Assembly: GCF_003334315.1 (NCBI RefSeq)
Contig: NZ_QOWR01000073.1
DNA length: 16,845 nt
Direction: 5' to 3' (one strand)
Source: Escherichia coli
GTDB taxonomy: Bacteria > Pseudomonadota > Gammaproteobacteria > Enterobacterales > Enterobacteriaceae
Shown here: positions 1-16,845 of the stretch, piece by piece
Numbering within the stretch: position 1 is the first letter of the stretch
Layout of the letters: each line of letters starts with the position of its first letter
Translations under genes and position numbers: made by a program
The notes under the pieces: model-generated
What the model was told of the DNA's origin: nothing
What the model saw: only the letters and a program-made list of their open reading frames with translations
The model's database searches: none

Positions 1-357
1 GTCGGGGCTAAATCGCGCCAGCGCTGGCTGTTTTACGCGTATGACAGGCTCCGGAAGACGGTTGTTGCGCACGTATTCGGTGAACGCACTATGGCGACGC
101 TGGGGCGTCTTATGAGCCTGCTGTCACCCTTTGACGTGGTGATATGGATGACGGATGGCTGGCCGCTGTATGAATCCCGCCTGAAGGGAAAGCTGCACGT
201 AATCAGCAAGCGATATACGCAGCGAATTGAGCGGCATAACCTGAATCTGAGGCAGCACCTGGCACGGCTGGGACGGAAGTCGCTGTCGTTCTCAAAATCG
301 GTGGAGCTGCATGACAAAGTCATCGGGCATTATCTGAACATAAAACACTATCAATAA
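1..357 (+). CDS. insB: IS1 transposase InsB, C-terminal part (5'-truncated by window edge)
   Basis: Open frame from base 1 to TAA at 355-357; the ORF-track 88 aa segment (91..357) is the in-frame tail of InsB. Confidence 0.85.
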
Positions 358-372
358 GTTGGAGTCATTACC
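1..372 (+). mobile_element. Partial IS1 insertion sequence (3' portion, including the right terminal inverted repeat; 5' part lies outside the window)
   Basis: Frame-1 translation from base 1 reads the InsB C-terminal region (...[14 protein letters not shown]...[55 protein letters not shown]...HYQ*). The sequence ends with the characteristic IS1 terminus ...aaacactatcaataagttggagtcattacc at 343-372. Recognised from memory of IS1, not by search. Confidence 0.85.
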
Positions 373-386
373 CATCGCGTCTTATT

Positions 387-470
387 GCCGGATGCGGCGT
401 GAACACCTTATCCAGCACACATCTGGCAGCGGCTATAGGTCTGATAAGACGCGTTAGCGTCGCATCAGAC
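387..470. repeat. REP/BIME element: two REP units in opposite orientation
   Basis: gccggatgcggcgtgaacaccttatccagc (387-~416) and inverted unit taggtctgataagacgcgttagcgtcgcatcagac (435-470) are typical enterobacterial REP palindromes; located between the IS1 end and the yggR stop. Confidence 0.8.
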
Positions 471-520
471 ATTTATTGCCTTTGTAGGCCCAATAAGCTT
501 GCGCATCGGGCATGGCAACG

Positions 521-1501
521 TCACAAACGCCCTTCCCCCACCCGGTGCTGATAACTCTGCTGAAACGTTATCATCCCCACCTGCTGCCCGGTTTGAATAA
601 CATGCGGTAACTGGTGGGTTTTCCCTTCGCGAATCAAATTCCCCACCGCGGGTGTGTTAATCAGCAATTCAAATAGCGCCACGCGTCCTTCCTGTTTATC
701 CACTTCCAGCTTTTGTGACAACACGGCCCGTAAACTCCCTGCCAGTTGATTACGTACGGGATCTTTTTCCTGCGCCGGAAATGAATCCACCAGTCGCTCA
801 ACTGACTGCGCGGCACCACGCGTATGTAATGTTGCCAGCACCAAATGCCCGGTTTCTGCCGCCGTCAGTGCCAGACGGATTGTCTCGCTGTCACGCAGCT
901 CTCCGAGCAAAATCACATCAGGATCTTCCCGCAATGCGGCCCGCAATCCCGATGCGAACGTCATACAGTGCAAACCAATTTCCCGCTGCTGGATCAAACA
1001 TCGCTGGCTGGCATAGAGATATTCAACAGGATCTTCCAGCGTCAGAATATGCGCATCGGCATGTTGATTGAGATAGCCAACCATCGCCGCCAGCGTGGTA
1101 GATTTGCCGCTCCCCGTCGCCCCCGTCACCAGAATCAGGCCATTCTCGCTCTTGAGTAATTCCGGCAATACCGTTGGTGCGCCAAGCTGTTCGAGCTGCG
1201 GGCAGTGCGAAGGTAACAGCCGTAACGCCAGCGAAATGCCATGCCGTTGCGCGAATGCGCTGCCACGCAATCGCTGGTTTTCCGCCAGCGACACGGCAAA
1301 ATCCAGCTGGCCATTTTCCAGCAATATTGCCCGCTGATCGTCATCCAGCCACTCCCGCAGTAGCTCTTCGACGTCCGGCGCATCAAACGGCGCAGCTTCC
1401 ATTAGCCCGCGAATGCGCCATCGTGCGGGCCAGGCGCTGCACAGGTGTAGATCCGAGACGTTATGCTTTACACTAAGGGCCACAATTTCTTCCATATTCA
1501 T
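521..1501 (-). CDS. yggR: PilT-like type IV pilus retraction ATPase family protein YggR (326 aa)
   Basis: ORF 521..1576 (-); start trimmed to MNMEEIVALSVKHNVSDLH... (ATG at 1501) because a GAGGA Shine-Dalgarno lies 7 nt upstream and the longer version would overlap yggS. Walker A motif GATGSGKST present. Confidence 0.9.
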   Translation of the reverse strand: MNMEEIVALSVKHNVSDLHLCSAWPARWRIRGLMEAAPFDAPDVEELLREWLDDDQRAILLENGQLDFAVSLAENQRLRGSAFAQRHGISLALRLLPSHCPQLEQLGAPTVLPELLKSENGLILVTGATGSGKSTTLAAMVGYLNQHADAHILTLEDPVEYLYASQRCLIQQREIGLHCMTFASGLRAALREDPDVILLGELRDSETIRLALTAAETGHLVLATLHTRGAAQSVERLVDSFPAQEKDPVRNQLAGSLRAVLSQKLEVDKQEGRVALFELLINTPAVGNLIREGKTHQLPHVIQTGQQVGMITFQQSYQHRVGEGRL

Positions 1502-1518
1502 ACTAAGATCCTCGGAAA

Positions 1519-2223
1519 ATGAACGATATTGCGCATAACCTGGCACAGGTCCGGGACAAAATCTCAGCGGCTGCAACGCGTTGCGGCCGTTCTCCAGAAG
1601 AAATTACGCTGCTTGCAGTCAGTAAAACAAAACCTGCGAGCGCCATCGCAGAAGCCATTGATGCCGGGCAGCGTCAATTTGGTGAAAACTACGTTCAGGA
1701 AGGGGTAGATAAAATTCGCCACTTTCAGGAACTGGGCGTAACAGGATTAGAATGGCATTTTATTGGCCCGTTGCAGTCTAATAAAAGCCGCCTGGTGGCA
1801 GAGCATTTCGACTGGTGTCATACCATCGACCGTTTGCGCATCGCTACCCGTCTCAACGACCAGCGCCCGGCAGAACTTCCCCCTCTTAACGTTCTGATTC
1901 AAATTAACATTAGTGATGAAAACAGTAAGTCCGGGATTCAACTGGCTGAACTGGACGAGCTGGCAGCTGCGGTCGCTGAACTACCGCGTTTACGTCTGCG
2001 CGGGTTGATGGCAATCCCTGCGCCTGAGTCAGAATATGTAAGGCAGTTTGAAGTTGCACGCCAAATGGCTGTAGCATTTGCCGGACTGAAAACGCGCTAC
2101 CCGCATATCGACACGCTCTCTCTGGGAATGTCGGACGATATGGAAGCCGCCATTGCGGCAGGTAGCACGATGGTTCGTATCGGCACTGCAATTTTTGGTG
2201 CGCGTGATTACTCTAAAAAATAA
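1519..2223 (+). CDS. yggS: PLP homeostasis protein (YggS/PLPBP family, alanine racemase-fold PLP-binding)
   Basis: 234 aa ORF MNDIAHNLAQVRDKISAAA...; conserved lysine-containing N-terminal motif LLAVSKTKP; start only 17 bp from the divergent yggR start. Confidence 0.9.
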   Translation: MNDIAHNLAQVRDKISAAATRCGRSPEEITLLAVSKTKPASAIAEAIDAGQRQFGENYVQEGVDKIRHFQELGVTGLEWHFIGPLQSNKSRLVAEHFDWCHTIDRLRIATRLNDQRPAELPPLNVLIQINISDENSKSGIQLAELDELAAAVAELPRLRLRGLMAIPAPESEYVRQFEVARQMAVAFAGLKTRYPHIDTLSLGMSDDMEAAIAAGSTMVRIGTAIFGARDYSKK

Positions 2224-2240
2224 GGAATTAAAGGAACGCC

Positions 2241-2807
2241 ATGAATACGTTGACTTTCCTGCTTTCAACGGTCATTGAGCTGTATACCATGGTGCTGTTA
2301 TTACGCATCTGGATGCAGTGGGCTCATTGTGATTTTTACAACCCCTTCTCACAGTTTGTAGTGAAGGTAACGCAGCCAATTATCGGGCCACTGCGCCGCG
2401 TTATTCCGGCAATGGGGCCAATTGACAGCGCCTCGCTGCTGGTTGCCTATATTCTCAGTTTTATCAAAGCCATCGTGCTGTTTAAAGTGGTGACCTTCCT
2501 GCCAATCATCTGGATTGCCGGTTTACTGATTCTGCTGAAAACCATCGGCCTGCTGATTTTCTGGGTCCTGCTGGTGATGGCGATTATGAGCTGGGTAAGC
2601 CAAGGGCGTAGCCCGATTGAATACGTGCTGATTCAGCTGGCCGATCCGCTGCTGCGCCCGATTCGCCGCCTGCTACCGGCAATGGGTGGGATTGATTTCT
2701 CGCCGATGATCCTCGTTCTGCTGCTGTATGTCATCAATATGGGTGTCGCAGAAGTATTACAGGCAACCGGAAATATGCTGCTGCCAGGGCTGTGGATGGC
2801 GTTATGA
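2241..2807 (+). CDS. yggT: YggT family integral membrane protein
   Basis: 188 aa hydrophobic ORF with a duplicated YGGT-type repeat; 17 bp after the yggS stop with GGAA SD-like sequence. Confidence 0.88.
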
Positions 2808-3094
2808 ATGCCGTAACAGTTAATGATGACGGTCTGGTTTTACGGCTCTATATTCAGCCGAAAGCCAGCCGTGATTCTATTGTCGGTTTACATGGCGACG
2901 AAGTTAAAGTCGCCATTACCGCGCCGCCGGTTGACGGCCAGGCCAACAGCCATCTGGTGAAGTTTCTCGGTAAGCAATTCCGGGTAGCCAAAAGCCAGGT
3001 GGTAATTGAAAAAGGCGAACTTGGCCGCCACAAACAAATTAAAATCATTAATCCGCAACAAATCCCGCCAGAAATCGCGGCGTTAATTAATTAG
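2804..3094 (+). CDS. yggU: DUF167 family protein YggU (96 aa)
   Basis: ORF 2792..3094; start assigned to ATG 2804 ([24 protein letters not shown]...), which overlaps the yggT stop as ATGA. Confidence 0.85.
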
Positions 3095-3101
3095 GTATCC
3101 T

Positions 3102-3695
3102 ATGCAAAAAGTTGTCCTCGCAACCGGCAATGCCGGTAAAGTGCGTGAGCTGGCGTCGCTGCTTAGCGACTTCGGTCTTGATATCGTGGCCCAAACAGAC
3201 CTCGGCGTAGATTCCGCTGAAGAAACCGGCCTGACCTTTATCGAAAACGCGATTCTGAAAGCGCGCCATGCGGCAAAAGTGACCGGTTTACCGGCAATTG
3301 CCGACGACTCTGGTCTGGCGGTAGATGCGCTGGGTGGCGCGCCGGGTATTTACTCCGCGCGTTATTCCGGTGAAGACGCGACCGATCAAAAGAATCTGCA
3401 AAAACTGTTGGAAACACTGAAAGACGTACCGGACGACCAACGTCAGGCGCGTTTCCACTGCGTGCTGGTATATCTGCGTCACGCGGAAGATCCCACTCCG
3501 CTGGTGTGCCACGGTAGCTGGCCGGGCGTGATTACTCGTGAACCAGCGGGCACTGGTGGCTTTGGTTATGATCCAATCTTCTTCGTACCTTCCGAAGGGA
3601 AAACCGCTGCCGAACTGACCCGCGAAGAAAAGAGCGCCATTTCCCACCGTGGTCAGGCATTGAAACTGCTGTTGGACGCTTTACGTAATGGTTAA
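3102..3695 (+). CDS. rdgB: dITP/XTP pyrophosphatase (non-canonical purine NTPase, Ham1/RdgB family)
   Basis: 197 aa [19 protein letters not shown]...; family motifs TGNxGK and FGYDPIF present. Confidence 0.92.
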
Positions 3696-4824
3696 ATTAC
3701 CGCCGCTGAGTCTCTACATTCACATCCCGTGGTGCGTGCAGAAATGCCCGTACTGCGATTTCAACTCTCACGCGTTGAAAGGAGAAGTGCCGCACGACGA
3801 TTACGTTCAGCATCTGCTTTGCGATCTGGACAATGATGTGGCTTACGCTCAGGGCCGTGAAGTAAAGACAATCTTTATTGGCGGTGGTACGCCGAGCCTG
3901 CTTTCCGGCCCGGCGATGCAAACGCTGCTGGACGGCGTGCGTGCGCGTTTGCCGCTGGCAGCGGATGCAGAAATTACTATGGAAGCGAACCCTGGTACGG
4001 TAGAAGCCGATCGCTTTGTCGATTATCAGCGTGCTGGTGTGAACCGCATCTCTATTGGTGTGCAGAGTTTTAGCGAAGAAAAGCTGAAACGACTTGGGCG
4101 CATTCATGGCCCGCAAGAAGCGAAACGAGCGGCAAAGCTGGCGAGCGGTTTAGGGTTACGTAGCTTTAACCTTGATTTGATGCATGGACTACCGGATCAA
4201 TCACTGGAAGAGGCGCTTGGCGATCTACGCCAGGCCATTGAACTGAATCCGCCGCATCTTTCCTGGTATCAACTGACCATCGAACCCAATACGCTGTTTG
4301 GTTCGCGACCACCGGTGCTGCCGGACGACGACGCGCTGTGGGATATATTCGAACAGGGGCATCAGTTATTAACCGCAGCGGGTTATCAGCAATATGAAAC
4401 TTCCGCTTACGCCAAACCCAGTTATCAGTGCCAGCACAATCTCAACTACTGGCGCTTTGGCGACTACATCGGTATTGGCTGCGGCGCGCACGGCAAAGTG
4501 ACCTTCCCGGATGGGCGCATTCTGCGTACCACTAAAACGCGTCATCCGCGTGGTTTTATGCAAGGAAGGTATCTGGAAAGCCAGCGTGATGTCGAAGCCG
4601 CAGATAAGCCGTTTGAGTTCTTTATGAACCGCTTTCGCTTGCTGGAGGCCGCGCCACGCGCAGAGTTTAGTGCGTATACCGGGCTTTGCGAAGATGTGAT
4701 TCGCCCACAGTTAGACGAGGCGATTGCCCAGGGTTATCTCACCGAATGTGCGGATTACTGGCAGATAACGGAACATGGGAAGCTGTTTTTAAATTCGCTG
4801 CTGGAGCTTTTTCTGGCTGAGTAA
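3688..4824 (+). CDS. hemW: Radical SAM family heme chaperone HemW (coproporphyrinogen III oxidase-like)
   Basis: 378 aa ORF with a CxxxCxYC radical-SAM cluster motif (CVQKCPYC); start overlaps the rdgB 3' end by 8 nt. Confidence 0.9.
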
Positions 4825-4833
4825 ACTTGTATT

Positions 4834-4952
4834 GCCGGATGCGGCGTGAACGCCTTATCCAGCCGACATGTGGCAGCGGTTGTAGGTCTGATAAGACGCG
4901 CAAGCGTCGCATCAGACGTTGATTGCCGGATGCGGGGTCAACGCCGCATCCT
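4834..4952. repeat. REP/BIME cluster (three REP-like palindromic units)
   Basis: gccggatgcggcgtgaacgccttatccagc (4834-~4863), inverted unit taggtctgataagacgcgcaagcgtcgcatcagac (4881-~4916), third unit gccggatgcggggtcaacgccgcatcc (4925-~4951). Lies between the convergent hemW and yggM 3' ends. Confidence 0.8.
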
Positions 4953-4978
4953 GCTACAAATCGTGCACTATATCAAAC

Positions 4979-5986
4979 TTACTTAATCACCCCATTGCGC
5001 CGCAGTTGTTCGGTATCTTTTTTCCAGCGTTCATTAGCTTGGTTGATATCGTCAATTTTCATCAAAATCGCGACTTTTTTACTGTTTATTTCTGAAACTT
5101 TCATCGTTAACGGATATTGCCCTTTTTCGAGCGTTACCCAGTCATCCTGCAATTTACGGCTGAGTTTTTGTGATTGCAGAAAAGTCTGTCGCCGTTGTTC
5201 GTTGATATCGAAATCTCGTTTCTGCTGAATCGGCACTTCATAACACTCTTCACTCTGTTTATGACATGCCGCAATCGCCGGTTGATAAACCTCTTTGTCA
5301 TATTTAACCGCGAACGCCTCGCTATCGTTCTGTTTATTAAACTCATCACGCTGTTGGTGAATTTTTTTAAAGGCTTCTTCACGGGTCATTTGCTTACCGT
5401 TTGCATCTTTTCCCCAATATGCATCCGCTGCTTTCTGCGCCGCCACCATTTGCTTATCAAGCGCTTTCACTTCCTTTTCCAGCGCAGGAATCGAGTTCTT
5501 CTGGGTATTCAACGCAGATTCAAGCTGACTAAAGCGATAATTGAAATCTTCGCTATTCACGATCAGATATTTATTATTCGTTTTGATATCGTCGACCACC
5601 CGCCCACGATCGCTGGCTGCCGCCTGAAAAGAGTAAAAGTTCACCGACCAGCCAGACGCGGGCGTTCCTTTACTGGTTAACATCGCCGAGAATTTTACCG
5701 GTTTATCTTTCGTCCAGGTCTGTTCGAGCAGTTCGTAATCTGCCAACTGACCGACCCAGGTATAGAGATCGTCACTGGAAGAGACATCGCCTTCCGCTGA
5801 CCAGGTGGCCTGATTACCCTTAGCATCAAGATTTTTTAAGGTGATAGCATCAAGCTTGAGAATGCCGTGATACTGCTTTTTGAATTGATCTTTTAAGATA
5901 TTTTCAGTTGGCGGTTCGCCATCTGCCCAGACATTACCAGTCATCAACATAAGCAGCGCCGTGCCAACAATCCATTGCTTTTTCAC
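4979..5986 (-). CDS. yggM: Secreted protein of unknown function YggM (DUF1202-like), N-terminal signal peptide
   Basis: 335 aa ORF MKKQWIVGTALLMLMTGNVWADGEPP...; signal peptide with an AxA-type cleavage site (VWA/DG); K/E/Q-rich, probably coiled-coil C-terminal half. Confidence 0.85.
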   Translation of the reverse strand: MKKQWIVGTALLMLMTGNVWADGEPPTENILKDQFKKQYHGILKLDAITLKNLDAKGNQATWSAEGDVSSSDDLYTWVGQLADYELLEQTWTKDKPVKFSAMLTSKGTPASGWSVNFYSFQAAASDRGRVVDDIKTNNKYLIVNSEDFNYRFSQLESALNTQKNSIPALEKEVKALDKQMVAAQKAADAYWGKDANGKQMTREEAFKKIHQQRDEFNKQNDSEAFAVKYDKEVYQPAIAACHKQSEECYEVPIQQKRDFDINEQRRQTFLQSQKLSRKLQDDWVTLEKGQYPLTMKVSEINSKKVAILMKIDDINQANERWKKDTEQLRRNGVIK

Positions 5987-6067
5987 CCGAAAACCCTCGC
6001 GCAGAATAATTTATTCCGGTGATTATCATTAGGGTAATTAAAATTGGCAATGGACGTGAGTCTGAAG

Positions 6068-6094
6068 TGAAAAAGCCCCGGCACGATACCGGGG
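6068..6094 (-). terminator. Rho-independent terminator downstream of ansB
   Basis: Minus-strand transcript carries hairpin ccccggtatcgtgccgggg (perfect 7 bp GC-rich stem, plus coordinates 6076-6094) followed by cttttt, starting about 8 nt after the ansB stop. Confidence 0.7.
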
Positions 6095-6102
6095 CGAGGC
6101 GA

Positions 6103-7149
6103 TTAGTACTGATTGAAGATCTGCTGGATCTGCTGCGGATCTTTGGTTTGCGTCAGAGCCAGTTGCAGCAGAACGCGCGCTTTTTGCGGGTTCAGCGTGC
6201 CAGAGGCGACGAAGCCGTATTTCGCATCATCCACTTCGGCATCCTGAGTGGTAGCGCCCGTCGGTACGCGGGAAGAACGCACGACTGCAGTACCGGTTTT
6301 CGCGGCGGTCGCCAGCGTGTCGAACACAGATTTATACAGGTTGCCGTTACCCACACCAGCGCTAACGATGCCATCATAGCCCGCATCTACCAGTGCTTTA
6401 GCCGGAAGATCGGATGCGTTAGCGTAGTTATAAACAATGCCGACTTTCGGCAGTTCATTCAGCTTAGAGACATCGAATGGCGTGTCGCTGGTATGCTTAC
6501 GTGCCGGGGTACGCTGGTAGTCAATCTTACCGTTGTGAATGTAACCCAGAGGACCGTAGTTAACAGACTTGAAGGTCGCTACGTCGGTGGTGTTGGTTTT
6601 GGTGACGTCACGGCCATCAAGCACGGTGTCATTCATCACTACCAGCACGCCACGGTTGGCGGAGGCTTTATCAGCTGCGGTCACTACCGCGTTATACAGG
6701 TTGAATGGACCGTCTGCGCTCATGGACGTGGACGGGCGCATTGCGCCGACCATCACCACCGGTTTGTCGCATTTCACCGTCAGGTCGAGGAAGTAAGCGG
6801 TTTCTTCCATCGTGTCGGTACCGTGGGTAATGACGAAGCCGTCGGTTTTATCGCAGTCGGTGTTAATTTTTTTCGCCAGTGTCAGCCAGACATTATCGTT
6901 CATGTCCTGGGAGCCGATATTCACTACCTGCTCGCCTTTAACGTTCGCAATGTCCTTCAGTTGCGGCACCGCATTAACCAGATTTTCTACGCCAACTTTA
7001 CCCGCTGTGTAGTTAGATTTGGTTGCGGAGTCACCACCACCGGCAATGGTCCCGCCGGTTGCTAAAATGGTGATATTGGGTAATGCCAATGCTGCACCAC
7101 TAAAACCCATAACCAGTGCGGCAAGTGCCGTCTTTTTGAAAAACTCCAT
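6103..7149 (-). CDS. ansB: Periplasmic L-asparaginase II
   Basis: 348 aa ORF MEFFKKTALAALVMGFSGAALALPNITILATGGTIAGGG...; signal peptide followed by the asparaginase active-site motif TGGTIAG. Confidence 0.95.
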   Translation of the reverse strand: MEFFKKTALAALVMGFSGAALALPNITILATGGTIAGGGDSATKSNYTAGKVGVENLVNAVPQLKDIANVKGEQVVNIGSQDMNDNVWLTLAKKINTDCDKTDGFVITHGTDTMEETAYFLDLTVKCDKPVVMVGAMRPSTSMSADGPFNLYNAVVTAADKASANRGVLVVMNDTVLDGRDVTKTNTTDVATFKSVNYGPLGYIHNGKIDYQRTPARKHTSDTPFDVSKLNELPKVGIVYNYANASDLPAKALVDAGYDGIVSAGVGNGNLYKSVFDTLATAAKTGTAVVRSSRVPTGATTQDAEVDDAKYGFVASGTLNPQKARVLLQLALTQTKDPQQIQQIFNQY

Positions 7150-7179
7150 TTCATTCCTCCAGTTACGTGAACGCTACGC

Positions 7180-7220
7180 ATTATCCCTTAGCTTTGTATG
7201 GGAAAATTGACGTTAAACAA
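7180..7220 (-). promoter_or_regulatory. ansB promoter: FNR-like site (7207-7220) plus -10 hexamer (7180-7185)
   Basis: On the coding strand TTGTTTAACGTCAA matches the FNR consensus TTGAT-N4-ATCAA at 8/10 positions; GATAAT lies about 21-26 bp downstream, the spacing expected for a class II site centred near -41.5. ansB is known to be anaerobically induced by FNR (established knowledge); the site assignment itself is by eye. Confidence 0.55.
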
Positions 7221-7255
7221 TTTACAACATGAATATATTTTGGAGATCTACAAAG

Positions 7256-7271
7256 TTAGAGGCAGGTAACA
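7256..7271 (-). promoter_or_regulatory. Possible weak CRP/FNR-type upstream site of the ansB promoter
   Basis: Coding-strand TGTTAcctgccTCTAA, about 50 bp upstream of the FNR-like site (expected -91.5 geometry); poor match to TGTGA-N6-TCACA. Confidence 0.3.
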
Positions 7272-7285
7272 AAACGAAGAATTAA

Positions 7286-7310
7286 ACGGCATAAAAAAGT
7301 ATTATGCCGT
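7286..7310 (-). terminator. Putative terminator downstream of yggN
   Basis: Inverted repeat acggcataa/ttatgccgt (9 bp stem, 7 nt loop) about 15 nt beyond the yggN stop; on the minus strand it is followed by a moderately T-rich tract (ttaattcttcgtttt). Confidence 0.4.
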
Positions 7311-7324
7311 CTTAAAATAGAGGA

Positions 7325-8044
7325 TTATTTTAAATTCCCGACCAGGGCTTTGCGGCTATCTTCCAGAGTCACAACGCGGCTACAAACATCTTTGCCAAAC
7401 TGCTGGAAATCTTTTTCCTGCTTTTTCCACTCGGTTTGGATTGAGGATTGCAGCCCCCCCAGGCTTCCCAGCACATTCTGTAATGGGTTACCGCCGCTTT
7501 TCAGCACCGCTTTCGCGCCCATTTCATTAATGCTGTCCTGTAAAATTCCACCCATTGCCTGATTCACTAATTGCTGGCCTTCGGCGCGAACCTGATCAAT
7601 GGCTTTATAGTGAAACGTCAGGCCATCGCTGCGCGTTTCAATAATGCGGTTCATCTGCTCTTTCAGCTGCGCATCAAGTTTGGTCAGACGGCTGCGCATT
7701 TTGCTGCTTTCGCCCATCTCCTGAACGATAATTTTATCCAGAGCAATACGGGCTTTCTCGACGCGGCTTTTCGCGCCTTCATCAATCCACGGCAGCGTGC
7801 TGCGTAGTTCAGCCTGATAATCCTTCGCCTGCTCGCGCTGGGCGGCATTCAGGGAATATTGCTTACCGTTATACATCACGTTGCCGTCTGGCGTGATCAC
7901 CAGATTGCCGTTTTCGCCCTTCACCTGCACGGTTTGCGGGCTGACAATCACATCGTCACGCGGCGTGACGTTGCACTGGTAGTCGGCGTGAGCGGTCATT
8001 GCCGTCACTGAAAGTGCTGCCGCCAGCAGCATTTTGCGCATCAT
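7325..8044 (-). CDS. yggN: Secreted protein of unknown function YggN (DUF2884-like), N-terminal signal peptide
   Basis: 239 aa ORF MMRKMLLAAALSVTAMTAHADYQCN...; signal peptide; good SD (GAGGGAAG) upstream. Confidence 0.85.
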   Translation of the reverse strand: MMRKMLLAAALSVTAMTAHADYQCNVTPRDDVIVSPQTVQVKGENGNLVITPDGNVMYNGKQYSLNAAQREQAKDYQAELRSTLPWIDEGAKSRVEKARIALDKIIVQEMGESSKMRSRLTKLDAQLKEQMNRIIETRSDGLTFHYKAIDQVRAEGQQLVNQAMGGILQDSINEMGAKAVLKSGGNPLQNVLGSLGGLQSSIQTEWKKQEKDFQQFGKDVCSRVVTLEDSRKALVGNLK

Positions 8045-8116
8045 AGTCTTCCCTCAAGAAAAAATCAGGCCAGCATTTGCTGGCCCCAGATTGATAACAA
8101 AGTACGCGTTTTCCAT

Positions 8117-8195
8117 GCCGGATGCGGCGTAAACACCTTATCCCGCCTACTCGATCGTGCATCTTTCCAGGCCTGATAAGCGTAGCGCATCAGGC
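8117..8195. repeat. REP/BIME element (two REP units in opposite orientation)
   Basis: gccggatgcggcgtaaacaccttatcccgcctac (8117-8150) and gcctgataagcgtagcgcatcaggc (8171-8195); between the yggL 3' end and the yggN 5' end. Confidence 0.8.
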
Positions 8196-8227
8196 AGTTT
8201 TGCATTTGTCATCGCCCGTATGCTTTC

Positions 8228-8554
8228 TTAGTCCCACCAAACGTCGAAAAGTTCGCTGGTGCGTACCTCATCCAGTTTGCGCTCTTCCAGCCACTTACGC
8301 ACAATCGCCTGATGTTCTTCGGTGCATTTGCCGATTTCCTGCATGCAGATCAGACCTTCCCAGGCCAGATAACCGCTGCCGTCAAAGGCCAGTTTGTTCG
8401 GTTCGATAACCTCGTTAATAAAATCATCAACGGTTTTATCAATCTGTTCTTCCGATGTACCTTCCGGGAATCGCCATGCCACCGAAAATCCTAATTCCTG
8501 GAATTCGTCGATGTGCATTTTTTTACGCAGACGACGGCTACGGTTCTTTGCCAT
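8228..8554 (-). CDS. yggL: DUF469 family protein YggL (108 aa)
   Basis: ORF 8228..8584; start trimmed to [23 protein letters not shown]... (ATG 8554-8552), which overlaps the trmB stop as TAATG. Confidence 0.85.
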   Translation of the reverse strand: MAKNRSRRLRKKMHIDEFQELGFSVAWRFPEGTSEEQIDKTVDDFINEVIEPNKLAFDGSGYLAWEGLICMQEIGKCTEEHQAIVRKWLEERKLDEVRTSELFDVWWD

Positions 8555-9273
8555 TATTTCACCCTCTCGAACATTAAGTCCCATACTCCGTGACCAAGAC
8601 GATGACCACGTTGTTCAAATTTCGTCACCGGACGTGATGCCGGACGCGGTACGTAATCATTGCTCTCTGACAGGTTTTTATAACCGTCAATAGAAGACAT
8701 CACTTCAAGCATATGTTCCGCATAAGGTTCCCAGTCGGTCGCCATATGGAATACGCCCCCCAGCTGCAGTTTGCTTTTTACCAGTTCGGCAAACGGCACC
8801 TGAACGATACGGCGTTTATTATGGCGCGCTTTGTGCCACGGGTCAGGGAAAAAGAGCTGCACCATGCGCAATGAATTGTCAGGAATCATTTTATGCAGCA
8901 CTTCAACCGCATCGTGACACATCACGCGCAGGTTGCTTAAACCTTCTTCATGCGCAGAAGCCAGGCACGCACCAACGCCCGGTGAATGCACTTCAATGCC
9001 GAGGAAGTCCTGCTCAGGGCGATCTTTAGCCATTGCCACCAGCGACGCCCCCATGCCAAAACCAATCTCAAGCGTCACCGGCGCTTCACGGCCAAAAAGC
9101 GCGGGGAAATCCAGCATATCTTCGCTGAACTCAACGCCCATCACCGGCCAGTAGTTTTCCAGCGCATGTTCCTGGCCTTTGGTCAGTCGCCCCTGGCGGC
9201 GCACAAAACTACGGATACGGCGCAGTGGGCGGCCGTTTTCATCAAATTCCGGTGAAATGACGTCGTTTTTCAT
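8554..9273 (-). CDS. trmB: tRNA (guanine46-N7)-methyltransferase
   Basis: 239 aa [46 protein letters not shown]...; SAM-binding motif region EIGFGMG. Confidence 0.92.
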
Positions 9274-9433
9274 AAAGGTTTAGTCGCTTGTGAAAGTGTT
9301 CTGAAAACGGGCATTATCCAAAGTTAGTTGCCGGATGCAAGCATGATAAGGCCGTGGCTGCGGAAAGTTCCGGTTTACACCCTGCCGTCGCTGTGCTGCA
9401 ATCTTGCCCCCAACAACAGTGAATTCGGTGACC

Positions 9434-10486
9434 ATGCAAGCGTCGCAATTTTCAGCCCAGGTTCTGGACTGGTACGATAAATACGGGCGAAAAACTCTGC
9501 CCTGGCAAATTGACAAGACGCCCTACAAAGTATGGCTCTCAGAAGTGATGTTGCAACAAACTCAGGTTGCGACCGTTATCCCCTATTTTGAACGCTTTAT
9601 GGCGCGCTTCCCGACGGTGACCGATCTCGCCAATGCGCCGCTCGACGAAGTTCTCCACTTGTGGACCGGGCTTGGCTATTACGCCCGCGCGCGCAATCTG
9701 CATAAAGCGGCACAACAAGTGGCGACCTTACACGGCGGTAAATTCCCGGAAACCTTTGAGGAAGTTGCAGCACTGCCGGGCGTCGGGCGTTCCACCGCAG
9801 GCGCGATTCTCTCGCTTTCTCTGGGTAAGCACTTTCCGATTCTCGACGGTAACGTCAAACGGGTGCTGGCGCGCTGCTATGCTGTAAGCGGCTGGCCAGG
9901 GAAAAAAGAGGTCGAGAATAAATTATGGAGTTTGAGCGAGCAGGTGACGCCCGCGGTTGGCGTGGAACGGTTTAATCAGGCGATGATGGATTTGGGTGCG
10001 ATGATTTGTACGCGCTCGAAACCGAAATGTTCGCTCTGTCCGCTACAAAACGGATGTATTGCCGCCGCCAACAATAGCTGGGCGCTTTATCCGGGCAAAA
10101 AACCGAAACAGACGCTGCCGGAGCGCACCGGCTACTTTTTGCTATTACAGCACGAAGATGAAGTATTGCTGGCGCAGCGTCCGCCGAGCGGATTGTGGGG
10201 CGGTTTATACTGTTTCCCGCAGTTTGCCGACGAAGAAAGTTTGCGGCAGTGGCTGGCGCAACGGCAGATTGCTGCCGATAACCTGACGCAACTGACCGCG
10301 TTTCGGCATACCTTCAGCCATTTCCACTTAGATATTGTGCCTATGTGGCTTCCCGTGTCGTCATTCACCGGCTGCATGGATGAAGGCAATGCGCTCTGGT
10401 ATAACTTAGCGCAACCGCCGTCAGTTGGCCTGGCGGCTCCCGTGGAGCGTTTGTTACAGCAGTTACGCACTGGCGCGCCGGTTTAG
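9434..10486 (+). CDS. mutY: Adenine DNA glycosylase (A/G-specific) MutY, 350 aa
   Basis: ORF 9404..10486; start trimmed to [25 protein letters not shown]...; helix-hairpin-helix region and [4Fe-4S] cysteine cluster ([17 protein letters not shown]) present. Confidence 0.92.
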
Positions 10487-10510
10487 CGCGTGAGTCGATA
10501 AAGAGGATGA

Positions 10511-10789
<279 letters not shown>

Positions 10790-10795
10790 AAACAG

Positions 10796-10816
10796 TGCCG
10801 GAGCACGCCTCCGGCA
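10796..10816 (+). other. Stem-loop between yggX and mltC (no U-tract)
   Basis: tgccggag-cacgc-ctccggca, perfect 8 bp stem, 7 nt after the yggX stop; followed by aacttgcataaaaac rather than a T-run, so not a canonical intrinsic terminator. Confidence 0.4.
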
Positions 10817-10826
10817 ACTTGCATAA

Positions 10827-11933
<1,107 letters not shown>

Positions 11934-11944
11934 TTCCATTAACC

Positions 11945-11966
11945 GCCCCTGACGATGCTCAGGGGC
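11945..11966 (+). other. Stem-loop immediately downstream of mltC
   Basis: gcccctga-cgatgc-tcaggggc (8 bp stem), 11 nt after the mltC stop, followed by aaaaatg (no U-tract): possible weak terminator or RNA processing/stability element. Confidence 0.35.
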
Positions 11967-11971
11967 AAAAA

Positions 11972-11987
11972 TGTTATCCACATCACA
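11972..11987 (+). promoter_or_regulatory. Candidate CRP-binding site in the nupG upstream region
   Basis: TGTTAtccacaTCACA matches TGTGA-N6-TCACA at 9/10 positions, about 150 bp upstream of the nupG start. nupG is a known CRP/CytR-regulated gene (established knowledge); this site assignment is by eye. Confidence 0.45.
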
Positions 11988-12134
11988 ATTTCGTTTTGCA
12001 AATTGGGAATGTTTGCAATTATTTGCCACAGGTAACAAAAAACCAGTCCGCGAAGTTGATAGAATCCCATCATCTCGCACGGTCAAATGTGCTTTTTCAA
12101 ACACTCATCCGCATCACGATGTGAGGAAATTAAC

Positions 12135-13391
12135 ATGAATCTTAAGCTGCAGCTGAAAATCCTCTCTTTTCTGCAGTTCTGTCTGTGGGGAAGTTGGCTG
12201 ACGACCCTCGGTTCCTATATGTTTGTTACCCTGAAGTTTGACGGTGCTTCTATTGGCGCAGTTTATAGCTCACTGGGTATCGCCGCGGTCTTTATGCCTG
12301 CGCTGCTGGGGATTGTGGCCGACAAATGGTTAAGTGCGAAATGGGTATATGCCATTTGCCACACCATTGGCGCTATCACGCTGTTCATGGCGGCACAGGT
12401 CACGACGCCGGAGGCGATGTTCCTTGTGATATTGATTAACTCGTTTGCTTATATGCCAACGCTTGGGTTAATCAACACCATCTCTTACTATCGCCTGCAA
12501 AATGCCGGGATGGATATCGTTACTGACTTCCCGCCAATCCGTATCTGGGGCACCATCGGCTTTATCATGGCAATGTGGGTGGTGAGCCTGTCTGGCTTCG
12601 AATTAAGCCACATGCAGCTGTATATTGGCGCAGCTCTTTCCGCCGTTCTGGTTCTGTTTACCCTGACTCTGCCGCATATTCCGGTTGCTAAACAGCAAGC
12701 GAATCAGAGCTGGACAACCCTGCTGGGCCTCGATGCATTCGCGCTGTTTAAAAACAAGCGTATGGCAATCTTCTTCATCTTCTCAATGCTGCTGGGCGCG
12801 GAACTGCAGATTACCAACATGTTCGGTAATACCTTCCTGCACAGCTTCGACAAAGATCCGATGTTTGCCAGCAGCTTCATCGTGCAGCATGCGTCAATCA
12901 TCATGTCGATTTCGCAGATCTCTGAAACCCTGTTCATTCTGACCATCCCGTTCTTCTTAAGCCGCTACGGTATTAAGAACGTAATGATGATCAGTATTGT
13001 GGCGTGGATCCTGCGTTTTGCGCTGTTTGCTTACGGCGACCCGACTCCGTTCGGTACTGTACTGCTGGTACTGTCGATGATCGTTTACGGTTGCGCATTC
13101 GACTTCTTCAACATCTCTGGTTCGGTGTTTGTCGAAAAAGAAGTTAGCCCGGCAATTCGCGCCAGTGCACAAGGGATGTTCCTGATGATGACTAACGGCT
13201 TCGGCTGTATCCTCGGCGGCATCGTGAGCGGTAAAGTTGTTGAGATGTACACCCAAAACGGCATTACCGACTGGCAGACCGTATGGTTGATTTTCGCTGG
13301 TTACTCCGTGGTTCTGGCCTTCGCGTTCATGGCGATGTTCAAATATAAACACGTTCGTGTCCCGACAGGTACACAGACGGTTAGCCACTAA
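12135..13391 (+). CDS. nupG: Nucleoside:H+ symporter NupG (MFS-type transporter), 418 aa
   Basis: ORF 12087..13391; start trimmed to MNLKLQLKILSFLQFCLWGSWLTTLG... (ATG 12135) with SD gaggaa 8 nt upstream; 12-TM hydrophobic profile. Confidence 0.92.
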   Translation: MNLKLQLKILSFLQFCLWGSWLTTLGSYMFVTLKFDGASIGAVYSSLGIAAVFMPALLGIVADKWLSAKWVYAICHTIGAITLFMAAQVTTPEAMFLVILINSFAYMPTLGLINTISYYRLQNAGMDIVTDFPPIRIWGTIGFIMAMWVVSLSGFELSHMQLYIGAALSAVLVLFTLTLPHIPVAKQQANQSWTTLLGLDAFALFKNKRMAIFFIFSMLLGAELQITNMFGNTFLHSFDKDPMFASSFIVQHASIIMSISQISETLFILTIPFFLSRYGIKNVMMISIVAWILRFALFAYGDPTPFGTVLLVLSMIVYGCAFDFFNISGSVFVEKEVSPAIRASAQGMFLMMTNGFGCILGGIVSGKVVEMYTQNGITDWQTVWLIFAGYSVVLAFAFMAMFKYKHVRVPTGTQTVSH

Positions 13392-13401
13392 TTACGCAAA
13401 G

Positions 13402-13437
13402 AAAAACGGGTCGCCAGAAGGTGACCCGTTTTTTTTA
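13402..13437. terminator. Bidirectional rho-independent terminator between convergent nupG and speC
   Basis: aaaaa-acgggtcgcc-agaa-ggtgacccgt-tttttttt: 10 bp stem (one G.U), 4 nt loop, A-tract 5' and T-tract 3', so it reads as a terminator on both strands. Confidence 0.85.
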
Positions 13438-13440
13438 TTC

Positions 13441-15576
13441 TTACTTCAACACATAACCGTACAACCGTTTCATGCCATCCGCATCGGTTTCGCTATAAAC
13501 ACCTTGCAGCTCCGGCGAAAATCCCGGCAACAAATTCACCCCTTCTTCCAGTGCAAGGAAATAACGTTGAACCGCCCCACCCCAGACTTCCCCGGGTACC
13601 ACGCAAAGCACGCCAGGTGGATAAGGCAACGCCCCTTCTGCCGCAATTCGCCCTTCGGCATCACGAATCCGCACCAACTCCACGTCACCGCGAATATAAG
13701 CGCTATGCGCATCCTGGGGGTTCATCACCACTGACGGGAAACTCTGCTGGCGGAACATCGCTTTTTGTAGGTCTTTGACGTCGAAACTGACATACAGATC
13801 GTGCATCTCCTGACACAACTGGCGCAGGGTGTAGTCGCGATAGCGCACCGGATACTTGTTATAAACGCTCGGCAACACCTCAACCAGCGGCGAGTCATCC
13901 TCAATATGCTGTTCAAATTGCGCCAGCATCGCCACCAGTTGTGCCAGCTTCTCGTGGCTTTCCGCCGGAGTTAATAAAAACAGAATGGAGTTGAGATCGC
14001 ACTTCTCCGGCACAATGCCGTTCTCACGCAGATAGTGCGCCAGAATCGTCGCCGGAACGCCAAAGTCGCTATATTCGCCGGTTTCGGCATCGATACCTGG
14101 TGTAGTGAGTAACAGCTTGCACGGATCAACAAAATACTGATCCGCGGCATATCCTTCAAAGCCGTGCCACTTCGCCCCCGGCTCAAAACTGAAAAAACGG
14201 CGGTCGCTGGCTAACACTGATGTCGGATAATCCTGCCACAATTTGCCATCAACAACGGGCGGGATAAACGGGCGGAACAGCTTACAGCGCGCAAGAATAG
14301 CCTTGCGCGCTTCAATCCCTATCTCAACACACTCAGCCCACAGCCGACGCCCACTCTCCCCTTCATGAATTTTGGCGTTAACATCCAGTGCAGCAAACAG
14401 CGGATAGAAAGGGCTGGTAGAAGCATGGAGCATAAAGGCGTTATTCAACCGCTTATGCGGGCAAAAACGCGCCTGTCCGCGGATATGGTTATCTTTTTTA
14501 TGGATCTGCGACGTCTGTGAGAATCCCGCCTGCTGTTTGTGCACCGACTGAGTCACAAAGATCCCCGGATCGTTTTCGTTAAGTTCTAACAGCAGCGGCG
14601 AGCTATCCGCCATCATCGGGATAAATTGTTCATAACCGACCCACGCGGAATCAAACAGAATGTAATCACACAGATGCCCAACGGTATCGATCACCTGACG
14701 GGCGTTATAGACAGTGCCGTCATAGGTTCCCAGCTGAATAATCGCCAGGCGATACGGGCGCGGCAGGTCGGCTTTTTCTGGCGCAACGTCGCGAATTTGC
14801 TGGCGCAGATACTCTTCATTAAAACAGTGCGCATCAATACCGCCAATGAAACCAAACGGGTTGCGTGAAGCTTCCAGATAGACCGGCGTCGCCCCCGCCT
14901 GAATCAGCGCGCCGTGATGATTCGACTTATGGTTGTTACGGTCGAAGAGCACCAGATCGCCACGCGTTAACAGCGCATTCGTCACCACTTTATTCGCTGC
15001 CGATGTGCCGTTCAGCACAAAATAGGTTTTATCGGCATGAAAGACTTTGGCTGCGAATTTCTGCGCATCTTTCGCCGATCCTTCATGAATAAGCAGATCG
15101 CCCAATTTTACGTCAGCGTTACACATATCGGCGCGAAAGACGTTCTCACCAAAGAAATCGTAAAAATGGCGTCCGGCAGGATGCTTTTTAAAAAACGCAC
15201 CATGTTGATGTCCAGGGCAAGCAAAGGTGCTGTTGCCCATCTCAACGTACTGCGTCAGCGTGTCATAAAACGGTGGCAGCAAATTCTCTTCATACTGACA
15301 GGCTGCGGATTCCAGCTCCAGCCACTGCTGCTCGTTGCCGTTGATTACCGCCGTAACGCCCGCAGGTAATTCAACAGCATGTTTGGAATACAAAAACACC
15401 GGTAGATGAAAACCGGTGCGCTTAAGCAACGCAAGAATGCCACTGCGACTATCCGCAGCGGTAATGACGACTGCCGCGACGTCCGTAAAATCAGTATCTC
15501 CCAACGCCACCACGCGACGATGAGAAGAAAGTCGGGATACCAGTTCACTACTGGCGGCAATATTCATTGATTTCAT
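13441..15576 (-). CDS. speC: Ornithine decarboxylase (constitutive/biosynthetic type), 711 aa
   Basis: ORF 13441..15636; start trimmed to MKSMNIAASSELVSRLSSHRRVVALGDTDF... (ATG 15576); Orn/Lys/Arg decarboxylase family with a PLP-lysine region. Confidence 0.9.
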   Translation of the reverse strand: MKSMNIAASSELVSRLSSHRRVVALGDTDFTDVAAVVITAADSRSGILALLKRTGFHLPVFLYSKHAVELPAGVTAVINGNEQQWLELESAACQYEENLLPPFYDTLTQYVEMGNSTFACPGHQHGAFFKKHPAGRHFYDFFGENVFRADMCNADVKLGDLLIHEGSAKDAQKFAAKVFHADKTYFVLNGTSAANKVVTNALLTRGDLVLFDRNNHKSNHHGALIQAGATPVYLEASRNPFGFIGGIDAHCFNEEYLRQQIRDVAPEKADLPRPYRLAIIQLGTYDGTVYNARQVIDTVGHLCDYILFDSAWVGYEQFIPMMADSSPLLLELNENDPGIFVTQSVHKQQAGFSQTSQIHKKDNHIRGQARFCPHKRLNNAFMLHASTSPFYPLFAALDVNAKIHEGESGRRLWAECVEIGIEARKAILARCKLFRPFIPPVVDGKLWQDYPTSVLASDRRFFSFEPGAKWHGFEGYAADQYFVDPCKLLLTTPGIDAETGEYSDFGVPATILAHYLRENGIVPEKCDLNSILFLLTPAESHEKLAQLVAMLAQFEQHIEDDSPLVEVLPSVYNKYPVRYRDYTLRQLCQEMHDLYVSFDVKDLQKAMFRQQSFPSVVMNPQDAHSAYIRGDVELVRIRDAEGRIAAEGALPYPPGVLCVVPGEVWGGAVQRYFLALEEGVNLLPGFSPELQGVYSETDADGMKRLYGYVLK

Positions 15577-15973
15577 AAGCGCAAACCCGTTTCGGGGAAG
15601 TAAGAATACCGGACAAGGTGGAAAACCCTGCCCCATGAGATATGGGTCAAACTGGTCACCAGCTCCGACCGCCAGACATCAGTAAAAGCAGAAACGCTCT
15701 GATTTTACTGTTGTCCTGCAGTGAGCGTGCGTTAACTTCACCGCATGAGCAGTAACATAGAAAGGGAAACGTTTCGCGCGAAACGGCGATAAGCGAGAGA
15801 ATGTAAGGAGATGGCGTGCATCGGGCAAACTCCGTACAGAGAGGAGAAAATTCGCGCAATCATGGCACCTTTCGCTAAAGCGTGCAAGCCAGGACTTTGC
15901 GAACAAACAAGCCATCGACGGCACCAAACGGTCATAATAAGAAAATCAAACAATACAGTTAACAGGAACTCTT

Positions 15974-16681
15974 GTGGTCATCGGCCCTTTTATCAACGCT
16001 AGTGCAGTATTACTGGGTGGCGTTCTCGGCGCACTGCTCAGCCAACGCTTACCGGAACGTATCCGCGTCTCCATGACATCTATTTTTGGTCTGGCATCGC
16101 TGGGGATTGGTATTTTACTAGTGGTGAAATGTGCCAACCTTCCAGCGATGGTTTTAGCTACGCTACTTGGCGCTCTAATTGGCGAAATTTGTTTGCTGGA
16201 GAAAGGTGTCAATACAGCAGTCGCCAAAGCACAAAATCTGTTTCGTCACTCACGTAAGAAGCCAGCGCATGAATCTTTTATTCAGAATTATGTCGCGATT
16301 ATTGTCCTGTTTTGCGCCAGCGGCACCGGGATCTTCGGGGCGATGAACGAAGGGATGACCGGCGATCCGAGTATTTTAATCGCCAAGTCATTTCTTGATT
16401 TCTTTACGGCGATGATCTTCGCCTGCTCGCTGGGTATTGCGGTATCGGTGATTAGTATCCCATTACTGATCATCCAGTTAACGCTGGCGTGGGCTGCCGC
16501 GCTGATTTTACCGCTGACCACACCGTCGATGATGGCAGACTTCAGCGCCGTAGGCGGTTTATTGCTGCTGGCAACCGGATTACGCATCTGTGGCATTAAA
16601 ATGTTCCCGGTGGTCAACATGCTTCCAGCACTCCTTCTGGCAATGCCGCTTTCCGCCGCCTGGACCGCCTGGTTTGCCTGA
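15974..16681 (+). CDS. yqgA: DUF554 family inner membrane protein YqgA
   Basis: 235 aa hydrophobic [25 protein letters not shown]...; apparent GTG start (no in-frame ATG between the upstream stop at 15938-15940 and 15974) with SD agga 6 nt upstream. Confidence 0.85.
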
Positions 16682-16747
16682 CAATGCGTGCAATATCGGC
16701 AAAGTGATGATAGATTGTGCAGTCTGCAGTAAATTGAAGAAATTTGA

Positions 16748-16776
16748 TTGACGAGACGAGGCGAATCAGGTTTAAT
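16748..16776 (+). promoter_or_regulatory. Sigma70 promoter of the tRNA-Phe gene
   Basis: -35 TTGACG (16748-16753), 17 bp spacer, -10 TTTAAT (16771-16776), followed by GC-rich discriminator gcgcccc typical of stringently controlled stable-RNA promoters; positioned about 10 bp upstream of the tRNA 5' end. Confidence 0.6.
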
Positions 16777-16786
16777 GCGCCCCGTT

Positions 16787-16845
16787 GCCCGGATAGCTCA
16801 GTCGGTAGAGCAGGGGATTGAAAATCCCCGTGTCCTTGGTTCGAT
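16787..16845 (+). tRNA. pheV: tRNA-Phe (anticodon GAA), 5' 59 nt; 3' end truncated by the window
   Basis: GCCCGGATAGCTCAGTCGGTAGAGCAGGGGATTGAAAATCCCCGTGTCCTTGGTTCGAT: acceptor/D-arm/anticodon loop (cuGAAaa) and start of the T-arm (GGTTCGAT). Assigned as pheV rather than pheU from the yqgA-adjacent context. Confidence 0.9.

Follow-up and report, generated by a model that had tools for sequence, protein, structure and literature searches.

The window, a 16,845-nucleotide stretch of an Escherichia coli contig, opens inside an IS1 element whose tip lies at position 372, and from position 373 onward it is collinear with the E. coli core chromosome. The join between the two is best explained by a simple insertion of IS1 into the gap that separates ruvX from its convergent neighbor yggR, a reading to which we give a probability of roughly 85%. 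Under this reading a canonical 768-bp, IS1A-like IS1 would have transposed into the non-coding ruvX-yggR spacer in one E. coli lineage, its insA-insB direction being the same as that of ruvX and its right terminal inverted repeat (IRR) lying towards yggR. The features of the window are collected in Table 1.

Alignment of the IS1 portion of the window to the IS1A of K-12 (768 bp) showed one mismatch and no gaps (371/372 bases, 99.7% identity), a comparison that covers the right-hand 372 bases of the element (IS1 397-768) only. The C-terminal 118 codons of insB occupy positions 1-354 and the insB stop lies at 355-357. When translated, positions 1-357 matched the NCBIfam profile NF033558 (transpos_IS1) with 112.5 bits, the cut-off being 100 bits, over profile positions 107-199 of 199, and positions 350-372 are the exact reverse complement of the IS1-family terminal repeat GGTAATGACTCCAACTTATTGAT. 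The element is thus a member of the IS1 family on two counts, its DDE transposase (the InsB part of InsAB', of which the window holds the C-terminal 118 codons) and its terminal repeat. Sequence shared with IS-free E. coli chromosomes starts at exactly 373. The original prediction had the window starting within IS1, with the end of the element at 372 and about 150 bp from the yggR stop; the alignment agrees, and the measured distance is 148 bp. The IS1A of K-12 shares its insB C-terminus, its stop and its 23-bp IRR with the window element, but it occupies another chromosomal site, and K-12 is without IS1 between ruvX and yggR.

Table 1. Features of the window, with the evidence for each
Feature	Position	Strand	Evidence or remark
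IS1 3' part (IS1A positions 397-768)	1..372	+	K-12 IS1A alignment and NF033558
IS1 right terminal inverted repeat (IRR), 23 bp, ATCAATAAGTTGGAGTCATTACC	350..372	+	Direct reading; same as IS1A end
CATCGCGTC, first 9 bp of target DNA	373..381	.	Putative right-hand copy of the target-site duplication, if the insertion was simple
REP unit 1 of the ruvX-yggR BIME	387..417	+	Consensus halves, 2 substitutions; sub-threshold naRNA4 match at 377-417
REP unit 2, inverse to unit 1	438..470	-	Consensus halves, 2 substitutions; predicted hairpin
REP unit 3, short, degenerate	~484..512	-	Read directly; hairpin in predicted fold
yggR, PilT/PilU-family ATPase gene, intact, 326 codons and stop	521..1501	-	Translation; RefSeq annotation of identical region
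Genes after yggR: yggS, yggT, yggU, rdgB, hemW, yggM, ansB, yggN, yggL, trmB, mutY, yggX, mltC, nupG, speC, yqgA			
tRNA-Phe gene pheV, first 59 bases, at the window end	16787-16845		

Alignment of the flank with K-12 places the insertion point 35 bp beyond the stop of ruvX and 148 bp short of that of yggR. K-12, in which the site is empty, reads ...GGCGGAGTGTAAATAATAT/CATCGCGTCTTATTGCCGG..., with the slash at the insertion point. The 9 bp that adjoin the element in the window are present as a single copy in the empty sites of K-12 and of strain S171-1, where the A+T-only run TAAATAATAT immediately precedes them, so that the target is the border of a 10-bp run composed of A and T only. Two published studies give 8- or 9-bp target duplications as typical of IS1 (PMC12428005, PMC5009759), and in the latter a preference of IS1 for A+T-rich and non-coding DNA is described (PMC5009759). 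As judged from the sequence, the target site agrees with these preferences. K-12 annotation bears out the statement in the original prediction that the convergent gene ruvX adjoins yggR there, and ruvX was the convergent neighbor of yggR in every other genome context examined, among them all 16 public loci inspected for the exact YggR or YggN protein.

The ruvX-yggR intergenic region is a BIME region of 183 bp (equivalent to positions 2966-3148 of the S171-1 locus), placed between the stops of the two convergent genes. Its units are imperfect palindromes of the REP consensus, with units 1 and 2 on opposite strands, and the window holds several further REPs, at 4834-4954 (including 4834-4864) and, after yggN, at 8117-8147. 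The rigid fixed-loop REP consensus found no match, and units 1 and 2 were recognized from the consensus halves. An inverted repeat (434-452/457-475) coincides with unit 2, and the REP-derived Rfam family naRNA4 gave a second sub-threshold match at 438-542. The statement that a REP/BIME followed IS1 immediately holds insofar as a REP cluster is the next feature, although a gap of 14 bp separates the element from the first REP. With two consensus-like inverse units and one degenerate unit, the spacer contains nothing unusual for BIME/REP clusters. The REP pair in the hemW-yggM spacer (4885-4955) scored 60.9 bits with naRNA4, above the Rfam gathering threshold. Exact copies of the 326-amino-acid YggR product occur on thousands of public contigs. 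The yggM position, which lies between ansB and hemW, is altered in two other genomes that share this YggN allele; one has an IS3-family (rve) transposase gene there (12186-13399) and the other has no called gene (11943-13997), which suggests that yggM was disrupted independently in the two.

Many complete E. coli chromosomes are virtually identical to window positions 373-16845. The best relative, S171-1 (NZ_CP058725.1), differs at 2 of these 16,473 bases, one at 492 (intergenic, in REP unit 3) and one at 2603 (A for G, synonymous in yggT). At 492 the strain has A and its relatives G, a change that weakens the consensus tail of REP unit 3. With one difference intergenic and the other synonymous, the window contains no protein allele that is private to the strain. 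The ruvX-BIME-yggR spacer of S171-1 is uninterrupted and free of IS1. We take the host to be a commensal E. coli that resembles phylogroup A, an assignment that is our own reading. A Shigella origin, prompted by the IS1 load, was rejected, since the flank is only 2 mismatches in 16.5 kb away from commensal and animal E. coli isolates.

The junction itself was found nowhere else. A megablast search with the IS1-flank junction (window 300-520) gave no match in 5,426 complete E. coli genomes, and the left junction predicted for a simple insertion was likewise found in none of the 5,426. Scans for the exact 40-base junction gave no hit in the GTDB species-representative genomes or in the JGI metagenome contigs, and the products of the two small junction-spanning ORFs (34 and 32 aa) had no exact record in the public collection. 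Look-ups of exact products in that collection returned 5300 blocks for YggR, 3940 for YggN and 1055 for the partial InsB, and among the 30 loci examined from them, taken from the longest contigs, none had the junction. The original prediction of a strain-specific insertion is thus supported by the complete genomes, and the synteny comparison it proposed, once run, showed ruvX next to yggR without IS1 in the nearest of them. Since the junction is missing from the 5,426 genomes, the GTDB representatives and the JGI metagenomes, the copy is strain-specific; these comparisons indicate that it is confined to the source strain or to a narrow clone, and that it is recent relative to the 2-SNP divergence from the relatives. 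The site is free of IS1 in all relatives, which argues that the junction was made by transposition and not by recombination between old copies.

Other mobile elements have entered the same spacer. E. coli B2 (NZ_CP082327.1) has an IS1 there (2353-3120 of the locus examined) with both junctions visible, a perfect 9-bp duplication, CAGACATTT, and an intact ruvX. Like the window element it is an IS1-family element within the 183-bp BIME region, but it lies 88 bp nearer to yggR, past REP unit 2, in the opposite orientation, and it is a different IS1 variant with the IRR GGTAGTGACTCC... These differences indicate that the two insertions are independent events. Two further complete genomes, STK39-3-E and EC529, matched in the same pattern as B2 and probably have the same spacer IS1. 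In E. coli Z142-3 (NZ_CP159694.1) the ruvX-yggR BIME contains a transposase gene of IS621 (locus positions 4065-5045). This too is a mobile element between ruvX and yggR, but of a different family, IS110. IS621 is a REP-targeting element, whereas the window IS1 is situated outside the REP units and gives no indication that REPs were its target. We considered REP-specific targeting by IS1 and rejected it, since 14 bp separate the element from the first REP and the other spacer IS1 sits at a different position.

In five genomes the left end of an IS1 abuts REP-like DNA, apparently at other loci (the matches covered 81-82% of the synthetic junction query, at 87% identity), so the adjacency of IS1 and BIME is not unique to the ruvX-yggR site. 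Queries of 161 bp and 801 bp that contain REPs also matched additional places in some genomes. A query running from ruvX to yggR had matches in all 5,426 genomes, end to end in the sampled matches except for the last two. About a third of the genomes (~1,750 of the 5,426) cease to resemble the K-12-type spacer a short way past the end of ruvX, the point of divergence being 9 bp past the stop in most of the sampled matches and 47 bp past it in two. From these alignments the polymorphism of the spacer looks like typical BIME turnover.

The abrupt start of the window within IS1 has parallels in the public records. The partial InsB of 118 aa that begins at window base 1 accounts for all 1,055 blocks mentioned above. 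Seven unrelated NCBI assemblies have contigs that start at exactly IS1 position 397, with flanks that are all different, and one of these contigs is 4.88 Mb long. One Broad scaffold (9641-10372) has IS1 positions 1-261 followed by 100 N and then by positions 397-768. These records indicate that the same 135 bases of IS1 (262-396) are repeatedly excised from public records, whatever the assembler; our guess is that a contaminant or vector screen at submission cuts them out. Given this recurrent loss, the left edge of the window is a record edge and not biology, and the opening of the window at IS1 position 397 should not be taken as a biological breakpoint. The remaining left half of the element and its flank probably lie on a separate contig of that assembly, which would end with IS1 positions 1-261 (...GGCGTTGGATGCCGGGCAAC).

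If the insertion was simple, the remainder of IS1, positions 1-396 with the left inverted repeat, insA and the A6C frameshift site, would stand to the left of the window, and beyond it would come another copy of CATCGCGT(C) and the genes ruvX-yqgE-gshB. The left inverted repeat (IRL) would be preceded by ...GGCGGAGTGTAAATAATATCATCGCGT(C), and then ruvX, and the ruvX 3' flank to the left of the element would end ...TAAATAATATCATCGCGT(C). Four lines of evidence favor this reading over rearrangement, two of which, the sequence of the pheV-side IS1 and the essentiality of ruvX, are given with the alternative below. The independent spacer IS1 of B2, a plain insertion, has its 9-bp duplication and an intact ruvX. 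In addition, IS insertions outnumber IS recombinations about eightfold (758 versus 98) in mutation-accumulation lines (PMC5009759).

The chief alternative is that the IS1 marks a rearrangement breakpoint, made by duplicative inversion or by later IS1-IS1 recombination, in which case ruvX would not be the left neighbor. The original prediction had raised this possibility; nothing we found favors it, the indirect evidence leans to plain insertion, and we regard it as unlikely. It owes its place here to the sequence left of the IS1, which lies outside the window, and to the pheV region of S171-1. Behind pheV that strain has an integrase, then a full IS1 within a 133-bp IS1 remnant, and then gss (19415-22064), an arrangement that is a tiny, IS1-eroded pheV island. 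The full IS1 (21164-21931) lies by gss in inverse orientation, 1.7 kb past pheV and ~18.8 kb away from the window insertion point. In its concrete form the alternative is therefore an inversion of the ~18.8-kb yggR-pheV-integrase segment between the window IS1 and the IS1 behind pheV. When we worked through the Shapiro model, a duplicative inversion from the pheV-side IS1 would leave the IRR adjoining yggR, the arrangement seen in the window. Replicative transposition is the main reported mode of IS1 movement within the chromosome, with inversions also possible (PMC12428005), and a bias of transposition to nearby targets has been noted (PMC5009759).

The agreement in orientation has a 50:50 expectation, however, and an IRR that faces yggR fits insertion and inversion alike, so orientation decides nothing. 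The full IS1 in the S171-1 pheV island differs from the window IS1 at 7 of 372 bases and is therefore unlikely to be the donor, while the 133-bp remnant, although identical to the window IS1, lacks a left end and therefore cannot transpose. A deletion extending leftward from the element is implausible as well, since it would remove ruvX, which is reported to be essential in E. coli.

A related and somewhat less probable idea is that the window IS1 and an inverted IS1 behind pheV, as in S171-1, bracket the ~18.8-kb yggR-...-speC-yqgA-pheV-integrase block as a composite, IS1-bounded segment that could be inverted or mobilized, or has been already. If this doubtful arrangement were real, the window would be the interior of such a segment and not plain chromosome.

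Least probable of all, and very improbable in our view, is an assembly or record artefact in which a chimeric IS1 read-through was joined to the yggR flank with no real IS1 at the site: the first base of the window already results from a record artefact, since numerous public contigs of unrelated origin start at the same IS1 base, and the junction occurs in no second record among the complete genomes, GTDB representatives and JGI metagenomes, but the join falls at the exact last base of the IRR, at a typical IS1 target by an A+T run, which is a signature of transposition, whereas mis-joins occur within shared repeats rather than at an element's exact tip.

For a simple insertion, the consequences for the host are expected to be slight. 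The element would lie downstream of both convergent genes and interrupt neither, so the insertion should be close to neutral, and probably no phenotype is to be expected. At most, transcription that reads through from ruvX would enter IS1 in place of the REP hairpins, and any read-out from IS1 past the IRR would be antisense to yggR. Loss of an intrinsic terminator of ruvX through the insertion was considered and dismissed, since no intrinsic terminator was predicted in the empty ruvX-yggR spacer. A literature search for IS1 at yggR returned nothing relevant. The insertion appears to be a routine event that represents canonical IS1 behavior already known in kind, and the private copy could be of use as a strain marker or a substrate for later IS1-IS1 recombination, but hardly beyond that.

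Follow-up and report, generated by a model that had tools for sequence, protein, structure and literature searches.

A sister pair of BIME-2 units on either side of yggR to hemW in Escherichia coli, one probably copied from the other

Similar repeats in direct orientation around a block of genes raise two questions: whether they are related beyond common membership of an abundant family, and whether recombination between them removes or doubles the genes that they enclose. Both questions arise in the window, by which we mean the whole 16,845-nt stretch of Escherichia coli DNA analysed here (NZ_QOWR01000073.1), where an initial annotation had placed two BIME copies around six genes from yggR to hemW. 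Our reading, to which we give a probability of about three in four, is that the copies are a BIME sister pair, that the hemW-side unit was copied from the yggR-side one, and that they would have the RNA and DNA roles of REPs without forming a cassette for the block.

Two BIME-2 units between convergent genes

A repeat search of the window and a pairwise comparison identified a 98-nt direct repeat, 383-480 against 4830-4927, with 88/98 identical positions, no gaps and the same orientation, the two starts lying 4447 nt apart. This bears out the pair first described (about 96 bp, about 10 mismatches). The mismatches fall at repeat positions 23, 35, 36, 41, 51, 53, 72, 73, 89 and 92, and pairwise blastn gave 132 bits (E = 7.8e-37), so the similarity is far beyond chance. 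The other direct repeats found in the window are at most 35 nt long; one candidate from the same search, at 9316-9338, proved not to be REP. Each copy is sequence-identical in K-12 MG1655. The genes between them, yggR (minus strand), yggS, yggT, yggU, rdgB and hemW, are those originally listed, and both copies lie between convergent stop codons: hemW facing yggM at one site, and IS1 or ruvX facing yggR at the other. At both sites a REP stem begins 9 nt past the stop codon (of hemW and of yggR). Liang, Rudd and Deutscher are said to have reported in 2015 that translation is lowered by REPs lying no more than 15 nt from a stop codon.

The left neighbour of copy 1 in the window is the end of an IS1 element, not ruvX. 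The match to K-12, which has the 3' flank of ruvX in place of IS1, begins at 373; for a simple insertion, the target duplication would be 373-381 (CATCGCGTC), 9 nt long. No insertion sequence was found at the left junction of copy 1 in the sampled complete E. coli genomes, and an exact-match scan of metagenome contigs did not find the IS1-BIME junction. Strain Combat13F7 shares the block with 100% identity and has no IS1. The features of the region are these:

1-372, plus strand: right end of IS1 (context, outside the BIME), 99-100% identical to IS1A/IS1B on many plasmids
383-480, plus strand: repeat copy 1, a 91-nt BIME-2-type unit (383-473) followed by TATTGCC of the next unit; identical in K-12
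387-420, plus strand: y-type REP of copy 1 (GCCGGATGCGGCGTGAACACCTTATCCAGCACAC), aligning to the Y hairpin of Rfam naRNA4
421-434, plus strand: tail-to-tail linker of copy 1 (ATCTGGCAGCGGCT), with the core GGCAGCGG
435-470, minus strand: inverted z2-type REP of copy 1, with a rare T...A stem-base pair (GGTCTGAT...ATCAGAC), aligning to the naRNA4 Z2 hairpin
484-511, minus strand: inverted z1-like REP, recognised from its sequence, 9 nt from the yggR stop codon (521-523, minus)
4830-4927, plus strand: repeat copy 2, a 91-nt BIME-2 unit (4830-4920) followed by GATTGCC of the next unit; identical in K-12
4834-4867, plus strand: y-type REP of copy 2, beginning 9 nt past the stop codon of hemW (4822-4824), aligning to the naRNA4 Y hairpin
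4868-4881, plus strand: tail-to-tail linker of copy 2 (ATGTGGCAGCGGTT), from linker comparison
4882-4917, minus strand: inverted z2-type REP of copy 2, with the T...A stem-base pair of copy 1, aligning to naRNA4 Z2
4835-4955, no strand given: REP217 as annotated in K-12 (3098414-3098534), mapped to the window (bioRxiv 10.64898/2026.03.23.713779, supplement)
4925-4957, plus strand: third REP, y-like and nearly perfectly palindromic, the resident lone REP left in zero-unit genomes

Each copy consists of one 91-nt BIME-2-type unit and 7 nt of the next, in the order y REP, 14-nt linker, inverted z2 REP and short linker. A y-type REP is an imperfect palindrome of about 35 nt flanked by GTAG/CTAC. 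The y REPs at 387-420 and 4834-4867 are recognisable as such, with the flanking CTAC degraded to CACAC in copy 1 and to CGAC in copy 2, and the adjoining inverted z2 REPs both match the RF02564 Z2 hairpin with high posterior probability. A BIME-2 element has no REPs other than y and z2, in tandem units with short linkers. The hemW-side element conforms to this, reading y-z2-y in the window and having 0-3 units across the population. On the yggR side, y-z2 is followed by the z1-like REP, which folds as a hairpin in the yggR 3' UTR and whose position is occupied by canonical z1 forms in TUM13867 and E. whittamii; this makes the element a y-z2-z1 chimera and places it in the atypical or chimeric BIME class (PMC3333891).

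The Rfam naRNA4 model (RF02564), which models the Y-l-Z2 unit of REP325 (PMC4550694), scored 60.9 bits on the copy 2 region (4885-4955, minus strand), barely over its gathering score of 59.5, and 42.1 bits, under that score, on the copy 1 region. It is effectively a model of a generic Z2/Y unit, and the nucleoid role of naRNA4, as an HU-binding RNA condensing the nucleoid, is disputed (bioRxiv 10.64898/2026.03.23.713779). Both repeats are E. coli REP/BIME hairpins of an ordinary, known kind, placed where converging genes end, and their initial description as BIMEs in direct orientation between convergent genes, of a family abundant in the genome, was correct. As annotation, two such elements at gene ends are routine, and one is already catalogued: copy 2 is REP217, of class 'Convergent', at hemW/yggM (bioRxiv 10.64898/2026.03.23.713779).

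Kinship of the two copies

We compared the pair with 138 background units, chosen for exact conserved REP cores, that represent other species of Escherichia and two divergent genomes of E. coli; this background drew on five other Escherichia genomes and on BLAST counts over the whole genome collection. Y-Z2 units from different loci of a single genome have a median identity of 0.75-0.79, as against 0.92-0.95 for tandem units of the same array, and at most 1% of inter-locus pairs in four genomes reach 0.898. In each of 5,426 genomes, copy 1 has no more than two matches scoring 128 bits or above, and no more than two that equal or better the copy 2 score. The initial annotation had called the similarity unremarkable in view of the abundance of BIMEs. 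The abundance stands, and the similarity was understated, given the inter-locus median and the rare derived characters that the copies share; nor did the possibility hold that their identity is no higher than that of random REP pairs. The intuition that all BIME pairs are equally alike is thereby corrected.

The copies share two rare characters. The compensatory z2 variant is present in 2/138 of the background, including the E. whittamii ortholog of copy 1, while none of these units (0/138) has the linker core common to both copies. BIME-2 linkers are locus-specific in general, with the yggR-side and hemW-side loci as the exception that shares one linker type; since units are locus-specific, two loci sharing one unit type mark a copying event. 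Moreover, identity between the two loci reaches 96.9% in O157-type genomes. Because 90% identity exceeds the background, and because the rare z2 variant and the linker core are shared, the two copies are shown to be a specific sister pair and more than two members of one family.

The copies could instead be unrelated BIME-2 members that resemble each other only through closeness to the family consensus, with no event of copying between them. REP cores are indeed conserved across the family, and copy 2 is consensus-like: it is 87/98 identical to the lamB-malM unit, more than 1 Mb away in K-12. lamB-malM is thus the third locus with a unit close to copy 2; the nrdD-nrdG BIME, considered for the same place, was rejected, its K-12 unit being only 81/98 identical. 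Given the lamB-malM match, identity of about 90% is not by itself peculiar to this pair, and the case for kinship depends on the rare characters that the copies have in common and on the O157-type alleles. Closeness to consensus is difficult to reconcile with a T...A z2 pair and a linker core that are both non-consensus, with O157-type alleles whose identity from one locus to the other is 96.9%, as against 88-90% to lamB-malM, or with an inter-locus background of 0.75-0.79. We consider this explanation improbable and already disfavoured.

Unit turnover, the intervening block and the probable direction of copying

The sister pair might matter to the genes it encloses. The initial annotation had held it plausible that the repeats, as recombination substrates, allow low-frequency deletion or duplication of the yggR-hemW block, here taken as homologous recombination with tandem duplication, and their direct orientation, 98-nt length and 90% identity would suit such a role. 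Presumably none of the six block genes is essential in K-12, which we also count in its favour. We searched 5,426 complete genomes with synthetic deletion and duplication junctions, at a match of at least 80%, and found neither predicted junction in any of them. The block is present in 5,426/5,426 genomes, with a single place covering at least 80% of it in 5,413. Efficient RecA recombination in E. coli takes a minimum of roughly 23-27 bp of uninterrupted identity, and 10% divergence triggers mismatch-repair anti-recombination; the longest perfect run between the copies is 22 nt for the window/K-12 pair, at or below that minimum, and reaches 44 nt in the O157-type pair, a point in favour of recombination there. 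Thus the proposal, including the deletion or amplification junctions expected in population genomes, is unsupported at the population level of complete genomes, and we regard it as very improbable; low-frequency events may occur in cultures. No sign was seen that the copies serve the 4.4-kb block as a recombination cassette, and repeats of 98 nt and 90% identity have led to no fixed deletion or duplication of the intervening genes in 5,426 complete genomes.

The variation seen is of another kind: whole units are gained and lost within each element. Unit number shifts by whole steps of 87-91 nt, and the length classes of the hemW-yggM spacer correspond to 0, 1, 2 and 3 units. Strain GF124.3 shows an exact 91-nt loss in DNA otherwise identical to K-12, and strain 117 carries two identical tandem units. 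These natural 0-3-unit alleles on near-identical backgrounds (GF124.3 versus Combat13F7) offer material for testing REP effects on hemW and yggM expression, and are also usable for studying unit gain and loss.

The distribution of units also bears on the direction of copying. E. whittamii has the yggR-side unit and only a lone REP after hemW, as have E. coli MLI106K4 and R32_14_1F; GF124.3 likewise keeps only this REP at the hemW site. The E. coli yggR-side and hemW-side units, at 96.9% identity, are closer to each other than either is to the E. whittamii yggR-side unit (87-89%). Since the unit after hemW is absent from E. whittamii and from some E. coli, copying probably ran from the yggR-side lineage to the hemW site, within E. 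coli. A zero-unit state can also come from precise deletion, as in GF124.3, so gain at the hemW side is not proven over repeated loss, the polarity coming from one informative outgroup species.

An ongoing gene conversion across 4.4 kb, in a form of concerted evolution, could likewise keep the loci alike. Such a process would fit the O157-type yggR-side unit, which has 96.9% identity to hemW-side units and only 89.8% to the orthologous unit at the same position in K-12, against 97.6% for the genes in between. We downgraded this interpretation of the O157 pattern after more haplotypes had been added. The yggR-side haplotypes form a series, from O157/D3 through O121/UPEC132 and strain 165/ET479/CLSC36 to K-12, for which divergence from a consensus-like ancestor suffices; since the series is stepwise, gene conversion is not required. 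Moreover, deep polymorphism runs through the entire ruvX-yggR spacer, non-REP flanks included, and the K-12/window copies have drifted to 90%, so no homogenisation operates in that lineage. We therefore think gene conversion unlikely.

We suggest that, in the E. coli lineage, an older yggR-side unit gave rise to the copy downstream of hemW, beside a resident lone y-like REP, and that in the K-12/window lineage the yggR-side copy would then have diverged stepwise to 90% identity. Two routes can be envisaged: single-strand cut-and-paste by TnpA-REP (RAYT), or template switching or short-patch conversion, for which the motif in common, ATTGCCGGATGCGG, would act as primer. In its strongest form, the hypothesis is of a recent, local duplication over 4.4 kb that placed a copy of the yggR-side unit next to the lone REP already present after hemW, with donor, target, filled-site and empty-site alleles (0-3 units) segregating in E. 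coli; we put the odds of this at about even. If true, it would provide a natural, sequence-resolved case of REP/BIME spread that could separate RAYT-mediated transposition from template switching.

Transcript ends and comparison with known systems

The repeats had also been said to mark the 3' ends of the convergent transcripts. Part of this is plausible: the REP hairpins are stable (fold z-scores -6.05, -5.16 and -4.60), and copy 2 is associated with Rho-dependent features. The rut peak at K-12 3098511-3098610 (plus strand; window 4932-5031) and the bicyclomycin-sensitive transcript at K-12 3098480-3099197 (window 4901 onward) both overlap REP217, and the yggR-side element has no entry in the same published table (bioRxiv 10.64898/2026.03.23.713779). 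A hairpin-plus-U terminator is not part of either element, none of 10 terminator-like sites in 1-5400 falling within 373-520 or 4825-4978. REPs between convergent genes have been associated with higher expression, and gyrase cleavage sites are enriched in BIME-2 generally, the supplement text of that study making no mention of yggR, hemW or yggM (PMC6379681). By extension from published REP work, the hairpins as RNA would block 3' exonucleases, REP217 would coincide with Rho-dependent termination of hemW read-through, and the BIME-2 units as DNA would be preferred gyrase sites.

By analogy, copy 2 resembles the Rho-dependent terminator-stabiliser described for REP325: the array lies directly past the stop codon, has strong hairpins and no U-tract, and shares positions with a Rho-binding peak and with a transcript sensitive to bicyclomycin. 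Unlike in that model, the element lies between convergent genes and not inside an operon. In structure, both window elements resemble BIME-2 arrays, in which y and z2 REPs alternate, such as REP325 (yjdM-yjdN, the source of naRNA1-6), with y and z2 hairpins in an inverted layout and short linkers (PMC3333891, PMC4550694), tandem units of about 90 nt, an extragenic 3' site and a strain-variable unit number. They differ in having 1 to 1.5 units where REP325 has six, a head-to-head linker 6 nt shorter than in the Rfam model, a rare compensatory stem variant in the z2 REP and, on the yggR side, a chimeric end in a z1-like REP.

A further comparison is with the BIME between lamB and malM, the classic REP site of the mal operon, whose Y-Z2 unit matches copy 2 and the O157-type copy 1 at 87-88/98 positions, and the window's own copy 1 at only 79/98. 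It equals the window units in length and frame; it differs in its consensus C...G z2 stem base, its linker ATTTGACAGCCGTT, its GTAAAC y loop and its position inside an operon, between tandem genes.

With respect to mobility, the likeness is to the REPIN/RAYT system (TnpA-REP, a domesticated Y1 transposase), in which an inverted REP doublet is the copyable unit. The presence of a unit at a second locus beside a pre-existing REP, together with variable unit number, fits published models of excision/integration and amplification (PMC3333891). Unlike in that system, the window holds no RAYT gene and a copy event would have to be deduced from the alleles. Moreover, the unit boundary TTGCC|GGATG, in the y REP, is not among the cleavage-site types reported in vitro, type I sites being reported absent from y iREPs.

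Anatomy of the repeat pair

Segments 383-480 (copy 1, beside yggR) and 4830-4927 (copy 2, beside hemW) form an ungapped direct repeat of 98 nt with 88/98 matches and starts 4447 nt apart, as seen both in a repeat search of the window and by direct comparison. All remaining direct repeats in the window measure at most 35 nt, and chance similarity of the copies is therefore excluded. The initial annotation had described a direct BIME pair of about 90% identity around the yggR-hemW block, and pairwise blastn (132 bits over the 98 nt, E = 7.8e-37) bears this out. The ORF listing and the K-12 annotation agree on a minus-strand yggR followed by plus-strand yggS, yggT, yggU, rdgB and hemW, with yggM convergent with hemW. 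K-12 MG1655 carries both copies without any base difference from the window. Each copy comprises one 91-nt unit and 7 nt of the following unit (TATTGCC or GATTGCC).

Parts of the two elements (window coordinates)
387-420 (copy 1), 4834-4867 (copy 2): y-type REP
421-434 (copy 1), 4868-4881 (copy 2): tail-to-tail linker, 14 nt
435-470 (copy 1), 4882-4917 (copy 2): inverted z2-type REP
Last part of each unit: head-to-head linker, 7 nt
4925-4957: third REP, y-like and nearly palindromic, 3' of the hemW-side unit
484-511: inverted z1-like REP, after the yggR-side unit

The hemW-side element is thus y-z2-y, a BIME-2, and the yggR-side element is a y-z2-z1 chimera, which places it among the "atypical BIME" forms of the classification outlined in PMC3333891. 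The Rfam naRNA4 model aligns with both hairpins in both copies, although only copy 2, on its minus strand, reaches the gathering score of 59.5 bits (60.9 bits, against 42.1 bits for copy 1). Since this family was derived from the Y-l-Z2 repeats of REP325 (PMC4550694), the match simply means "BIME-2 unit" and no more. A third, separate BIME lies between yggN and yggL (8117-8195: y REP 8117-8150, 18-nt linker, inverted z1 REP 8169-8195); its y REP has an unusual ACACC loop variant in common with copy 1.

Relationship and history of the copies

We compared the pair with 138 Y-linker-Z2 units from species-representative genomes, nearly all Escherichia, in the same 98-nt frame. Units at different loci of one genome have a median identity of 0.75-0.79 (90th percentile 0.80-0.82), and tandem units within one BIME one of 0.92-0.95, in agreement with published observations that BIME-2 linkers vary between loci and are conserved within a locus (PMC3333891). 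Different-locus pairs reaching 0.898 account for 0, 0.3, 0 and 0.7% in four genomes and for 9.8% in a fifth, where arrays are broken up over small contigs. In Escherichia sp. MOD1-EC7003 the BIME-2 arrays are very large, with 12 and 5 pattern matches on a single contig, and units on separate small contigs are up to 100% identical, which inflates the inter-locus identity of that genome. An Escherichia-type Y-Z2 unit on a 720-nt contig of coverage about 1 in an assembly of Alkalicoccobacillus porphyridii (Bacillales) is most likely contamination.

A search with copy 1 in 5,426 complete E. coli genomes yields at most two matches of at least 128 bits per genome (median 2, copy 1 and copy 2), and the median rises only up to 3 at about 95 bits. 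Copy 2 finds a median of three places, the third being the lamB-malM BIME, whose unit matches copy 2 at 87/98 positions and copy 1 at only 79/98. The 90% identity of the copies is above background yet not unique; copy 2 is consensus-like, and identity by itself is therefore no proof of a special link.

Such a link is shown by derived characters that the two loci share. All yggR-side and hemW-side units have the z2 stem base GGTCTGAT...ATCAGAC, whereas the family consensus, lamB-malM and nrdD-nrdG have GGCCTGAT...ATCAGGC, so that the two changes make up a compensatory pair. Only 2/138 background units show this variant, one of them the Escherichia whittamii ortholog of copy 1, and the linker core GGCAGCGG, shared by the two loci, is present in 0/138. 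Because of these shared features and of the 96.9% identity between yggR-side and hemW-side units in O157-type genomes, the two loci must hold sister copies, which makes the description of the pair as not unusual slightly too modest.

E. whittamii has the orthologous block, with one unit 3' of yggR (85-89% identical to E. coli units) and a lone REP after hemW, as is also found after hemW in E. coli MLI106K4 and R32_14_1F. Between the two E. coli loci the units share 96.9% identity, more than the 87-89% that either shares with the yggR-side unit of E. whittamii, which suggests that the hemW-side sequence arose out of the yggR-side lineage once the species had separated, by insertion next to a resident REP or by conversion. 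Ongoing gene conversion between the loci is a less likely rival reading of the O157-type pattern, made unnecessary by the yggR-side haplotypes, which can be ordered stepwise (O157/117/D3, then O121/UPEC132, then strain 165/2013C/CLSC36/ET479, then K-12/Combat13F7/GF124.3/window). Given this series, the 90% pair of the window would go back to a formerly closer pair, copy 1 having diverged afterwards.

Unit number still varies. With spacer lengths taken from the span of matches to flank-only queries, the hemW-yggM spacer shows four length classes, about 63-68, 154, 241-242 and 329 nt, which stand for 0, 1, 2 and 3 units (12, 26, 4 and 1 genomes in a sample of 43). In strain 117 there are three units on the hemW side, of which the second and third are identical. 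GF124.3 has copy 1 and its flanks as in K-12 but lacks exactly the 91-nt hemW-side unit, with breakpoints within the ATTGCCGGATGCGG motif at the start of successive units. Precise unit loss thus does occur, and repeated loss of the hemW-side unit, instead of gain, may account for its distribution. We give roughly even odds to a reading in which a BIME unit was duplicated locally and recently, its donor, target and empty-site alleles all persisting side by side in E. coli; if true, the locus would offer a natural system, of modest use, for studying how REP units spread.

The ruvX-yggR spacer measures 6, 114, 162, 173-175, 178, 183 or 190 nt. The shortest, a REP-free allele in R32_14_1F (5351-5356 of that strain's sequence as read, not of the window), could represent either an empty site retained from the ancestor or a clean deletion; in this strain yggM carries an internal stop and is annotated as a pseudogene. 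MLI106K4 has a y, L-like linker and z1 form, and TUM13867 a partial-y and z1 form. In E. coli O121 GTVSS-020, beside a 158-nt spacer variant, yggR is annotated as frameshifted and ruvX as 30 nt longer. This variation fits the known role of BIMEs as sources of intergenic polymorphism (PMC3333891).

Stability of the block and its surroundings

The repeats had been proposed as substrates for low-frequency deletion or duplication of the block. We searched for the junctions that these events should leave, one for deletion (ruvX flank, hybrid BIME, yggM flank) and one for tandem duplication (hemW 3' end, hybrid BIME, yggR 3' end). In 0/5,426 genomes was either query matched over 80% or more of its length at one place; the best matches reach 60%, which amounts to one flank and the BIME. 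Every one of the 5,426 genomes has the 4.2-kb block interior, 5,413 of them as a single place with at least 80% coverage, and the population genomes thus lend the proposal no support. For RecA recombination to be efficient in E. coli, perfect identity has to extend over about 23-27 bp, and mismatch repair opposes recombination at 10% divergence; with a longest perfect run of 22 nt (44 nt in the O157-type pair), the window's copies are therefore poor substrates. Block loss would probably be selected against, which could also explain the absence of deletion junctions. The search covers assembled genomes; rare events may occur in cultures.

Other changes affect the surroundings. By flank search, hemW and yggM flanks do not lie within 650 nt of each other in about 1,490 of 5,423 genomes; all five of these that we read have a TRAP-transporter gene cluster after hemW, without the hemW-yggM BIME and with an AT-rich 311-315-nt spacer before the cluster. 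The hemW-yggM island thus amounts to a large presence/absence polymorphism, and its start coincides exactly with the hemW stop codon (window equivalent about 4825). At 1-372 the window holds an IS1 right end, which abuts 373, 10 nt left of copy 1; in K-12 the 3' flank of ruvX (yqgF) occupies this place. IS1 is at this ruvX-yggR site in no complete E. coli genome of the collection, and the exact junction (372/373) is absent from the metagenome contig collection; the second IS1 end lies outside the window, and simple insertion and rearrangement both fit. In NZ_CP151161.1, a transposase of IS621 (IS110-family), an element that targets REP sequences, is annotated within the matched yggR-hemW region. 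After yqgA, the 5' part of a tRNA gene (16787-16845; Rfam tRNA, 40.5 bits) is cut by the window end; by its position it corresponds to K-12 pheV, a known island integration site.

Transcript ends and comparison with known REPs

Neither spacer contains a hairpin-plus-U-run terminator. RNAs spanning the spacers are far more stably folded than shuffled controls, with fold z-scores of -6.05 (hemW 3' UTR), -5.16 (yggM 3' UTR) and -4.60 (yggR 3' UTR). The first REP stem begins 9 nt from the stop codon at both hemW (4822-4834) and yggR (511-523); REPs at most 15 nt from a stop codon reportedly reduce translation via ribosome stalling.

The hemW-yggM element is catalogued as REP217 (K-12 3098414-3098534, "Convergent"; window 4835-4955) in a supplement table of bioRxiv 10.64898/2026.03.23.713779. 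The tables of the same study place on it a Rho-binding peak (K-12 3098511-3098610, + strand; window 4932-5031) and the start of a bicyclomycin-sensitive transcript (K-12 3098480; window 4901); the yggR-side element has no entry in the published Rho and bicyclomycin tables. REP325 is reported to be both a partly Rho-dependent terminator and an mRNA stabiliser, and expression is reported to be higher for convergent gene pairs that have a REP (bioRxiv 10.64898/2026.03.23.713779), while BIME-2 elements are enriched in gyrase cleavage sites, mainly in y REPs (PMC6379681). Judging from these family members and from the REP217 data, the hairpins here would block exonucleases and act together with Rho-dependent termination at the RNA level, and the BIMEs would be probable gyrase sites at the DNA level. 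Both elements are of known kinds, and copy 2 is a REP already annotated.

Follow-up and report, generated by a model that had tools for sequence, protein, structure and literature searches.

The divergent yggR-yggS pair of Escherichia coli: a yggS-operon promoter embedded in yggR and a candidate yggR control region within yggS

The yggR and yggS genes of Escherichia coli form a compact, conserved head-to-head pair in which the control signals of each gene are probably written in the coding sequence of its partner. The promoter of the yggS operon lies inside yggR, and we infer that the promoter of yggR lies, in turn, inside yggS. The pair is a new, well-documented and conserved example of a compact bacterial architecture that is already known. 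It was analyzed here in a 16,845-nucleotide stretch of E. coli contig NZ_QOWR01000073.1, hereafter called the window.

The yggR coding sequence occupies positions 521 to 1501 on the minus strand and was assigned from its open reading frame, an HMM match and the RefSeq annotation of an identical sequence. Its 326-residue product matched the PilT/PilU family model TIGR01420 over its full length, scoring 468.4 bits against a cutoff of 319.1 (residues 2 to 325 aligned to model positions 1 to 328 of 343), and the translation contains the Walker A motif GATGSGKST. Judged by these sequence features, YggR is a homologue of the type IVa pilus retraction ATPases PilT/PilU, with predicted retraction activity. 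The yggS coding sequence (1519 to 2223, plus strand), assigned by open reading frame, HMM and RefSeq annotation, encodes a PLP homeostasis protein of 234 residues. This protein matched TIGR00044 (YggS) with 347.5 bits against a cutoff of 106.25 over residues 1 to 229, and its SKTKP motif with the PLP-binding Lys36 was invariant across 77 Enterobacteriaceae species.

The two start codons face away from each other at very short distance. The yggR ATG is the reverse complement of CAT at 1499 to 1501, and the yggS ATG lies at 1519 to 1521, leaving a gap of 17 bp (1502 to 1518). The original prediction had placed the two ATGs at 1501 and 1519 with 17 bp between them, and both the sequence and the K-12 RefSeq annotation bear this out; the layout in MG1655 is identical (yggR, 3094100 to 3095080, minus strand; yggS, 3095098 to 3095802, plus strand). 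Across the 77 species the start-to-start gap was 14 to 19 bp, with a mode of 17 bp (46 of 77), and the yggR/yggS segment was found in all 5,426 of 5,426 complete E. coli genomes. For comparison, in the 50 kb of K-12 around the locus, the only region surveyed in this way, the remaining divergently oriented pairs of conventional genes are separated by 55 to 277 bp; a literature count gives 602 divergent pairs.

Tight spacing of this kind could be an annotation artifact, with one of the genes truly starting at a downstream codon, and E. coli yggR does have a second in-frame ATG at 1495, two codons downstream. Against this reading, residue 1 of YggR was Met in 77 of 77 species (ATG in 75, GTG in 2) with a Shine-Dalgarno sequence 3 to 7 nt away, whereas the third residue was Met in only 53% of species, and a start at 1495 would stand 13 nt from the Shine-Dalgarno sequence and still leave a gap of just 23 bp. 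Both family HMM alignments begin at residue 1 or 2, and the N termini of distant PilT proteins, MDI(T/A)ELL, are in register with MNMEEIV. The yggS ATG was likewise retained in 77 of 77 species; an in-frame TAA at 1504 to 1506, 12 nt upstream, makes an earlier start impossible, and no other start codon lies nearby. We therefore regard an artifact as exceedingly improbable, and a yggR start at another codon, which had been named as grounds for rejecting the prediction, gives way to the annotated one.

The promoter of the yggS operon could be placed from a published transcription start site. SMRT-Cappable-seq reported a forward start at NC_000913.3 position 3095060 (242 reads), with a transcript that reaches 3098536 and spans b2951 to b2955, through hemW (PMC6131387). 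This position maps to 1481 on the plus strand of the window, which is 20 nt inside yggR, in codon 7, and marks the start of the yggS-yggT-yggU-rdgB-hemW operon, a housekeeping unit. At −12 to −7 relative to this site lies the −10 element TACACT (1469 to 1474, plus strand), which has A as its second and T as its sixth base; it is the reverse complement of the yggR codons Ser10 AGT and Val11 GTA, which were invariant in 77 of 77 and 76 of 76 species, respectively. Placed relative to the same start, the putative −35 element TGTAGA (1446 to 1451, plus strand) is separated from it by a 17-bp spacer, agrees with the consensus at 3 of 6 positions and overlaps yggR codons 17 to 19, conserved as GAT (77/77), the rare leucine codon CTA (76/77) and CAC (77/77). 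The promoter scored 5.1 by PWM, with a minimum of 4.9 over the 77 species. A consensus promoter scan of positions 1100 to 2000 returned 0 sites at the tool's threshold of 9/12, which means little because the real yggS promoter matches at 7/12. Two other plus-strand PWM candidates, TGCACA-N18-TATGCT and TTTACA-N17-TTCCAT, were conserved and scored at least as high as the true promoter, and were excluded by the mapped start site. A sigma54 reading of CTGGCAC-N5-CGGGA (1538 to 1554) was rejected by inspection, its −12 element lacking GC.

Codon usage in yggR carries the imprint of this promoter. Normalized synonymous entropy was 0.24 for codons 2 to 21 and 0.72 for the remainder of the gene (Mann-Whitney P = 1.6 × 10−7), with near-invariant synonymous sites in codons 7 to 21 (1439 to 1483), and all nine of the nine near-invariant codons fell within codons 1 to 30. 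The control genes yggT, yggU, rdgB and ruvX showed no comparable block of synonymous constraint. The −10 and −35 elements coincide with the yggR codons CTT AGT GTA AAG CAT and GAT CTA CAC CTG, conserved over the 77 species, and we attribute the freezing of codons 9 to 13 and 17 to 20 across the Enterobacteriaceae to the need to keep the yggS promoter. From the published start site and the invariant synonymous sites we conclude that the yggS-operon promoter is embedded in the yggR coding sequence (codons 10 to 19); in its sequence it is sigma70-like.

Transcription from 1481 gives yggS a 5′ leader of 38 nt (1481 to 1518, plus strand), which is the exact antisense of the yggR Shine-Dalgarno sequence, start codon and first 7 codons. 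The yggR Shine-Dalgarno sequence GAGGA had been predicted to lie within the gap between the start codons, and it does, reading TCCTC at 1509 to 1513 on the plus strand and standing 7 nt from the ATG on the minus strand. Over the 77 species the mean anti-Shine-Dalgarno duplex energy was −6.1 kcal/mol for yggR, at a spacing of 3 to 7 nt, versus −2.9 kcal/mol for yggS, at a spacing of 1 to 2 nt. Sequence complementarity thus indicates that the gap is asymmetric, holding a predicted ribosome-binding site for yggR only, while yggS is essentially without one. The yggS leader was not more structured than shuffled controls (z = +1.32). RNA structure was also rejected as the source of the synonymous constraint at the locus (z-scores of −0.62, +1.32 and −0.54 versus shuffles), and an Rfam search found no family near the locus.

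Transcription of yggR presents a different picture. As only 5 nt of noncoding sequence lie upstream of its Shine-Dalgarno sequence, any promoter of yggR must lie in antisense orientation inside the yggS operon. The SMRT-Cappable-seq tables for M9 and rich medium list no minus-strand start site at the locus and no b2950 transcript (PMC6131387), the start-site data of Mendoza-Vargas (2009) have no match there, and neither do the listed rows of the tables of Ettwiller (2016) and Kim (2012). Under standard culture conditions, yggR appears to be transcriptionally quiet. The original prediction held that both promoters must be embedded in the coding sequence of the other gene and called for start-site mapping on both strands. 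For yggS, this is upheld by the plus-strand start at 1481 and the invariant −10 and −35 elements; for yggR, the published datasets yielded no minus-strand start.

The 5′ part of yggS, in which a yggR promoter would be expected, is under unusual synonymous constraint. Entropy was 0.34 for codons 2 to 45 versus 0.65 for the remainder (P = 1 × 10−7), and 12 of the 14 near-invariant codons fell within codons 1 to 45. Constraint was elevated at codons 5 to 16, 22, 25 to 28, 32 to 33, 36 and 39 to 41, which together span 1531 to 1641, and this segment is a sequence-defined candidate for a yggR control region and/or a yggS initiation region. A natural rearrangement bears on the same segment: in two Citrobacter species, two inserted genes lie between the copies of a duplicated segment of about 295 bp, such that the intact yggR retains some 150 bp from the 5′ end of yggS, and the intact yggS some 125 bp from the 5′ end of yggR. 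Together with the TGCGA palindrome described below, the constraint and the Citrobacter duplication are compatible with a candidate yggR promoter in yggS codons 1 to 45. The best sigma70-like candidate in E. coli, TTGTTT-N18-TAATTT (1601 to 1630, minus strand), is a low-confidence one; its PWM score was 5.8 in the window, averaged 2.7 and exceeded 3 in only 56% of species. Two repeats in the region, an 8-nt direct repeat (GCACAGGT) and a 9-nt inverted repeat (AATTTCTTC/GAAGAAATT), were set aside, both lying within the estimated chance expectation for 341 nt.

A plausible sequence of events for the paired arrangement runs as follows. The yggS promoter in yggR codons 10 to 19 fires at 1481 and yields the 38-nt leader, from which translation of yggS would start without a usable Shine-Dalgarno sequence and in an RNA of ordinary structure. 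Transcription of yggR would begin in the 5′ portion of yggS or farther away, codons 1 to 45 being the likeliest place. An RNA polymerase transcribing yggR would then pass head-on through the yggS promoter while that promoter is active, and its mRNA would be complementary to the yggS leader, the more abundant of the two RNAs. For both reasons, the yggS promoter would be expected to damp yggR, and strong induction of yggR would be expected to damp the yggS operon. If yggR is transcribed, mutual interference would be structurally unavoidable, an expectation that follows from the layout of the DNA.

A competing account, possible although somewhat unlikely, is that yggR has no adjacent promoter of its own and is either cryptic or read through by antisense transcripts from deeper in, or beyond, yggS. 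The constraint on codons 1 to 45 would then serve yggS, for instance because initiation without a Shine-Dalgarno sequence needs an open 5′ region, or through the codon context of the PLP-binding lysine. The silence of the SMRT-Cappable-seq data on b2950 in both media fits such an account, as do the weak ribosome-binding site of yggS and a 5′ region that folds worse than shuffled sequences. A PWM scan of the minus strand over the 77 species also found no convincing conserved sigma70 −10 element. Double-stranded RNAs captured by p19 lie inside yggS at +243 to +637, indicating antisense RNA across the gene body, so antisense transcription may begin far upstream of the constrained zone; among the entries listed in those data, none fell at the predicted 5′ overlap. 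Some 5′ constraint was seen in control genes as well, and the CCT codon for Pro39 of yggS was retained even in distant species with a 160-bp gap; part of the 5′ constraint may therefore serve yggS itself. However, the constraint in the control genes was weaker and confined to the first 15 codons, whereas that in yggS extends to codon 45, well past the needs of initiation, and at codons 25 and 26 the second and third bases were retained despite a change of amino acid. That the intact Citrobacter yggR is still preceded by about 150 bp from yggS also argues against read-through, and yggR is intact, with a good Shine-Dalgarno sequence, in almost all of 80 loci and must therefore be expressed somewhere. 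On balance, we favor a yggR promoter within the 5′ part of yggS.

Such a promoter might be CRP dependent and possibly Sxy assisted (CRP-S), acting through a putative site at 1635 to 1650 inside yggS, although we hold this to be improbable. The site, TGCGAGCGCCATCGCA, is a perfect palindrome, TGCGA-N6-TCGCA, with a CRP/CRP-S-like core, a TGCGA half-site with C at position 6, and lies 134 to 149 bp upstream of the ATG of a PilT homologue. It is the sole exact match in the window, where 0.04 would be expected (0.11 per 50 kb). Its left half was retained in 71 of 77 species, through two synonymous positions, and its right half was TCGCA in 40 of 77 and TCGAA in 37 of 77. This family-wide pattern fits that of E. 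coli CRP-S sites, in which one half, TGCGA, is conserved and the other is degenerate, whichever way round the site lies. The published CRP-S surveys that we examined do not mention pilT or yggR, and the site may therefore have been overlooked. Several points weigh on the other side. The E. coli palindrome is perfectly symmetric and lacks the asymmetry of CRP-S sites, and a symmetric TGCGA/TCGCA site acts as a Sxy-independent CRP site (PMC6728893). Inspection found no −10-like hexamer at the distance from the palindrome center that a class I (−61.5, −71.5, −82.5 or −92.5) or class II (−41.5) site would require, about half of the species have TCGAA and so lose the key G5, and CCTG is also retained in distant wide-gap species that lack the palindrome. 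The main text of the paper on genomic SELEX names neither yggR nor yggS as a CRP target. A reading of the same segment as an intrinsic terminator (minus strand, 1652 to 1623) was rejected: a pattern scan flagged a hairpin and a T-run, but the hairpin (−8.9 kcal/mol) was no more stable than expected from shuffles (z = −0.62) and has an uncompensated mid-stem mismatch in 37 of 77 species.

CRP control would link the competence/type IV pilus regulon with a pilus retraction ATPase. A more elaborate version, which we consider quite improbable, is a conserved either/or switch in which the constitutive yggS promoter and its antisense leader would silence yggR, while a CRP-dependent promoter at the palindrome, with or without Sxy, would activate yggR under starvation or during competence, to the detriment of the yggS operon. 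If true, this would explain mechanistically why pilT and yggS are linked, an association long noted but unexplained. CRP-S sites resemble the palindrome in their TGCGA core, with C as the sixth base, in preceding a type IV pilus gene and in being located inside a neighboring open reading frame; the Haemophilus influenzae comA-E CRP-S site likewise overlaps an upstream open reading frame. They differ in that the E. coli sites are asymmetric whereas the yggS palindrome, a candidate from its letters, is perfect.

Among known arrangements, yggR/yggS most resembles face-to-face divergent promoters and excludons, in which genes diverge, one or both start sites are located past the start codon of the partner, and the leader is antisense to the ribosome-binding site of the partner; interference is expected at the level of both DNA (collision, occlusion) and RNA (pairing). 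For yggR/yggS one of the two start sites is mapped, and the overlap, 38 nt plus the yggR leader, is short beside that of classical excludons. Back-to-back bidirectional promoters such as that of fepA/fes, where 19 bp separate the start sites, share the very short divergent spacing and the use of the same DNA by two promoters, but their transcripts do not overlap, whereas those of yggR and yggS must cross because the yggS start at 1481 lies beyond the yggR start codon at 1501.

The locus is a clean and quantifiable case of a promoter dictating codon choice within a protein-coding sequence, with the rare CTA (76/77) and four neighboring codons fixed. It also has consequences for the interpretation of mutants. 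Systematic knockout collections replace genes from codon 2 onwards in standard deletion designs. Such a replacement of yggR therefore takes away the −10 and −35 elements and the start site of the yggS-yggT-yggU-rdgB-hemW operon, and loss of that operon may account for the phenotypes seen when yggR is deleted or when IS/ISEcp1 inserts in its 5′ part. A deletion of yggS, for its part, would eliminate whatever sequence drives yggR. The arrangement offers, in addition, a testable reason for the laboratory quietness of the E. coli PilT homologue.

Divergent linkage of pilT and yggS has been described for Acidovorax citrulli and other plant pathogens among the Proteobacteria (PMC8787154) and in a review (PMC9605639). 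The same two gene families lie head to head in those reports, which describe synteny rather than spacing or promoters. Among 10 YggS representatives, we found head-to-head pilT-yggS in 4 distinct distant loci, with gaps of 22, 25, 77 and 160 bp; a fifth (L084) was identical to L083. The AGT GTA codons that encode the −10 element were kept in the relatives with gaps of 22 to 25 bp and lost in those with gaps of 77 to 160 bp. By these sequence comparisons, the gap of 14 to 19 bp and the predicted placement of the promoter in pilT codons are features of the Enterobacteriaceae and their nearest relatives.

The window carries yggR as a 326-aa ORF on the minus strand (521..1501, its ATG being the reverse complement of 1499-1501) and yggS as a 234-aa ORF on the plus strand that begins with the ATG at 1519-1521. 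The sequence across the junction (~1490-1525, ...TTCCATATTCATACTAAGATCCTCGGAAAATGAACG...) leaves a start-to-start gap of 17 bp (1502-1518), and the yggR Shine-Dalgarno (SD) sequence, GAGGA on the minus strand (TCCTC on the plus strand), lies within it at 1509-1513, with 7 nt between it and the yggR ATG. The original prediction had proposed both this gap and this SD, and both were confirmed, the gap also by RefSeq, in which the K-12 layout is the same (yggR, 3094100-3095080, minus strand; yggS, 3095098-3095802, plus strand). The annotation of a strain with identical sequence over 1200-1860 agrees too, and the head-to-head segment was found in 5426/5426 complete E. coli genomes. By family HMM, the yggR product is an ATPase of the PilT/PilU family (468 bits on TIGR01420, cut-off 319) and the yggS product a PLP protein of the YggS family (347 bits on TIGR00044); yggS is followed by yggT, yggU, rdgB, and hemW.

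To compare the arrangement among relatives, we used 80 loci from different Enterobacteriaceae species, fetched with a YggS query, of which 77 were usable. yggR was divergent from yggS throughout this set, and the gap was always 14-19 bp (17 bp in 46 species, 16 bp in 19). In the 50-kb K-12 neighbourhood of the pair, divergently transcribed conventional genes are otherwise spaced 55, 152, 160, and 277 bp apart. We also considered whether yggR might start at a different codon. Codon 1 is ATG in 75 of the aligned species and GTG in 2, the second E. coli Met (1495) is Met in just 53% of species, and the N-terminus of distant PilT proteins, MDI(T/A)ELLAFSVKHN, is in register with E. coli MNMEEIVALSVKHN. 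For yggS, a TAA lies in frame at 1504-1506 and the ATG is invariant across species. Both annotated starts are upheld. YggR is less conserved than YggS (66-82% versus 80-89% identity to E. coli outside Escherichia) and evolves faster than its neighbours, yet is intact in nearly all species; in Citrobacter amalonaticus, yggR lies in three frames, reflecting a pseudogene or an assembly error.

A sample of ten YggS representatives of greater divergence (44-63% identity) yielded five loci with a divergent PilT gene; two of these (L083 and L084) were identical, giving four distinct gaps of 22, 25, 77, and 160 bp. The pilT-yggS linkage is therefore old, and it has been noted previously (PMC8787154; PMC9605639). 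Judging from these loci, the extreme tightness of the gap is a trait of Enterobacteriaceae and their nearest relatives.

Within yggR, the nucleotides of codons 9-13 (CTT AGT GTA AAG CAT) and 17-20 (GAT CTA CAC CTG) are essentially invariant in the 77 species, while from codon 22 on synonymous codons interchange freely. CTA is the least used of the E. coli Leu codons. With cut-points picked after inspecting the data, normalised synonymous-codon entropy was 0.24 for codons 2-21 versus 0.72 over the remaining codons (Mann-Whitney p = 1.6e-7), and 9/9 near-invariant codons fell within the first 30. In four neighbouring control genes the effect was mild and confined to the first 15 codons (0.42-0.64), with no comparable block, and the method recovered the known overlaps between the end of yggT and the start of yggU and between the end of rdgB and the start of hemW. 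Codons 16-45 of yggU (2849-2938) hold five near-invariant synonymous codons, above the other control genes, which may reflect another embedded signal upstream of rdgB.

These invariant blocks were noticed before we found the published transcription start site (TSS). SMRT-Cappable-seq (Yan et al. 2018, PMC6131387) places a forward TSS, supported by 242 reads, at NC_000913.3 3095060; the full-length transcript runs from there to 3098536 and covers b2951-b2955, an operon marked in the table as identical to the known one. In our K-12 locus the TSS is base 4061, equivalent to window position 1481, which gives yggS a 38-nt leader and falls 20 nt into yggR (codon 7). A -10 element, TACACT (1469-1474, plus strand), occupies positions -12 to -7 of this TSS, and a putative -35 element, TGTAGA (1446-1451, plus strand), lies a further 17 bp upstream. 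TACACT is the reverse complement of the invariant AGT GTA, and the reverse complement of TGTAGA is contained in GAT CTA CAC. Together, these results show that the housekeeping promoter of the yggS operon is embedded in yggR codons 7-19. Of the distant relatives, the two whose gaps measure 22-25 bp keep AGT GTA, and those with gaps of 77 and 160 bp have TCG GTC and AGT GTT instead, which, in this small sample, is the expected direction. The same dataset contains a second TSS, inside yggS (window 2083; K-12 3095662, plus strand), with a yggT-yggU-rdgB-hemW transcript labelled "novel" (PMC6131387). The mapped 3' end of the yggS-operon transcript (K-12 3098536, ~window 4957 if colinear) falls at the edge of an Rfam naRNA4 match (CssrE, REP-derived) at 4885-4955 on the minus strand, just 3' of hemW.

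The original prediction held that each promoter lies in the other gene; this stands for the yggS promoter, and for yggR the geometry sets where any promoter can lie. Since just 5 nt separate the yggR SD from the yggS ATG, any yggR promoter must lie antisense within the yggS operon. Published start-site mapping supplied the plus-strand TSS at 1481, but the SMRT-Cappable-seq tables (PMC6131387) list neither a b2950 transcript nor a minus-strand yggR start; no yggR start site was found in the searched portions of other TSS and dsRNA supplements, and a full-text literature search for yggR returned no paper on its transcription. We infer that yggR is quiet in standard conditions.

The 5' end of yggS is itself constrained (synonymous entropy of 0.34 for codons 2-45 versus 0.65 for the rest, p = 1e-7), with 12/14 near-invariant codons within the first 45. 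The constrained blocks are 1531-1566 (GCG CAT AAC CTG GCA CAG GTC CGG GAC AAA ATC TCA), 1582-1584, 1591-1602 (codons 25-26 there retain their second and third bases despite amino-acid change), 1612-1617, 1624-1626, and 1633-1641 (CCT GCG AGC). Part of this constraint may serve yggS itself, and the CCT of Pro39 is also conserved in the distant species with a 160-bp gap. A control region for yggR is the other reading, and a natural experiment in Citrobacter portucalensis and Citrobacter youngae points the same way. In these species, two minus-strand genes are inserted between yggR and yggS (about 1.15 kb and 0.95 kb, respectively), flanked by a nearly identical ~295-bp duplication that takes in the first ~42 codons of yggR, the gap, and the first ~50 codons of yggS, so that each intact gene retains its partner's 5' end upstream. 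The inserted ORFs (1227-2005 in the C. portucalensis locus, with an equivalent in C. youngae) run in the yggR direction, 3' of the truncated yggR copy. Their products, one of 119 aa with a weak CHAP-domain match (E = 0.04) and no match in an NCBIfam search, the other of 139 aa and hydrophobic at its N-terminus, may form an effector/immunity-like pair.

As to the yggR promoter itself, the best sigma70-like candidate in E. coli, TTGTTT-N18-TAATTT (1630-1601), equals the true yggS promoter in weight-matrix score, but its conservation is poor. Because PilT is functionally grouped with type IV pilus and competence genes, we searched for the core of the Sxy-dependent CRP site (CRP-S). The window holds a single exact TGCGA-N6-TCGCA, at 1635-1650, which places it 134-149 bp ahead of the yggR start codon (0.04 expected per window; a match in 7/200 shuffles), and 50 kb of K-12 likewise holds only this copy. 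The TGCGA half is preserved via two synonymous positions in nearly all species, and the other half is TCGCA in 40/77 and TCGAA in 37/77, a pattern resembling the asymmetric E. coli CRP-S motif. Against this reading, a symmetric TGCGA/TCGCA site acts as a Sxy-independent CRP site (PMC6728893), the palindrome has no -10 at class I or class II spacing, the motif is missing in the distant relatives examined, and yggR and yggS are absent from the parts consulted of published CRP-S surveys and from the CRP SELEX main text. We retain it as an improbable candidate CRP-type lead for yggR. A minus-strand terminator-like hairpin at the palindrome was rejected, being no stabler than shuffles (z = -0.62) and not conserved in pairing. 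The 8-mer GCACAGGT occurs once per invariant block, at 1439-1446 and 1543-1550, 104 bp apart and flanking both starts; chance is estimated to give about one repeat of this kind in 341 nt, so the pair is probably a coincidence. A 22-bp near-palindrome, CGGCTGCAACGC/GCGTTGCGGCCG, at 1568-1589 (yggS codons 17-24) appears Escherichia-specific, since its synonymous sites vary freely among species.

The yggR SD is usable across the 77 species (mean anti-SD duplex energy, -6.1 kcal/mol; spacing, 3-7 nt). For yggS, the best match has a mean of -2.9 kcal/mol with a spacing of 1-2 nt, 13 species lack any match, and the 5' region is no more prone to fold than shuffles and if anything less so (z = +1.32). 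Thus, the gap is used for the translation of yggR, and translation of yggS begins with no functional SD.

Because the yggS TSS lies beyond the yggR start codon, the pair is not a back-to-back bidirectional promoter; it belongs to a known kind, overlapping (face-to-face) divergent units in which a leader is antisense to the partner, the 38-nt yggS leader being antisense to the yggR ribosome-binding site and first seven codons. If yggR is transcribed, polymerase would have to cross the active yggS promoter head-on, and the resulting mRNA would carry the complement of the yggS leader. The two units would therefore be expected to damp each other, the housekeeping promoter having the upper hand. 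In K-12, antisense RNA is present across the yggS body, where p19-captured RNase III dsRNA pairs at +243 to +637 (1762-2156; U00096.2 3093362, 3093433, 3093595, and 3093756) imply antisense transcription through the gene; none of the p19 entries listed in the portion consulted lies at the yggR/yggS 5' overlap. Gene order (every annotation), the TSS (a public dataset), and pilT-yggS synteny (published) were already known; that the yggS promoter is written into yggR codons, freezing them across the family, seems not to have been spelled out before. As a practical caution, deletions or insertions at the 5' end of yggR are predicted to remove the yggS-operon promoter.

At its left end, the window carries an IS1 copy (InsB-like ORF, 91-357, plus strand; megablast IS1 match up to ~470) ~50 bp past the stop codon of yggR; in K-12 and strain W5-6, ruvX occupies this place. 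The IS1-yggR junction was found in 0/5426 complete E. coli genomes, searched for places covering at least 80% of window 1-700. The DNA may thus come from a strain that resembles Shigella or is rich in IS1 for another reason. At the right end, a tRNA gene (16787-16845, plus strand) is cut by the window boundary.

Follow-up and report, generated by a model that had tools for sequence, protein, structure and literature searches.

Structure of the yggR Locus

The window, that is, the whole stretch of 16,845 nucleotides analysed here, belongs to contig NZ_QOWR01000073.1 of an Escherichia coli assembly. From position 373 to 16845 it is collinear with the genome of E. coli W5-6 at 99.9% identity. The list of open reading frames and their translations revealed an intact 326-aa frame on the minus strand (Table 1). 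Its product is 100% identical to the annotated yggR product of W5-6 and differs from the K-12 protein at three residues (R33L, T41A, and A233S), none of which falls in a motif. This gene is yggR (b2950), an ordinary gene, known before, for the E. coli version of the type IV pilus retraction motor PilT.

The yggR gene is flanked by an IS1 remnant and REP/BIME palindromes on one side and by yggS-yggT-yggU-rdgB-hemW, starting at 1519 and divergent from yggR, on the other. The IS1 element was inserted about 35 bp past the position of the ruvX stop codon in the K-12 alignment and left yggR untouched; at this junction it was found in 0 of 5426 complete E. coli genomes. The insB remnant is on the plus strand and is therefore convergent with yggR. 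The REP/BIME segment has the sequence that lies between ruvX and yggR in K-12. This layout agrees with an earlier sequence-only reading of the window, which had also found no pilin, platform, or secretin genes within 16 kb; none is annotated in the stretch 373–16845 collinear with W5-6. Rfam gave no match within or adjoining yggR.

The stop codon of yggR is at 521–523 and its ATG at 1499–1501. A longer, TTG-initiated frame up to 1576 is mechanically possible. The ATG at 1501 is preferred because it is preceded by a GAGGA ribosome-binding site, is shared by 30 of the 30 enterobacterial loci compared, and aligns with Met1 of Pseudomonas aeruginosa PilT (PaPilT); it is also the annotated K-12 start. 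The sequence CCGAGGAT at the ribosome-binding site is kept in 27 of 30 loci, the exceptions being L028 (Cedecea), L031 (Enterobacter), and L040.

Table 1. Features of the yggR region, in window coordinates.
Feature	Position	Strand	Evidence
Right-hand part of IS1 (insB 3' end and terminal inverted repeat)	1–372	+	ORF 91–357, IS1 matches, K-12 junction mapping
REP/BIME palindromes downstream of yggR	373–520		K-12 alignment; inverted repeats including 434–452/457–475
yggR coding sequence, 326 aa and stop	521–1501	-	ORF, TIGR01420, Pfam T2SSE, similarity to 3jvu
AVGNLIRE, residues 285–292, lineage-specific variant of the PilT signature AIRNLIRE	626–649	-	PaPilT alignment
His box TGHLVLATLHT, residues 217–227	821–853	-	PaPilT alignment; invariant in 28 sequences
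Walker B DPDVILLGELRD, residues 193–204, catalytic Glu201	890–925	-	PaPilT alignment; invariant in 28 sequences
Asp box LTLEDPVE, residues 153–160	1022–1045	-	PaPilT alignment; invariant in 28 enterobacterial sequences
Walker A GATGSGKST, residues 127–135, Lys133	1097–1123	-	Motif search and PaPilT alignment; invariant in 28 enterobacterial sequences
yggR codons 1–22, reduced synonymous variation, presumed yggS promoter and leader	1436–1501	-	28 enterobacterial sequences
17-bp gap separating the start codons of yggR and yggS, which are divergent	1502–1518		Sequence, K-12 comparison
Ribosome-binding site GAGGA, 7 nt 5' of the yggR ATG	1509–1513	-	Read from the sequence
yggS codons 1–45, strongly reduced synonymous variation, presumed yggR promoter and leader	1519–1653	+	Per-codon synonymous profile
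Perfect CRP-S-type palindrome TGCGAGCGCCATCGCA (TGCGA-N6-TCGCA), yggS codons 39–44, candidate CRP site for yggR	1635–1650		Exact match

Family and ATPase Motifs of YggR

YggR matches the NCBIfam model TIGR01420 (pilT_fam) over model positions 1–328 of 343 with 468.4 bits (e-value 1.4e-140), against a curated cut-off of 319.1 bits for the whole protein, and it matches the Pfam domain T2SSE with the e-value 1.9e-48. The best solved relative is PaPilT (3jvu, e-value 1.5e-82, residues 1–324), and the similarity to the solved PilT hexamers 3jvu, 2ewv, and 6ojx is full-length. The assignment to the PilT/PilU secretion-ATPase family, proposed earlier from the Walker A motif, is thus borne out by both domain searches. 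Loss of the ATPase motifs, which would have pointed to a pseudogene, is not observed: all motifs are present in the intact frame. By its similarity to the solved hexamers, YggR probably forms a hexameric ring engaging a PilC-type platform protein; two-hybrid self-interaction was reported for a Walker B mutant of YggR (bioRxiv 10.1101/2021.10.23.465551).

The exact PilT signature AIRNLIRE is absent from YggR, where AVGNLIRE matches it at 6 of 8 positions. Signature positions 2–3 are variable (AVG, AAG, ATG, AVA, or AVS), and the IR pair is seen in 0 of 28 enterobacterial sequences. The variant was discussed in a preprint, in which native YggR was active, restoration of AIR left its behaviour unchanged, and the E201A mutant was inactive (bioRxiv 10.1101/2021.10.23.465551).

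Comparison with PilT, PilU, and Extension ATPases

PaPilT (PA0395; 3JVU/3JVV) is 46.0% identical to YggR over the full length. Both proteins have a two-domain architecture without the PilB-type N1 domain, both carry the Walker A, Asp box, Walker B, and His box motifs, and both genes are positioned divergently from yggS. They differ in that the C-terminus of YggR is 18 residues shorter and in the signature variant described above. No pilU follows yggR, whereas pilT of P. aeruginosa is followed by pilU; the gap between the start codons of yggS and the motor gene is 17 bp for yggR and 214 bp for P. aeruginosa pilT; and the neighbouring operon includes proC in P. aeruginosa but not in its E. coli counterpart yggS-yggT-yggU.

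The functional similarity to PilT was reported in Vibrio cholerae, where PilT is the retraction motor of the competence pilus. K-12 YggR fully complements the pilT and pilTU deletions for natural transformation, depending on its ATPase activity (Walker A and Walker B). ATPase-dead YggR does not support PilU-dependent retraction, unlike PilT from V. cholerae, A. baylyi, and P. stutzeri, and this defect was explained neither by the AIRNLIRE variant nor by the short C-terminus (all bioRxiv 10.1101/2021.10.23.465551).

PilU belongs to the same NCBIfam family TIGR01420, and the solved PilU structure 9n32 matches YggR with the e-value 2.1e-69. However, P. aeruginosa PilU is only 37.7% identical to YggR, the score of YggR is 280.7 bits against PaPilT and 237.5 bits against the solved PilU, and PilU has a long C-terminal extension and does not show the exact PilT forms of the tested motifs. 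YggR is also active without PilT, unlike PilU (bioRxiv 10.1101/2021.10.23.465551). On the identity values and this function, the reading of YggR as a PilU rather than a PilT was rejected. The extension and secretion ATPases HofB, PilB, and GspE share the T2SSE ATPase core with YggR, which gives partial matches of 130–155 bits, far under their family cut-offs (617–675 bits), covering about 180–240 of the 465–564 model positions. YggR does not include the N-terminal domains and the zinc-binding region of these proteins.

Conservation and Selection

Of 5426 complete E. coli genomes, 5425 carry yggR. When the gene is compared with its counterparts in Escherichia, Citrobacter, Salmonella, Klebsiella, Cedecea, and Enterobacter, dN/dS is 0.04–0.12, close to the values of the housekeeping neighbour yggS, and yggR is under strong purifying selection. 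At the same time, YggR is shortened in Shigella flexneri (313 aa), S. boydii (302 aa), and some E. coli, the gene is disrupted by a premature stop in Salmonella Saintpaul lineage IB (PMC8731237), and the copies in loci L029 and L032 are frame-disrupted. Because of these shortened and disrupted copies, yggR is taken to be dispensable in some niches.

Such copies, together with the loss of pilU, are what would be expected if yggR were a decaying relic, a pilT left over after the pilus became useless and now without function. PpdD pili are also undetectable in K-12 in laboratory conditions without artificial sxy expression (PMC3330819, PMC1635313). Nevertheless, dN/dS stays low even between genera with nearly saturated synonymous sites, the catalytic motifs are invariant in 28 of 28 sequences, and 5425 of the 5426 complete E. 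coli genomes have a full-length copy of the gene; these observations rule out a pseudogene and largely refute the relic, which is moreover contradicted by the activity of K-12 YggR as a retraction motor in V. cholerae (bioRxiv 10.1101/2021.10.23.465551). A relic is therefore highly improbable.

Genomic Neighbourhood

All 30 enterobacterial loci compared keep the arrangement of yggR and yggS (three of them without a recovered yggS), as do two homologues from farther away. Among the distant homologues, L040 keeps the synteny and the palindrome site described below, with a CCGCA core; L041 keeps the short gap to yggS and has no palindrome site; and L042, which is 49% identical to YggR, lies in an unrelated neighbourhood. 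In P. aeruginosa, yggU-yggT-proC-yggS is divergent from pilT-pilU. As pilT and yggS are arranged alike there, the head-to-head position of yggR and yggS is ancestral, judging from these gene orders.

The persistence of the pilT/yggS-(proC)-yggT-yggU layout from Pseudomonas to E. coli, and the overlap of the regulatory regions of yggR and yggS, could also be explained by functional coupling, with YggR recruited to a non-pilus task tied to yggS-yggT-yggU (PLP homeostasis, or envelope or osmotic functions) or to central metabolism. P. aeruginosa PilT and PilU act as twitching-motility motors. Since this canonical pair occupies the same neighbourhood, the synteny is no sign of a non-pilus role, and the homologue L042 is found without that neighbourhood. 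A PykA:YggR interaction appeared in two high-throughput studies (PMC8167557) and yggR overexpression was found in a screen for HOCl resistance (PMC8228696), both being high-throughput data without follow-up. Full retraction activity of YggR on a heterologous pilus (bioRxiv 10.1101/2021.10.23.465551) also argues for a pilus function, and recruitment to another task is unlikely.

Pilus Partners and Proposed Function

In the sequence-only reading, YggR was described as an orphan ATPase of poorly defined function in non-twitching enterobacteria. The gene is orphaned only locally. It looks orphaned because its pilus partner genes are scattered over three other chromosomal loci, which in K-12 are ppdD-hofB-hofC, hofMNOPQ, and ppdA-ppdB-ygdB-ppdC; thus, the lack of partners in the window stands, while each of the three clusters is present in 5425–5426 of the 5426 complete E. 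coli genomes. Judging from the 99.9% identical relative, the strain of the window probably has a complete type IVa pilus gene set.

The function is better defined than this description implies, given the retraction activity known from the heterologous host. Neither a deletion phenotype of yggR in E. coli nor a report of YggR action on PpdD pili was found in the searchable literature. The label "non-twitching" is inexact, because the PpdD pilus of enterohemorrhagic E. coli (EHEC) was reported to support twitching motility (PMC2920817).

Taken as a whole, the best explanation is that yggR encodes a PilT-type hexameric ATPase, the retraction motor of the chromosomally encoded E. coli type IVa pilus (probability about 0.8). 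It builds on the observed family, motifs, purifying selection, synteny, and universal presence of the gene and its partner loci, and on retraction of a heterologous pilus known from the literature. The native substrate of YggR would be the PpdD pilus, built from the pilin PpdD, the extension motor HofB, the platform HofC, HofMNOPQ as alignment complex and secretin, and PpdA/PpdB/YgdB/PpdC as minor pilins. If YggR works as PilT does, its hexamer probably binds the platform protein on the cytoplasmic side of the inner membrane, where ATP hydrolysis, through Lys133 of Walker A and Glu201 of Walker B, would move pilin subunits out of the base of the filament and back into the membrane. The gene has stayed at the ancestral pilT position adjoining yggS, and relative to Pseudomonas the enterobacterial lineage has lost pilU and shortened the intergenic region to 17 bp.

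Presumed Promoters Embedded in the Opposite Genes

The gap between the yggR and yggS start codons is 14–17 bp in 27 of 30 related loci; the other three yielded no yggS, and the 2 bp obtained for L011 result from an artefact of start calling. In L040 the gap is 15 bp, and in L041 it is 14 bp. Because the start codons in the window are only 17 bp apart, each promoter must lie within the opposite gene. A shared control region, through which co-regulation of yggR with yggS-yggT had been suggested, does not fit: the gap is too short for either promoter and rules out a conventional shared region. With the intergenic region this short, yggR must be transcribed from a promoter within the initial ~135 nt of yggS.

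Both genes begin with a stretch of reduced synonymous variation (Table 1), and the one in yggS extends exactly as far as the distal palindrome edge. No sigma-70 promoter for yggR or yggS was detected by a simple consensus scan of 300–2300, and inspection by eye gave weak candidates only, none of which was assigned.

A CRP-S-Type Palindrome inside yggS

The palindrome is located 134–149 bp upstream of the yggR ATG and corresponds to MG1655 3,095,214–3,095,229. The CRP-S core searched, T4G5C6G7A8-N6-T15C16G17C18A19, has one exact match in the window against 0.04 expected. In 328 kb of enterobacterial DNA, 14 exact core matches were found, all at this yggS site and none elsewhere. The stretch shows the lowest synonymous diversity in yggS (rank 1 of 228 seven-codon windows). 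Its spacer varies in five lineages, in which the core pentamers are unchanged. The palindrome is symmetric in Escherichia, Salmonella, Leclercia, and Enterobacter and asymmetric in Citrobacter, Klebsiella, and Cedecea; the TTCGA core is seen in most Citrobacter and a Klebsiella MAG, and CCGCA in Cedecea and L040.

The candidate resembles the CRP-S sites of the E. coli Sxy regulon in its core and in its position upstream of a type IV pilus gene. The ppdD gene has TTCGT-N6-TCGCA at -144, which we take to be its CRP-S site, similar in form and distance to the yggR candidate at -149; CRP bound a fragment containing the ppdD site, and ppdD is induced by Sxy (PMC1635313). The candidate differs in that it lies within a coding sequence and is perfectly symmetric in Escherichia. 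It does not match the asymmetric half-sites of described E. coli CRP-S sites, a feature required for Sxy dependence, and a symmetric TGCGA/TCGCA site in the sxy promoter is active regardless of Sxy (PMC6728893). Therefore, the E. coli yggS site may be dependent on CRP but not on Sxy. Cameron and Redfield 2006 includes no mention of pilT or yggR, and a full-text literature search for yggR and Sxy with pilT found nothing relevant to regulation.

The palindrome has slightly better than even odds of not being regulatory, with yggR transcribed at a constant low level by a promoter that has nothing to do with it. The constraint could come from amino acids or codons of YggS after the PLP-binding Lys36, as the palindrome encodes P-A-S-A-I-A adjoining the conserved SKTK motif. 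L041 lacks the site but retains the unusual CCT codon for Pro, and so coding constraints may account for part of the conservation. One core pentamer is changed in many genera, and no -10/-35 pair was found at a standard distance. Against a purely coding constraint, exact matches are very rare, all four core wobble positions are fixed, the stretch is the least synonymously variable of the whole gene, and amino-acid changes gather in the spacer rather than in the cores. CCT and GCA are minor codons in E. coli. Asymmetric forms such as TTCGA-N6-TCGCA also fit the asymmetry known from CRP-S sites in E. coli (PMC6728893). An RNA hairpin was suggested by a terminator scan, which flagged the palindrome followed by a T-run on the yggR-sense strand. 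It was rejected, as the fold at 1633–1652 (-9 kcal/mol) is no better than shuffled sequences (z = 0.09 on the yggR-sense strand) and is lost without compensatory changes in C. youngae and Cedecea.

If the palindrome is nevertheless regulatory, its CRP-S type suggests co-regulation of yggR with pilus and competence genes rather than with yggS-yggT. Dependence of yggR transcription on cAMP-CRP at the candidate site, with or without Sxy, is possible at somewhat less than even odds. More tentatively, the yggR promoter may be hidden in the yggS coding sequence and activated by cAMP-CRP through this site, with Sxy where the site is asymmetric. This would place the motor in the competence/type IV pilus regulon and the yggS stretch under dual coding and regulatory selection. 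The symmetric site of Escherichia could make retraction CRP-dependent but Sxy-independent.

Implications

The yggR gene is not new in itself, being annotated as a PilT/PilU-family ATPase in E. coli genomes, with motor activity known in a heterologous host. The embedded CRP-S-type candidate is the only point here of possible specialist interest. If functional, it would be a clear case of a regulatory element constraining the synonymous positions of a neighbour gene, and it would account for coordination between the retraction motor and the PpdD/Hof pilus genes, which are silent otherwise.

Family Placement of YggR

YggR belongs to the PilT/PilU family on all criteria tested, the exact AIRNLIRE signature excepted. 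With the NCBIfam PilT/PilU family model TIGR01420 (cut-off 319 bits) it reached 468 bits, whereas it stayed far under the cut-offs of the profiles for GspE, PilB, DotB, VirB11 and related families. The T2SSE domain match (Pfam, 1.9e-48) confirmed the family proposed in the sequence-only reading, whose coordinates, strand and Walker A motif are also correct. The closest solved structure is the hexamer of Pseudomonas aeruginosa PilT (PaPilT), matched with 1.5e-82 over the full length of YggR, and the other best solved relatives are the PilT hexamers of Aquifex, Geobacter, and Thermus. YggR is nearer to PilT than to PilU, while the PilT signature AIRNLIRE is replaced by AVGNLIRE, and the C-terminus stops 18 residues earlier than that of PaPilT. 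A PilT/PilU-type annotation of yggR is present in all E. coli genomes.

Mechanical extension of the reading frame reaches a TTG at 1576. The ATG at 1501 is favored as the start because GAGGA lies upstream at the proper distance, because the same start is used in 30/30 related loci, and because it aligns with Met1 of PaPilT.

Features of the yggR region, motifs of YggR, and pilus gene clusters of K-12
Feature	Position	Description
IS1 copy	1-372	right-hand part
ruvX-yggR intergenic match	373-520	one base different from K-12; REP-type palindromes
yggR	521-1501, minus strand	ATG 1499-1501, stop 521-523; 326 residues
yggS	start 1519	17 bp from yggR start codon
Palindrome	1635-1650	TGCGAGCGCCATCGCA (TGCGA-N6-TCGCA), perfect; inside yggS, 134-149 bp upstream of yggR start
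Walker A	YggR residues 127-135	GATGSGKST
Asp box	YggR residues 153-160	LTLEDPVE
Walker B	YggR residues 193-204	DPDVILLGELRD
His box	YggR residues 217-227	TGHLVLATLHT
ppdD-hofB-hofC	near 0.117 Mb in K-12	
ppdA-ppdB-ygdB-ppdC	near 2.96 Mb in K-12	
hofMNOPQ	near 3.52 Mb in K-12	

Selection, Activity, and Losses

Among 28 sequences, the four ATPase motifs show little or no variation. Comparison of the window yggR with its orthologues gave pairwise dN/dS values of 0.04-0.12, with dS reaching and passing saturation, and yggS shows values in the same range. Three residues, none of them within the motifs, distinguish the window protein from K-12 YggR (R33L, T41A, and A233S).

The activity of YggR was demonstrated in Vibrio cholerae, in a preprint from a laboratory working on the competence pilus of that species. 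K-12 YggR (NP_417425) fully restored natural transformation in pilT and pilTU deletion mutants, and its Walker A and Walker B (E201A) mutants failed to do so (bioRxiv 10.1101/2021.10.23.465551). [quoted passage not shown] The literature search found no paper on the phenotype of E. coli deleted for yggR. yggR is functional; its reading as a decaying relic was rejected on the grounds of selection and activity, and the retained motifs dispose of the pseudogene that the sequence-only reading had named as its refutation.

yggR can nevertheless be lost in some lineages. YggR is truncated in Shigella flexneri (313 aa) and S. boydii (302 aa), and one lineage of Salmonella Saintpaul is marked by a premature yggR stop (PMC8731237). 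The frame is also broken in Leclercia adecarboxylata NCTC13032 (locus L029, 4001-4974) and Citrobacter amalonaticus AUH_CA_2023_1 (locus L032, 4001-4981), with 10-12 in-frame stops; these disruptions are either genuine or the product of long-read sequencing errors.

Genomic Context and Ancestry

The downstream order from yggS is yggT, yggU, rdgB, and hemW. E. coli W5-6 is collinear with 373-16845 at 99.9% identity, and its annotation of this stretch, from yggR through yqgA and tRNA-Phe, includes no pilin, platform, secretin or any other pilus gene. The earlier claim that no partners occur within 16 kb is thus upheld. The description of an orphan ATPase holds for the window but not for the chromosome, where the K-12 type IVa pilus genes besides yggR occupy three separate loci. 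Each cluster was found, at >=80% coverage, in 5425 or all of the 5426 complete E. coli genomes, and yggR in 5425 of them. The scattered type IVa pilus system, including the YggR motor, thus belongs to the E. coli core genome.

The position of yggR beside yggS is ancestral. At the P. aeruginosa pilT locus (L036, 4094-7361), yggU, yggT, proC, and yggS lie on one strand, divergent from pilT and pilU on the opposite strand, and yggS is separated from pilT by 214 bp; the juxtaposition is therefore older than the split between enterobacteria and pseudomonads. The enterobacterial locus differs in having neither pilU nor proC and a far shorter intergenic region. yggR adjoins yggS in 30/30 loci from Escherichia, Citrobacter, Salmonella, Klebsiella, Cedecea, Leclercia, and Enterobacter. 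The distance between the two start codons is 14-17 bp in the 27 loci with callable yggS (a 2-bp gap computed for one locus, L011, is a start-calling artefact), 15 bp in a 60%-identical metagenome homologue, and 14 bp in a 51%-identical homologue.

The IS1 copy ends at 372/373, ~35 bp past the position of the K-12 ruvX stop codon. This junction was found in 0/5426 complete E. coli genomes, whose best matches span only 373-2300. Between hemW and yggM, 4885-4955 (minus strand) matches the REP-derived nucleoid-associated RNA naRNA4/CssrE (Rfam, 60.9 bits; gathering score 59.5). At 4855-4918, the window has ~64 bases more than W5-6, which probably reflects a different number of REP copies. At 16787-16845, the window breaks off within a tRNA gene (tRNA-Phe in W5-6), of which it includes only the 5' part; an integrase gene follows it in W5-6, so this is likely an island integration site.

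Divergent Promoters and a Candidate CRP-S-Type Site

The sequence-only reading proposed a control region shared by yggR and yggS-yggT. With start codons only 17 bp apart, and little in the spacer beyond the yggR ribosome-binding site, no such region exists, and the yggR promoter must lie within yggS and the yggS promoter within yggR. A consensus promoter scan of 300-2300 found none for either gene. Suppression of synonymous variation is limited to codons 1-22 in yggR and covers most of codons 1-45 in yggS, after which variation returns to the gene average; both profiles agree with promoters embedded in the opposite gene.

Two further observations concern this region. A GATC (Dam) site in the spacer (1507-1510) overlaps the yggR ribosome-binding site. 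It is found in Escherichia, C. amalonaticus (L008 and L032), the enterobacterial locus L009, a Klebsiella MAG (L027), and Leclercia (L029), and is probably incidental since most Citrobacter do not have it. Codons 170-178 of yggS (SEYVRQFEV, 2026-2052) show essentially zero synonymous variation over nine codons in 27 enterobacterial sequences, and could contain an RNA element or an internal signal that serves the expression of yggT.

The palindrome lies at the distal edge of the suppressed zone of yggS, and by its sequence corresponds to the core of CRP-S, a non-canonical class of CRP site that acts with Sxy to switch on the genes for competence and type IV pili in gamma-proteobacteria (PMC1635313; PMC6728893). 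It is the sole exact core match in the window (0.04 expected), and the 14 exact matches obtained from the 328 kb of enterobacterial sequence searched all fall at this position of yggS. The seven codons containing it have the lowest synonymous diversity among 228 seven-codon windows of yggS, and 4/4 wobble positions within the pentamers are fixed. CCT and GCA are minor codons in E. coli. Amino-acid changes of YggS in five lineages fall in the 6-bp spacer and spare the pentamers. In K-12, TTCGT-N6-TCGCA is located at -144 from the ppdD start codon, compared with -149 for the yggR site, and the ppdD upstream region depends on both Sxy and CRP and is bound by CRP (PMC1635313).

Against the site, one half is TTCGA in most Citrobacter and the Klebsiella MAG, through YggS A44E, and the other is CCGCA in Cedecea and the 60%-identical homologue (L040), although asymmetric halves are typical of E. 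coli CRP-S sites (PMC6728893). The 51%-identical homologue has no site but keeps the CCT codon, and the negative promoter scan also counts against the site. A purely coding constraint on yggS is at present the more likely explanation of the conserved palindrome, and its function as a CRP-type site is a tentative reading, at somewhat less than even odds. A symmetric TGCGA/TCGCA placed in the sxy promoter was active at any Sxy level (PMC6728893); thus, the putative Escherichia site may answer to CRP alone. The phylogenetic footprinting study of 2006 was confined to orthologues of H. influenzae CRP-S genes and made no mention of pilT. An RNA hairpin or terminator found no support: the yggR-sense strand folds no better than shuffled sequences, and the fold is lost uncompensated in other genera.

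Proposed Function of YggR

YggR would act as the PilT-type motor that retracts the PpdD/Hof type IVa pilus; as a hexameric ATPase, it would engage the platform protein at the inner membrane and depolymerise the filament into the membrane. Both this native substrate and the regulation of YggR are what we infer. In EHEC, a published study attributed twitching motility to the PpdD pilus, also called the haemorrhagic coli pilus (PMC2920817). The analysis also considered a role connected with yggS-yggT or with metabolism. A PykA:YggR interaction appeared in two independent studies (PMC8167557), and yggR was among the results of an overexpression screen for HOCl resistance (PMC8228696). However, the interaction data are all high-throughput, and the ancestral synteny on the yggS side also flanks the canonical pilT-pilU pair of P. 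aeruginosa.

The identification of yggR as a retraction ATPase gene holds but is not new, and the activity of YggR has been published. Only the candidate CRP-S-type site embedded in yggS and the overlapping divergent promoters may be worth a small experiment.

Follow-up and report, generated by a model that had tools for sequence, protein, structure and literature searches.

The stretch of Escherichia coli chromosome that runs from ruvX to yqgA (16,845 nucleotides, referred to here as the window) contains three same-strand gene junctions at which neighbouring genes overlap, which raises the question of whether translation of the second gene in each pair is coupled to that of the first. The overlaps, read directly from the sequence, measure 4, 8 and 1 nt (yggT/yggU, rdgB/hemW and trmB/yggL, respectively), and the coding limits at all three are identical in the RefSeq annotation of an identical E. 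coli chromosome (Table 1). An earlier note on this DNA had placed them at 2804-2807, 3688-3695 and 8556-8552 (minus strand); sequence and RefSeq agree exactly with these positions, and the gene names, coordinates and start codons given there are right. Each pair consists of co-directional neighbours with the stop/start configuration of its spacing class (NTGA for -4, NTGnnTRA for -8, TRATG for -1). The products of rdgB (TIGR00042, 241.5 bits, cut-off 145), hemW (TIGR00539, 469 bits, cut-off 205) and trmB (TIGR00091, 251.9 bits, cut-off 113) match their protein families; YggT has no NCBIfam match, and its name is taken from RefSeq only.

Table 1. Features at the three overlapping junctions, with positions in the window.
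Feature	Position	Strand	Basis
yggT CDS, 188 aa, stop TGA 2805-2807	2241..2807	+	ORF list; RefSeq annotation of identical chromosome
yggU CDS, 96 aa, DUF167, ATG 2804-2806	2804..3094	+	RefSeq; NCBIfam; N-terminal peptide
Alternative in-frame GTG for yggU (100-aa form, 16-nt overlap), unsupported	2792..2794	+	ORF list
ATGA overlap yggT/yggU (-4 class)	2804..2807	+	sequence
GGATGG, moderate Shine-Dalgarno-like stretch inside yggT, 5' of yggU ATG	2794..2799	+	duplex energy
rdgB CDS, 197 aa, 7 nt past yggU stop, stop TAA 3693-3695	3102..3695	+	ORF list; RefSeq; TIGR00042
hemW CDS, 378 aa, ATG 3688-3690	3688..4824	+	ORF list; RefSeq; TIGR00539
ATGGTTAA, 8-nt overlap rdgB/hemW (-8 class), no Shine-Dalgarno 5'	3688..3695	+	sequence
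trmB CDS, 239 aa, stop TAA 8556-8554	8554..9273	-	ORF list; sequence; RefSeq; TIGR00091
yggL CDS, 108 aa, ATG 8554-8552	8228..8554	-	RefSeq; NF008685; relatives
Alternative in-frame ATG for yggL (118-aa form, 31-nt overlap), unsupported	8582..8584	-	ORF list
TAATG overlap trmB/yggL (-1 class, 1 nt)	8552..8556	-	sequence
GAGAGGG Shine-Dalgarno for yggL inside trmB end	8562..8568	-	duplex energy
Terminator-like hairpin and T-run between yggL and yggN	8067..8086	-	consensus scan only

We regard the three as probably ordinary operon junctions, one from each of the commonest overlap classes (-4 ATGA, -8 ATGnnTAA and -1 TAATG). Spacings of -8 to +6 nt are found in 707 of 2,987 E. coli same-strand pairs (24%; PMC10666635), and for the 12 same-strand CDS pairs of the window this base rate predicts 2.84 overlapping or tight pairs against the 3 observed (P(>=3) = 0.57), so that three overlaps are no more than chance would supply and the window shows no enrichment. 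The description of these arrangements as compact and typical of operon partners is sound, since no spacings are more enriched in prokaryotes than -4, -1 and -8, and Huber et al. 2023 (Table S2) already list all three pairs for K-12. The overlaps are real, ordinary and already known; a compact layout is the genome-wide norm, and their significance goes little beyond annotation quality, namely three start codons correctly placed in a well-studied region. Neither a terminator nor a promoter could fit between paired genes that overlap, and we infer that each pair is co-transcribed. In a consensus scan a terminator-like site appears only after yggL, where it likely marks the end of a trmB-yggL transcript, and at none of the junctions themselves; Rfam places an RNA family at none of them. 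Two further tight junctions, absent from the earlier note, lie in the same operon: yggS/yggT (+17) and yggU/rdgB (+7).

The size of the overlaps depends on the start codons. Both the yggU and the yggL frames remain open upstream, and if translation began at GTG 2792 and ATG 8584 the overlaps would grow from 4 to 16 nt and from 1 to 31 nt; the 100-residue form of YggU is indeed the construct of PDB 1N91/1YH5, and a few database entries carry a 118-residue YggL. We nevertheless consider such mis-assignment scarcely credible. N-terminal proteomics, proposed in the earlier note as a check, has been published for yggU and bears out ATG 2804, to which a 14-residue N-terminal peptide maps (PMC13245402 Table S1). 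The N-terminus M-[S/N/T]-A-V is conserved among relatives, the NCBIfam profile NF003466 fits the short form (160.9 bits, cut-off 138, beginning at residue 3), and GTG 2792 is missing in the distant relatives L014, L021 and L045, its presence here being a by-product of conserved yggT Leu-Trp codons. Terminomics, comparative absence and profile fit together lead us to reject GTG 2792, and the start of yggU accordingly differs from that of the construct behind the deposited NMR structures.

For yggL, the equivalent of ATG 8584 is missing in L010 and L012; in the former, from Photorhabdus, an in-frame TAA lies 6 nt 5' of the yggL ATG, and in Yersinia (L082) the identical N-terminus, MAKNRSRR, follows a 5' region that is unrelated. 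Residues 1-108 of the short form cover the 108-position profile NF008685 (200.7, cut-off 115), and the GGAG serving ATG 8584 is only 1 nt from that codon; on the evidence of relatives, profile and this spacing we reject the longer form. In hemW, ATG 3688 is the sole in-frame start 5' of a conserved 11-residue motif, and the profile begins at residue 7. The starts obtained by trimming the longer ORF frames are thus the supported ones: the overlap start codon of yggU is used, as the published peptide attests, and comparison and profile coverage indicate the same for hemW and yggL. The available part of TRAINSPOTTER Table S1, in which b2954 is followed by b2960, has no rows for hemW or yggL, and the INRI-seq supplements have no start-site entries for them; no solved structure of HemW itself or YggL itself was found.

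From this geometry, translational coupling at the three junctions, as the earlier note had proposed, is plausible. A ribosome terminating on the upstream gene would sit on or beside the downstream start, and so could reinitiate there (termination-reinitiation coupling); it would also melt local structure. Among native E. coli -4 pairs, four of the five tested are coupled (Huber et al. 2019, PMC6728339), and coupling collapses at a spacing of about 20 nt. The literature searched yielded neither expression or transcript data nor reporter results for the three pairs.

How far each downstream gene would depend on its neighbour can be gauged from its Shine-Dalgarno (SD) duplex, for which the threshold is -3.5 kcal/mol (Huber 2019); an SD within the upstream gene is frequent in such pairs and often contributes, but coupling does not require one. 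The same values bear on an alternative that we think unlikely: that the overlaps are neutral by-products of a compact genome, the downstream genes being initiated mainly independently at their own ribosome-binding sites, with no meaningful coupling. Three of the four bases in NTGA are already there in any start codon, which makes such overlaps easy to acquire, and according to a review the abundance of -4 junctions probably reflects this ease of evolution. The -4 pair bioBF initiates independently, de novo (PMC6728339), so overlap alone is no proof of coupling. Usable SD-like sites at yggL and yggU also count against a need for it. That of yggL is good (-6.3 kcal/mol, its 3' end at an optimal 8 nt before the ATG) and conserved in relatives; its GAGG could recruit ribosomes independently, and dependence on the upstream gene would be weakest here. 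The TAATG is kept in all seven genome loci with both trmB and yggL, plus Pantoea L084; the spacing is +1 in Brenneria and +15, with a GAGGAG of its own, in other relatives, and yggL is unlinked from trmB in Yersinia and other genomes, so the overlap is dispensable for yggL expression. Dependence would be intermediate for yggU, whose GGATGG pairs with ACCUCCUUA at -5.5 kcal/mol through an internal bulge and is marginal as an SD.

It is hemW that fits independent initiation least well, and its dependence would be the strongest. Its best duplex reaches merely -3.0 kcal/mol at a spacing of 11, short of the threshold, and 12 of 13 Enterobacterales retain the ATGnnTRA at the junction, with RdgB ending variously in NG, DA, HA or NA: in those 12 the penultimate RdgB codon invariably has the form xAT and the next one begins with G, although the amino acids change, and the hemW ATG inside rdgB thereby constrains two RdgB codons. 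The record of tested -4 pairs also speaks against a neutral origin, as does the spacing distribution, whose sharp drop beyond the -8 to +6 range points to selection on geometry. In synthetic constructs coupling becomes less efficient as the overlap grows past -4, and the -8 junction could be less well coupled for that reason. The native pairs in the coupling studies cited have spacings of -4 to +1 only, and hemW, a clean natural SD-less gene at a -8 overlap, is a convenient test case for reinitiation in the -8 class, if only a mildly useful lead.

A stronger reading can be built on the same gene. The lack of an SD, a start held 8 nt inside rdgB across Enterobacterales, and tight spacing in hundreds of species (the RdgB-HemN pair has a median spacing of -4 in 430 species; Huber 2023) might mean that HemW is made in strict dependence on RdgB translation because the two proteins act together. 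This would amount to a link, physical or stoichiometric, that has gone unrecognised between an ITP/XTP pyrophosphatase and a radical-SAM heme chaperone, and we hold it to be very doubtful. Pairs that encode subunits of a heteromeric complex are the subclass enriched among overlapping genes, but in Huber 2023 Table S2 the entry on such complexes is "not" for rdgB/hemW and trmB/yggL and undetermined for yggT/yggU, and by that table none of the three pairs are known partners in one complex, a point that also sits well with neutral overlaps. There is no sign of a function other than routine co-expression.

Coupling of yggT and yggU might alternatively operate by RNA unfolding rather than by reinitiation, if only a ribosome finishing yggT could open an 8-bp hairpin predicted at 2796-2814, in which the yggU AUG occupies the loop and the SD-like GGAUGG is part of the stem. 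The energy needed to open -15 to +12 around this start, 14.7 kcal/mol, is the second highest of 15 window starts, and the hairpin is also predicted in L003, L004 and L006 and, weakened or altered, in L002, L005 and L007, with U-A/U-G/C-G and G-U/A-U substitutions that preserve pairing. It is absent, however, in L008, L011, L014 and L045, all four of which retain the -4 overlap. Its stability is no better than that of shuffled sequences (z = -1.13, with 30 of 200 shuffles matching it). Two conserved protein sequences, WMAL* and MSAV, also limit the choice of bases in the stem, and the comparison draws on only about seven related sequences. We find the hairpin highly improbable as the basis of coupling and set it aside; folds at the hemW and yggL junctions are likewise unremarkable (z = -0.28 and +1.10).

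The earlier note had also read the overlaps as linking yggU to yggT and yggL to trmB, and here the two cases diverge. In gene order, yggT remains next to yggU, and rdgB next to hemW, over a broad range of genomes. In 15 of the 26 loci compared yggU adjoins yggT, with a -4 overlap in 10 of these 15 and one of -1 in another 2, and the median YggT-YggU spacing over 253 species is +2 (Huber 2023). The conserved adjacency makes a functional link between yggU and yggT fair. The literature search on YggU function yielded nothing decisive. The trmB-yggL adjacency, by contrast, occurs in only part of the sampled Enterobacterales and was not seen at the loci examined farther afield, which include those of Vibrio and pseudomonads; being thus restricted, and variable or broken in some Enterobacterales, it makes a yggL-trmB link weak. 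A deeper link finds no footing either, since the COG pair is absent among the matches listed in the Huber tables and distant yggL homologues adjoin unrelated genes. The label "uncharacterised" is outdated for YggL, which is a 50S/70S ribosome-associated protein (PMC7498339); no association with TrmB is reported.

[quoted passage not shown] Those pairs were established with reporters and stop-codon variants, whereas the pairs of the window are known from sequence, and two of them belong to the -8 and -1 classes. The junction of trpB-trpA is TGATG (-1), like that of trmB/yggL. Together with atpHA, rplJL and motAB, classical coupled pairs in which downstream translation depends on upstream (PMC6728339), it shares with the pairs studied here the arrangement of co-directional operon neighbours, but the products of these classical pairs are subunits of a single enzyme or complex, and no such relation is known for YggT/YggU, RdgB/HemW or TrmB/YggL. 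The counter-example is bioB-bioF, with a -4 overlap and a very weak SD, yet uncoupled (PMC6728339). At the level of gene order, yggS-(proC)-yggT-yggU and (rph)-rdgB-hemW recur in many gammaproteobacteria, proC being missing between yggS and yggT in Enterobacteriaceae and yggU from the yggT locus in Morganellaceae; outside Enterobacterales the spacing within the yggT-yggU and rdgB-hemW neighbourhoods ranges from -4 to about +100.

The three overlaps that the earlier note had read at yggT/yggU, rdgB/hemW and trmB/yggL lie at the same coordinates by direct reading of the sequence and have identical RefSeq CDS limits. Other plus-strand operon junctions, unmentioned there, are also tight: yggS/yggT (+17) and yggU/rdgB (+7; positive values are gaps and negative values overlaps, in nt). 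The 8 kb at window 1400-9400 are shared, at 100% identity, with many complete E. coli chromosomes and are matched by 5,426 of the 5,426 genomes of the collection; gene order was taken from the RefSeq annotation of one identical chromosome and put into window coordinates.

Gene order (RefSeq) and positions of features in the window
Feature	Position	Strand	Detail
ruvX		+	first gene in order
yggR		-	after ruvX
yggS, yggT, yggU, rdgB, hemW		+	in this order
yggM, ansB, yggN, yggL, trmB		-	in this order
mutY, yggX, mltC, nupG		+	in this order
speC, yqgH		-	in this order
yqgA		+
yqgH	15738-15821	-	small annotated gene, 27 codons, upstream of speC
tRNA-Phe	16787-16845	+	cut off by window end
yggT/yggU overlap	stop TGA 2805-2807; yggU ATG from 2804	+	ATGA, 4 nt
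rdgB/hemW overlap	stop TAA 3693-3695; hemW ATG from 3688	+	ATGGTTAA, 8 nt
trmB/yggL overlap	stop TAA 8556-8554; yggL ATG 8554-8552	-	TAATG, 1 nt
yggR/yggS start codons	1501-1519	-/+	divergent, 17 bp apart
NsrR site inside yggS	~2080		~159 bp upstream of yggT
Predicted yggU hairpin	2796-2814		8 bp, AUG as 3-nt loop
REP-like units	4834-4955		two, just 3' of hemW
naRNA4 (RF02564)	4885-4955	-	second REP-like unit
ORF antisense to ansB	6019-7065	+	348 aa, GTG-initiated
ansB	6103-7149	-	348 aa
mltC tandem ATGATG	10851-10856	+	ORF opens 10851, RefSeq start 10854

The arrangement is real, but it is the genome-wide norm and has already been catalogued. The commonest same-strand spacing in E. coli is -4, followed by -1 and -8, and 707 of 2,987 same-strand pairs (24%) fall between -8 and +6 (Huber 2023, PMC10666635); a 2025 review finds the same three spacings commonest across prokaryotes. 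The junctions are thus compact and typical of operon partners, as had been proposed, and do not exceed chance: among the 12 same-strand CDS pairs of the window, 2.84 would be expected between -8 and +6, against 3 observed (P(>=3) = 0.57). For K-12, Supplementary Table S2 of Huber 2023 lists yggT/yggU at -4, yggU/rdgB at +7, rdgB/hemW at -8 and trmB/yggL at -1 (PMC10666635).

The overlaps depend on start codons that the earlier note had obtained by trimming longer frames, and the starts of the three downstream genes are supported, that of yggU by an N-terminal peptide, those of yggL and hemW by comparison of relatives, and that of yggL also by profile. The raw yggU frame opens at GTG 2792 (100 aa). 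N-terminal data had been suggested as a check, and a 2026 E. coli N-terminomics study maps the nascent yggU N-terminal peptide to the annotated ATG; the 60 nt given around that start are the same as in the window (PMC13245402, Table S1 row 683). GTG 2792 takes its first base from the end of a Leu codon and its other two from the start of a Trp codon, both within the conserved YggT C-terminus, which makes its presence uninformative; it is missing in Rheinheimera (L014), Psychromonas (L021) and Denitrificimonas (L045), where yggU still begins M/L-x-A-V within the stop/start overlap. On the peptide at ATG 2804 and these absences, GTG 2792 was rejected. The NMR structures PDB 1N91 and 1YH5 represent the 100-aa form, with a chain that begins MDGVM and extends four residues beyond the N-terminus of the N-terminomics and current annotation (window 2792-2806).

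The raw yggL frame likewise extends to ATG 8584 (118 aa). This start was rejected: an in-frame TAA stands 6 nt before the yggL ATG in Photorhabdus (L010), Yersinia hibernica (L082) retains the MAKNRSRR N-terminus after an unrelated upstream region, a 108-position NCBIfam profile covers YggL residues 1-108, and the GGAG before ATG 8584 lies only 1 nt from it. For hemW, ATG 3688 is the sole in-frame start upstream of the conserved motif. For hemW and yggL, published E. coli start-site data yielded neither a peptide nor a footprint as direct evidence.

Conservation was surveyed in 80 loci around rdgB, one genome per species, with neighbours located by tblastn. YggT and yggU are adjacent in 15 of 26 yggT-bearing loci, at -4 in 10 (ATGA, TTGA or GTGA, from Escherichia to Rheinheimera and Denitrificimonas), -1 in two (Vibrio, Psychromonas) and +8 to +83 in three. 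In the Morganellaceae loci L009, L010 and L012 (Photorhabdus, Providencia) no yggU stands between yggT and rdgB, and a gap of ~0.9 kb separates yggS from yggT; in L010 this gap holds proC (TIGR00112, 240 bits) and the yggT ORF ends 27 nt before rdgB. RdgB and hemW are adjacent in most gammaproteobacterial loci, at -8 in 12 of the 13 Enterobacterales (the window among them), and elsewhere at -4 to about +100, mostly small. The -8 ATG is retained although the last two RdgB residues vary (NG, DA, HA, NA), the penultimate codon always being xAT and the last one always G-initial. The sole exception among Enterobacterales, Superficieibacter electus (L004, 10450-10465), has ATC there and probably starts hemW instead at an in-frame GTG at -11, which would make the overlap 11 nt. 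Across species, Huber 2023 gives medians of -4 for RdgB-HemN (430 species) and +2 for YggT-YggU (253 species; PMC10666635).

Among the Enterobacterales sampled, only a part have trmB and yggL adjacent; TAATG occurs in all 7 of 7 genome loci holding both genes, also in Pantoea, and the spacing is +1 in Brenneria and +15 in a metagenomic contig where yggL has a GAGGAG site of its own. No yggL follows trmB in Acerihabitans, Vibrio, Pseudidiomarina or Stutzerimonas, and the two genes are separate in Yersinia hibernica and around two distant homologues. In the Yersinia contig (L082, 2340-2830) yggL has its own AGGA site; upstream are an MFS transporter gene, a 125-aa ORF and a 148-nt gap, and downstream glutaminase, yggN and reversed hemW.

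From these overlaps we infer co-transcription of the pairs and coupling. Judged from sequence, translational coupling is plausible at the junctions, most so for hemW, as the geometry brings a ribosome that finishes the upstream gene onto the following start codon or right next to it. Coupling was seen in 4 of 5 native E. coli -4 pairs tested (Huber 2019, PMC6728339); it is nearly abolished at ~20 nt intergenic distance, and in synthetic constructs overlaps longer than -4 lower its efficiency. Pairing with the 16S 3' end is -6.3 kcal/mol for yggL (GAGG, 8 nt upstream), -5.5 for yggU (bulged GGAUGG) and -3.0 for hemW, which, having no Shine-Dalgarno sequence and the weakest pairing, would depend most on ribosomes coming from rdgB. 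YggL might also be translated by independent initiation, in line with its expression elsewhere from contexts that are non-overlapping or unlinked. The hairpin predicted at the yggU start (opening energy 14.7 kcal/mol) is intact or weakened, with pair-preserving substitutions, in six Enterobacteriaceae (L002-L007), is missing in L008, L011, L014 and L045, all of which retain the overlap, and has no extra stability against shuffles (z = -1.13); a role for it would be a minor possibility.

Several further features were observed. With the yggR and yggS starts so close, the two promoters must either overlap or each fall within the coding sequence of the opposite gene. An NsrR ChIP peak and predicted site inside yggS in E. 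coli CFT073 (PMC5320621) hint at an internal regulatory site of the operon. The naRNA4 match reaches 60.9 bits, above the gathering score (59.5), and the ORF antisense to ansB is probably a shadow ORF.

Regarding function, conservation of the neighbourhood is already recognised for the yggS-(proC)-yggT-yggU cluster and for rdgB-hemW, and none of the pairs YggT/YggU, RdgB/HemW and TrmB/YggL is recorded as forming a complex (Huber 2023 Table S2, PMC10666635). The earlier note had tied yggU to yggT and yggL to TrmB. The first tie holds as conserved adjacency; in the second the overlap is real, and adjacency, being narrow and variable, argues only weakly for a specific link. YggL is a 50S/70S ribosome-associated protein whose deletion raises free 50S (PMC7498339), a role thematically close to that of the tRNA methyltransferase TrmB.

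What the first reader, a model, noticed from the sequence alone, without database searches (positions are those of the whole stretch)
4979..8044. Two secreted proteins of unknown function (YggM, YggN) flank ansB on the same strand
yggM (335 aa) and yggN (239 aa) both encode signal-peptide-bearing, charged, probably coiled-coil-rich proteins of DUF families, and both are transcribed in the same direction as the periplasmic asparaginase gene that lies between them. Each appears to have its own terminator and promoter region, so they are probably not a single operon. Their periplasmic location, DUF status and conserved linkage to ansB make them reasonable candidates for functional characterisation.
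Basis: partly seen in the sequence, partly recalled or inferred. Interest (0 to 1): 0.35.

Follow-up and report, generated by a model that had tools for sequence, protein, structure and literature searches.

The report
ansB inserted between yggN and yggM
Three separately transcribed E. coli genes for periplasmic proteins lie side by side, but related bacteria show that the two uncharacterised genes (yggN, yggM) are old neighbours and the asparaginase gene was inserted between them, so the link to ansB is ordinary and says nothing about their function.

Summary
The window is E. coli chromosome, and yggM (4979-5986), ansB (6103-7149) and yggN (7325-8044) lie on the minus strand. All three have Sec signal peptides. 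yggM is DUF1202 and yggN is DUF2884.

The three genes are separate transcription units, but "conserved linkage to ansB" fails. In all 24 species-level loci with upstream sequence, yggM lies downstream of yggN inside a conserved trmB-yggL-yggN...hemW frame. ansB lies between them only in Escherichia, Salmonella and Citrobacter. Elsewhere the two genes are about 110 bp apart, or are separated by a DUF559 gene or another cassette.

yggN is conserved (79-87% identity) and published as a sigma-E regulon member. A sigma-E-like promoter embedded in the last codons of yggL is invariant in 34 loci.

yggM is patchy, diverges to 33-66% identity, remains under purifying selection, and shows synonymous divergence decoupled from its flanks, which indicates allele replacement by recombination.

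AlphaFold models are confident (pLDDT 89 and 91), but the fold searches returned only generic helical matches. The genes and families are already known, and their molecular functions remain unknown.

The parts
4979..5986 (-). yggM CDS (335 aa, GTG start). Signal peptide residues 1-21; conserved N-terminal helix plus six-stranded sheet domain (about 28-142); variable helical region 148-330; invariant C241 and C248.
4829..4955 (-). REP elements between the convergent yggM and hemW genes. They take the place of a canonical yggM terminator.
   Evidence: Rfam naRNA4 (REP-derived) at 60.9 bits against a gathering score of 59.5; fold z = -4.8; the 3.6-kb query, which includes this stretch, matched a median of 15 places per E. 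coli genome, consistent with a repeated element
6022..6050 (-). Sigma-70-like promoter of yggM (TTGCCA-17-GATAAT). The GATAAT element is also present in E. fergusonii and Salmonella.
6075..6095 (-). ansB intrinsic terminator: 9-bp stem with 7 GC pairs, followed by TTTTT.
6103..7149 (-). ansB CDS, periplasmic L-asparaginase 2.
7180..7220 (-). ansB promoter core: FNR-type site TTGTT-TAAC-GTCAA (7220-7207) and -10 element GATAAT (7185-7180).
   Evidence: sequence; FNR/CRP co-activation from Jennings & Beacham 1993 as cited in PMC3688515
7284..7312 (-). yggN terminator-like hairpin: 11 pairs, followed by a T-rich tail.
7325..8044 (-). yggN CDS (239 aa). Signal peptide residues 1-20; small beta-sheet 30-63; four-helix bundle 67-236. 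C24 and C221 are the only invariant residues across the family.
8067..8086 (-). Conserved 8-bp GC-rich hairpin plus T-run immediately upstream of the yggN ribosome-binding site. It is the likely terminator of trmB-yggL and would form a 5' stem-loop on any yggN transcript.
   Evidence: 100% paired in 23 distinct sequences; one compensatory pair AU11/GC9/GU3
8100..8215 (-). REP insertion found in Escherichia species other than E. fergusonii, lying between the sigma-E-like promoter and the hairpin. In E. fergusonii and other genera the yggL-yggN spacer is only 47-82 bp.
8228..8254 (-). Sigma-E-like promoter GAACTT-N16-ACTAA embedded in the last codons of yggL. The -10 element overlaps the yggL stop codon.
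   Evidence: consensus GGAACTTTT / (T/C)GGTCAAAA with a 16-nt spacer from PMC1312014

Best explanation
The stretch holds three independent monocistronic genes for Sec-exported periplasmic proteins. It is not a functional module.

(1) yggN belongs to the conserved trmB-yggL-yggN cluster. Its expression most likely comes from a sigma-E-type promoter embedded in the last nine codons of yggL. Transcripts then pass through a conserved GC hairpin that also ends trmB-yggL transcripts. YggN is a disulfide-clamped helical bundle (C24-C221) made in response to envelope stress. Its molecular activity is unknown. My best guess, with low confidence, is that it binds an envelope component or partner rather than acting as an enzyme.

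(2) ansB is a self-contained cassette with an FNR/CRP-activated promoter, the gene and a strong terminator. It was inserted between yggN and yggM in the ancestor of Escherichia, Salmonella and Citrobacter. It is one of several independent insertions at that junction.

(3) yggM is an accessory gene with its own sigma-70-type promoter. It occurs only in some Enterobacteriaceae, always in this slot. It encodes a conserved N-terminal alpha/beta domain joined to a long, fast-diverging helical region. Whole alleles have been swapped between lineages by recombination through the conserved flanks. The most likely role is a periplasmic scaffold or adaptor, in line with the published phenotypic association with EmrE, OmpW and DcrB.

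Shown here: gene identities, export signals, terminators, promoter-like motifs, synteny, divergence patterns and model folds. Taken from the literature: FNR/CRP control of ansB, sigma-E control of yggN, and the EmrE-related phenotype of yggM. Inferred: the direction of the ansB insertion, use of the embedded promoter, and the protein roles.
For: Separate units:
- Terminators follow yggN and ansB, and promoter-like sites precede ansB and yggM.

Synteny:
- yggM is downstream of yggN in 24 of 24 loci that have upstream sequence.
- ansB lies between them only in Escherichia, Salmonella and Citrobacter (8 of 25 scan loci, plus L001-L004 and L012).
- The two genes are directly adjacent (about 110-125 bp) in 12 loci.
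- A DUF559 gene or another cassette lies between them in 6 loci.
- ansB lies after yggM in L036.
- yggN occurs without yggM or ansB in K. pneumoniae, E. ludwigii and Kosakonia.
- trmB-yggL-yggN is kept down to homologs about 31% identical.

Sigma-E promoter:
- GAACTT-N16-ACTAA is invariant in 34 loci, including the synonymous positions of GAA, CTT, GAC and the TAA stop. Adjacent codons vary: TTC/TTT, GAC/GAT, GTT/GTC/ATT/ATC.
- It fits the published consensus and the preferred 16-nt spacer.
- yggN is reported as sigma-E bound or induced.

yggM evolution:
- Protein identity is 33-66% where neighbours are 88-95%.
- dN/dS is 0.08-0.24, so it is a functional gene.
- dS is decoupled from the flanks. 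Kluyvera ascorbata vs K. sichuanensis: flanks 0.15-0.33, yggM 1.77. K. quasipneumoniae vs K. oxytoca: flanks 0.5-0.97, yggM 0.10.
- E. coli vs E. fergusonii DNA identity falls to 36-64% just after the signal-peptide region.
- yggM is core and of one allele type within E. coli: 5426 of 5426 genomes, all at least 95% identical.

Structures:
- pLDDT 88.7 and 90.8.
- Cysteine pairs are invariant in both families.
Against: - No transcript data were available, so promoter use, read-through of the hairpin and absence of co-transcription are all inferred from sequence.
- The embedded sigma-E motif lies in coding sequence, so part of its conservation is due to the YggL protein.
- The Salmonella ChIP-seq paper states that its yggN peak held no recognisable consensus.
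- Rhodius 2006 could not validate the promoters proposed by Dartigalongue et al., and its tables are not held, so I could not confirm the mapped yggN promoter.
- The direction 'ansB was inserted' rests on parsimony over sampled genera, not on a rooted tree.
- The constant position of yggM next to yggN, and a weak residual correlation of their distances (partial r = 0.26, permutation p about 0.001), leave room for a functional link between the two.
- The proposed roles rest on fold shape and on one paper of which only the title could be read.
Confidence: 0.62

Rival explanations
1. YggN and YggM are functional partners: an ancestral two-gene periplasmic envelope module that ansB merely interrupts. 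They act together, for example as a complex.
For: - yggM is downstream of yggN on the same strand in 24 of 24 loci, and about 110 bp apart in 12 of them.
- Both are exported, helix-rich proteins with a conserved cysteine pair.
- In genera without ansB, the hairpin after yggN has only a weak T-run, so read-through into yggM is possible.
- The partial correlation of YggM and YggN distances given the flanks is 0.26 (p about 0.001), against -0.02 for YggM and YggL.
Against: - yggN occurs without yggM in many genera.
- yggM alleles are exchanged without yggN, and yggN dS follows the flanks.
- The junction is an insertion hotspot, which a co-transcribed pair would resist.
- yggM has its own conserved upstream elements.
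- The two families are not homologous (hhalign probability 13%).
- The residual correlation can be explained by recombination tracts spilling into the neighbouring gene.
Confidence: 0.22
2. One reading: yggN, ansB and yggM form a conserved periplasmic neighbourhood that is functionally tied to asparagine catabolism under anaerobiosis.
For: - Same strand and same cell compartment.
- The order is kept in Escherichia, Salmonella and Citrobacter.
- In one distant locus (L009) a glutaminase gene lies between yggL and yggN. That is another amidohydrolase in the same neighbourhood, which is curious.
Against: - ansB is absent from the locus in most genera that carry yggN or yggM, and sits on the other side of yggM in L036.
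- Strong terminators flank ansB.
- The regulators differ: FNR/CRP against sigma-E.
- The E. coli FNR ChIP/transcriptome paper does not mention yggM or yggN in its main text.
Confidence: 0.04
3. YggM is a target, decoy or immunity-like factor under frequency-dependent selection, for example against a colicin, phage or type VI effector acting in the periplasm. That would explain why divergent alleles persist and move between species.
For: - There are deep allele classes. E. coli-type and E. fergusonii/C. freundii-type proteins are 38-40% identical, although the genomes are closely related.
- dS is decoupled from the flanks in both directions.
- The recombination breakpoint falls just after the signal peptide.
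- The variable half is the long helical region.
Against: - Average dN/dS is 0.08-0.24, with no sign of positive selection in either half.
- E. coli carries a single allele type, at least 95% identical across 5426 genomes.
- There are no hits in PADLOC or PHROGs, and no association with plasmids or phages.
- No toxin or effector gene lies next to it.
Confidence: 0.1

Closest known systems
Pfam DUF1202 (PF06717), the YggM family
   Same: Full-length match at E=5e-197. All 20 aligned relatives match. E. coli YggM is a founding member.
   Different: Nothing differs in membership. New here: the family is confined to some Enterobacteriaceae, plus distant Thorsellia members seen in AFDB. It always sits between yggN and hemW. 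It evolves by allele replacement.
Pfam DUF2884 (PF11101) / NCBIfam PRK10626, the YggN family
   Same: Pfam E=1e-20 and NCBIfam 443 bits against a cutoff of 279. Of 56 aligned relatives, 54 match at E<=0.001.
   Different: Nothing differs in membership. A DUF2884 lipoprotein described next to Toastrack/ABC operons in other phyla (bioRxiv 10.1101/2020.09.24.301986) lies in a different context and carries a lipid anchor. YggN has no lipobox.
Sigma-E regulon genes of unknown function in E. coli and Salmonella
   Same: yggN is bound by sigma-E in Salmonella ChIP-seq and rises with the regulon. A motif matching the published consensus lies upstream.
   Different: The motif lies inside the upstream gene and is separated from yggN by a terminator-like hairpin. 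In most Escherichia species, though not E. fergusonii, a REP insertion also intervenes. The mapped start site could not be checked here.
Periplasmic adaptor (membrane fusion) proteins and other long-helix periplasmic scaffolds such as AcrA, EmrA and EnvC
Type II L-asparaginase (AnsB)
   Same: ansB here is the textbook enzyme: NF008304 at 707 bits and TIGR00520 at 564 bits.
   Different: None. It is relevant only as the inserted neighbour.

Membership tests
DUF1202 (PF06717) | Significant full-length match to the family HMM | tested here: met
   E=5.2e-197, residues 14-320 on model positions 1-307 of 307
DUF2884 (PF11101) / PRK10626 | Match above the curated cutoff | tested here: met
   NF007913 at 442.9 bits against a cutoff of 279, covering 1-239 of 239; Pfam E=1.1e-20
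Type II L-asparaginase | Equivalog HMM above cutoff, plus a signal peptide | tested here: met
   NF008304 at 706.7 bits against a cutoff of 506; ALA|LP cleavage motif
Sec-exported soluble periplasmic protein (YggM, YggN) | N-terminal basic, hydrophobic and AXA-type cleavage regions; no lipobox; no further transmembrane segment | tested here: met
   Rule-based scan. The signal-peptide stretch has low pLDDT ahead of a folded body. Cysteine pairs are invariant, consistent with disulfides formed in the periplasm. YggN was detected by proteomics alongside the sigma-E pathway. No dedicated predictor such as SignalP was available.
Single operon yggN-ansB-yggM | No terminator and no internal promoter between the genes | tested here: not met
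   Terminator hairpins at 7312-7284 and 6095-6075, and promoter-like sites before ansB and yggM. Sequence evidence only.
Conserved gene neighbourhood with ansB | ansB adjacent to yggN or yggM across the taxa that carry them | tested here: not met
   ansB is at the locus only in Escherichia, Salmonella, Citrobacter and, in a different position, Pseudocitrobacter faecalis
Sigma-E regulon (yggN) | Sigma-E-type promoter (GGAACTT, 16-nt spacer, TCAAA-like -10) upstream, and rpoE-dependent transcription | tested here: inconclusive
   The motif GAACTT-N16-ACTAA is present and invariant in 34 loci, but a strict TCNNA -10 pattern is not matched. Dependence on rpoE comes from the literature only. The Salmonella paper reports no recognisable consensus in its peak.
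Periplasmic adaptor / membrane fusion proteins (YggM) | HlyD-type lipoyl, beta-barrel and alpha-hairpin domains | tested here: not met
   No such Pfam hits. The model has a different N-terminal domain.
Exchangeable apolipoprotein-like helical bundles (YggN) | Homology to ApoLp-III or ApoA-I | tested here: not met
Anti-phage defence or phage proteins | Match to PADLOC or PHROGs models, or presence on mobile elements | tested here: not met
   No families matched. Plasmid and phage hits are chromosome-sized records or fragments.

The most novel reading that the evidence does not exclude
yggN-yggM is an ancestral envelope module of Enterobacteriaceae. The conserved sigma-E-induced YggN works with YggM, a periplasm-spanning scaffold. 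Divergent YggM alleles are kept and exchanged between species because the helical half is exposed to an antagonist or to a variable partner. The conserved N-terminal domain of YggM would dock on a conserved envelope component, possibly YggN itself or OmpW/DcrB.
Probability: 0.12. Interest if true: 0.55.

Novelty: already known. Interest (0 to 1): 0.27.

Why it matters
It matters only modestly.

Both genes are long-annotated E. coli "y-genes" in named DUF families, and the regulators of ansB and yggN are published.

The check removes a misleading lead: anaerobic asparagine metabolism is not the context in which to look for their function.

It offers better leads instead:
- yggN should be studied with trmB-yggL and the sigma-E envelope stress response.
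- yggM should be studied as a lineage-restricted, recombining periplasmic protein whose constant neighbour is yggN.

The embedded promoter and shared hairpin are a small, testable example of a stress promoter hidden in the last codons of a housekeeping gene.

Tried and rejected
- Sequence searches of both proteins and both family profiles against PDB gave only weak compositional hits to coiled coils, apolipoproteins and de novo bundles.
- Foldseek against AFDB50 for YggM found family members and distant "lipoprotein" or "LCCL domain-containing" proteins at 12-18% identity. None has a known function.
- Pfam scans of every aligned member found no second family.
- PADLOC and PHROGs gave nothing. 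tblastn against plasmids and phages gave nothing real.
- The idea that YggM and YggN are distant paralogs was rejected (hhalign probability 13%).
- I first read the 38%-identical Citrobacter group as a paralog. Its context shows it is the positional ortholog.
- I first read E. fergusonii YggN (92%) as anomalous. hemW DNA is 93.9% identical and ansB windows run 83-98%, while trmB-yggL stands out at 98.7%. So only yggM is clearly aberrant.
- The mapped yggN promoter could not be found. Rhodius 2006 has no yggN in its main text and no supplements are held. Mutalik 2009 and Pushpker 2022 are not held. A full-text search for the promoter sequence found nothing.
- The other literature mentions were uninformative: a synonymous yggN mutation in silver-adapted lines, and reference-list citations for yggM.
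Full report
1. What is there

The window is E. coli chromosome. Positions 4700-8300 are 100% identical to many strains, and 5410 of 5426 complete genomes hold at least 80% of that stretch.

The RefSeq annotation of a matching strain gives this order:
- yggS, yggT, yggU, rdgB and hemW on the plus strand.
- yggM, ansB, yggN, yggL and trmB on the minus strand.
- mutY onward on the plus strand again.

The ORFs match the finding exactly: yggM 5986..4979 (335 aa, GTG start), ansB 7149..6103 (348 aa) and yggN 8044..7325 (239 aa).

Family assignments:
- YggM is a full-length DUF1202 protein (E=5e-197).
- YggN is DUF2884 (E=1e-20) and NCBIfam PRK10626 (443 bits, cutoff 279).
- AnsB is L-asparaginase 2 (707 bits, cutoff 506).

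Both unknowns have a plain Sec signal peptide (VWA|DG after residue 21, AHA|DY after residue 20) and no lipobox.

2. Transcription signals

Hairpin plus T-run terminators follow yggN (7312-7284) and ansB (6095-6075).

ansB is preceded by an FNR-type site, TTGTT-TAAC-GTCAA at 7220-7207. A GATAAT -10 element lies at 7185-7180 (read), so the site centre is about 41 bp upstream of the expected start. This fits the published co-activation of ansB by FNR and CRP (Jennings & Beacham 1993, cited in PMC3688515; PMC3998974).

yggM has a TTGCCA-17-GATAAT promoter-like site at 6050-6022. The GATAAT element is also present in E. fergusonii and Salmonella.

yggM has no canonical terminator. It is followed by REP elements that match Rfam naRNA4 (4885-4955, 60.9 bits against a gathering score of 59.5) and fold strongly (z = -4.8).

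yggN is the exception to "own promoter region". A GC-rich hairpin with a T-run (8086-8067) ends about 22 nt before its ATG, so no promoter can lie between that hairpin and the gene.

3. The yggN promoter and the hairpin

Comparison of the yggL-yggN junction across genera shows two conserved elements.

The first is GAACTT-N16-ACTAA, at 8254-8228 in the window. It lies in the last codons of yggL, and its -10 element overlaps the stop codon.
- It is identical in all 34 Enterobacteriaceae loci collected.
- The synonymous positions inside it never vary: GAA, CTT, GAC and the TAA stop.
- The codons between them do vary: TTC/TTT, GAC/GAT, GTT/GTC/ATT/ATC.
- It fits the published sigma-E consensus: -35 GGAACTTTT, -10 (T/C)GGTCAAAA, with a 16-nt spacer strongly preferred (PMC1312014).

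The second is the hairpin. It pairs in 100% of cells over 23 distinct sequences and has one compensatory pair (AU 11, GC 9, GU 3).

In genera other than Escherichia, and in E. fergusonii, the spacer between yggL and yggN is only 47-82 bp. In E. coli and the other Escherichia species sampled, a REP insertion of about 115 bp separates the motif from the hairpin.

Published work places yggN in the sigma-E regulon:
- ChIP-seq in Salmonella (PMC4577112).
- Induction together with rpoE, rseB and rseC (PMC6850105).
- Proteomic grouping with the sigma-E pathway (PMC5023192).

Caveats:
- The ChIP-seq paper says its yggN peak held no recognisable consensus.
- A strict TCNNA -10 pattern is not matched.
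- I could not see the mapped start site.

Use of this promoter is therefore an inference, supported mainly by the conservation of the synonymous sites.

4. The linkage claim

The 38%-identical YggM relatives in Citrobacter freundii lie between ansB and hemW. They are positional orthologs, not paralogs. Salmonella has the same order as E. coli.

In Klebsiella pneumoniae, Enterobacter ludwigii and Kosakonia, trmB-yggL-yggN and the convergent hemW are conserved. The space between them holds, respectively, a TRAP transporter, a DUF559 gene and a Wzz-domain gene. Neither ansB nor yggM is present.

A profile search widened DUF1202 to more genera. In K. quasipneumoniae and Kluyvera ascorbata, yggM follows yggN directly with no ansB.

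I then scanned one genome per species with the YggM profile. This gave 25 loci, all from Enterobacteriaceae, which I classified by tblastn. In all 24 loci with upstream sequence, yggM is downstream of yggN on the same strand. The arrangements are:
- ansB lies between them only in Escherichia, Salmonella and Citrobacter.
- The two genes are about 110-125 bp apart in Trabulsiella, K. oxytoca, K. spallanzanii, two Enterobacter species, Kluyvera and one gut isolate.
- A DUF559 gene on the opposite strand separates them in Phytobacter, Pseudocitrobacter faecalis and two MAGs.
- A 3.3-kb two-gene cassette separates them in Superficieibacter.
- In P. faecalis, ansB lies after yggM.

Further out, trmB-yggL-yggN persists in homologs about 31% identical, with no yggM or ansB. 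It is lost at about 23% identity.

The conserved linkages are therefore trmB-yggL-yggN and, where yggM exists, yggN-yggM. ansB is most simply read as one of several insertions at a hotspot junction.

5. How the two unknowns evolve

YggN is conserved: 79-87% identity across genera, and 164 representatives at the 50% clustering level among 1.84 billion proteins.

YggM is narrow in distribution: 44 clusters with a single query and 83 with a profile, out of 5.8 billion. It is 33-66% identical where TrmB, YggL, AnsB and HemW are 88-95%.

YggM is still a working gene. Its dN/dS is 0.08-0.24, against 0.01-0.12 for its neighbours, in both the N- and C-terminal halves.

The divergence is not just fast drift, because synonymous divergence is decoupled from the flanks in both directions:
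- Kluyvera ascorbata vs K. sichuanensis: flanks 0.15-0.33, yggM 1.77.
- K. quasipneumoniae vs K. oxytoca: flanks 0.5-0.97, yggM 0.10.

Between E. coli and E. fergusonii, DNA identity falls to 36-64% just after the signal-peptide region of yggM. The ansB-yggM spacer is 88% identical, and ansB windows are 83-98%. This points to replacement of whole alleles by recombination through the conserved flanks. yggN follows the flanks rather than yggM.

Within E. coli the gene is core and of one type. It is present in 5426 of 5426 genomes at 95% identity or more, with one IS1 insertion and one deletion among the listed rows.

A partial correlation of YggM and YggN distances, given the flanks, is weak but not zero (0.26, permutation p about 0.001; the YggM-YggL control is -0.02). 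This may reflect recombination tracts reaching the neighbouring gene, or some co-adaptation. I leave it open.

6. Structures and function

YggM (AlphaFold2, pLDDT 88.7, pTM 0.64) has these elements:
- A helix packed on a six-stranded antiparallel sheet (residues 28-122, plus a short strand at 140-142).
- Helices 148-189 and 202-244.
- An 80-residue helix, 251-330.
- Most invariant residues are in the N-terminal domain. C241 and C248 are also invariant.

YggN (pLDDT 90.8, pTM 0.83) has these elements:
- A small sheet (30-63) packed on a four-helix bundle.
- C24 and C221 are the only invariant columns in a 56-sequence alignment. This suggests a disulfide clamp between the two ends of the protein.

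The only functional report for YggM is the title of Pushpker, Bay & Turner 2022 (Microbiology 168:001287). It links YggM phenotypically with EmrE, OmpW and DcrB in betaine-dependent osmotic protection. It is seen only in reference lists, and the paper is not held.

On this basis I propose the following, with low confidence:
- YggM is a periplasmic scaffold or adaptor. Its conserved domain docks on a conserved envelope component.
- YggN is a non-enzymatic binding protein induced by envelope stress.

7. Verdict

The separate-unit reading is supported by sequence. The proposed tie to ansB is not supported.

The genes, their families and the regulators of ansB and yggN are already known. What this check adds is comparative:
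- ansB interrupts an older yggN-yggM adjacency.
- The junction is an insertion hotspot.
- yggM evolves by allele replacement.
- yggN appears to be driven from a promoter hidden in the end of yggL.

Interest is low to moderate.

Noticed in passing
window 8100-8215 (minus strand): A REP insertion (partial Rfam naRNA4 match at 8106-8147) sits between the sigma-E-like promoter at the end of yggL and the conserved hairpin before yggN. It would lengthen the 5' leader of any sigma-E transcript by about 115 nt. It is absent in E. fergusonii and in other genera.
   Followed up: partly
window 4829-4955: REP elements between the convergent yggM and hemW genes reach the Rfam gathering score for naRNA4 (60.9 against 59.5 bits) and fold with z = -4.8. 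This is probably just a REP pair rather than a dedicated sRNA gene.
   Followed up: partly
L009 3992-4963: In a distant relative (YggN 42% identical; assembly GCA_015163665.1) a glutaminase gene (PF04960) lies between yggL and yggN. This is a second amidohydrolase inserted in the same neighbourhood as asparaginase in E. coli. It may be coincidence.
   Followed up: no
L026, L028, L030, L036, L039 (between yggN and yggM); L006 6868-7218: A small DUF559-type gene on the opposite strand has been inserted at the yggN-yggM junction in several genera. In Enterobacter ludwigii it lies between yggN and hemW. This marks the junction as an insertion hotspot.
   Followed up: partly
L036 8187-9230 (Pseudocitrobacter faecalis): Here ansB lies downstream of yggM (order yggN, DUF559, yggM, ansB, hemW). 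So ansB has landed in, or moved to, a different position in the same slot.
   Followed up: no
L012, L018, L005, L013, L027-L029, L034, L035: A dctPQM TRAP transporter operon is present or absent between yggM (or yggN) and hemW. It varies even within Escherichia: present in E. fergusonii and Escherichia sp. MOD1-EC7003, absent in E. coli.
   Followed up: no
L012 vs window 8214-9400: trmB-yggL is 98.7% identical at DNA level between E. coli and E. fergusonii, while hemW is 93.9% and ansB windows are 83-98%. The trmB-yggL segment may itself have been exchanged recently.
   Followed up: no
AFDB50 hits: Proteins labelled Salmonella enterica at 19-39% identity to YggM (for example A0AAJ8WY37, 336 aa, 'Periplasmic protein') and two Thorsellia anophelis proteins (20% and 14%) suggest either paralogs at other loci or further allele classes. 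Their genomic positions were not determined.
   Followed up: no
H16 (NZ_CP074005.1) and H27 (NZ_CP092500.1): One E. coli strain has IS1 inserted in yggM. Another retains only the first 82 bases. So the gene is dispensable at least in some strains.
   Followed up: no
window 6019-7065 (plus strand): A 348-aa ORF runs antisense to almost the whole of ansB. It is most likely a by-product of ansB codon usage and not a gene. It has no annotation in RefSeq.
   Followed up: no
Salmonella yggM upstream region (literature): A 2026 preprint lists yggM among ten Salmonella genes with an unmethylated Dcm site (CCWGG) in the upstream region. This could mean a protein is bound there (bioRxiv 10.64898/2026.01.27.702048).
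   Followed up: no
L013, L014, L021, L027 and others: yggN-yggM spacer: In genera without ansB the ~110-nt spacer is conserved. It holds a hairpin right after yggN with a weak T-run, then ATCAGATTTCATTTATCC, a TATGAT element and an AAGGAA ribosome-binding site. This differs from the E. coli-type yggM upstream region.
   Followed up: partly

Follow-up and report, generated by a model that had tools for sequence, protein, structure and literature searches.

The global regulators FNR and CRP recognize half-sites that differ at one position, with TTGA recognized by FNR and GTGA by CRP. The promoter of ansB, whose product is asparaginase II, has long served as a model for tandem co-activation by two distinct global regulators. 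Studies from 1993 and 1995 are said to have shown that the E. coli ansB promoter uses CRP together with FNR, and the same studies reportedly found that the Salmonella ansB promoter uses two CRP dimers at positions equivalent to those occupied in E. coli.

Genome-scale work has since placed ansB within both regulons to differing extents. Myers et al. gave a consensus for FNR binding and found that 19 of 23 directly FNR-activated promoters have a site at −41.5 ± 4; the class II position at −41.5 is the predominant position for activation by FNR. Myers et al. also cited the co-dependent activation of ansB by FNR and CRP and reported no FNR ChIP-seq peak upstream of ansB in glucose-grown anaerobic cells, which the authors attributed to growth conditions. 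Regulation of ansB by CRP and FNR is repeated in two further papers, ansB is anaerobically induced in Shigella, and a Salmonella transcriptome paper places ansB under crp only. Shimada et al. (2011) treated ansB as a known CRP target that was not recovered by genomic SELEX.

We analyzed the intergenic spacer between yggN and ansB in a 16,845-nt stretch of E. coli DNA, hereafter called the window. With a probability of about 0.93, this spacer is an activator-dependent σ70 promoter for ansB, in which FNR acts from a class II site and CRP from a weak upstream site and the yggN terminator separates the two transcription units. The ansB control region is already known, and the region described here is real but ordinary. 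We describe its geometry, its conservation among relatives, and the distribution of FNR-type and CRP-type half-sites in its proximal box across genera.

RESULTS

Genomic context of the yggN-ansB spacer

The window is collinear, starting at position 373, with positions 3093580 to 3110424 of E. coli K-12 MG1655, and the gene coordinates of the two agree. The exact yggN-ansB intergenic spacer occupies positions 7150 to 7324 (175 bp) and is flanked by two genes that both lie on the minus strand (Table 1). The 401 bases around the spacer matched all 5,426 of 5,426 complete E. coli genomes, in which the flanking genes are annotated as yggN and ansB. With this annotation and that of MG1655, the gene names initially given to this locus are right. 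Scanning the spacer against Rfam returned no RNA family.

Outside the IS1 end, the window carries 101 single-base changes relative to MG1655. Three of the differences fall within positions 7140 to 7330 (on the coding strand, T for C at 7229, T for A at 7206, and A for G at 7194); the difference at 7206 directly flanks the FNR box, and the FNR core, the CRP core, and the −10 hexamer are unaffected. The spacer of the window was matched at an identity of at least 99% by 197 of the 5,426 E. coli records, indicating that the window carries a minority allele of the promoter. Relative to MG1655, the IS1 insertion lies 35 nt downstream of the yqgF stop codon, and the terminal inverted repeat of the element ends at position 372.

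Table 1. Features of the yggN-ansB spacer and neighboring elements, in window coordinates
Feature	Position	Strand	Description
IS1 element end	1–372		
naRNA4 (REP-derived nucleoid-associated RNA)	4885–4955	−	hemW-yggM gap; Rfam 60.9 bits, just above gathering score
ansB terminator and σ70-like yggM promoter	6022–6050 and 6075–6095	−	Strong terminator of 9 pairs, 7 G-C, then TTTTT, followed directly by the promoter; terminator ΔG −18.0 kcal/mol; 7 U in 10-nt tail
ansB	6103–7149	−	ATG at 7149–7147
ansB Shine-Dalgarno	7156–7160	−	GGAGG; from sequence
ansB transcription start (G), putative	7172	−	From −10 position and presumed −41.5/−91.5 site centers
−10 hexamer	7180–7185	−	GATAAT; from sequence; no recognizable −35 hexamer
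Proximal FNR-type box	7207–7220	−	TTGTTTAACGTCAA; 8/10 versus TTGATN4ATCAA
Distal CRP-type 22-mer	7253–7274	−	TTTTGTTACCTGCCTCTAACTT; core TGTTA-N6-TCTAA, 3 mismatches to TGTGAN6TCACA
Interrupted U-rich terminator tail	7275–7283	−	AATTCTTCG; between hairpin and CRP 22-mer
yggN intrinsic terminator hairpin	7284–7312	−	AGACGGCATAA / 7-nt loop / TTATGCCGTTT; terminator scan and RNA fold; ΔG −14.3 kcal/mol; 5 to 6 U in 10-nt tail (interrupted); 4 G-C pairs
yggN	7325–8044	−	Stop codon 7327–7325
yggL terminator	8067–8086	−	Strong; ends 19 nt before yggN ATG; ΔG −16.6 kcal/mol; 8 U in 10-nt tail
REP-like repeats	~8105–8195		Just upstream of yggL terminator
CRP-core match	11972–11987		1 mismatch; upstream of nupG
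CRP-core match	12120–12135		1 mismatch; upstream of nupG (ATG 12135)

Geometry of the ansB promoter

The proximal box differs from the FNR consensus at two positions, and 28.5 bp separate its center, at 7213.5, from the first base of the downstream GATAAT hexamer. Its agreement with the CRP core is 5 to 6 of 10 positions (5 of 10 when both are read in the same register), and its two discriminator positions are both of the FNR type (T..A). All Escherichia loci share this exact box, as does MG1655. Candidates for a −35 hexamer at 16 to 18 bp from GATAAT matched TTGACA at no more than two of six positions when counted by eye, and a promoter scan of positions 7050 to 7450 found no complete σ70 consensus promoter, both of which are as expected for a promoter that depends on activators.

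For any normal start site 6 to 8 nt past the hexamer, the center of the proximal box falls between −40.5 and −42.5, with −41.5 corresponding to a start at G7172 and −40.5 to a start at C7173. With a start at G7172, transcription would begin 7 nt past the −10 hexamer, 23 nt ahead of the ATG. The published site centers of E. coli ansB, which we take to be −41.5 for FNR and −91.5 for CRP, agree with the geometry measured here if G7172 is +1; the −41.5/−91.5 numbering is thus deduced from the position of the −10 hexamer together with these presumed centers. We found no entry for an ansB start site in the supplements of Kim 2012, SMRT-Cappable-seq, Cappable-seq, or Mendoza-Vargas 2009.

The distal box matches the CRP core at 7 of 10 positions, and matches this good occur at the chance rate in the window. 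Its center at 7263.5 is exactly 50 bp upstream of the center of the FNR box, which corresponds to −91.5 if +1 is G7172. By this spacing, the distal box would occupy a helical face competent for activation (near −91.5 to −92.5 in the deduced numbering). The failure of genomic SELEX to recover ansB fits a weak CRP site. The initial annotation had proposed an FNR-like site at class II distance from GATAAT with a weaker CRP/FNR-like pair of half-sites about 50 bp further upstream, and both proposals are borne out by these measurements. It had also matched this arrangement to the known anaerobic and catabolite regulation of asparaginase II, a match that is supported by the literature on FNR/CRP co-dependence, on ansB as a CRP target, and on anaerobic induction in Shigella.

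Two other candidates around the proximal box were rejected. A CRP-like 16-mer at 7211 to 7226, offset by 5 bp from the FNR box, has three mismatches, a quality found at the chance rate, and sits in a nonactivating register. A plus-strand promoter using TTGACG at 7209 to 7214 has no acceptable −10 hexamer at 16 to 18 bp by eye, and the promoter scan reported none.

Taking the dependence of ansB on FNR and CRP from the literature, we propose that an FNR dimer on the box near −41.5 would overlap the −35 region and contact RNA polymerase, replacing the missing −35 contact, and that a CRP-cAMP dimer on the weak site near −91.5, which faces nearly the same side of the helix, could contact an α C-terminal domain. 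Because both sites are weak, good expression of ansB would need both activators. The promoter could then act as an AND gate for anaerobiosis and the absence of glucose, a form of tandem co-activation that is often called class III. The intrinsic terminator of yggN, which ends just upstream of the CRP site, would separate the yggN and ansB transcription units.

A conserved intrinsic terminator between yggN and ansB

The hairpin downstream of yggN begins 12 nt past the yggN stop codon and forms 11 pairs, including a core 9-bp stem in which positions 7310 to 7302 pair with 7294 to 7286. RNA folding gave a z score of −5.0 for this hairpin, and none of 200 shuffled sequences was as stable. The end of the stem is 9 nt from the edge and 20.5 bp from the center of the CRP 22-mer, in keeping with the earlier placement of the yggN terminator hairpin within about 30 bp of the upstream site. 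The T run of the terminator tail extends into the first four bases of the CRP site.

A hairpin followed by a T tract directly follows the yggN stop codon in every genome in which yggN and ansB are directly adjacent, and the sequence of the stem varies between genera. When the stem was aligned across 12 distinct sequences, standard pairs formed in 95.5% of cells, and both sides had changed in 5 of the 11 pairs; as a control, sliding the partner strand by 1 to 3 columns reduced pairing to 32 to 48%. The yggN hairpin is therefore a real, conserved intrinsic terminator, and its conservation with compensatory changes indicates that termination, or insulation, between yggN and ansB has been selected. 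Outside Escherichia, the terminator has a better tail, TTTTATTTTGT, and approximately 12 more bases separate the tail from the distal box.

These observations bear on whether a substantial share of ansB transcripts might originate at the yggN promoter and read through a weak terminator, which would couple ansB to the control of yggN. Of the three terminators in this row of E. coli genes, that of yggN is the weakest, with the least stable hairpin and an interrupted U tract (Table 1), and the part of the Adams 2021 supplements covered here lists no RNA 3′ end at the yggN terminator (genome positions 3100830 to 3100889). However, low expression of yggN may explain the missing 3′ end equally well. 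The compensatory changes that keep the hairpin and T tract wherever yggN and ansB adjoin argue for selection for termination, ansB has its own conserved activator-dependent promoter, and we found no data supporting read-through. We therefore consider a substantial contribution from read-through to be very unlikely and favor transcription of ansB from its own FNR- and CRP-dependent promoter.

Fixed spacing of the promoter elements in relatives

A scan of representative bacterial genomes for AnsB yielded 80 loci. In Escherichia, Citrobacter, Salmonella arizonae and diarizonae, and Pluralibacter, ansB is immediately preceded by yggN; in three other genera, the two genes are farther apart. We aligned the 200 nt upstream of the ansB ATG in 28 sequences and observed conserved blocks at the hairpin, the distal box, the proximal box, a (G/C)ATAATGC motif, and the ribosome binding site, with less conservation in the spacers. 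Conservation was highest over the two boxes, the −10 hexamer, and the ribosome binding site; within the distal box, mean conservation was 0.84 to 0.88, compared with 0.64 to 0.72 in the flanking spacers. The (G/C)ATAATGC motif is kept in all 28 aligned sequences, and CTGGAG at the ribosome binding site is kept in nearly all of them.

The spacing of the elements is fixed to a similar degree. All 28 sequences place the center of the proximal box 28.5 bp from the −10 hexamer. Among the 27 sequences with a distal block, the centers of the distal and proximal boxes are 50 bp apart in 24 and 51 bp apart in 2; in the remaining sequence (L068), the block occupies the same alignment columns as in its relatives. 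The Pluralibacter locus is without a distal box. Across Escherichia, Citrobacter, and Salmonella, the distal block is kept as TTTTG.TA.C....CTCTAA. Thus, the architecture that the initial annotation had outlined, a class II FNR-type box with a weaker CRP-type box and an adjacent yggN terminator, is present, and relatives hold it at fixed spacing.

We also observed natural variation at the distal box. Two divergent Escherichia lineages carry one extra T after CTCTAA, which gives a spacing of 51 bp between the boxes. Most Citrobacter loci have TTTTGATATCCATCTC as their distal box, which contains, by sequence, a perfect FNR left half-site, TTGAT, shifted by 2 bp from the CRP register. In E. coli 23CRST024, an IS5-like ISKpn26 element is located between yggN and ansB at a point equivalent to window position ~7267. 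Because the match to the spacer resumes inside the left half of the box, this strain represents a natural disruption of the distal CRP box.

FNR-type and CRP-type half-sites in the proximal box

The proximal box reads TTGT-N6-TCAA in four Escherichia loci, MG1655, and the window. Among the genera with a recognizable proximal box, the FNR-type TCAA half-site occurs only in Escherichia. Every other locus with a recognizable box at the equivalent position has TCAC as the downstream half-site, a set made up of Citrobacter, Salmonella, Pseudocitrobacter, Intestinirhabdus, Buttiauxella, Cedecea, Enterobacter, Hafnia, Edwardsiella, Trabulsiella, Yokenella, and Aeromonas. In most species of Aeromonas, the CRP core is perfect (GTGA-N6-TCAC). 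The split between TCAA and TCAC fits the published difference between E. coli (CRP and FNR) and Salmonella (CRP and CRP).

Given this distribution of TCAC half-sites, with its perfect CRP core in Aeromonas, and the absence of an FNR ChIP peak at ansB in glucose-grown cells, CRP rather than FNR might bind the E. coli proximal box as well, so that two CRP dimers would drive ansB and the anaerobic effect would be indirect. However, both of the positions that discriminate FNR from CRP sites are T and A in the box of Escherichia, which matches FNR at 8 of 10 positions, against 5 to 6 of 10 for CRP. In addition, CRP is inactive in glucose-grown cells, so co-dependence on CRP would also explain the missing ChIP peak; the missing peak fits co-dependence in this way and is not positive evidence for it. 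Occupation of the E. coli proximal box by CRP is therefore highly improbable, and we retain FNR as the activator at this box.

Chance expectation

As bare consensus matches, neither box is distinguishable from chance: the window contains 12 FNR-like matches where 8.7 are expected and 62 CRP-like matches where 55.6 are expected. We also shuffled the 175-bp spacer 20,000 times, preserving dinucleotides, and examined the arrangement of the boxes. In 0.5% of the shuffles, an FNR-like box and a −10-like hexamer were separated by the class II distance, and a single shuffle of the 20,000 (0.005%) also had a CRP-like box approximately 40, 50, or 60 bp further upstream. The joint arrangement of the boxes is thus unusual relative to chance. 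Consensus hits of this quality do occur near the chance rate, but the idea that the boxes are chance matches without a regulatory role in an AT-rich spacer can be practically dismissed: the joint arrangement is this rare, the distance from proximal box to −10 hexamer does not vary among the 28 sequences, the boxes are 50 to 51 bp apart in 26, conservation peaks on the boxes, and published regulation agrees.

Neighboring features in the window

The proximity of the yggL terminator to yggN (Table 1) means that the yggN promoter must overlap or precede this terminator. In the part of the published 3′-end map covered here, a very abundant 3′ end at window position ~8063 (genome position 3101642, minus strand) corresponds to the yggL terminator. 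Two further 3′ ends in the same part of these data are antisense to yggN and fall within the gene on the plus strand, at window positions 7432 and 7628 (genome positions 3101011 and 3101207). The end at 3101207 appears in a supplement with additional, unlabeled read-count columns, which we take to be a comparison with the Rho inhibitor bicyclomycin. An antisense transcript of yggN would start either within or close to the spacer between the two genes or opposite ansB; a scan of positions 7050 to 7450 found no consensus promoter for such a transcript. We treated a plus-strand hairpin at 7118 to 7131, within the signal-peptide codons of ansB, as a chance structure.

Downstream of ansB, a σ70-like promoter for yggM (TTGCCA-17-GATAAT) directly follows the ansB terminator, a tight packing of terminator and then promoter like that between yggN and ansB. 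Farther away, the two best CRP-core matches in the window lie upstream of nupG (Table 1). The nupG gene is a CRP target recovered by genomic SELEX (Shimada et al. 2011). The match nearer to the gene, which overlaps the nupG ribosome binding site, may be due to chance. The main text of a paper on the σE regulon mentions neither yggN nor ansB, and a text search for literature naming both genes returned nothing relevant.

DISCUSSION

Our findings support a model in which the ansB promoter retains one architecture across several enterobacterial genera, consisting in order of a terminator, a distal box, 50 bp, a proximal box, 28.5 bp, and a −10 hexamer. The distribution of half-sites across genera implies that Escherichia carries the derived form of the box, the FNR type. 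We lean toward the view that the Escherichia FNR box arose from an ancestral enterobacterial CRP-type box by point changes that swapped the activator and left the spacings fixed. In the Escherichia lineage, TCAC would have become TCAA and TTGG would have become TTGT, and one or both of these point changes would have converted the proximal site from CRP to FNR. So small a number of base changes, one or two, appears to separate the two types of proximal site, which represents natural regulatory rewiring with an unchanged architecture. The difference between E. coli and Salmonella has already been published, whereas the wider phylogenetic polarity across 80 loci may not have been.

The promoter in the window is that of the described E. 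coli ansB system (Jennings & Beacham 1990, 1993; Scott, Busby & Beacham 1995), with the same locus and essentially the same sequence. Nothing substantive differs between the two, and the window carries the minority allele T7229/T7206/A7194. Compared with the simple class II FNR promoters of narG, dmsA, nirB, and nrfA, the ansB promoter likewise has an FNR box that would be centered near −41.5 and overlap a missing −35 element. Unlike in these promoters, the box of ansB is weaker, with two core mismatches, and ansB lacks an FNR ChIP peak in glucose-grown cells and, according to the literature, needs a second activator in tandem upstream. Another close counterpart is the ansB promoter of Salmonella enterica, which shares the −10 hexamer, the 28.5-bp and 50-bp spacings, a distal box that reads TGTTATCCATCTCTAA, and a terminator after yggN, but has a proximal box that ends in TCAC, of the CRP type, where that of E. 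coli ends in TCAA.

Follow-up and report, generated by a model that had tools for sequence, protein, structure and literature searches.

The 397-bp gap between the divergently oriented genes speC and yqgA of Escherichia coli is probably made up of three parts: a speC promoter, a translated and structured speC leader of ~275 nt that acts in cis and depends on the upstream ORF (uORF) yqgH, and a weakly conserved side facing yqgA. By analogy, the leader is best read as an ORF-dependent cis-regulatory element of the kind found in speFL–speF or mdtU–mdtJI—without being homologous to either of them. yqgH is translated in E. coli, and the promoter, the Shine–Dalgarno (SD) sequence and ATG of the ORF, its reading frame and its end, the hairpins P1 and P3, and a further hairpin over the SD-like bases of speC are conserved. 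The region looks like a candidate for an uncharacterized control switch of speC.

In E. coli, putrescine is formed mainly by SpeC, an enzyme commonly described as "constitutive", even though its mRNA reacts to cadaverine as well as to inhibitors of translation. A conserved translated leader offers a concrete and easily mutated candidate for this control. The yqgH ORF, its annotation, and its translation are already known. The conservation of the whole leader, the helix-embedded ACC-ATG-CGG-TGA end of the ORF, the covarying hairpins P1 and P3, the SD hairpin, and the natural deletion variants appear to be undescribed; a literature search returned no description of the RNA architecture conserved in the speC leader or of its invariant ORF end.

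Layout of the locus

The window—the whole stretch of 16,845 nucleotides that was analyzed—is the E. coli nupG–speC–yqgA region. speC runs on the minus strand from an ATG at 15576 (MKSMNIAASS...) and yqgA on the plus strand from a GTG at 15974, so that the divergent pair with its 397-bp gap is arranged as the first-pass annotation of this DNA had described it. The same annotation saw no feature that would explain the gap, which is mistaken, because RefSeq annotates within it yqgH, a known and translated ORF. It had also held that the short ORFs of the gap lack convincing ribosome-binding sites. Mechanical ORFs of 63, 67, 71, and 82 aa do exist, but the real ORF is none of these: it is yqgH with its 27 codons and a good SD, overlooked because it is nested in the frame of a longer, TTG-initiated mechanical ORF.

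Three options had been offered for the gap, namely, a long structured speC 5′ UTR, a leader peptide, and an unannotated small RNA. The ~275-nt leader, whose hairpins carry compensatory changes, supports the first and the translated uORF yqgH supports the second, both as parts of a single element. For an independent small RNA, no evidence was found: Rfam gives no match, and the conserved block extends without a break between the promoter and the ATG of speC.

The window differs from MG1655 at a single position of the 411-nt intergenic alignment (15959; minus-strand A, G in MG1655), and experiments on MG1655 hence apply to it directly. Position 15959 itself falls in the nonconserved, yqgA-proximal part of the gap. 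By megablast, the region is found in 5,425 of 5,426 complete E. coli genomes.

Conservation and ownership of the leader

For the comparison, 80 speC loci with a SpeC identity of 75 to 97% were collected, one genome per species, and the 350 nt upstream of each were aligned. They stem from Escherichia, Citrobacter, Salmonella, Klebsiella, Enterobacter, Buttiauxella, Cedecea, Pantoea, Erwinia, Tatumella, and Mixta. As the SpeC protein search gave close relatives only, the range of the leader described here covers Enterobacteriaceae and Erwiniaceae.

Across 81 sequences from these two families, blocks of 80 to 99% identity are present, making the region far more conserved than a spacer. The conserved blocks alternate with free ones: the promoter, the SD–ATG of the ORF, the ORF end, and ~90 nt downstream of it are 70 to 99% conserved in the 81 leaders. 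In 32 of the 80 loci, yqgA is absent from the upstream sequence examined (up to 3 kb), and most of these loci keep the leader. The leader hence belongs to speC, since it is retained where yqgA is not a neighbor.

The predicted speC promoter

The predicted speC/yqgH promoter lies at 15859 to 15887 on the minus strand and is of the extended −10 class, with a −35 element TTGCAC (15887–15882), a 17-nt spacer ending in TG (15867–15866), and a −10 element CATGAT (15864–15859). Across genera, it takes the form TTGCAC-17 nt-TGnCAT(G/T)AT, and the promoter block AAAGGTG(C/A)CAT(G/T)ATTGCGCGAATTTTCTCC is 70 to 99% conserved in the 81 leaders. All natural variants of the leader, short forms included, have this block directly at their 5′ side. 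Transcription is predicted from the sequence to start near 15852 (3109431 in MG1655), where the conserved transcript start GCGCGAATTTTCTCC comes after a GC-rich discriminator; a mapped speC start site was not found in the literature.

The discriminator TGCGCG occupies 15853 to 15858 of the window (minus strand), where it separates the −10 element from the predicted start, and is conserved across genera. GC-rich discriminators of this kind are found at promoters repressed by ppGpp/DksA. ppGpp has been reported to lower SpeC synthesis, which together with the discriminator would be consistent with a growth-rate control at the speC promoter.

The upstream ORF yqgH

yqgH (b4785 in MG1655, as annotated by RefSeq) spans 15821 to 15738 on the minus strand—the strand of speC—with 84 nt making up 27 codons and a TGA stop. 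Its start is an internal ATG within the frame of the 71-aa TTG ORF, and it is preceded by the SD sequence GGAG (15833–15830) at a spacing of 8 nt. Profiling of start sites with Onc112 and retapamulin made yqgH (ORF22) an example of a bona fide small ORF (Weaver 2019), and its translation was independently recovered by the reporter-transposon method PIRT-seq. A search of the literature for a paper on the function of yqgH found none.

An equivalent ORF with SD and ATG is present in 69 of the 81 leaders. The openness of this frame is weak evidence for coding, as 53 of the 69 have an open +2 frame as well, and it was hence replaced by a frame test on start codons. This test assumes no frame and uses the 59 leaders in which both anchors are present. 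In 49 of these 59 leaders, the first ATG 3′ of the promoter block shares the frame of the conserved stop, as do 58 of 63 ATGs with an SD-like motif before them.

The body of the ORF is conserved neither in sequence nor in length, which ranges from 18 to 43 codons. This body is always C-rich and is G-poor (C 35%, G 20%). Arg makes up 10.8% of the internal codons, a mild enrichment given overall values of 9.1% and 7.6% in the two alternative frames; pairs of Arg residues are found in many of the inferred peptides, and a conserved run of Arg codons is absent from the inferred ORFs. NCBIfam has no family model for YqgH, which is uninformative because it has none for SpeFL either.

Within yqgH, a perfect palindrome CGTTTCGCGCGAAACG (15770–15785, minus strand) was flagged as terminator-like; it encodes RRFARN and is specific to Escherichia. 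One half of it, CCGUUUCG, is complementary to CGAAACGG in the hairpin adjoining the speC start of E. coli, and the minimum-energy fold of the E. coli leader pairs the two. As a general feature, such a pairing between the ORF body and the speC initiation region was judged weak: over 69 leaders, the duplex barely outperforms shuffled controls (mean z of −0.6, with 20% of the values below −1.64), and the sequences are interrelated.

The invariant ORF end and its helices

While the ORF body varies freely, its end is nearly fixed. In the 69 inferred ORFs, the terminal codon is CGG without exception, preceded by ATG in 64 and, one codon further upstream, by ACC in 50; the stop is TGA in 67. By comparison, CGG accounts for only 6 of 213 internal Arg codons. 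The conserved tail of the peptide reads LTMR.

In the window, the end ATG CGG TGA (15746–15738) coincides with hairpin P0a (15737–15752, minus strand), whose consensus CUCACC-AUGC-GGUGAG encloses the last codons together with the stop. In an alignment of 67 sequences, 89.5% of its pairs are formed and a few change on both sides. P0a is degenerate in Escherichia, which retains ATGCGGTGA despite the decayed 5′ arm.

The same ORF end takes part in a further helix. Region 2, GCUCACUGCA (15717–15726, minus strand), has two alternative partners: upstream, the ORF end UGCGGUGA, with which it forms helix P0, and downstream CGGUCGGAGC, with which it forms P1b. P0, the pairing of UGCGGUGA with UCACUGCA, is 92.3% paired versus 26 to 56% in slid controls; it shows zero double changes because its 5′ arm never varies. 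P0 and P1b are mutually exclusive since they share an arm (3′ in P0, 5′ in P1b), and both P0a and P0 contain the yqgH stop codon. Folding with the ribosome masked at the stop shifts P0 to P1b in Salmonella and Klebsiella and not in E. coli. The P0/P1b alternative might serve as a functional switch, on which these folding models are ambiguous.

Constraints on the peptide and on the RNA are inseparable at the ORF end, as the same bases form P0a and P0. Possibly, the LTMR tail has no function as a peptide motif and results from the P0a hairpin.

Hairpins between yqgH and speC

From the ORF stop to the speC ATG, the leader extends over 161 nt: about 90 nt of highly conserved RNA after the stop are followed by a variable stretch and then by the conserved translation initiation region of speC. 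It contains a long hairpin, P1 (15716–15674), which with its basal extension P1b covers 15662 to 15726 on the minus strand. Pairs were counted in the 67-sequence alignment, which comprises the ORF end and the next 100 nt. P1 and P1b together have 25 pairs, of which 96.7% are formed, and compensatory changes are frequent: 11 pairs change on both sides, as in the inner stem of P1, where an A-U pair becomes G-C in 10 sequences. The pairs of P1b are kept in 91 to 99% of the sequences with a few double changes, and the apical loop of P1 is variable. When P0a and P1/P1b were tested jointly, none of 500 shuffles reached the observed values, and slid controls paired to 30 to 51%. A covariance model scores 103 bits on the minus strand and 41 bits on the plus strand; these scores and the G-U pairs both favor the minus strand, and the structure is hence assigned to the sense strand of speC.

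Hairpin P2 (GCUG/CAGU; 15651–15663, minus strand) is weakly supported, being 97% paired in 43 sequences with one-sided changes only. Hairpin P3 (GGGCAGGGU/ACCUUGUCC; 15611–15633, minus strand) is followed by a U-rich tract and bears compensatory changes in most of its stem: in 43 Enterobacteriaceae, eight of its nine pairs change on both sides and 95% of the cells are paired. A pattern scan flagged P3 as terminator-like. Its U tract is interrupted and lies ~5 nt from the stem in many species, so that, read from the sequence, P3 might be an imperfect terminator; a conserved anti-terminator pairing with P3 was not found in the leader alignment.

The speC start itself has no good SD, as had been noted before; the sole purine-rich candidate is the GGG of ACGGGU. 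The palindrome cccgaaacggg, in minus-strand reading, is located at 15586 to 15596, 10 nt 5′ of the speC ATG at 15576, in the position described by the first-pass annotation, where an SD would normally sit. It forms a conserved small hairpin CCCG-AAA-CGGG on the minus strand that covers the only SD-like purines before this ATG. It has 3 to 4 bp and is 94% paired in the 43 Enterobacteriaceae, where all of its changes are wobbles. Its place is taken in Erwiniaceae, Buttiauxella, and Cedecea by another hairpin, AUCCU/GGGAU, over an SD GGGGA. For P2, P3, and the SD hairpin tested jointly, none of 500 shuffles matched the observed values.

A second palindrome reported earlier, cccatgagatatggg, is present, with coordinates that had to be moved by one base to 15632 to 15646; it is not conserved outside Escherichia. 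Two further candidates were rejected. A long-range helix CGCA/UGCG between the P0 loop and the speC start, proposed by RNAalifold, has one-sided changes only and 10 broken pairs. An N-terminal extension of SpeC from an ATG at 15636 fails because this codon is GTG, GTT, or ACG elsewhere.

Natural deletions

Several lineages have lost parts of the leader. In the Enterobacter cloacae group and Lelliottia (L020, L026, L028, and L039), only the promoter, a hairpin CUCACC-GUUC-GGUGAG, and the speC start are left. These short leaders are natural deletion forms (~45–50 nt; ~65 nt upstream of speC) with no ORF, P1, or P3, and Enterobacter asburiae (L022) retains the full leader. In Pseudocitrobacter (L018 and L021) and two Pantoea-like genomes (L070 and L076), the ORF with its end and P1 are missing and the promoter and 3′ hairpins are kept; the covariance model finds no match in these four leaders, which look like independent losses of the 5′ module. 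Escherichia sp. ESNIH1 (L024) and Trabulsiella (L063) carry an ORF ending in LTMR-TGA with its stop 22 and 63 nt from the speC ATG, respectively, and lack P1 to P3—a natural test of speC regulation by the ORF alone. Such partial losses across lineages are the pattern expected of a regulatory add-on and not of an essential part of the mRNA.

One of the Pantoea-like genomes, L076, is labeled Enterobacter ludwigii EnVs2. Its SpeC shares only 76% identity with the query from E. coli, its leader is nearly the same as in Pantoea sp. SOD02 (L070), and the species label hence looks wrong.

Comparison with known systems

In the speFL–speF system, an ornithine-sensing arrest peptide controls the main gene by Rho-dependent attenuation (Herrero del Valle 2020, Ben-Zvi 2019). 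The speC leader resembles it in several respects: the mRNA of one of the paralogous ornithine decarboxylases carries in its leader a short translated ORF whose last codon is Arg, the 3′ end of this ORF lies within an RNA hairpin, Arg codons of the rare type occur, and the ORF is separated from the main gene by a long structured spacer (161 nt for speC versus 257 nt for speF). However, the stop is UGA in YqgH and UAG in SpeFL, and the body of YqgH is not conserved. Ligand-dependent stalling and Rho dependence are features of speF that the speC leader may or may not share. By eye, RRF/FARN of YqgH might be likened to HIRR/FAHRN of SpeFL, a homology that was dismissed since BLASTP gives no alignment at E up to 100. 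The HIRRXXH motif is not visible in the 69 inferred peptides, and the covariance model of the speC leader has no match in the speF leader. YqgH is hence no member of the SpeFL family (DUF2618 homologues).

For mdtU–mdtJI, Adams 2021 gives experimental evidence for effects of spermidine, Rho, and uORF translation on expression. Here too, a gene of the polyamine pathway has a long 5′ UTR with a translated uORF, conservation is strongest at the C-terminus of the peptide, and the uORF stop lies ~100 to 160 nt upstream of the main ORF. A similarity of the peptides themselves was rejected, as the MdtU C-terminus ...EQHWRNAL is unrelated to LTMR. The translation-stress uORF sensors toiL–topAI, mgtL–mgtA, and corL–corA are a further point of comparison, for which tetracycline provides the link: Baniulyte and Wade group speC with mgtA and corA among uORF-associated genes whose ribosome-associated RNA, measured by ribosome profiling, rises >5-fold with tetracycline—for speC, this is one genome-wide observation.

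Polyamine-related uORFs are also found in eukaryotes, with the MAGDIS peptide of AMD1, the upstream conserved coding region of ODC/AZIN1, and the antizyme frameshift at a UGA. The likeness is purely conceptual: ahead of a gene for polyamine synthesis lies a short ORF whose C-terminal end or stop codon is critical. The translation machineries are unrelated, and there is no homology. The Rfam family RF00518 is the speF RNA motif of alpha-proteobacteria, a structured RNA upstream of an ornithine decarboxylase gene. Unlike this motif, the speC region matches no Rfam family: a search of Rfam 15 at E up to 10 returned four unrelated matches at chance level, all far below their gathering scores.

A possible mechanism and its alternatives

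In the mechanism that we propose, ribosomes would translate yqgH, whose body is free to vary, up to Thr-Met-Arg (with the rare CGG) and a UGA that are fixed inside an RNA helix. We infer that ribosome occupancy at this end decides how the downstream RNA folds, and that the same occupancy might decide whether Rho loads on the C-rich RNA of the ORF. The folding choice between P0/P0a and P1b, continued downstream in P2, P3, and the hairpin that covers the weak SD, would then set the amount of full-length, translatable speC mRNA. Of what is common to leaders controlled by uORFs, a translated same-strand ORF and an RNA structure overlapping its 3′ end are present; a premature termination might be served by the base composition of the ORF body given above and by the imperfect P3. 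The supplementary text of Adams 2021, as far as it could be searched, names neither a transcript 3′ end nor a Rho-dependent region in the vicinity of speC. As the signal, translation or polyamine status, the activity of release factor 2 (RF2) at the UGA, or the supply of Arg-tRNA(CCG) may be considered. The mRNA of speC is 3- to 5-fold higher without cadaverine synthesis, and this response and the one to tetracycline hint at translation or polyamine status as the signal.

More speculatively, the yqgH end—a rare CGG and a UGA read only by RF2, both in a helix—might be a sensor of termination or decoding speed that reports polyamine status. Under low polyamine, a reduced RF2 supply or termination efficiency would make the ribosome linger on CGG-UGA; the lingering ribosome would let the leader refold or exclude Rho, and speC would be switched on. 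This specific reading is unlikely on present evidence. If true, it would amount to a ribosome-based negative feedback on putrescine synthesis in Enterobacteriaceae and explain the long-known repression of speC mRNA by polyamines and cadaverine.

The alternatives differ in how much of the conserved leader they account for. That the gap is an ordinary spacer with two promoters and nothing else would agree with its length, as 397 bp is not extreme for a divergent gap in E. coli. The first-pass annotation had named poor conservation outside the promoter hexamers among the findings that would speak against a hidden feature; instead, ~250 nt are conserved at 70 to 99% across two families, with compensatory pairs and a validated translated ORF. 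Conservation and covariation already refute the spacer, which retains virtually no probability. An element consisting of RNA only deserves more weight: P1, P3, and the SD hairpin might bind a protein, an sRNA, or a metabolite, or stabilize the mRNA, with the translation of yqgH being incidental or modulatory. Conservation of the two P1 arms and of the 30 nt UUUUACUGAUGUCUGGCGGUCGGAGCUGG is tighter than pairing alone would demand, the E. cloacae group bears the P0a hairpin without any ORF, and the LTMR tail coincides with the P0a arms. However, SD–ATG and reading frame are conserved even though the ORF body varies freely, and Escherichia keeps ATGCGGTGA even though the 5′ arm of P0a has decayed; Rfam contains no match either. 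We consider this explanation unlikely.

The two remaining alternatives place the function in the peptide or in its codons. YqgH might be a small protein acting in trans with a function of its own that is merely co-transcribed with speC, as many small proteins do work in trans and a tagged small ORF of the YqgH class was detected in E. coli. However, a peptide of 18 to 43 aa that is conserved only in its last three to four residues, that matches no family model, and whose conservation peaks at the nucleotide level with third codon positions included makes this very improbable. A classical amino-acid attenuator, in which the Arg codons of yqgH sense the charging of Arg-tRNA and P3 is the intrinsic terminator, would agree with the invariant and rare terminal Arg codon, the frequent RR pairs, and the terminator-like flag on P3 and its U-rich tract. 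Its physiology fits as well, because with arginine in short supply putrescine is made through SpeC. Against it, the Arg codons form no conserved run and are little enriched over the other frames, the U tract after P3 is interrupted and offset, and no conserved anti-terminator was found. The codon cluster and the mutually exclusive hairpins ending in a U run that mark the trpL/hisL type are thus not found here, and an attenuator of this kind is improbable.

Possible relevance for polyamine control

If the yqgH-dependent leader is regulatory, it would join speFL and mdtU as a third regulator of the uORF type in the polyamine network of enterobacteria. The natural leader deletions of the Enterobacter cloacae group, Pseudocitrobacter, and some Pantoea provide ready comparison strains. 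There is also a practical side, as strains for putrescine production normally have the speC leader region replaced, its role not being recognized.

The yqgA-proximal side and minor observations

The rest of the gap (15888–15973, no strand assigned) is poorly conserved, with 0 to 30% across genera, and presumably holds the promoter and 5′ UTR of yqgA. A second sigma-70-like match, TTAACT-17-TATTAT, is located 5′ of the conserved speC promoter at 15962 to 15934 on the minus strand. Its sequence is not conserved across genera, and it could be an extra promoter specific to Escherichia or a chance match. At the other end of the locus, the mechanical ORF of nupG (12087–13391 of the window, plus strand) has 434 codons versus 418 in the MG1655 annotation; the 16 extra codons, which are not necessarily translated, represent upstream in-frame sequence.

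Follow-up and report, generated by a model that had tools for sequence, protein, structure and literature searches.

The last 23 nt of the Escherichia coli tRNA gene pheV are the attB core for P4-type tyrosine integrases, and the same gene is used by the she/SHI-1 island of Shigella flexneri. Genomic islands at this site (GI-pheV) were reported for E. coli at a frequency of 52% among complete genomes and of 34% among those of phylogroup A, and they include PAI-pheV of CFT073, PAI V of strain 536 and the pheV island of O157 (Nhu et al. 2024, PLoS Genet, PMC11537424). The gene of a P4-type integrase, intP4, directly adjoins pheV and is the only gene conserved among GI-pheV islands; the repeat attR, of 23 bp or 19 bp, is present in only 27 of 41 islands, and those without it are smaller (PMC11537424).

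Integration at this site proceeds by recombination between the attP of the circular form of the island and the 23-nt pheV core, carried out by the P4-type tyrosine integrase. The island brings a replacement tRNA 3' end together with its own terminator hairpin, so that the tRNA gene stays intact (attL), and an imperfect copy of the core, 22-23 nt in length (attR), remains at the far end of the island, beside yghD. We compared the two sequences that occur downstream of pheV, one with the terminator hairpin of the island and one with the native hairpin, and the sequence features of this mechanism were confirmed in other genomes. In the empty state, that of K-12 and 14EC001, CTAATTCTTAAGAACCCGCCCACAAGGCGGG and then yghD come directly after the CCA of pheV, and the sequence CTAATTCTTAAGAACCCGCC marks the empty site ahead of yghD. 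K-12 thus has pheV, its own terminator and then yghD, a site without integrase, and its homology with island-bearing relatives ends exactly at the CCA of pheV. At the far end of the islands attR has the form TTCGATTCCGAGTCCGG(G)CACCA and adjoins yghD. The island of BE311, with Ag43, a CbtA/YeeU toxin-antitoxin pair and DUF4942 among its cargo, ends with TTCGATTCCGAGTCCGG-CACCA, which reproduces 22 of the 23 nt at the tRNA 3' end and is followed by the flank that K-12 has after pheV; this is the repeat given in Table 1 of PMC11537424. The BE311 attR places the att core at tRNA positions 54-76, and three of the matches to the empty junction (H147-H149) begin at tRNA position 54.

The number of genomes in either state was evaluated in a set of 5,426 complete E. 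coli genomes, all of which matched the yqgA-pheV stretch. The arrangement yqgA-pheV-intP4 was matched in 3,338 of them, a number obtained at a query coverage of at least 80% and slightly overcounted, as a few matches have no yqgA part, and the empty yqgA-pheV-yghD junction in 1,526. These counts and the published study (PMC11537424) agree with the initial annotation of the DNA studied here in considering the 3' end of pheV an attachment site of integrase-bearing islands.

The pheV fragment at the right edge of the window

The window, by which we mean the whole stretch of 16,845 nt analysed, had been described as ending in a tRNA-Phe of pheV type, cut in its T-arm, and this description is confirmed. 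All the tRNA bases present (59, see the table below) coincide with nt 1-59 of tRNA-Phe, which is 76 nt long, and the Rfam tRNA model RF00005 aligns with them at 40.5 bits (gathering score 29, E = 1.1e-5), over model positions 1-57 of 71 and with the 3' end flagged as cut. The last base of the window is tRNA position 59, within the T-loop, so that a complete cloverleaf, with the 3' strand of the acceptor and the encoded CCA, is not found in the window, which contains 59 of the 76 nt. Because the cloverleaf is incomplete, cut by the window edge, ARAGORN reported no tRNA in the window; the intact copy of the relative cM2a was recognised by the same program as tRNA-Phe with anticodon GAA, and the full gene is present in every relative inspected. 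Concerning the att core, its first 6 nt are inside the window and the other 17 outside.

Upstream of the tRNA the gene order is speC-yqgH-yqgA, and the tRNA begins 105 nt past yqgA. In K-12 MG1655 the tRNA that follows yqgA is annotated pheV (b2967), whereas pheU is found between dicD and cadC. Since yqgA precedes it at this distance, the gene is pheV and not pheU. E. coli has two identical genes for tRNA-Phe(GAA), and the feature is the promoter-proximal 59 nt of the one named pheV.

Features of the window, with the strand and the basis of each assignment
Feature	Positions	Strand	Basis
3' part of IS1 (end of insB and right inverted repeat ...AAGTTGGAGTCATTACC), joined to the ruvX-yggR spacer at 372/373	1-372	+	
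yqgA (DUF554 membrane protein), left flank of pheV	15974-16681	+	ORF list; annotated in all relatives and in K-12
Promoter-like region: TTGACG (16748-16753), 17-nt spacer, TTTAAT (16771-16776), then GCGCCCC	16748-16776	+	Read from the sequence
77 nt shared exactly with the pheU locus (leader 18 nt, tRNA 59 nt)	16769-16845	+	Longest exact window suffix in the K-12 pheU locus
5' 59 nt of tRNA-Phe(GAA) pheV, positions 1-59 of 76	16787-16845	+	Rfam, exact comparison, K-12 annotation
Anticodon GAA	16820-16822	+	Direct reading; ARAGORN gaa at tRNA position 34 of the identical full copy
First 6 nt (TTCGAT) of the 23-nt att core	16840-16845	+	BE311 attR, Table 1 of PMC11537424

The feature had initially been given as extending over 16748-16845. 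Its end is correct, while its start has to be moved, as the tRNA begins at 16787 and 16748 is the first base of a -35-like hexamer. Bases 16748-16786 form a promoter-like stretch ahead of the tRNA, GC-rich after TTTAAT. In the alignment with the pheU paralogue both hexamers, TTGACG and TTTAAT, are kept and the spacer between them differs. A strict consensus promoter scan of 16500-16845 called no site, and a literature search on the pheV promoter gave nothing directly relevant; from inspection and from the conservation between pheV and pheU we infer that TTGACG-17-TTTAAT would be the pheV promoter region.

The paralogue pheU possesses the same 76-nt tRNA and the same 18 nt of leader, whereas its flanks (dicD and cadC) differ from those of pheV (yqgA and yghD), and it is yqgA that the window contains. 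It is also an island site, where LEE and others integrate. In the K-12 pheU locus a yjdQ integrase pseudogene or remnant lies nearby, and pheU is followed by AATTCATAT.AACGGACCTCCACGGAGGTCCGTTTTTCGTTTCAG (L018 700-751), near-identical to the island side of attL at pheV (L002 28491-28545). The K-12 pheU site appears, from these sequences, to be occupied by a decayed island that belongs to the family of the pheV islands.

Occupancy of pheV in the closest relatives

Relatives were ranked by similarity to window positions 373-16845, leaving out the IS1 part. A previous ranking on the whole window was rejected as biased, because the IS1 piece added coverage and genomes with IS1 near pheV were favoured; the ranking without IS1 revealed the empty-site genome 14EC001 and other island types. 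The nearest genomes are S171-1 and EC20-72C-1, with 2 mismatches in 16,473 positions, and six further genomes have 3 mismatches each over the same part of the window. The two mismatches of the nearest genomes are at positions 492 and 2603, where the window has A and all the closest genomes have G. These two bases are absent from the 5,426 complete E. coli genomes, none of which matches window positions 373-2900 perfectly, and from the two other collections searched, so both SNPs are private.

In S171-1 and EC20-72C-1 pheV is followed by intP4, 198 bp downstream, by one IS1, by a 133-nt IS1 fragment and then by the pitB-gss spacer, the insert being ~2.6 kb in total. Similar IS1-eroded stumps occur in cM2a, HS30-1, FACU 2024, ST12468, W5-6 and S30. 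Considering the two closest genomes and five others, the stump measures 1.7-6.2 kb, has no attR and has its yghD side deleted. An attR-like repeat, with up to 4 errors allowed, was absent from all 14 relatives' loci scanned, which cover 7-16 kb downstream. Since attR has been lost, a stump of this kind cannot excise.

In the two closest relatives ~26 kb of backbone are deleted, including gsp/sslE, glc and pitB. Homology with the pitB-gss region of K-12 resumes flush with the right end of IS1 (in L001, L002, L003, L006, L009, L012, L013 and L014), within pitB or shortly past it, which on the K-12 map is ~26 kb away from pheV. It does so at three different points (L004 29142, 29357 and 29559), a pattern that repeated adjacent deletions by IS1 would produce. 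The junctions indicate that independent or stepwise IS1-mediated adjacent deletions removed the distal part of the island, attR, gsp/sslE, glc and pitB. What lies past the tRNA in the closest relatives is thus mostly an IS1-eroded stump accompanied by the ~26 kb deletion, not a cargo-rich island.

A tyrosine integrase follows pheV in 14 of the 15 close relatives inspected, and where the divergence does not exceed 3 mismatches per 16.5 kb (seven genomes inspected) it is always located 177-198 bp past pheV and followed by IS1. The pheV-adjacent integrase of the relatives, WP_032161224.1 (420 aa), contains Arm-DNA-bind_3, Phage_int_M and Phage_integrase, that is the P4-type layout; its N-terminal and central domains match CP4-like integrase structures, and the motifs HGFR and AAYIH were recognised by eye in the translation.

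The integrase gene next to pheV was observed truncated by IS1 in ST12468 (L003 28688-29371) and frameshifted in TL20 (L016 464-1716), from which it follows that the integrase is decaying in part of the lineage.

Concerning the other relatives, NT1F34 (4 mismatches) has a different integrase with ArdA and restriction-enzyme remnants, strain 97.3 has an integrase of 394 aa at 1.65 kb from pheV, and other cargo follows the integrase in L6-21, PSS-13, TL20 and F467. The empty site of K-12 type is found in 14EC001, which is ~10 mismatches away and has a different allele of the YqgA protein.

Compared with K-12 MG1655, the left flank and the tRNA of the window are 99.8% identical over 3.4 kb, with the same promoter-like region. 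However, K-12 has no integrase after pheV, and the sequence type of the window is that of the occupied genomes, which have no mismatch in the last ~3-3.4 kb, against 6 for K-12. Compared with GI-pheV as published (PMC11537424), the closest relatives of the window have the same yqgA-pheV site and the same intP4-type integrase, the same 23-nt att core was recovered, and small islands without attR are found in both. The differences are that the ~2.6 kb insert of the closest relatives is below the minimum of 9.7 kb quoted in the text of that study, and that their backbone is deleted to pitB/gss. The window itself has only the 5' part of the tRNA, on the attB/attL-proximal side, without visible island DNA.

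What would follow the tRNA in the source genome

The source sequence was read to 16845 only, and any content past this position is an extrapolation from relatives; the initial annotation had rightly observed that the window, stopping in the T-loop, cannot show what follows the tRNA. An integrase, of whatever island type, very probably follows pheV in the source genome. Judging from the closest genomes, an intP4-type integrase gene would lie ~200 bp past the missing 17 nt of the tRNA, and after it an IS1-eroded stump without attR, hence unable to excise; IS1-mediated adjacent deletions would have taken the rest of the island and ~26 kb of chromosome as far as gss, with the glc operon, pitB and the type II secretion genes gsp/sslE. 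We attribute a high probability to this reading as a whole (pheV, intP4-type integrase, eroded stump without attR and ~26 kb deletion). The more specific expectation of a minimal stump of S171-1 type, which is a subset of the case with an integrase, has only a slightly better than even chance.

The extrapolation has against it the variability of the site within the lineage, where the empty state, other integrases and other cargo all occur, and two other outcomes have to be weighed. If the site were empty, pheV would run through the native terminator into yghD and the gsp genes, with no integrase and no island. The frequency of the empty junction among complete genomes (1,526 of 5,426), its presence in one inspected relative, 14EC001, and the figure of just 34% for GI-pheV in phylogroup A (PMC11537424) speak for this outcome, but 14EC001 is ~10 mismatches off and carries another YqgA allele, whereas every one of the seven genomes inspected at 3 mismatches or fewer is occupied. 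Moreover, the occupied relatives are identical to the window in the last 3.4 kb, where K-12 shows its 6 differences, and we consider an empty site very unlikely.

The opposite outcome, a large and intact, potentially mobile island with the integrase, tens of kb of cargo and attR by yghD, as in BE311, H10407 and CFT073, is quite improbable too. Such islands are common at pheV, and L6-21, PSS-13, TL20, F467 and NT1F34 do possess additional cargo beyond the integrase; in the two closest genomes and five others, however, there are only the 1.7-6.2 kb stumps, with attR and the yghD side gone, and no attR-like repeat was present in the loci of the 14 relatives, though these cover just 7-16 kb downstream.

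Under the preferred reading, that of an eroded stump, a search beyond the edge for a second copy of the tRNA 3' end (attR) would probably fail. Such a result would be a false negative, because the closest relatives have the integrase but no second copy; a missing attR is not evidence of a missing island at pheV. The strain most likely has, on the basis of its relatives, a decayed integrase/IS1 stump and is devoid of gsp/sslE, glc and pitB, rather than possessing a virulence island, and the net change at the site would then be gene loss, not gain.

The observation that the window ends at an island integration site is correct but ordinary, because pheV is a thoroughly documented landing site. 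All of it matches the published description of GI-pheV and is already known; the 2024 study already catalogues pheV occupancy, integrase alleles and att repeats, and the observation matters little by itself. Mildly unusual are only the very small stump of the closest relatives and the private IS1 beside yggR. In practice, the annotation of the window should give pheV as its last feature.

IS1 and the two ends of the window

The part of IS1 with which the window begins matches IS1 copies of the relatives' loci at 100% identity, and its junction is located ~36 nt past the ruvX stop; the rest of the window consists of E. coli chromosomal DNA that extends from yggR to pheV. When 240 nt spanning the junction were compared by megablast with the 5,426 complete E. 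coli genomes, just chance matches of 84-88% appeared, and the exact 46-nt junction pattern had no match in GTDB representative genomes or in JGI metagenome contigs. Being absent from all three collections, the junction is private to the source strain. In an IS1-rich genome with such a private IS1 beside yggR, the region may be rearranged further. The earlier proposal that accessory content would lie just past the right edge is consequently to be corrected in part: it is still expected there, in the form of a stump, but IS1 is already present inside the window, at its left end.

The IS1 transposase of the window is on the + strand, and the IS1 following intP4 in the two closest genomes (L012 and L013), at 1750-2517 nt from the start of pheV, has the opposite orientation. 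If the source shares this downstream IS1, the segment from yggR to pheV-intP4 would stand between inverted IS1 copies. There is a small chance that the ~19-kb yggR-pheV-intP4 segment so bracketed would be the product of an IS1 inversion, or a composite-transposon-like unit, which, if true, would carry a tRNA attachment site together with its integrase. Nothing in the window separates either of these from the simple case, an IS1 inserted in the ruvX-yggR spacer.

The position of the right edge may itself have a technical origin, since the 77-nt match with pheU corresponds to a common k of de Bruijn assemblers and the window begins within IS1. The tRNA would then be cut because a short-read contig broke in the pheU/pheV repeat, rather than by arbitrary slicing. 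The window stops after exactly 77 nt identical to the pheU locus, its opposite end is also inside a multi-copy element, and 16,845 is not a round length. On the other hand, the left 372 nt of IS1 carry no signature of k = 77, the IS1 variant sites being at 6-75 and not at 78; the pheU comparison was made with K-12, not with the source lineage; and a single coincidence of this kind, with a chance of a few percent, is not proof. A contig end is thus a possible explanation, to which we give somewhat less than an even chance.

A Shigella origin of the window, which IS1 and the she island at pheV might evoke, was judged unlikely, as only 2-4 mismatches per 16.5 kb separate the sequence from E. coli genomes of commensal type. 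Between hemW and yggM the window contains a REP-type element (4885-4955, - strand), which matches the Rfam family naRNA4 (RF02564) with 60.9 bits against a gathering score of 59.5. Strain W5-6 is without ~64-91 nt at this element, so that the REP copy number is polymorphic.
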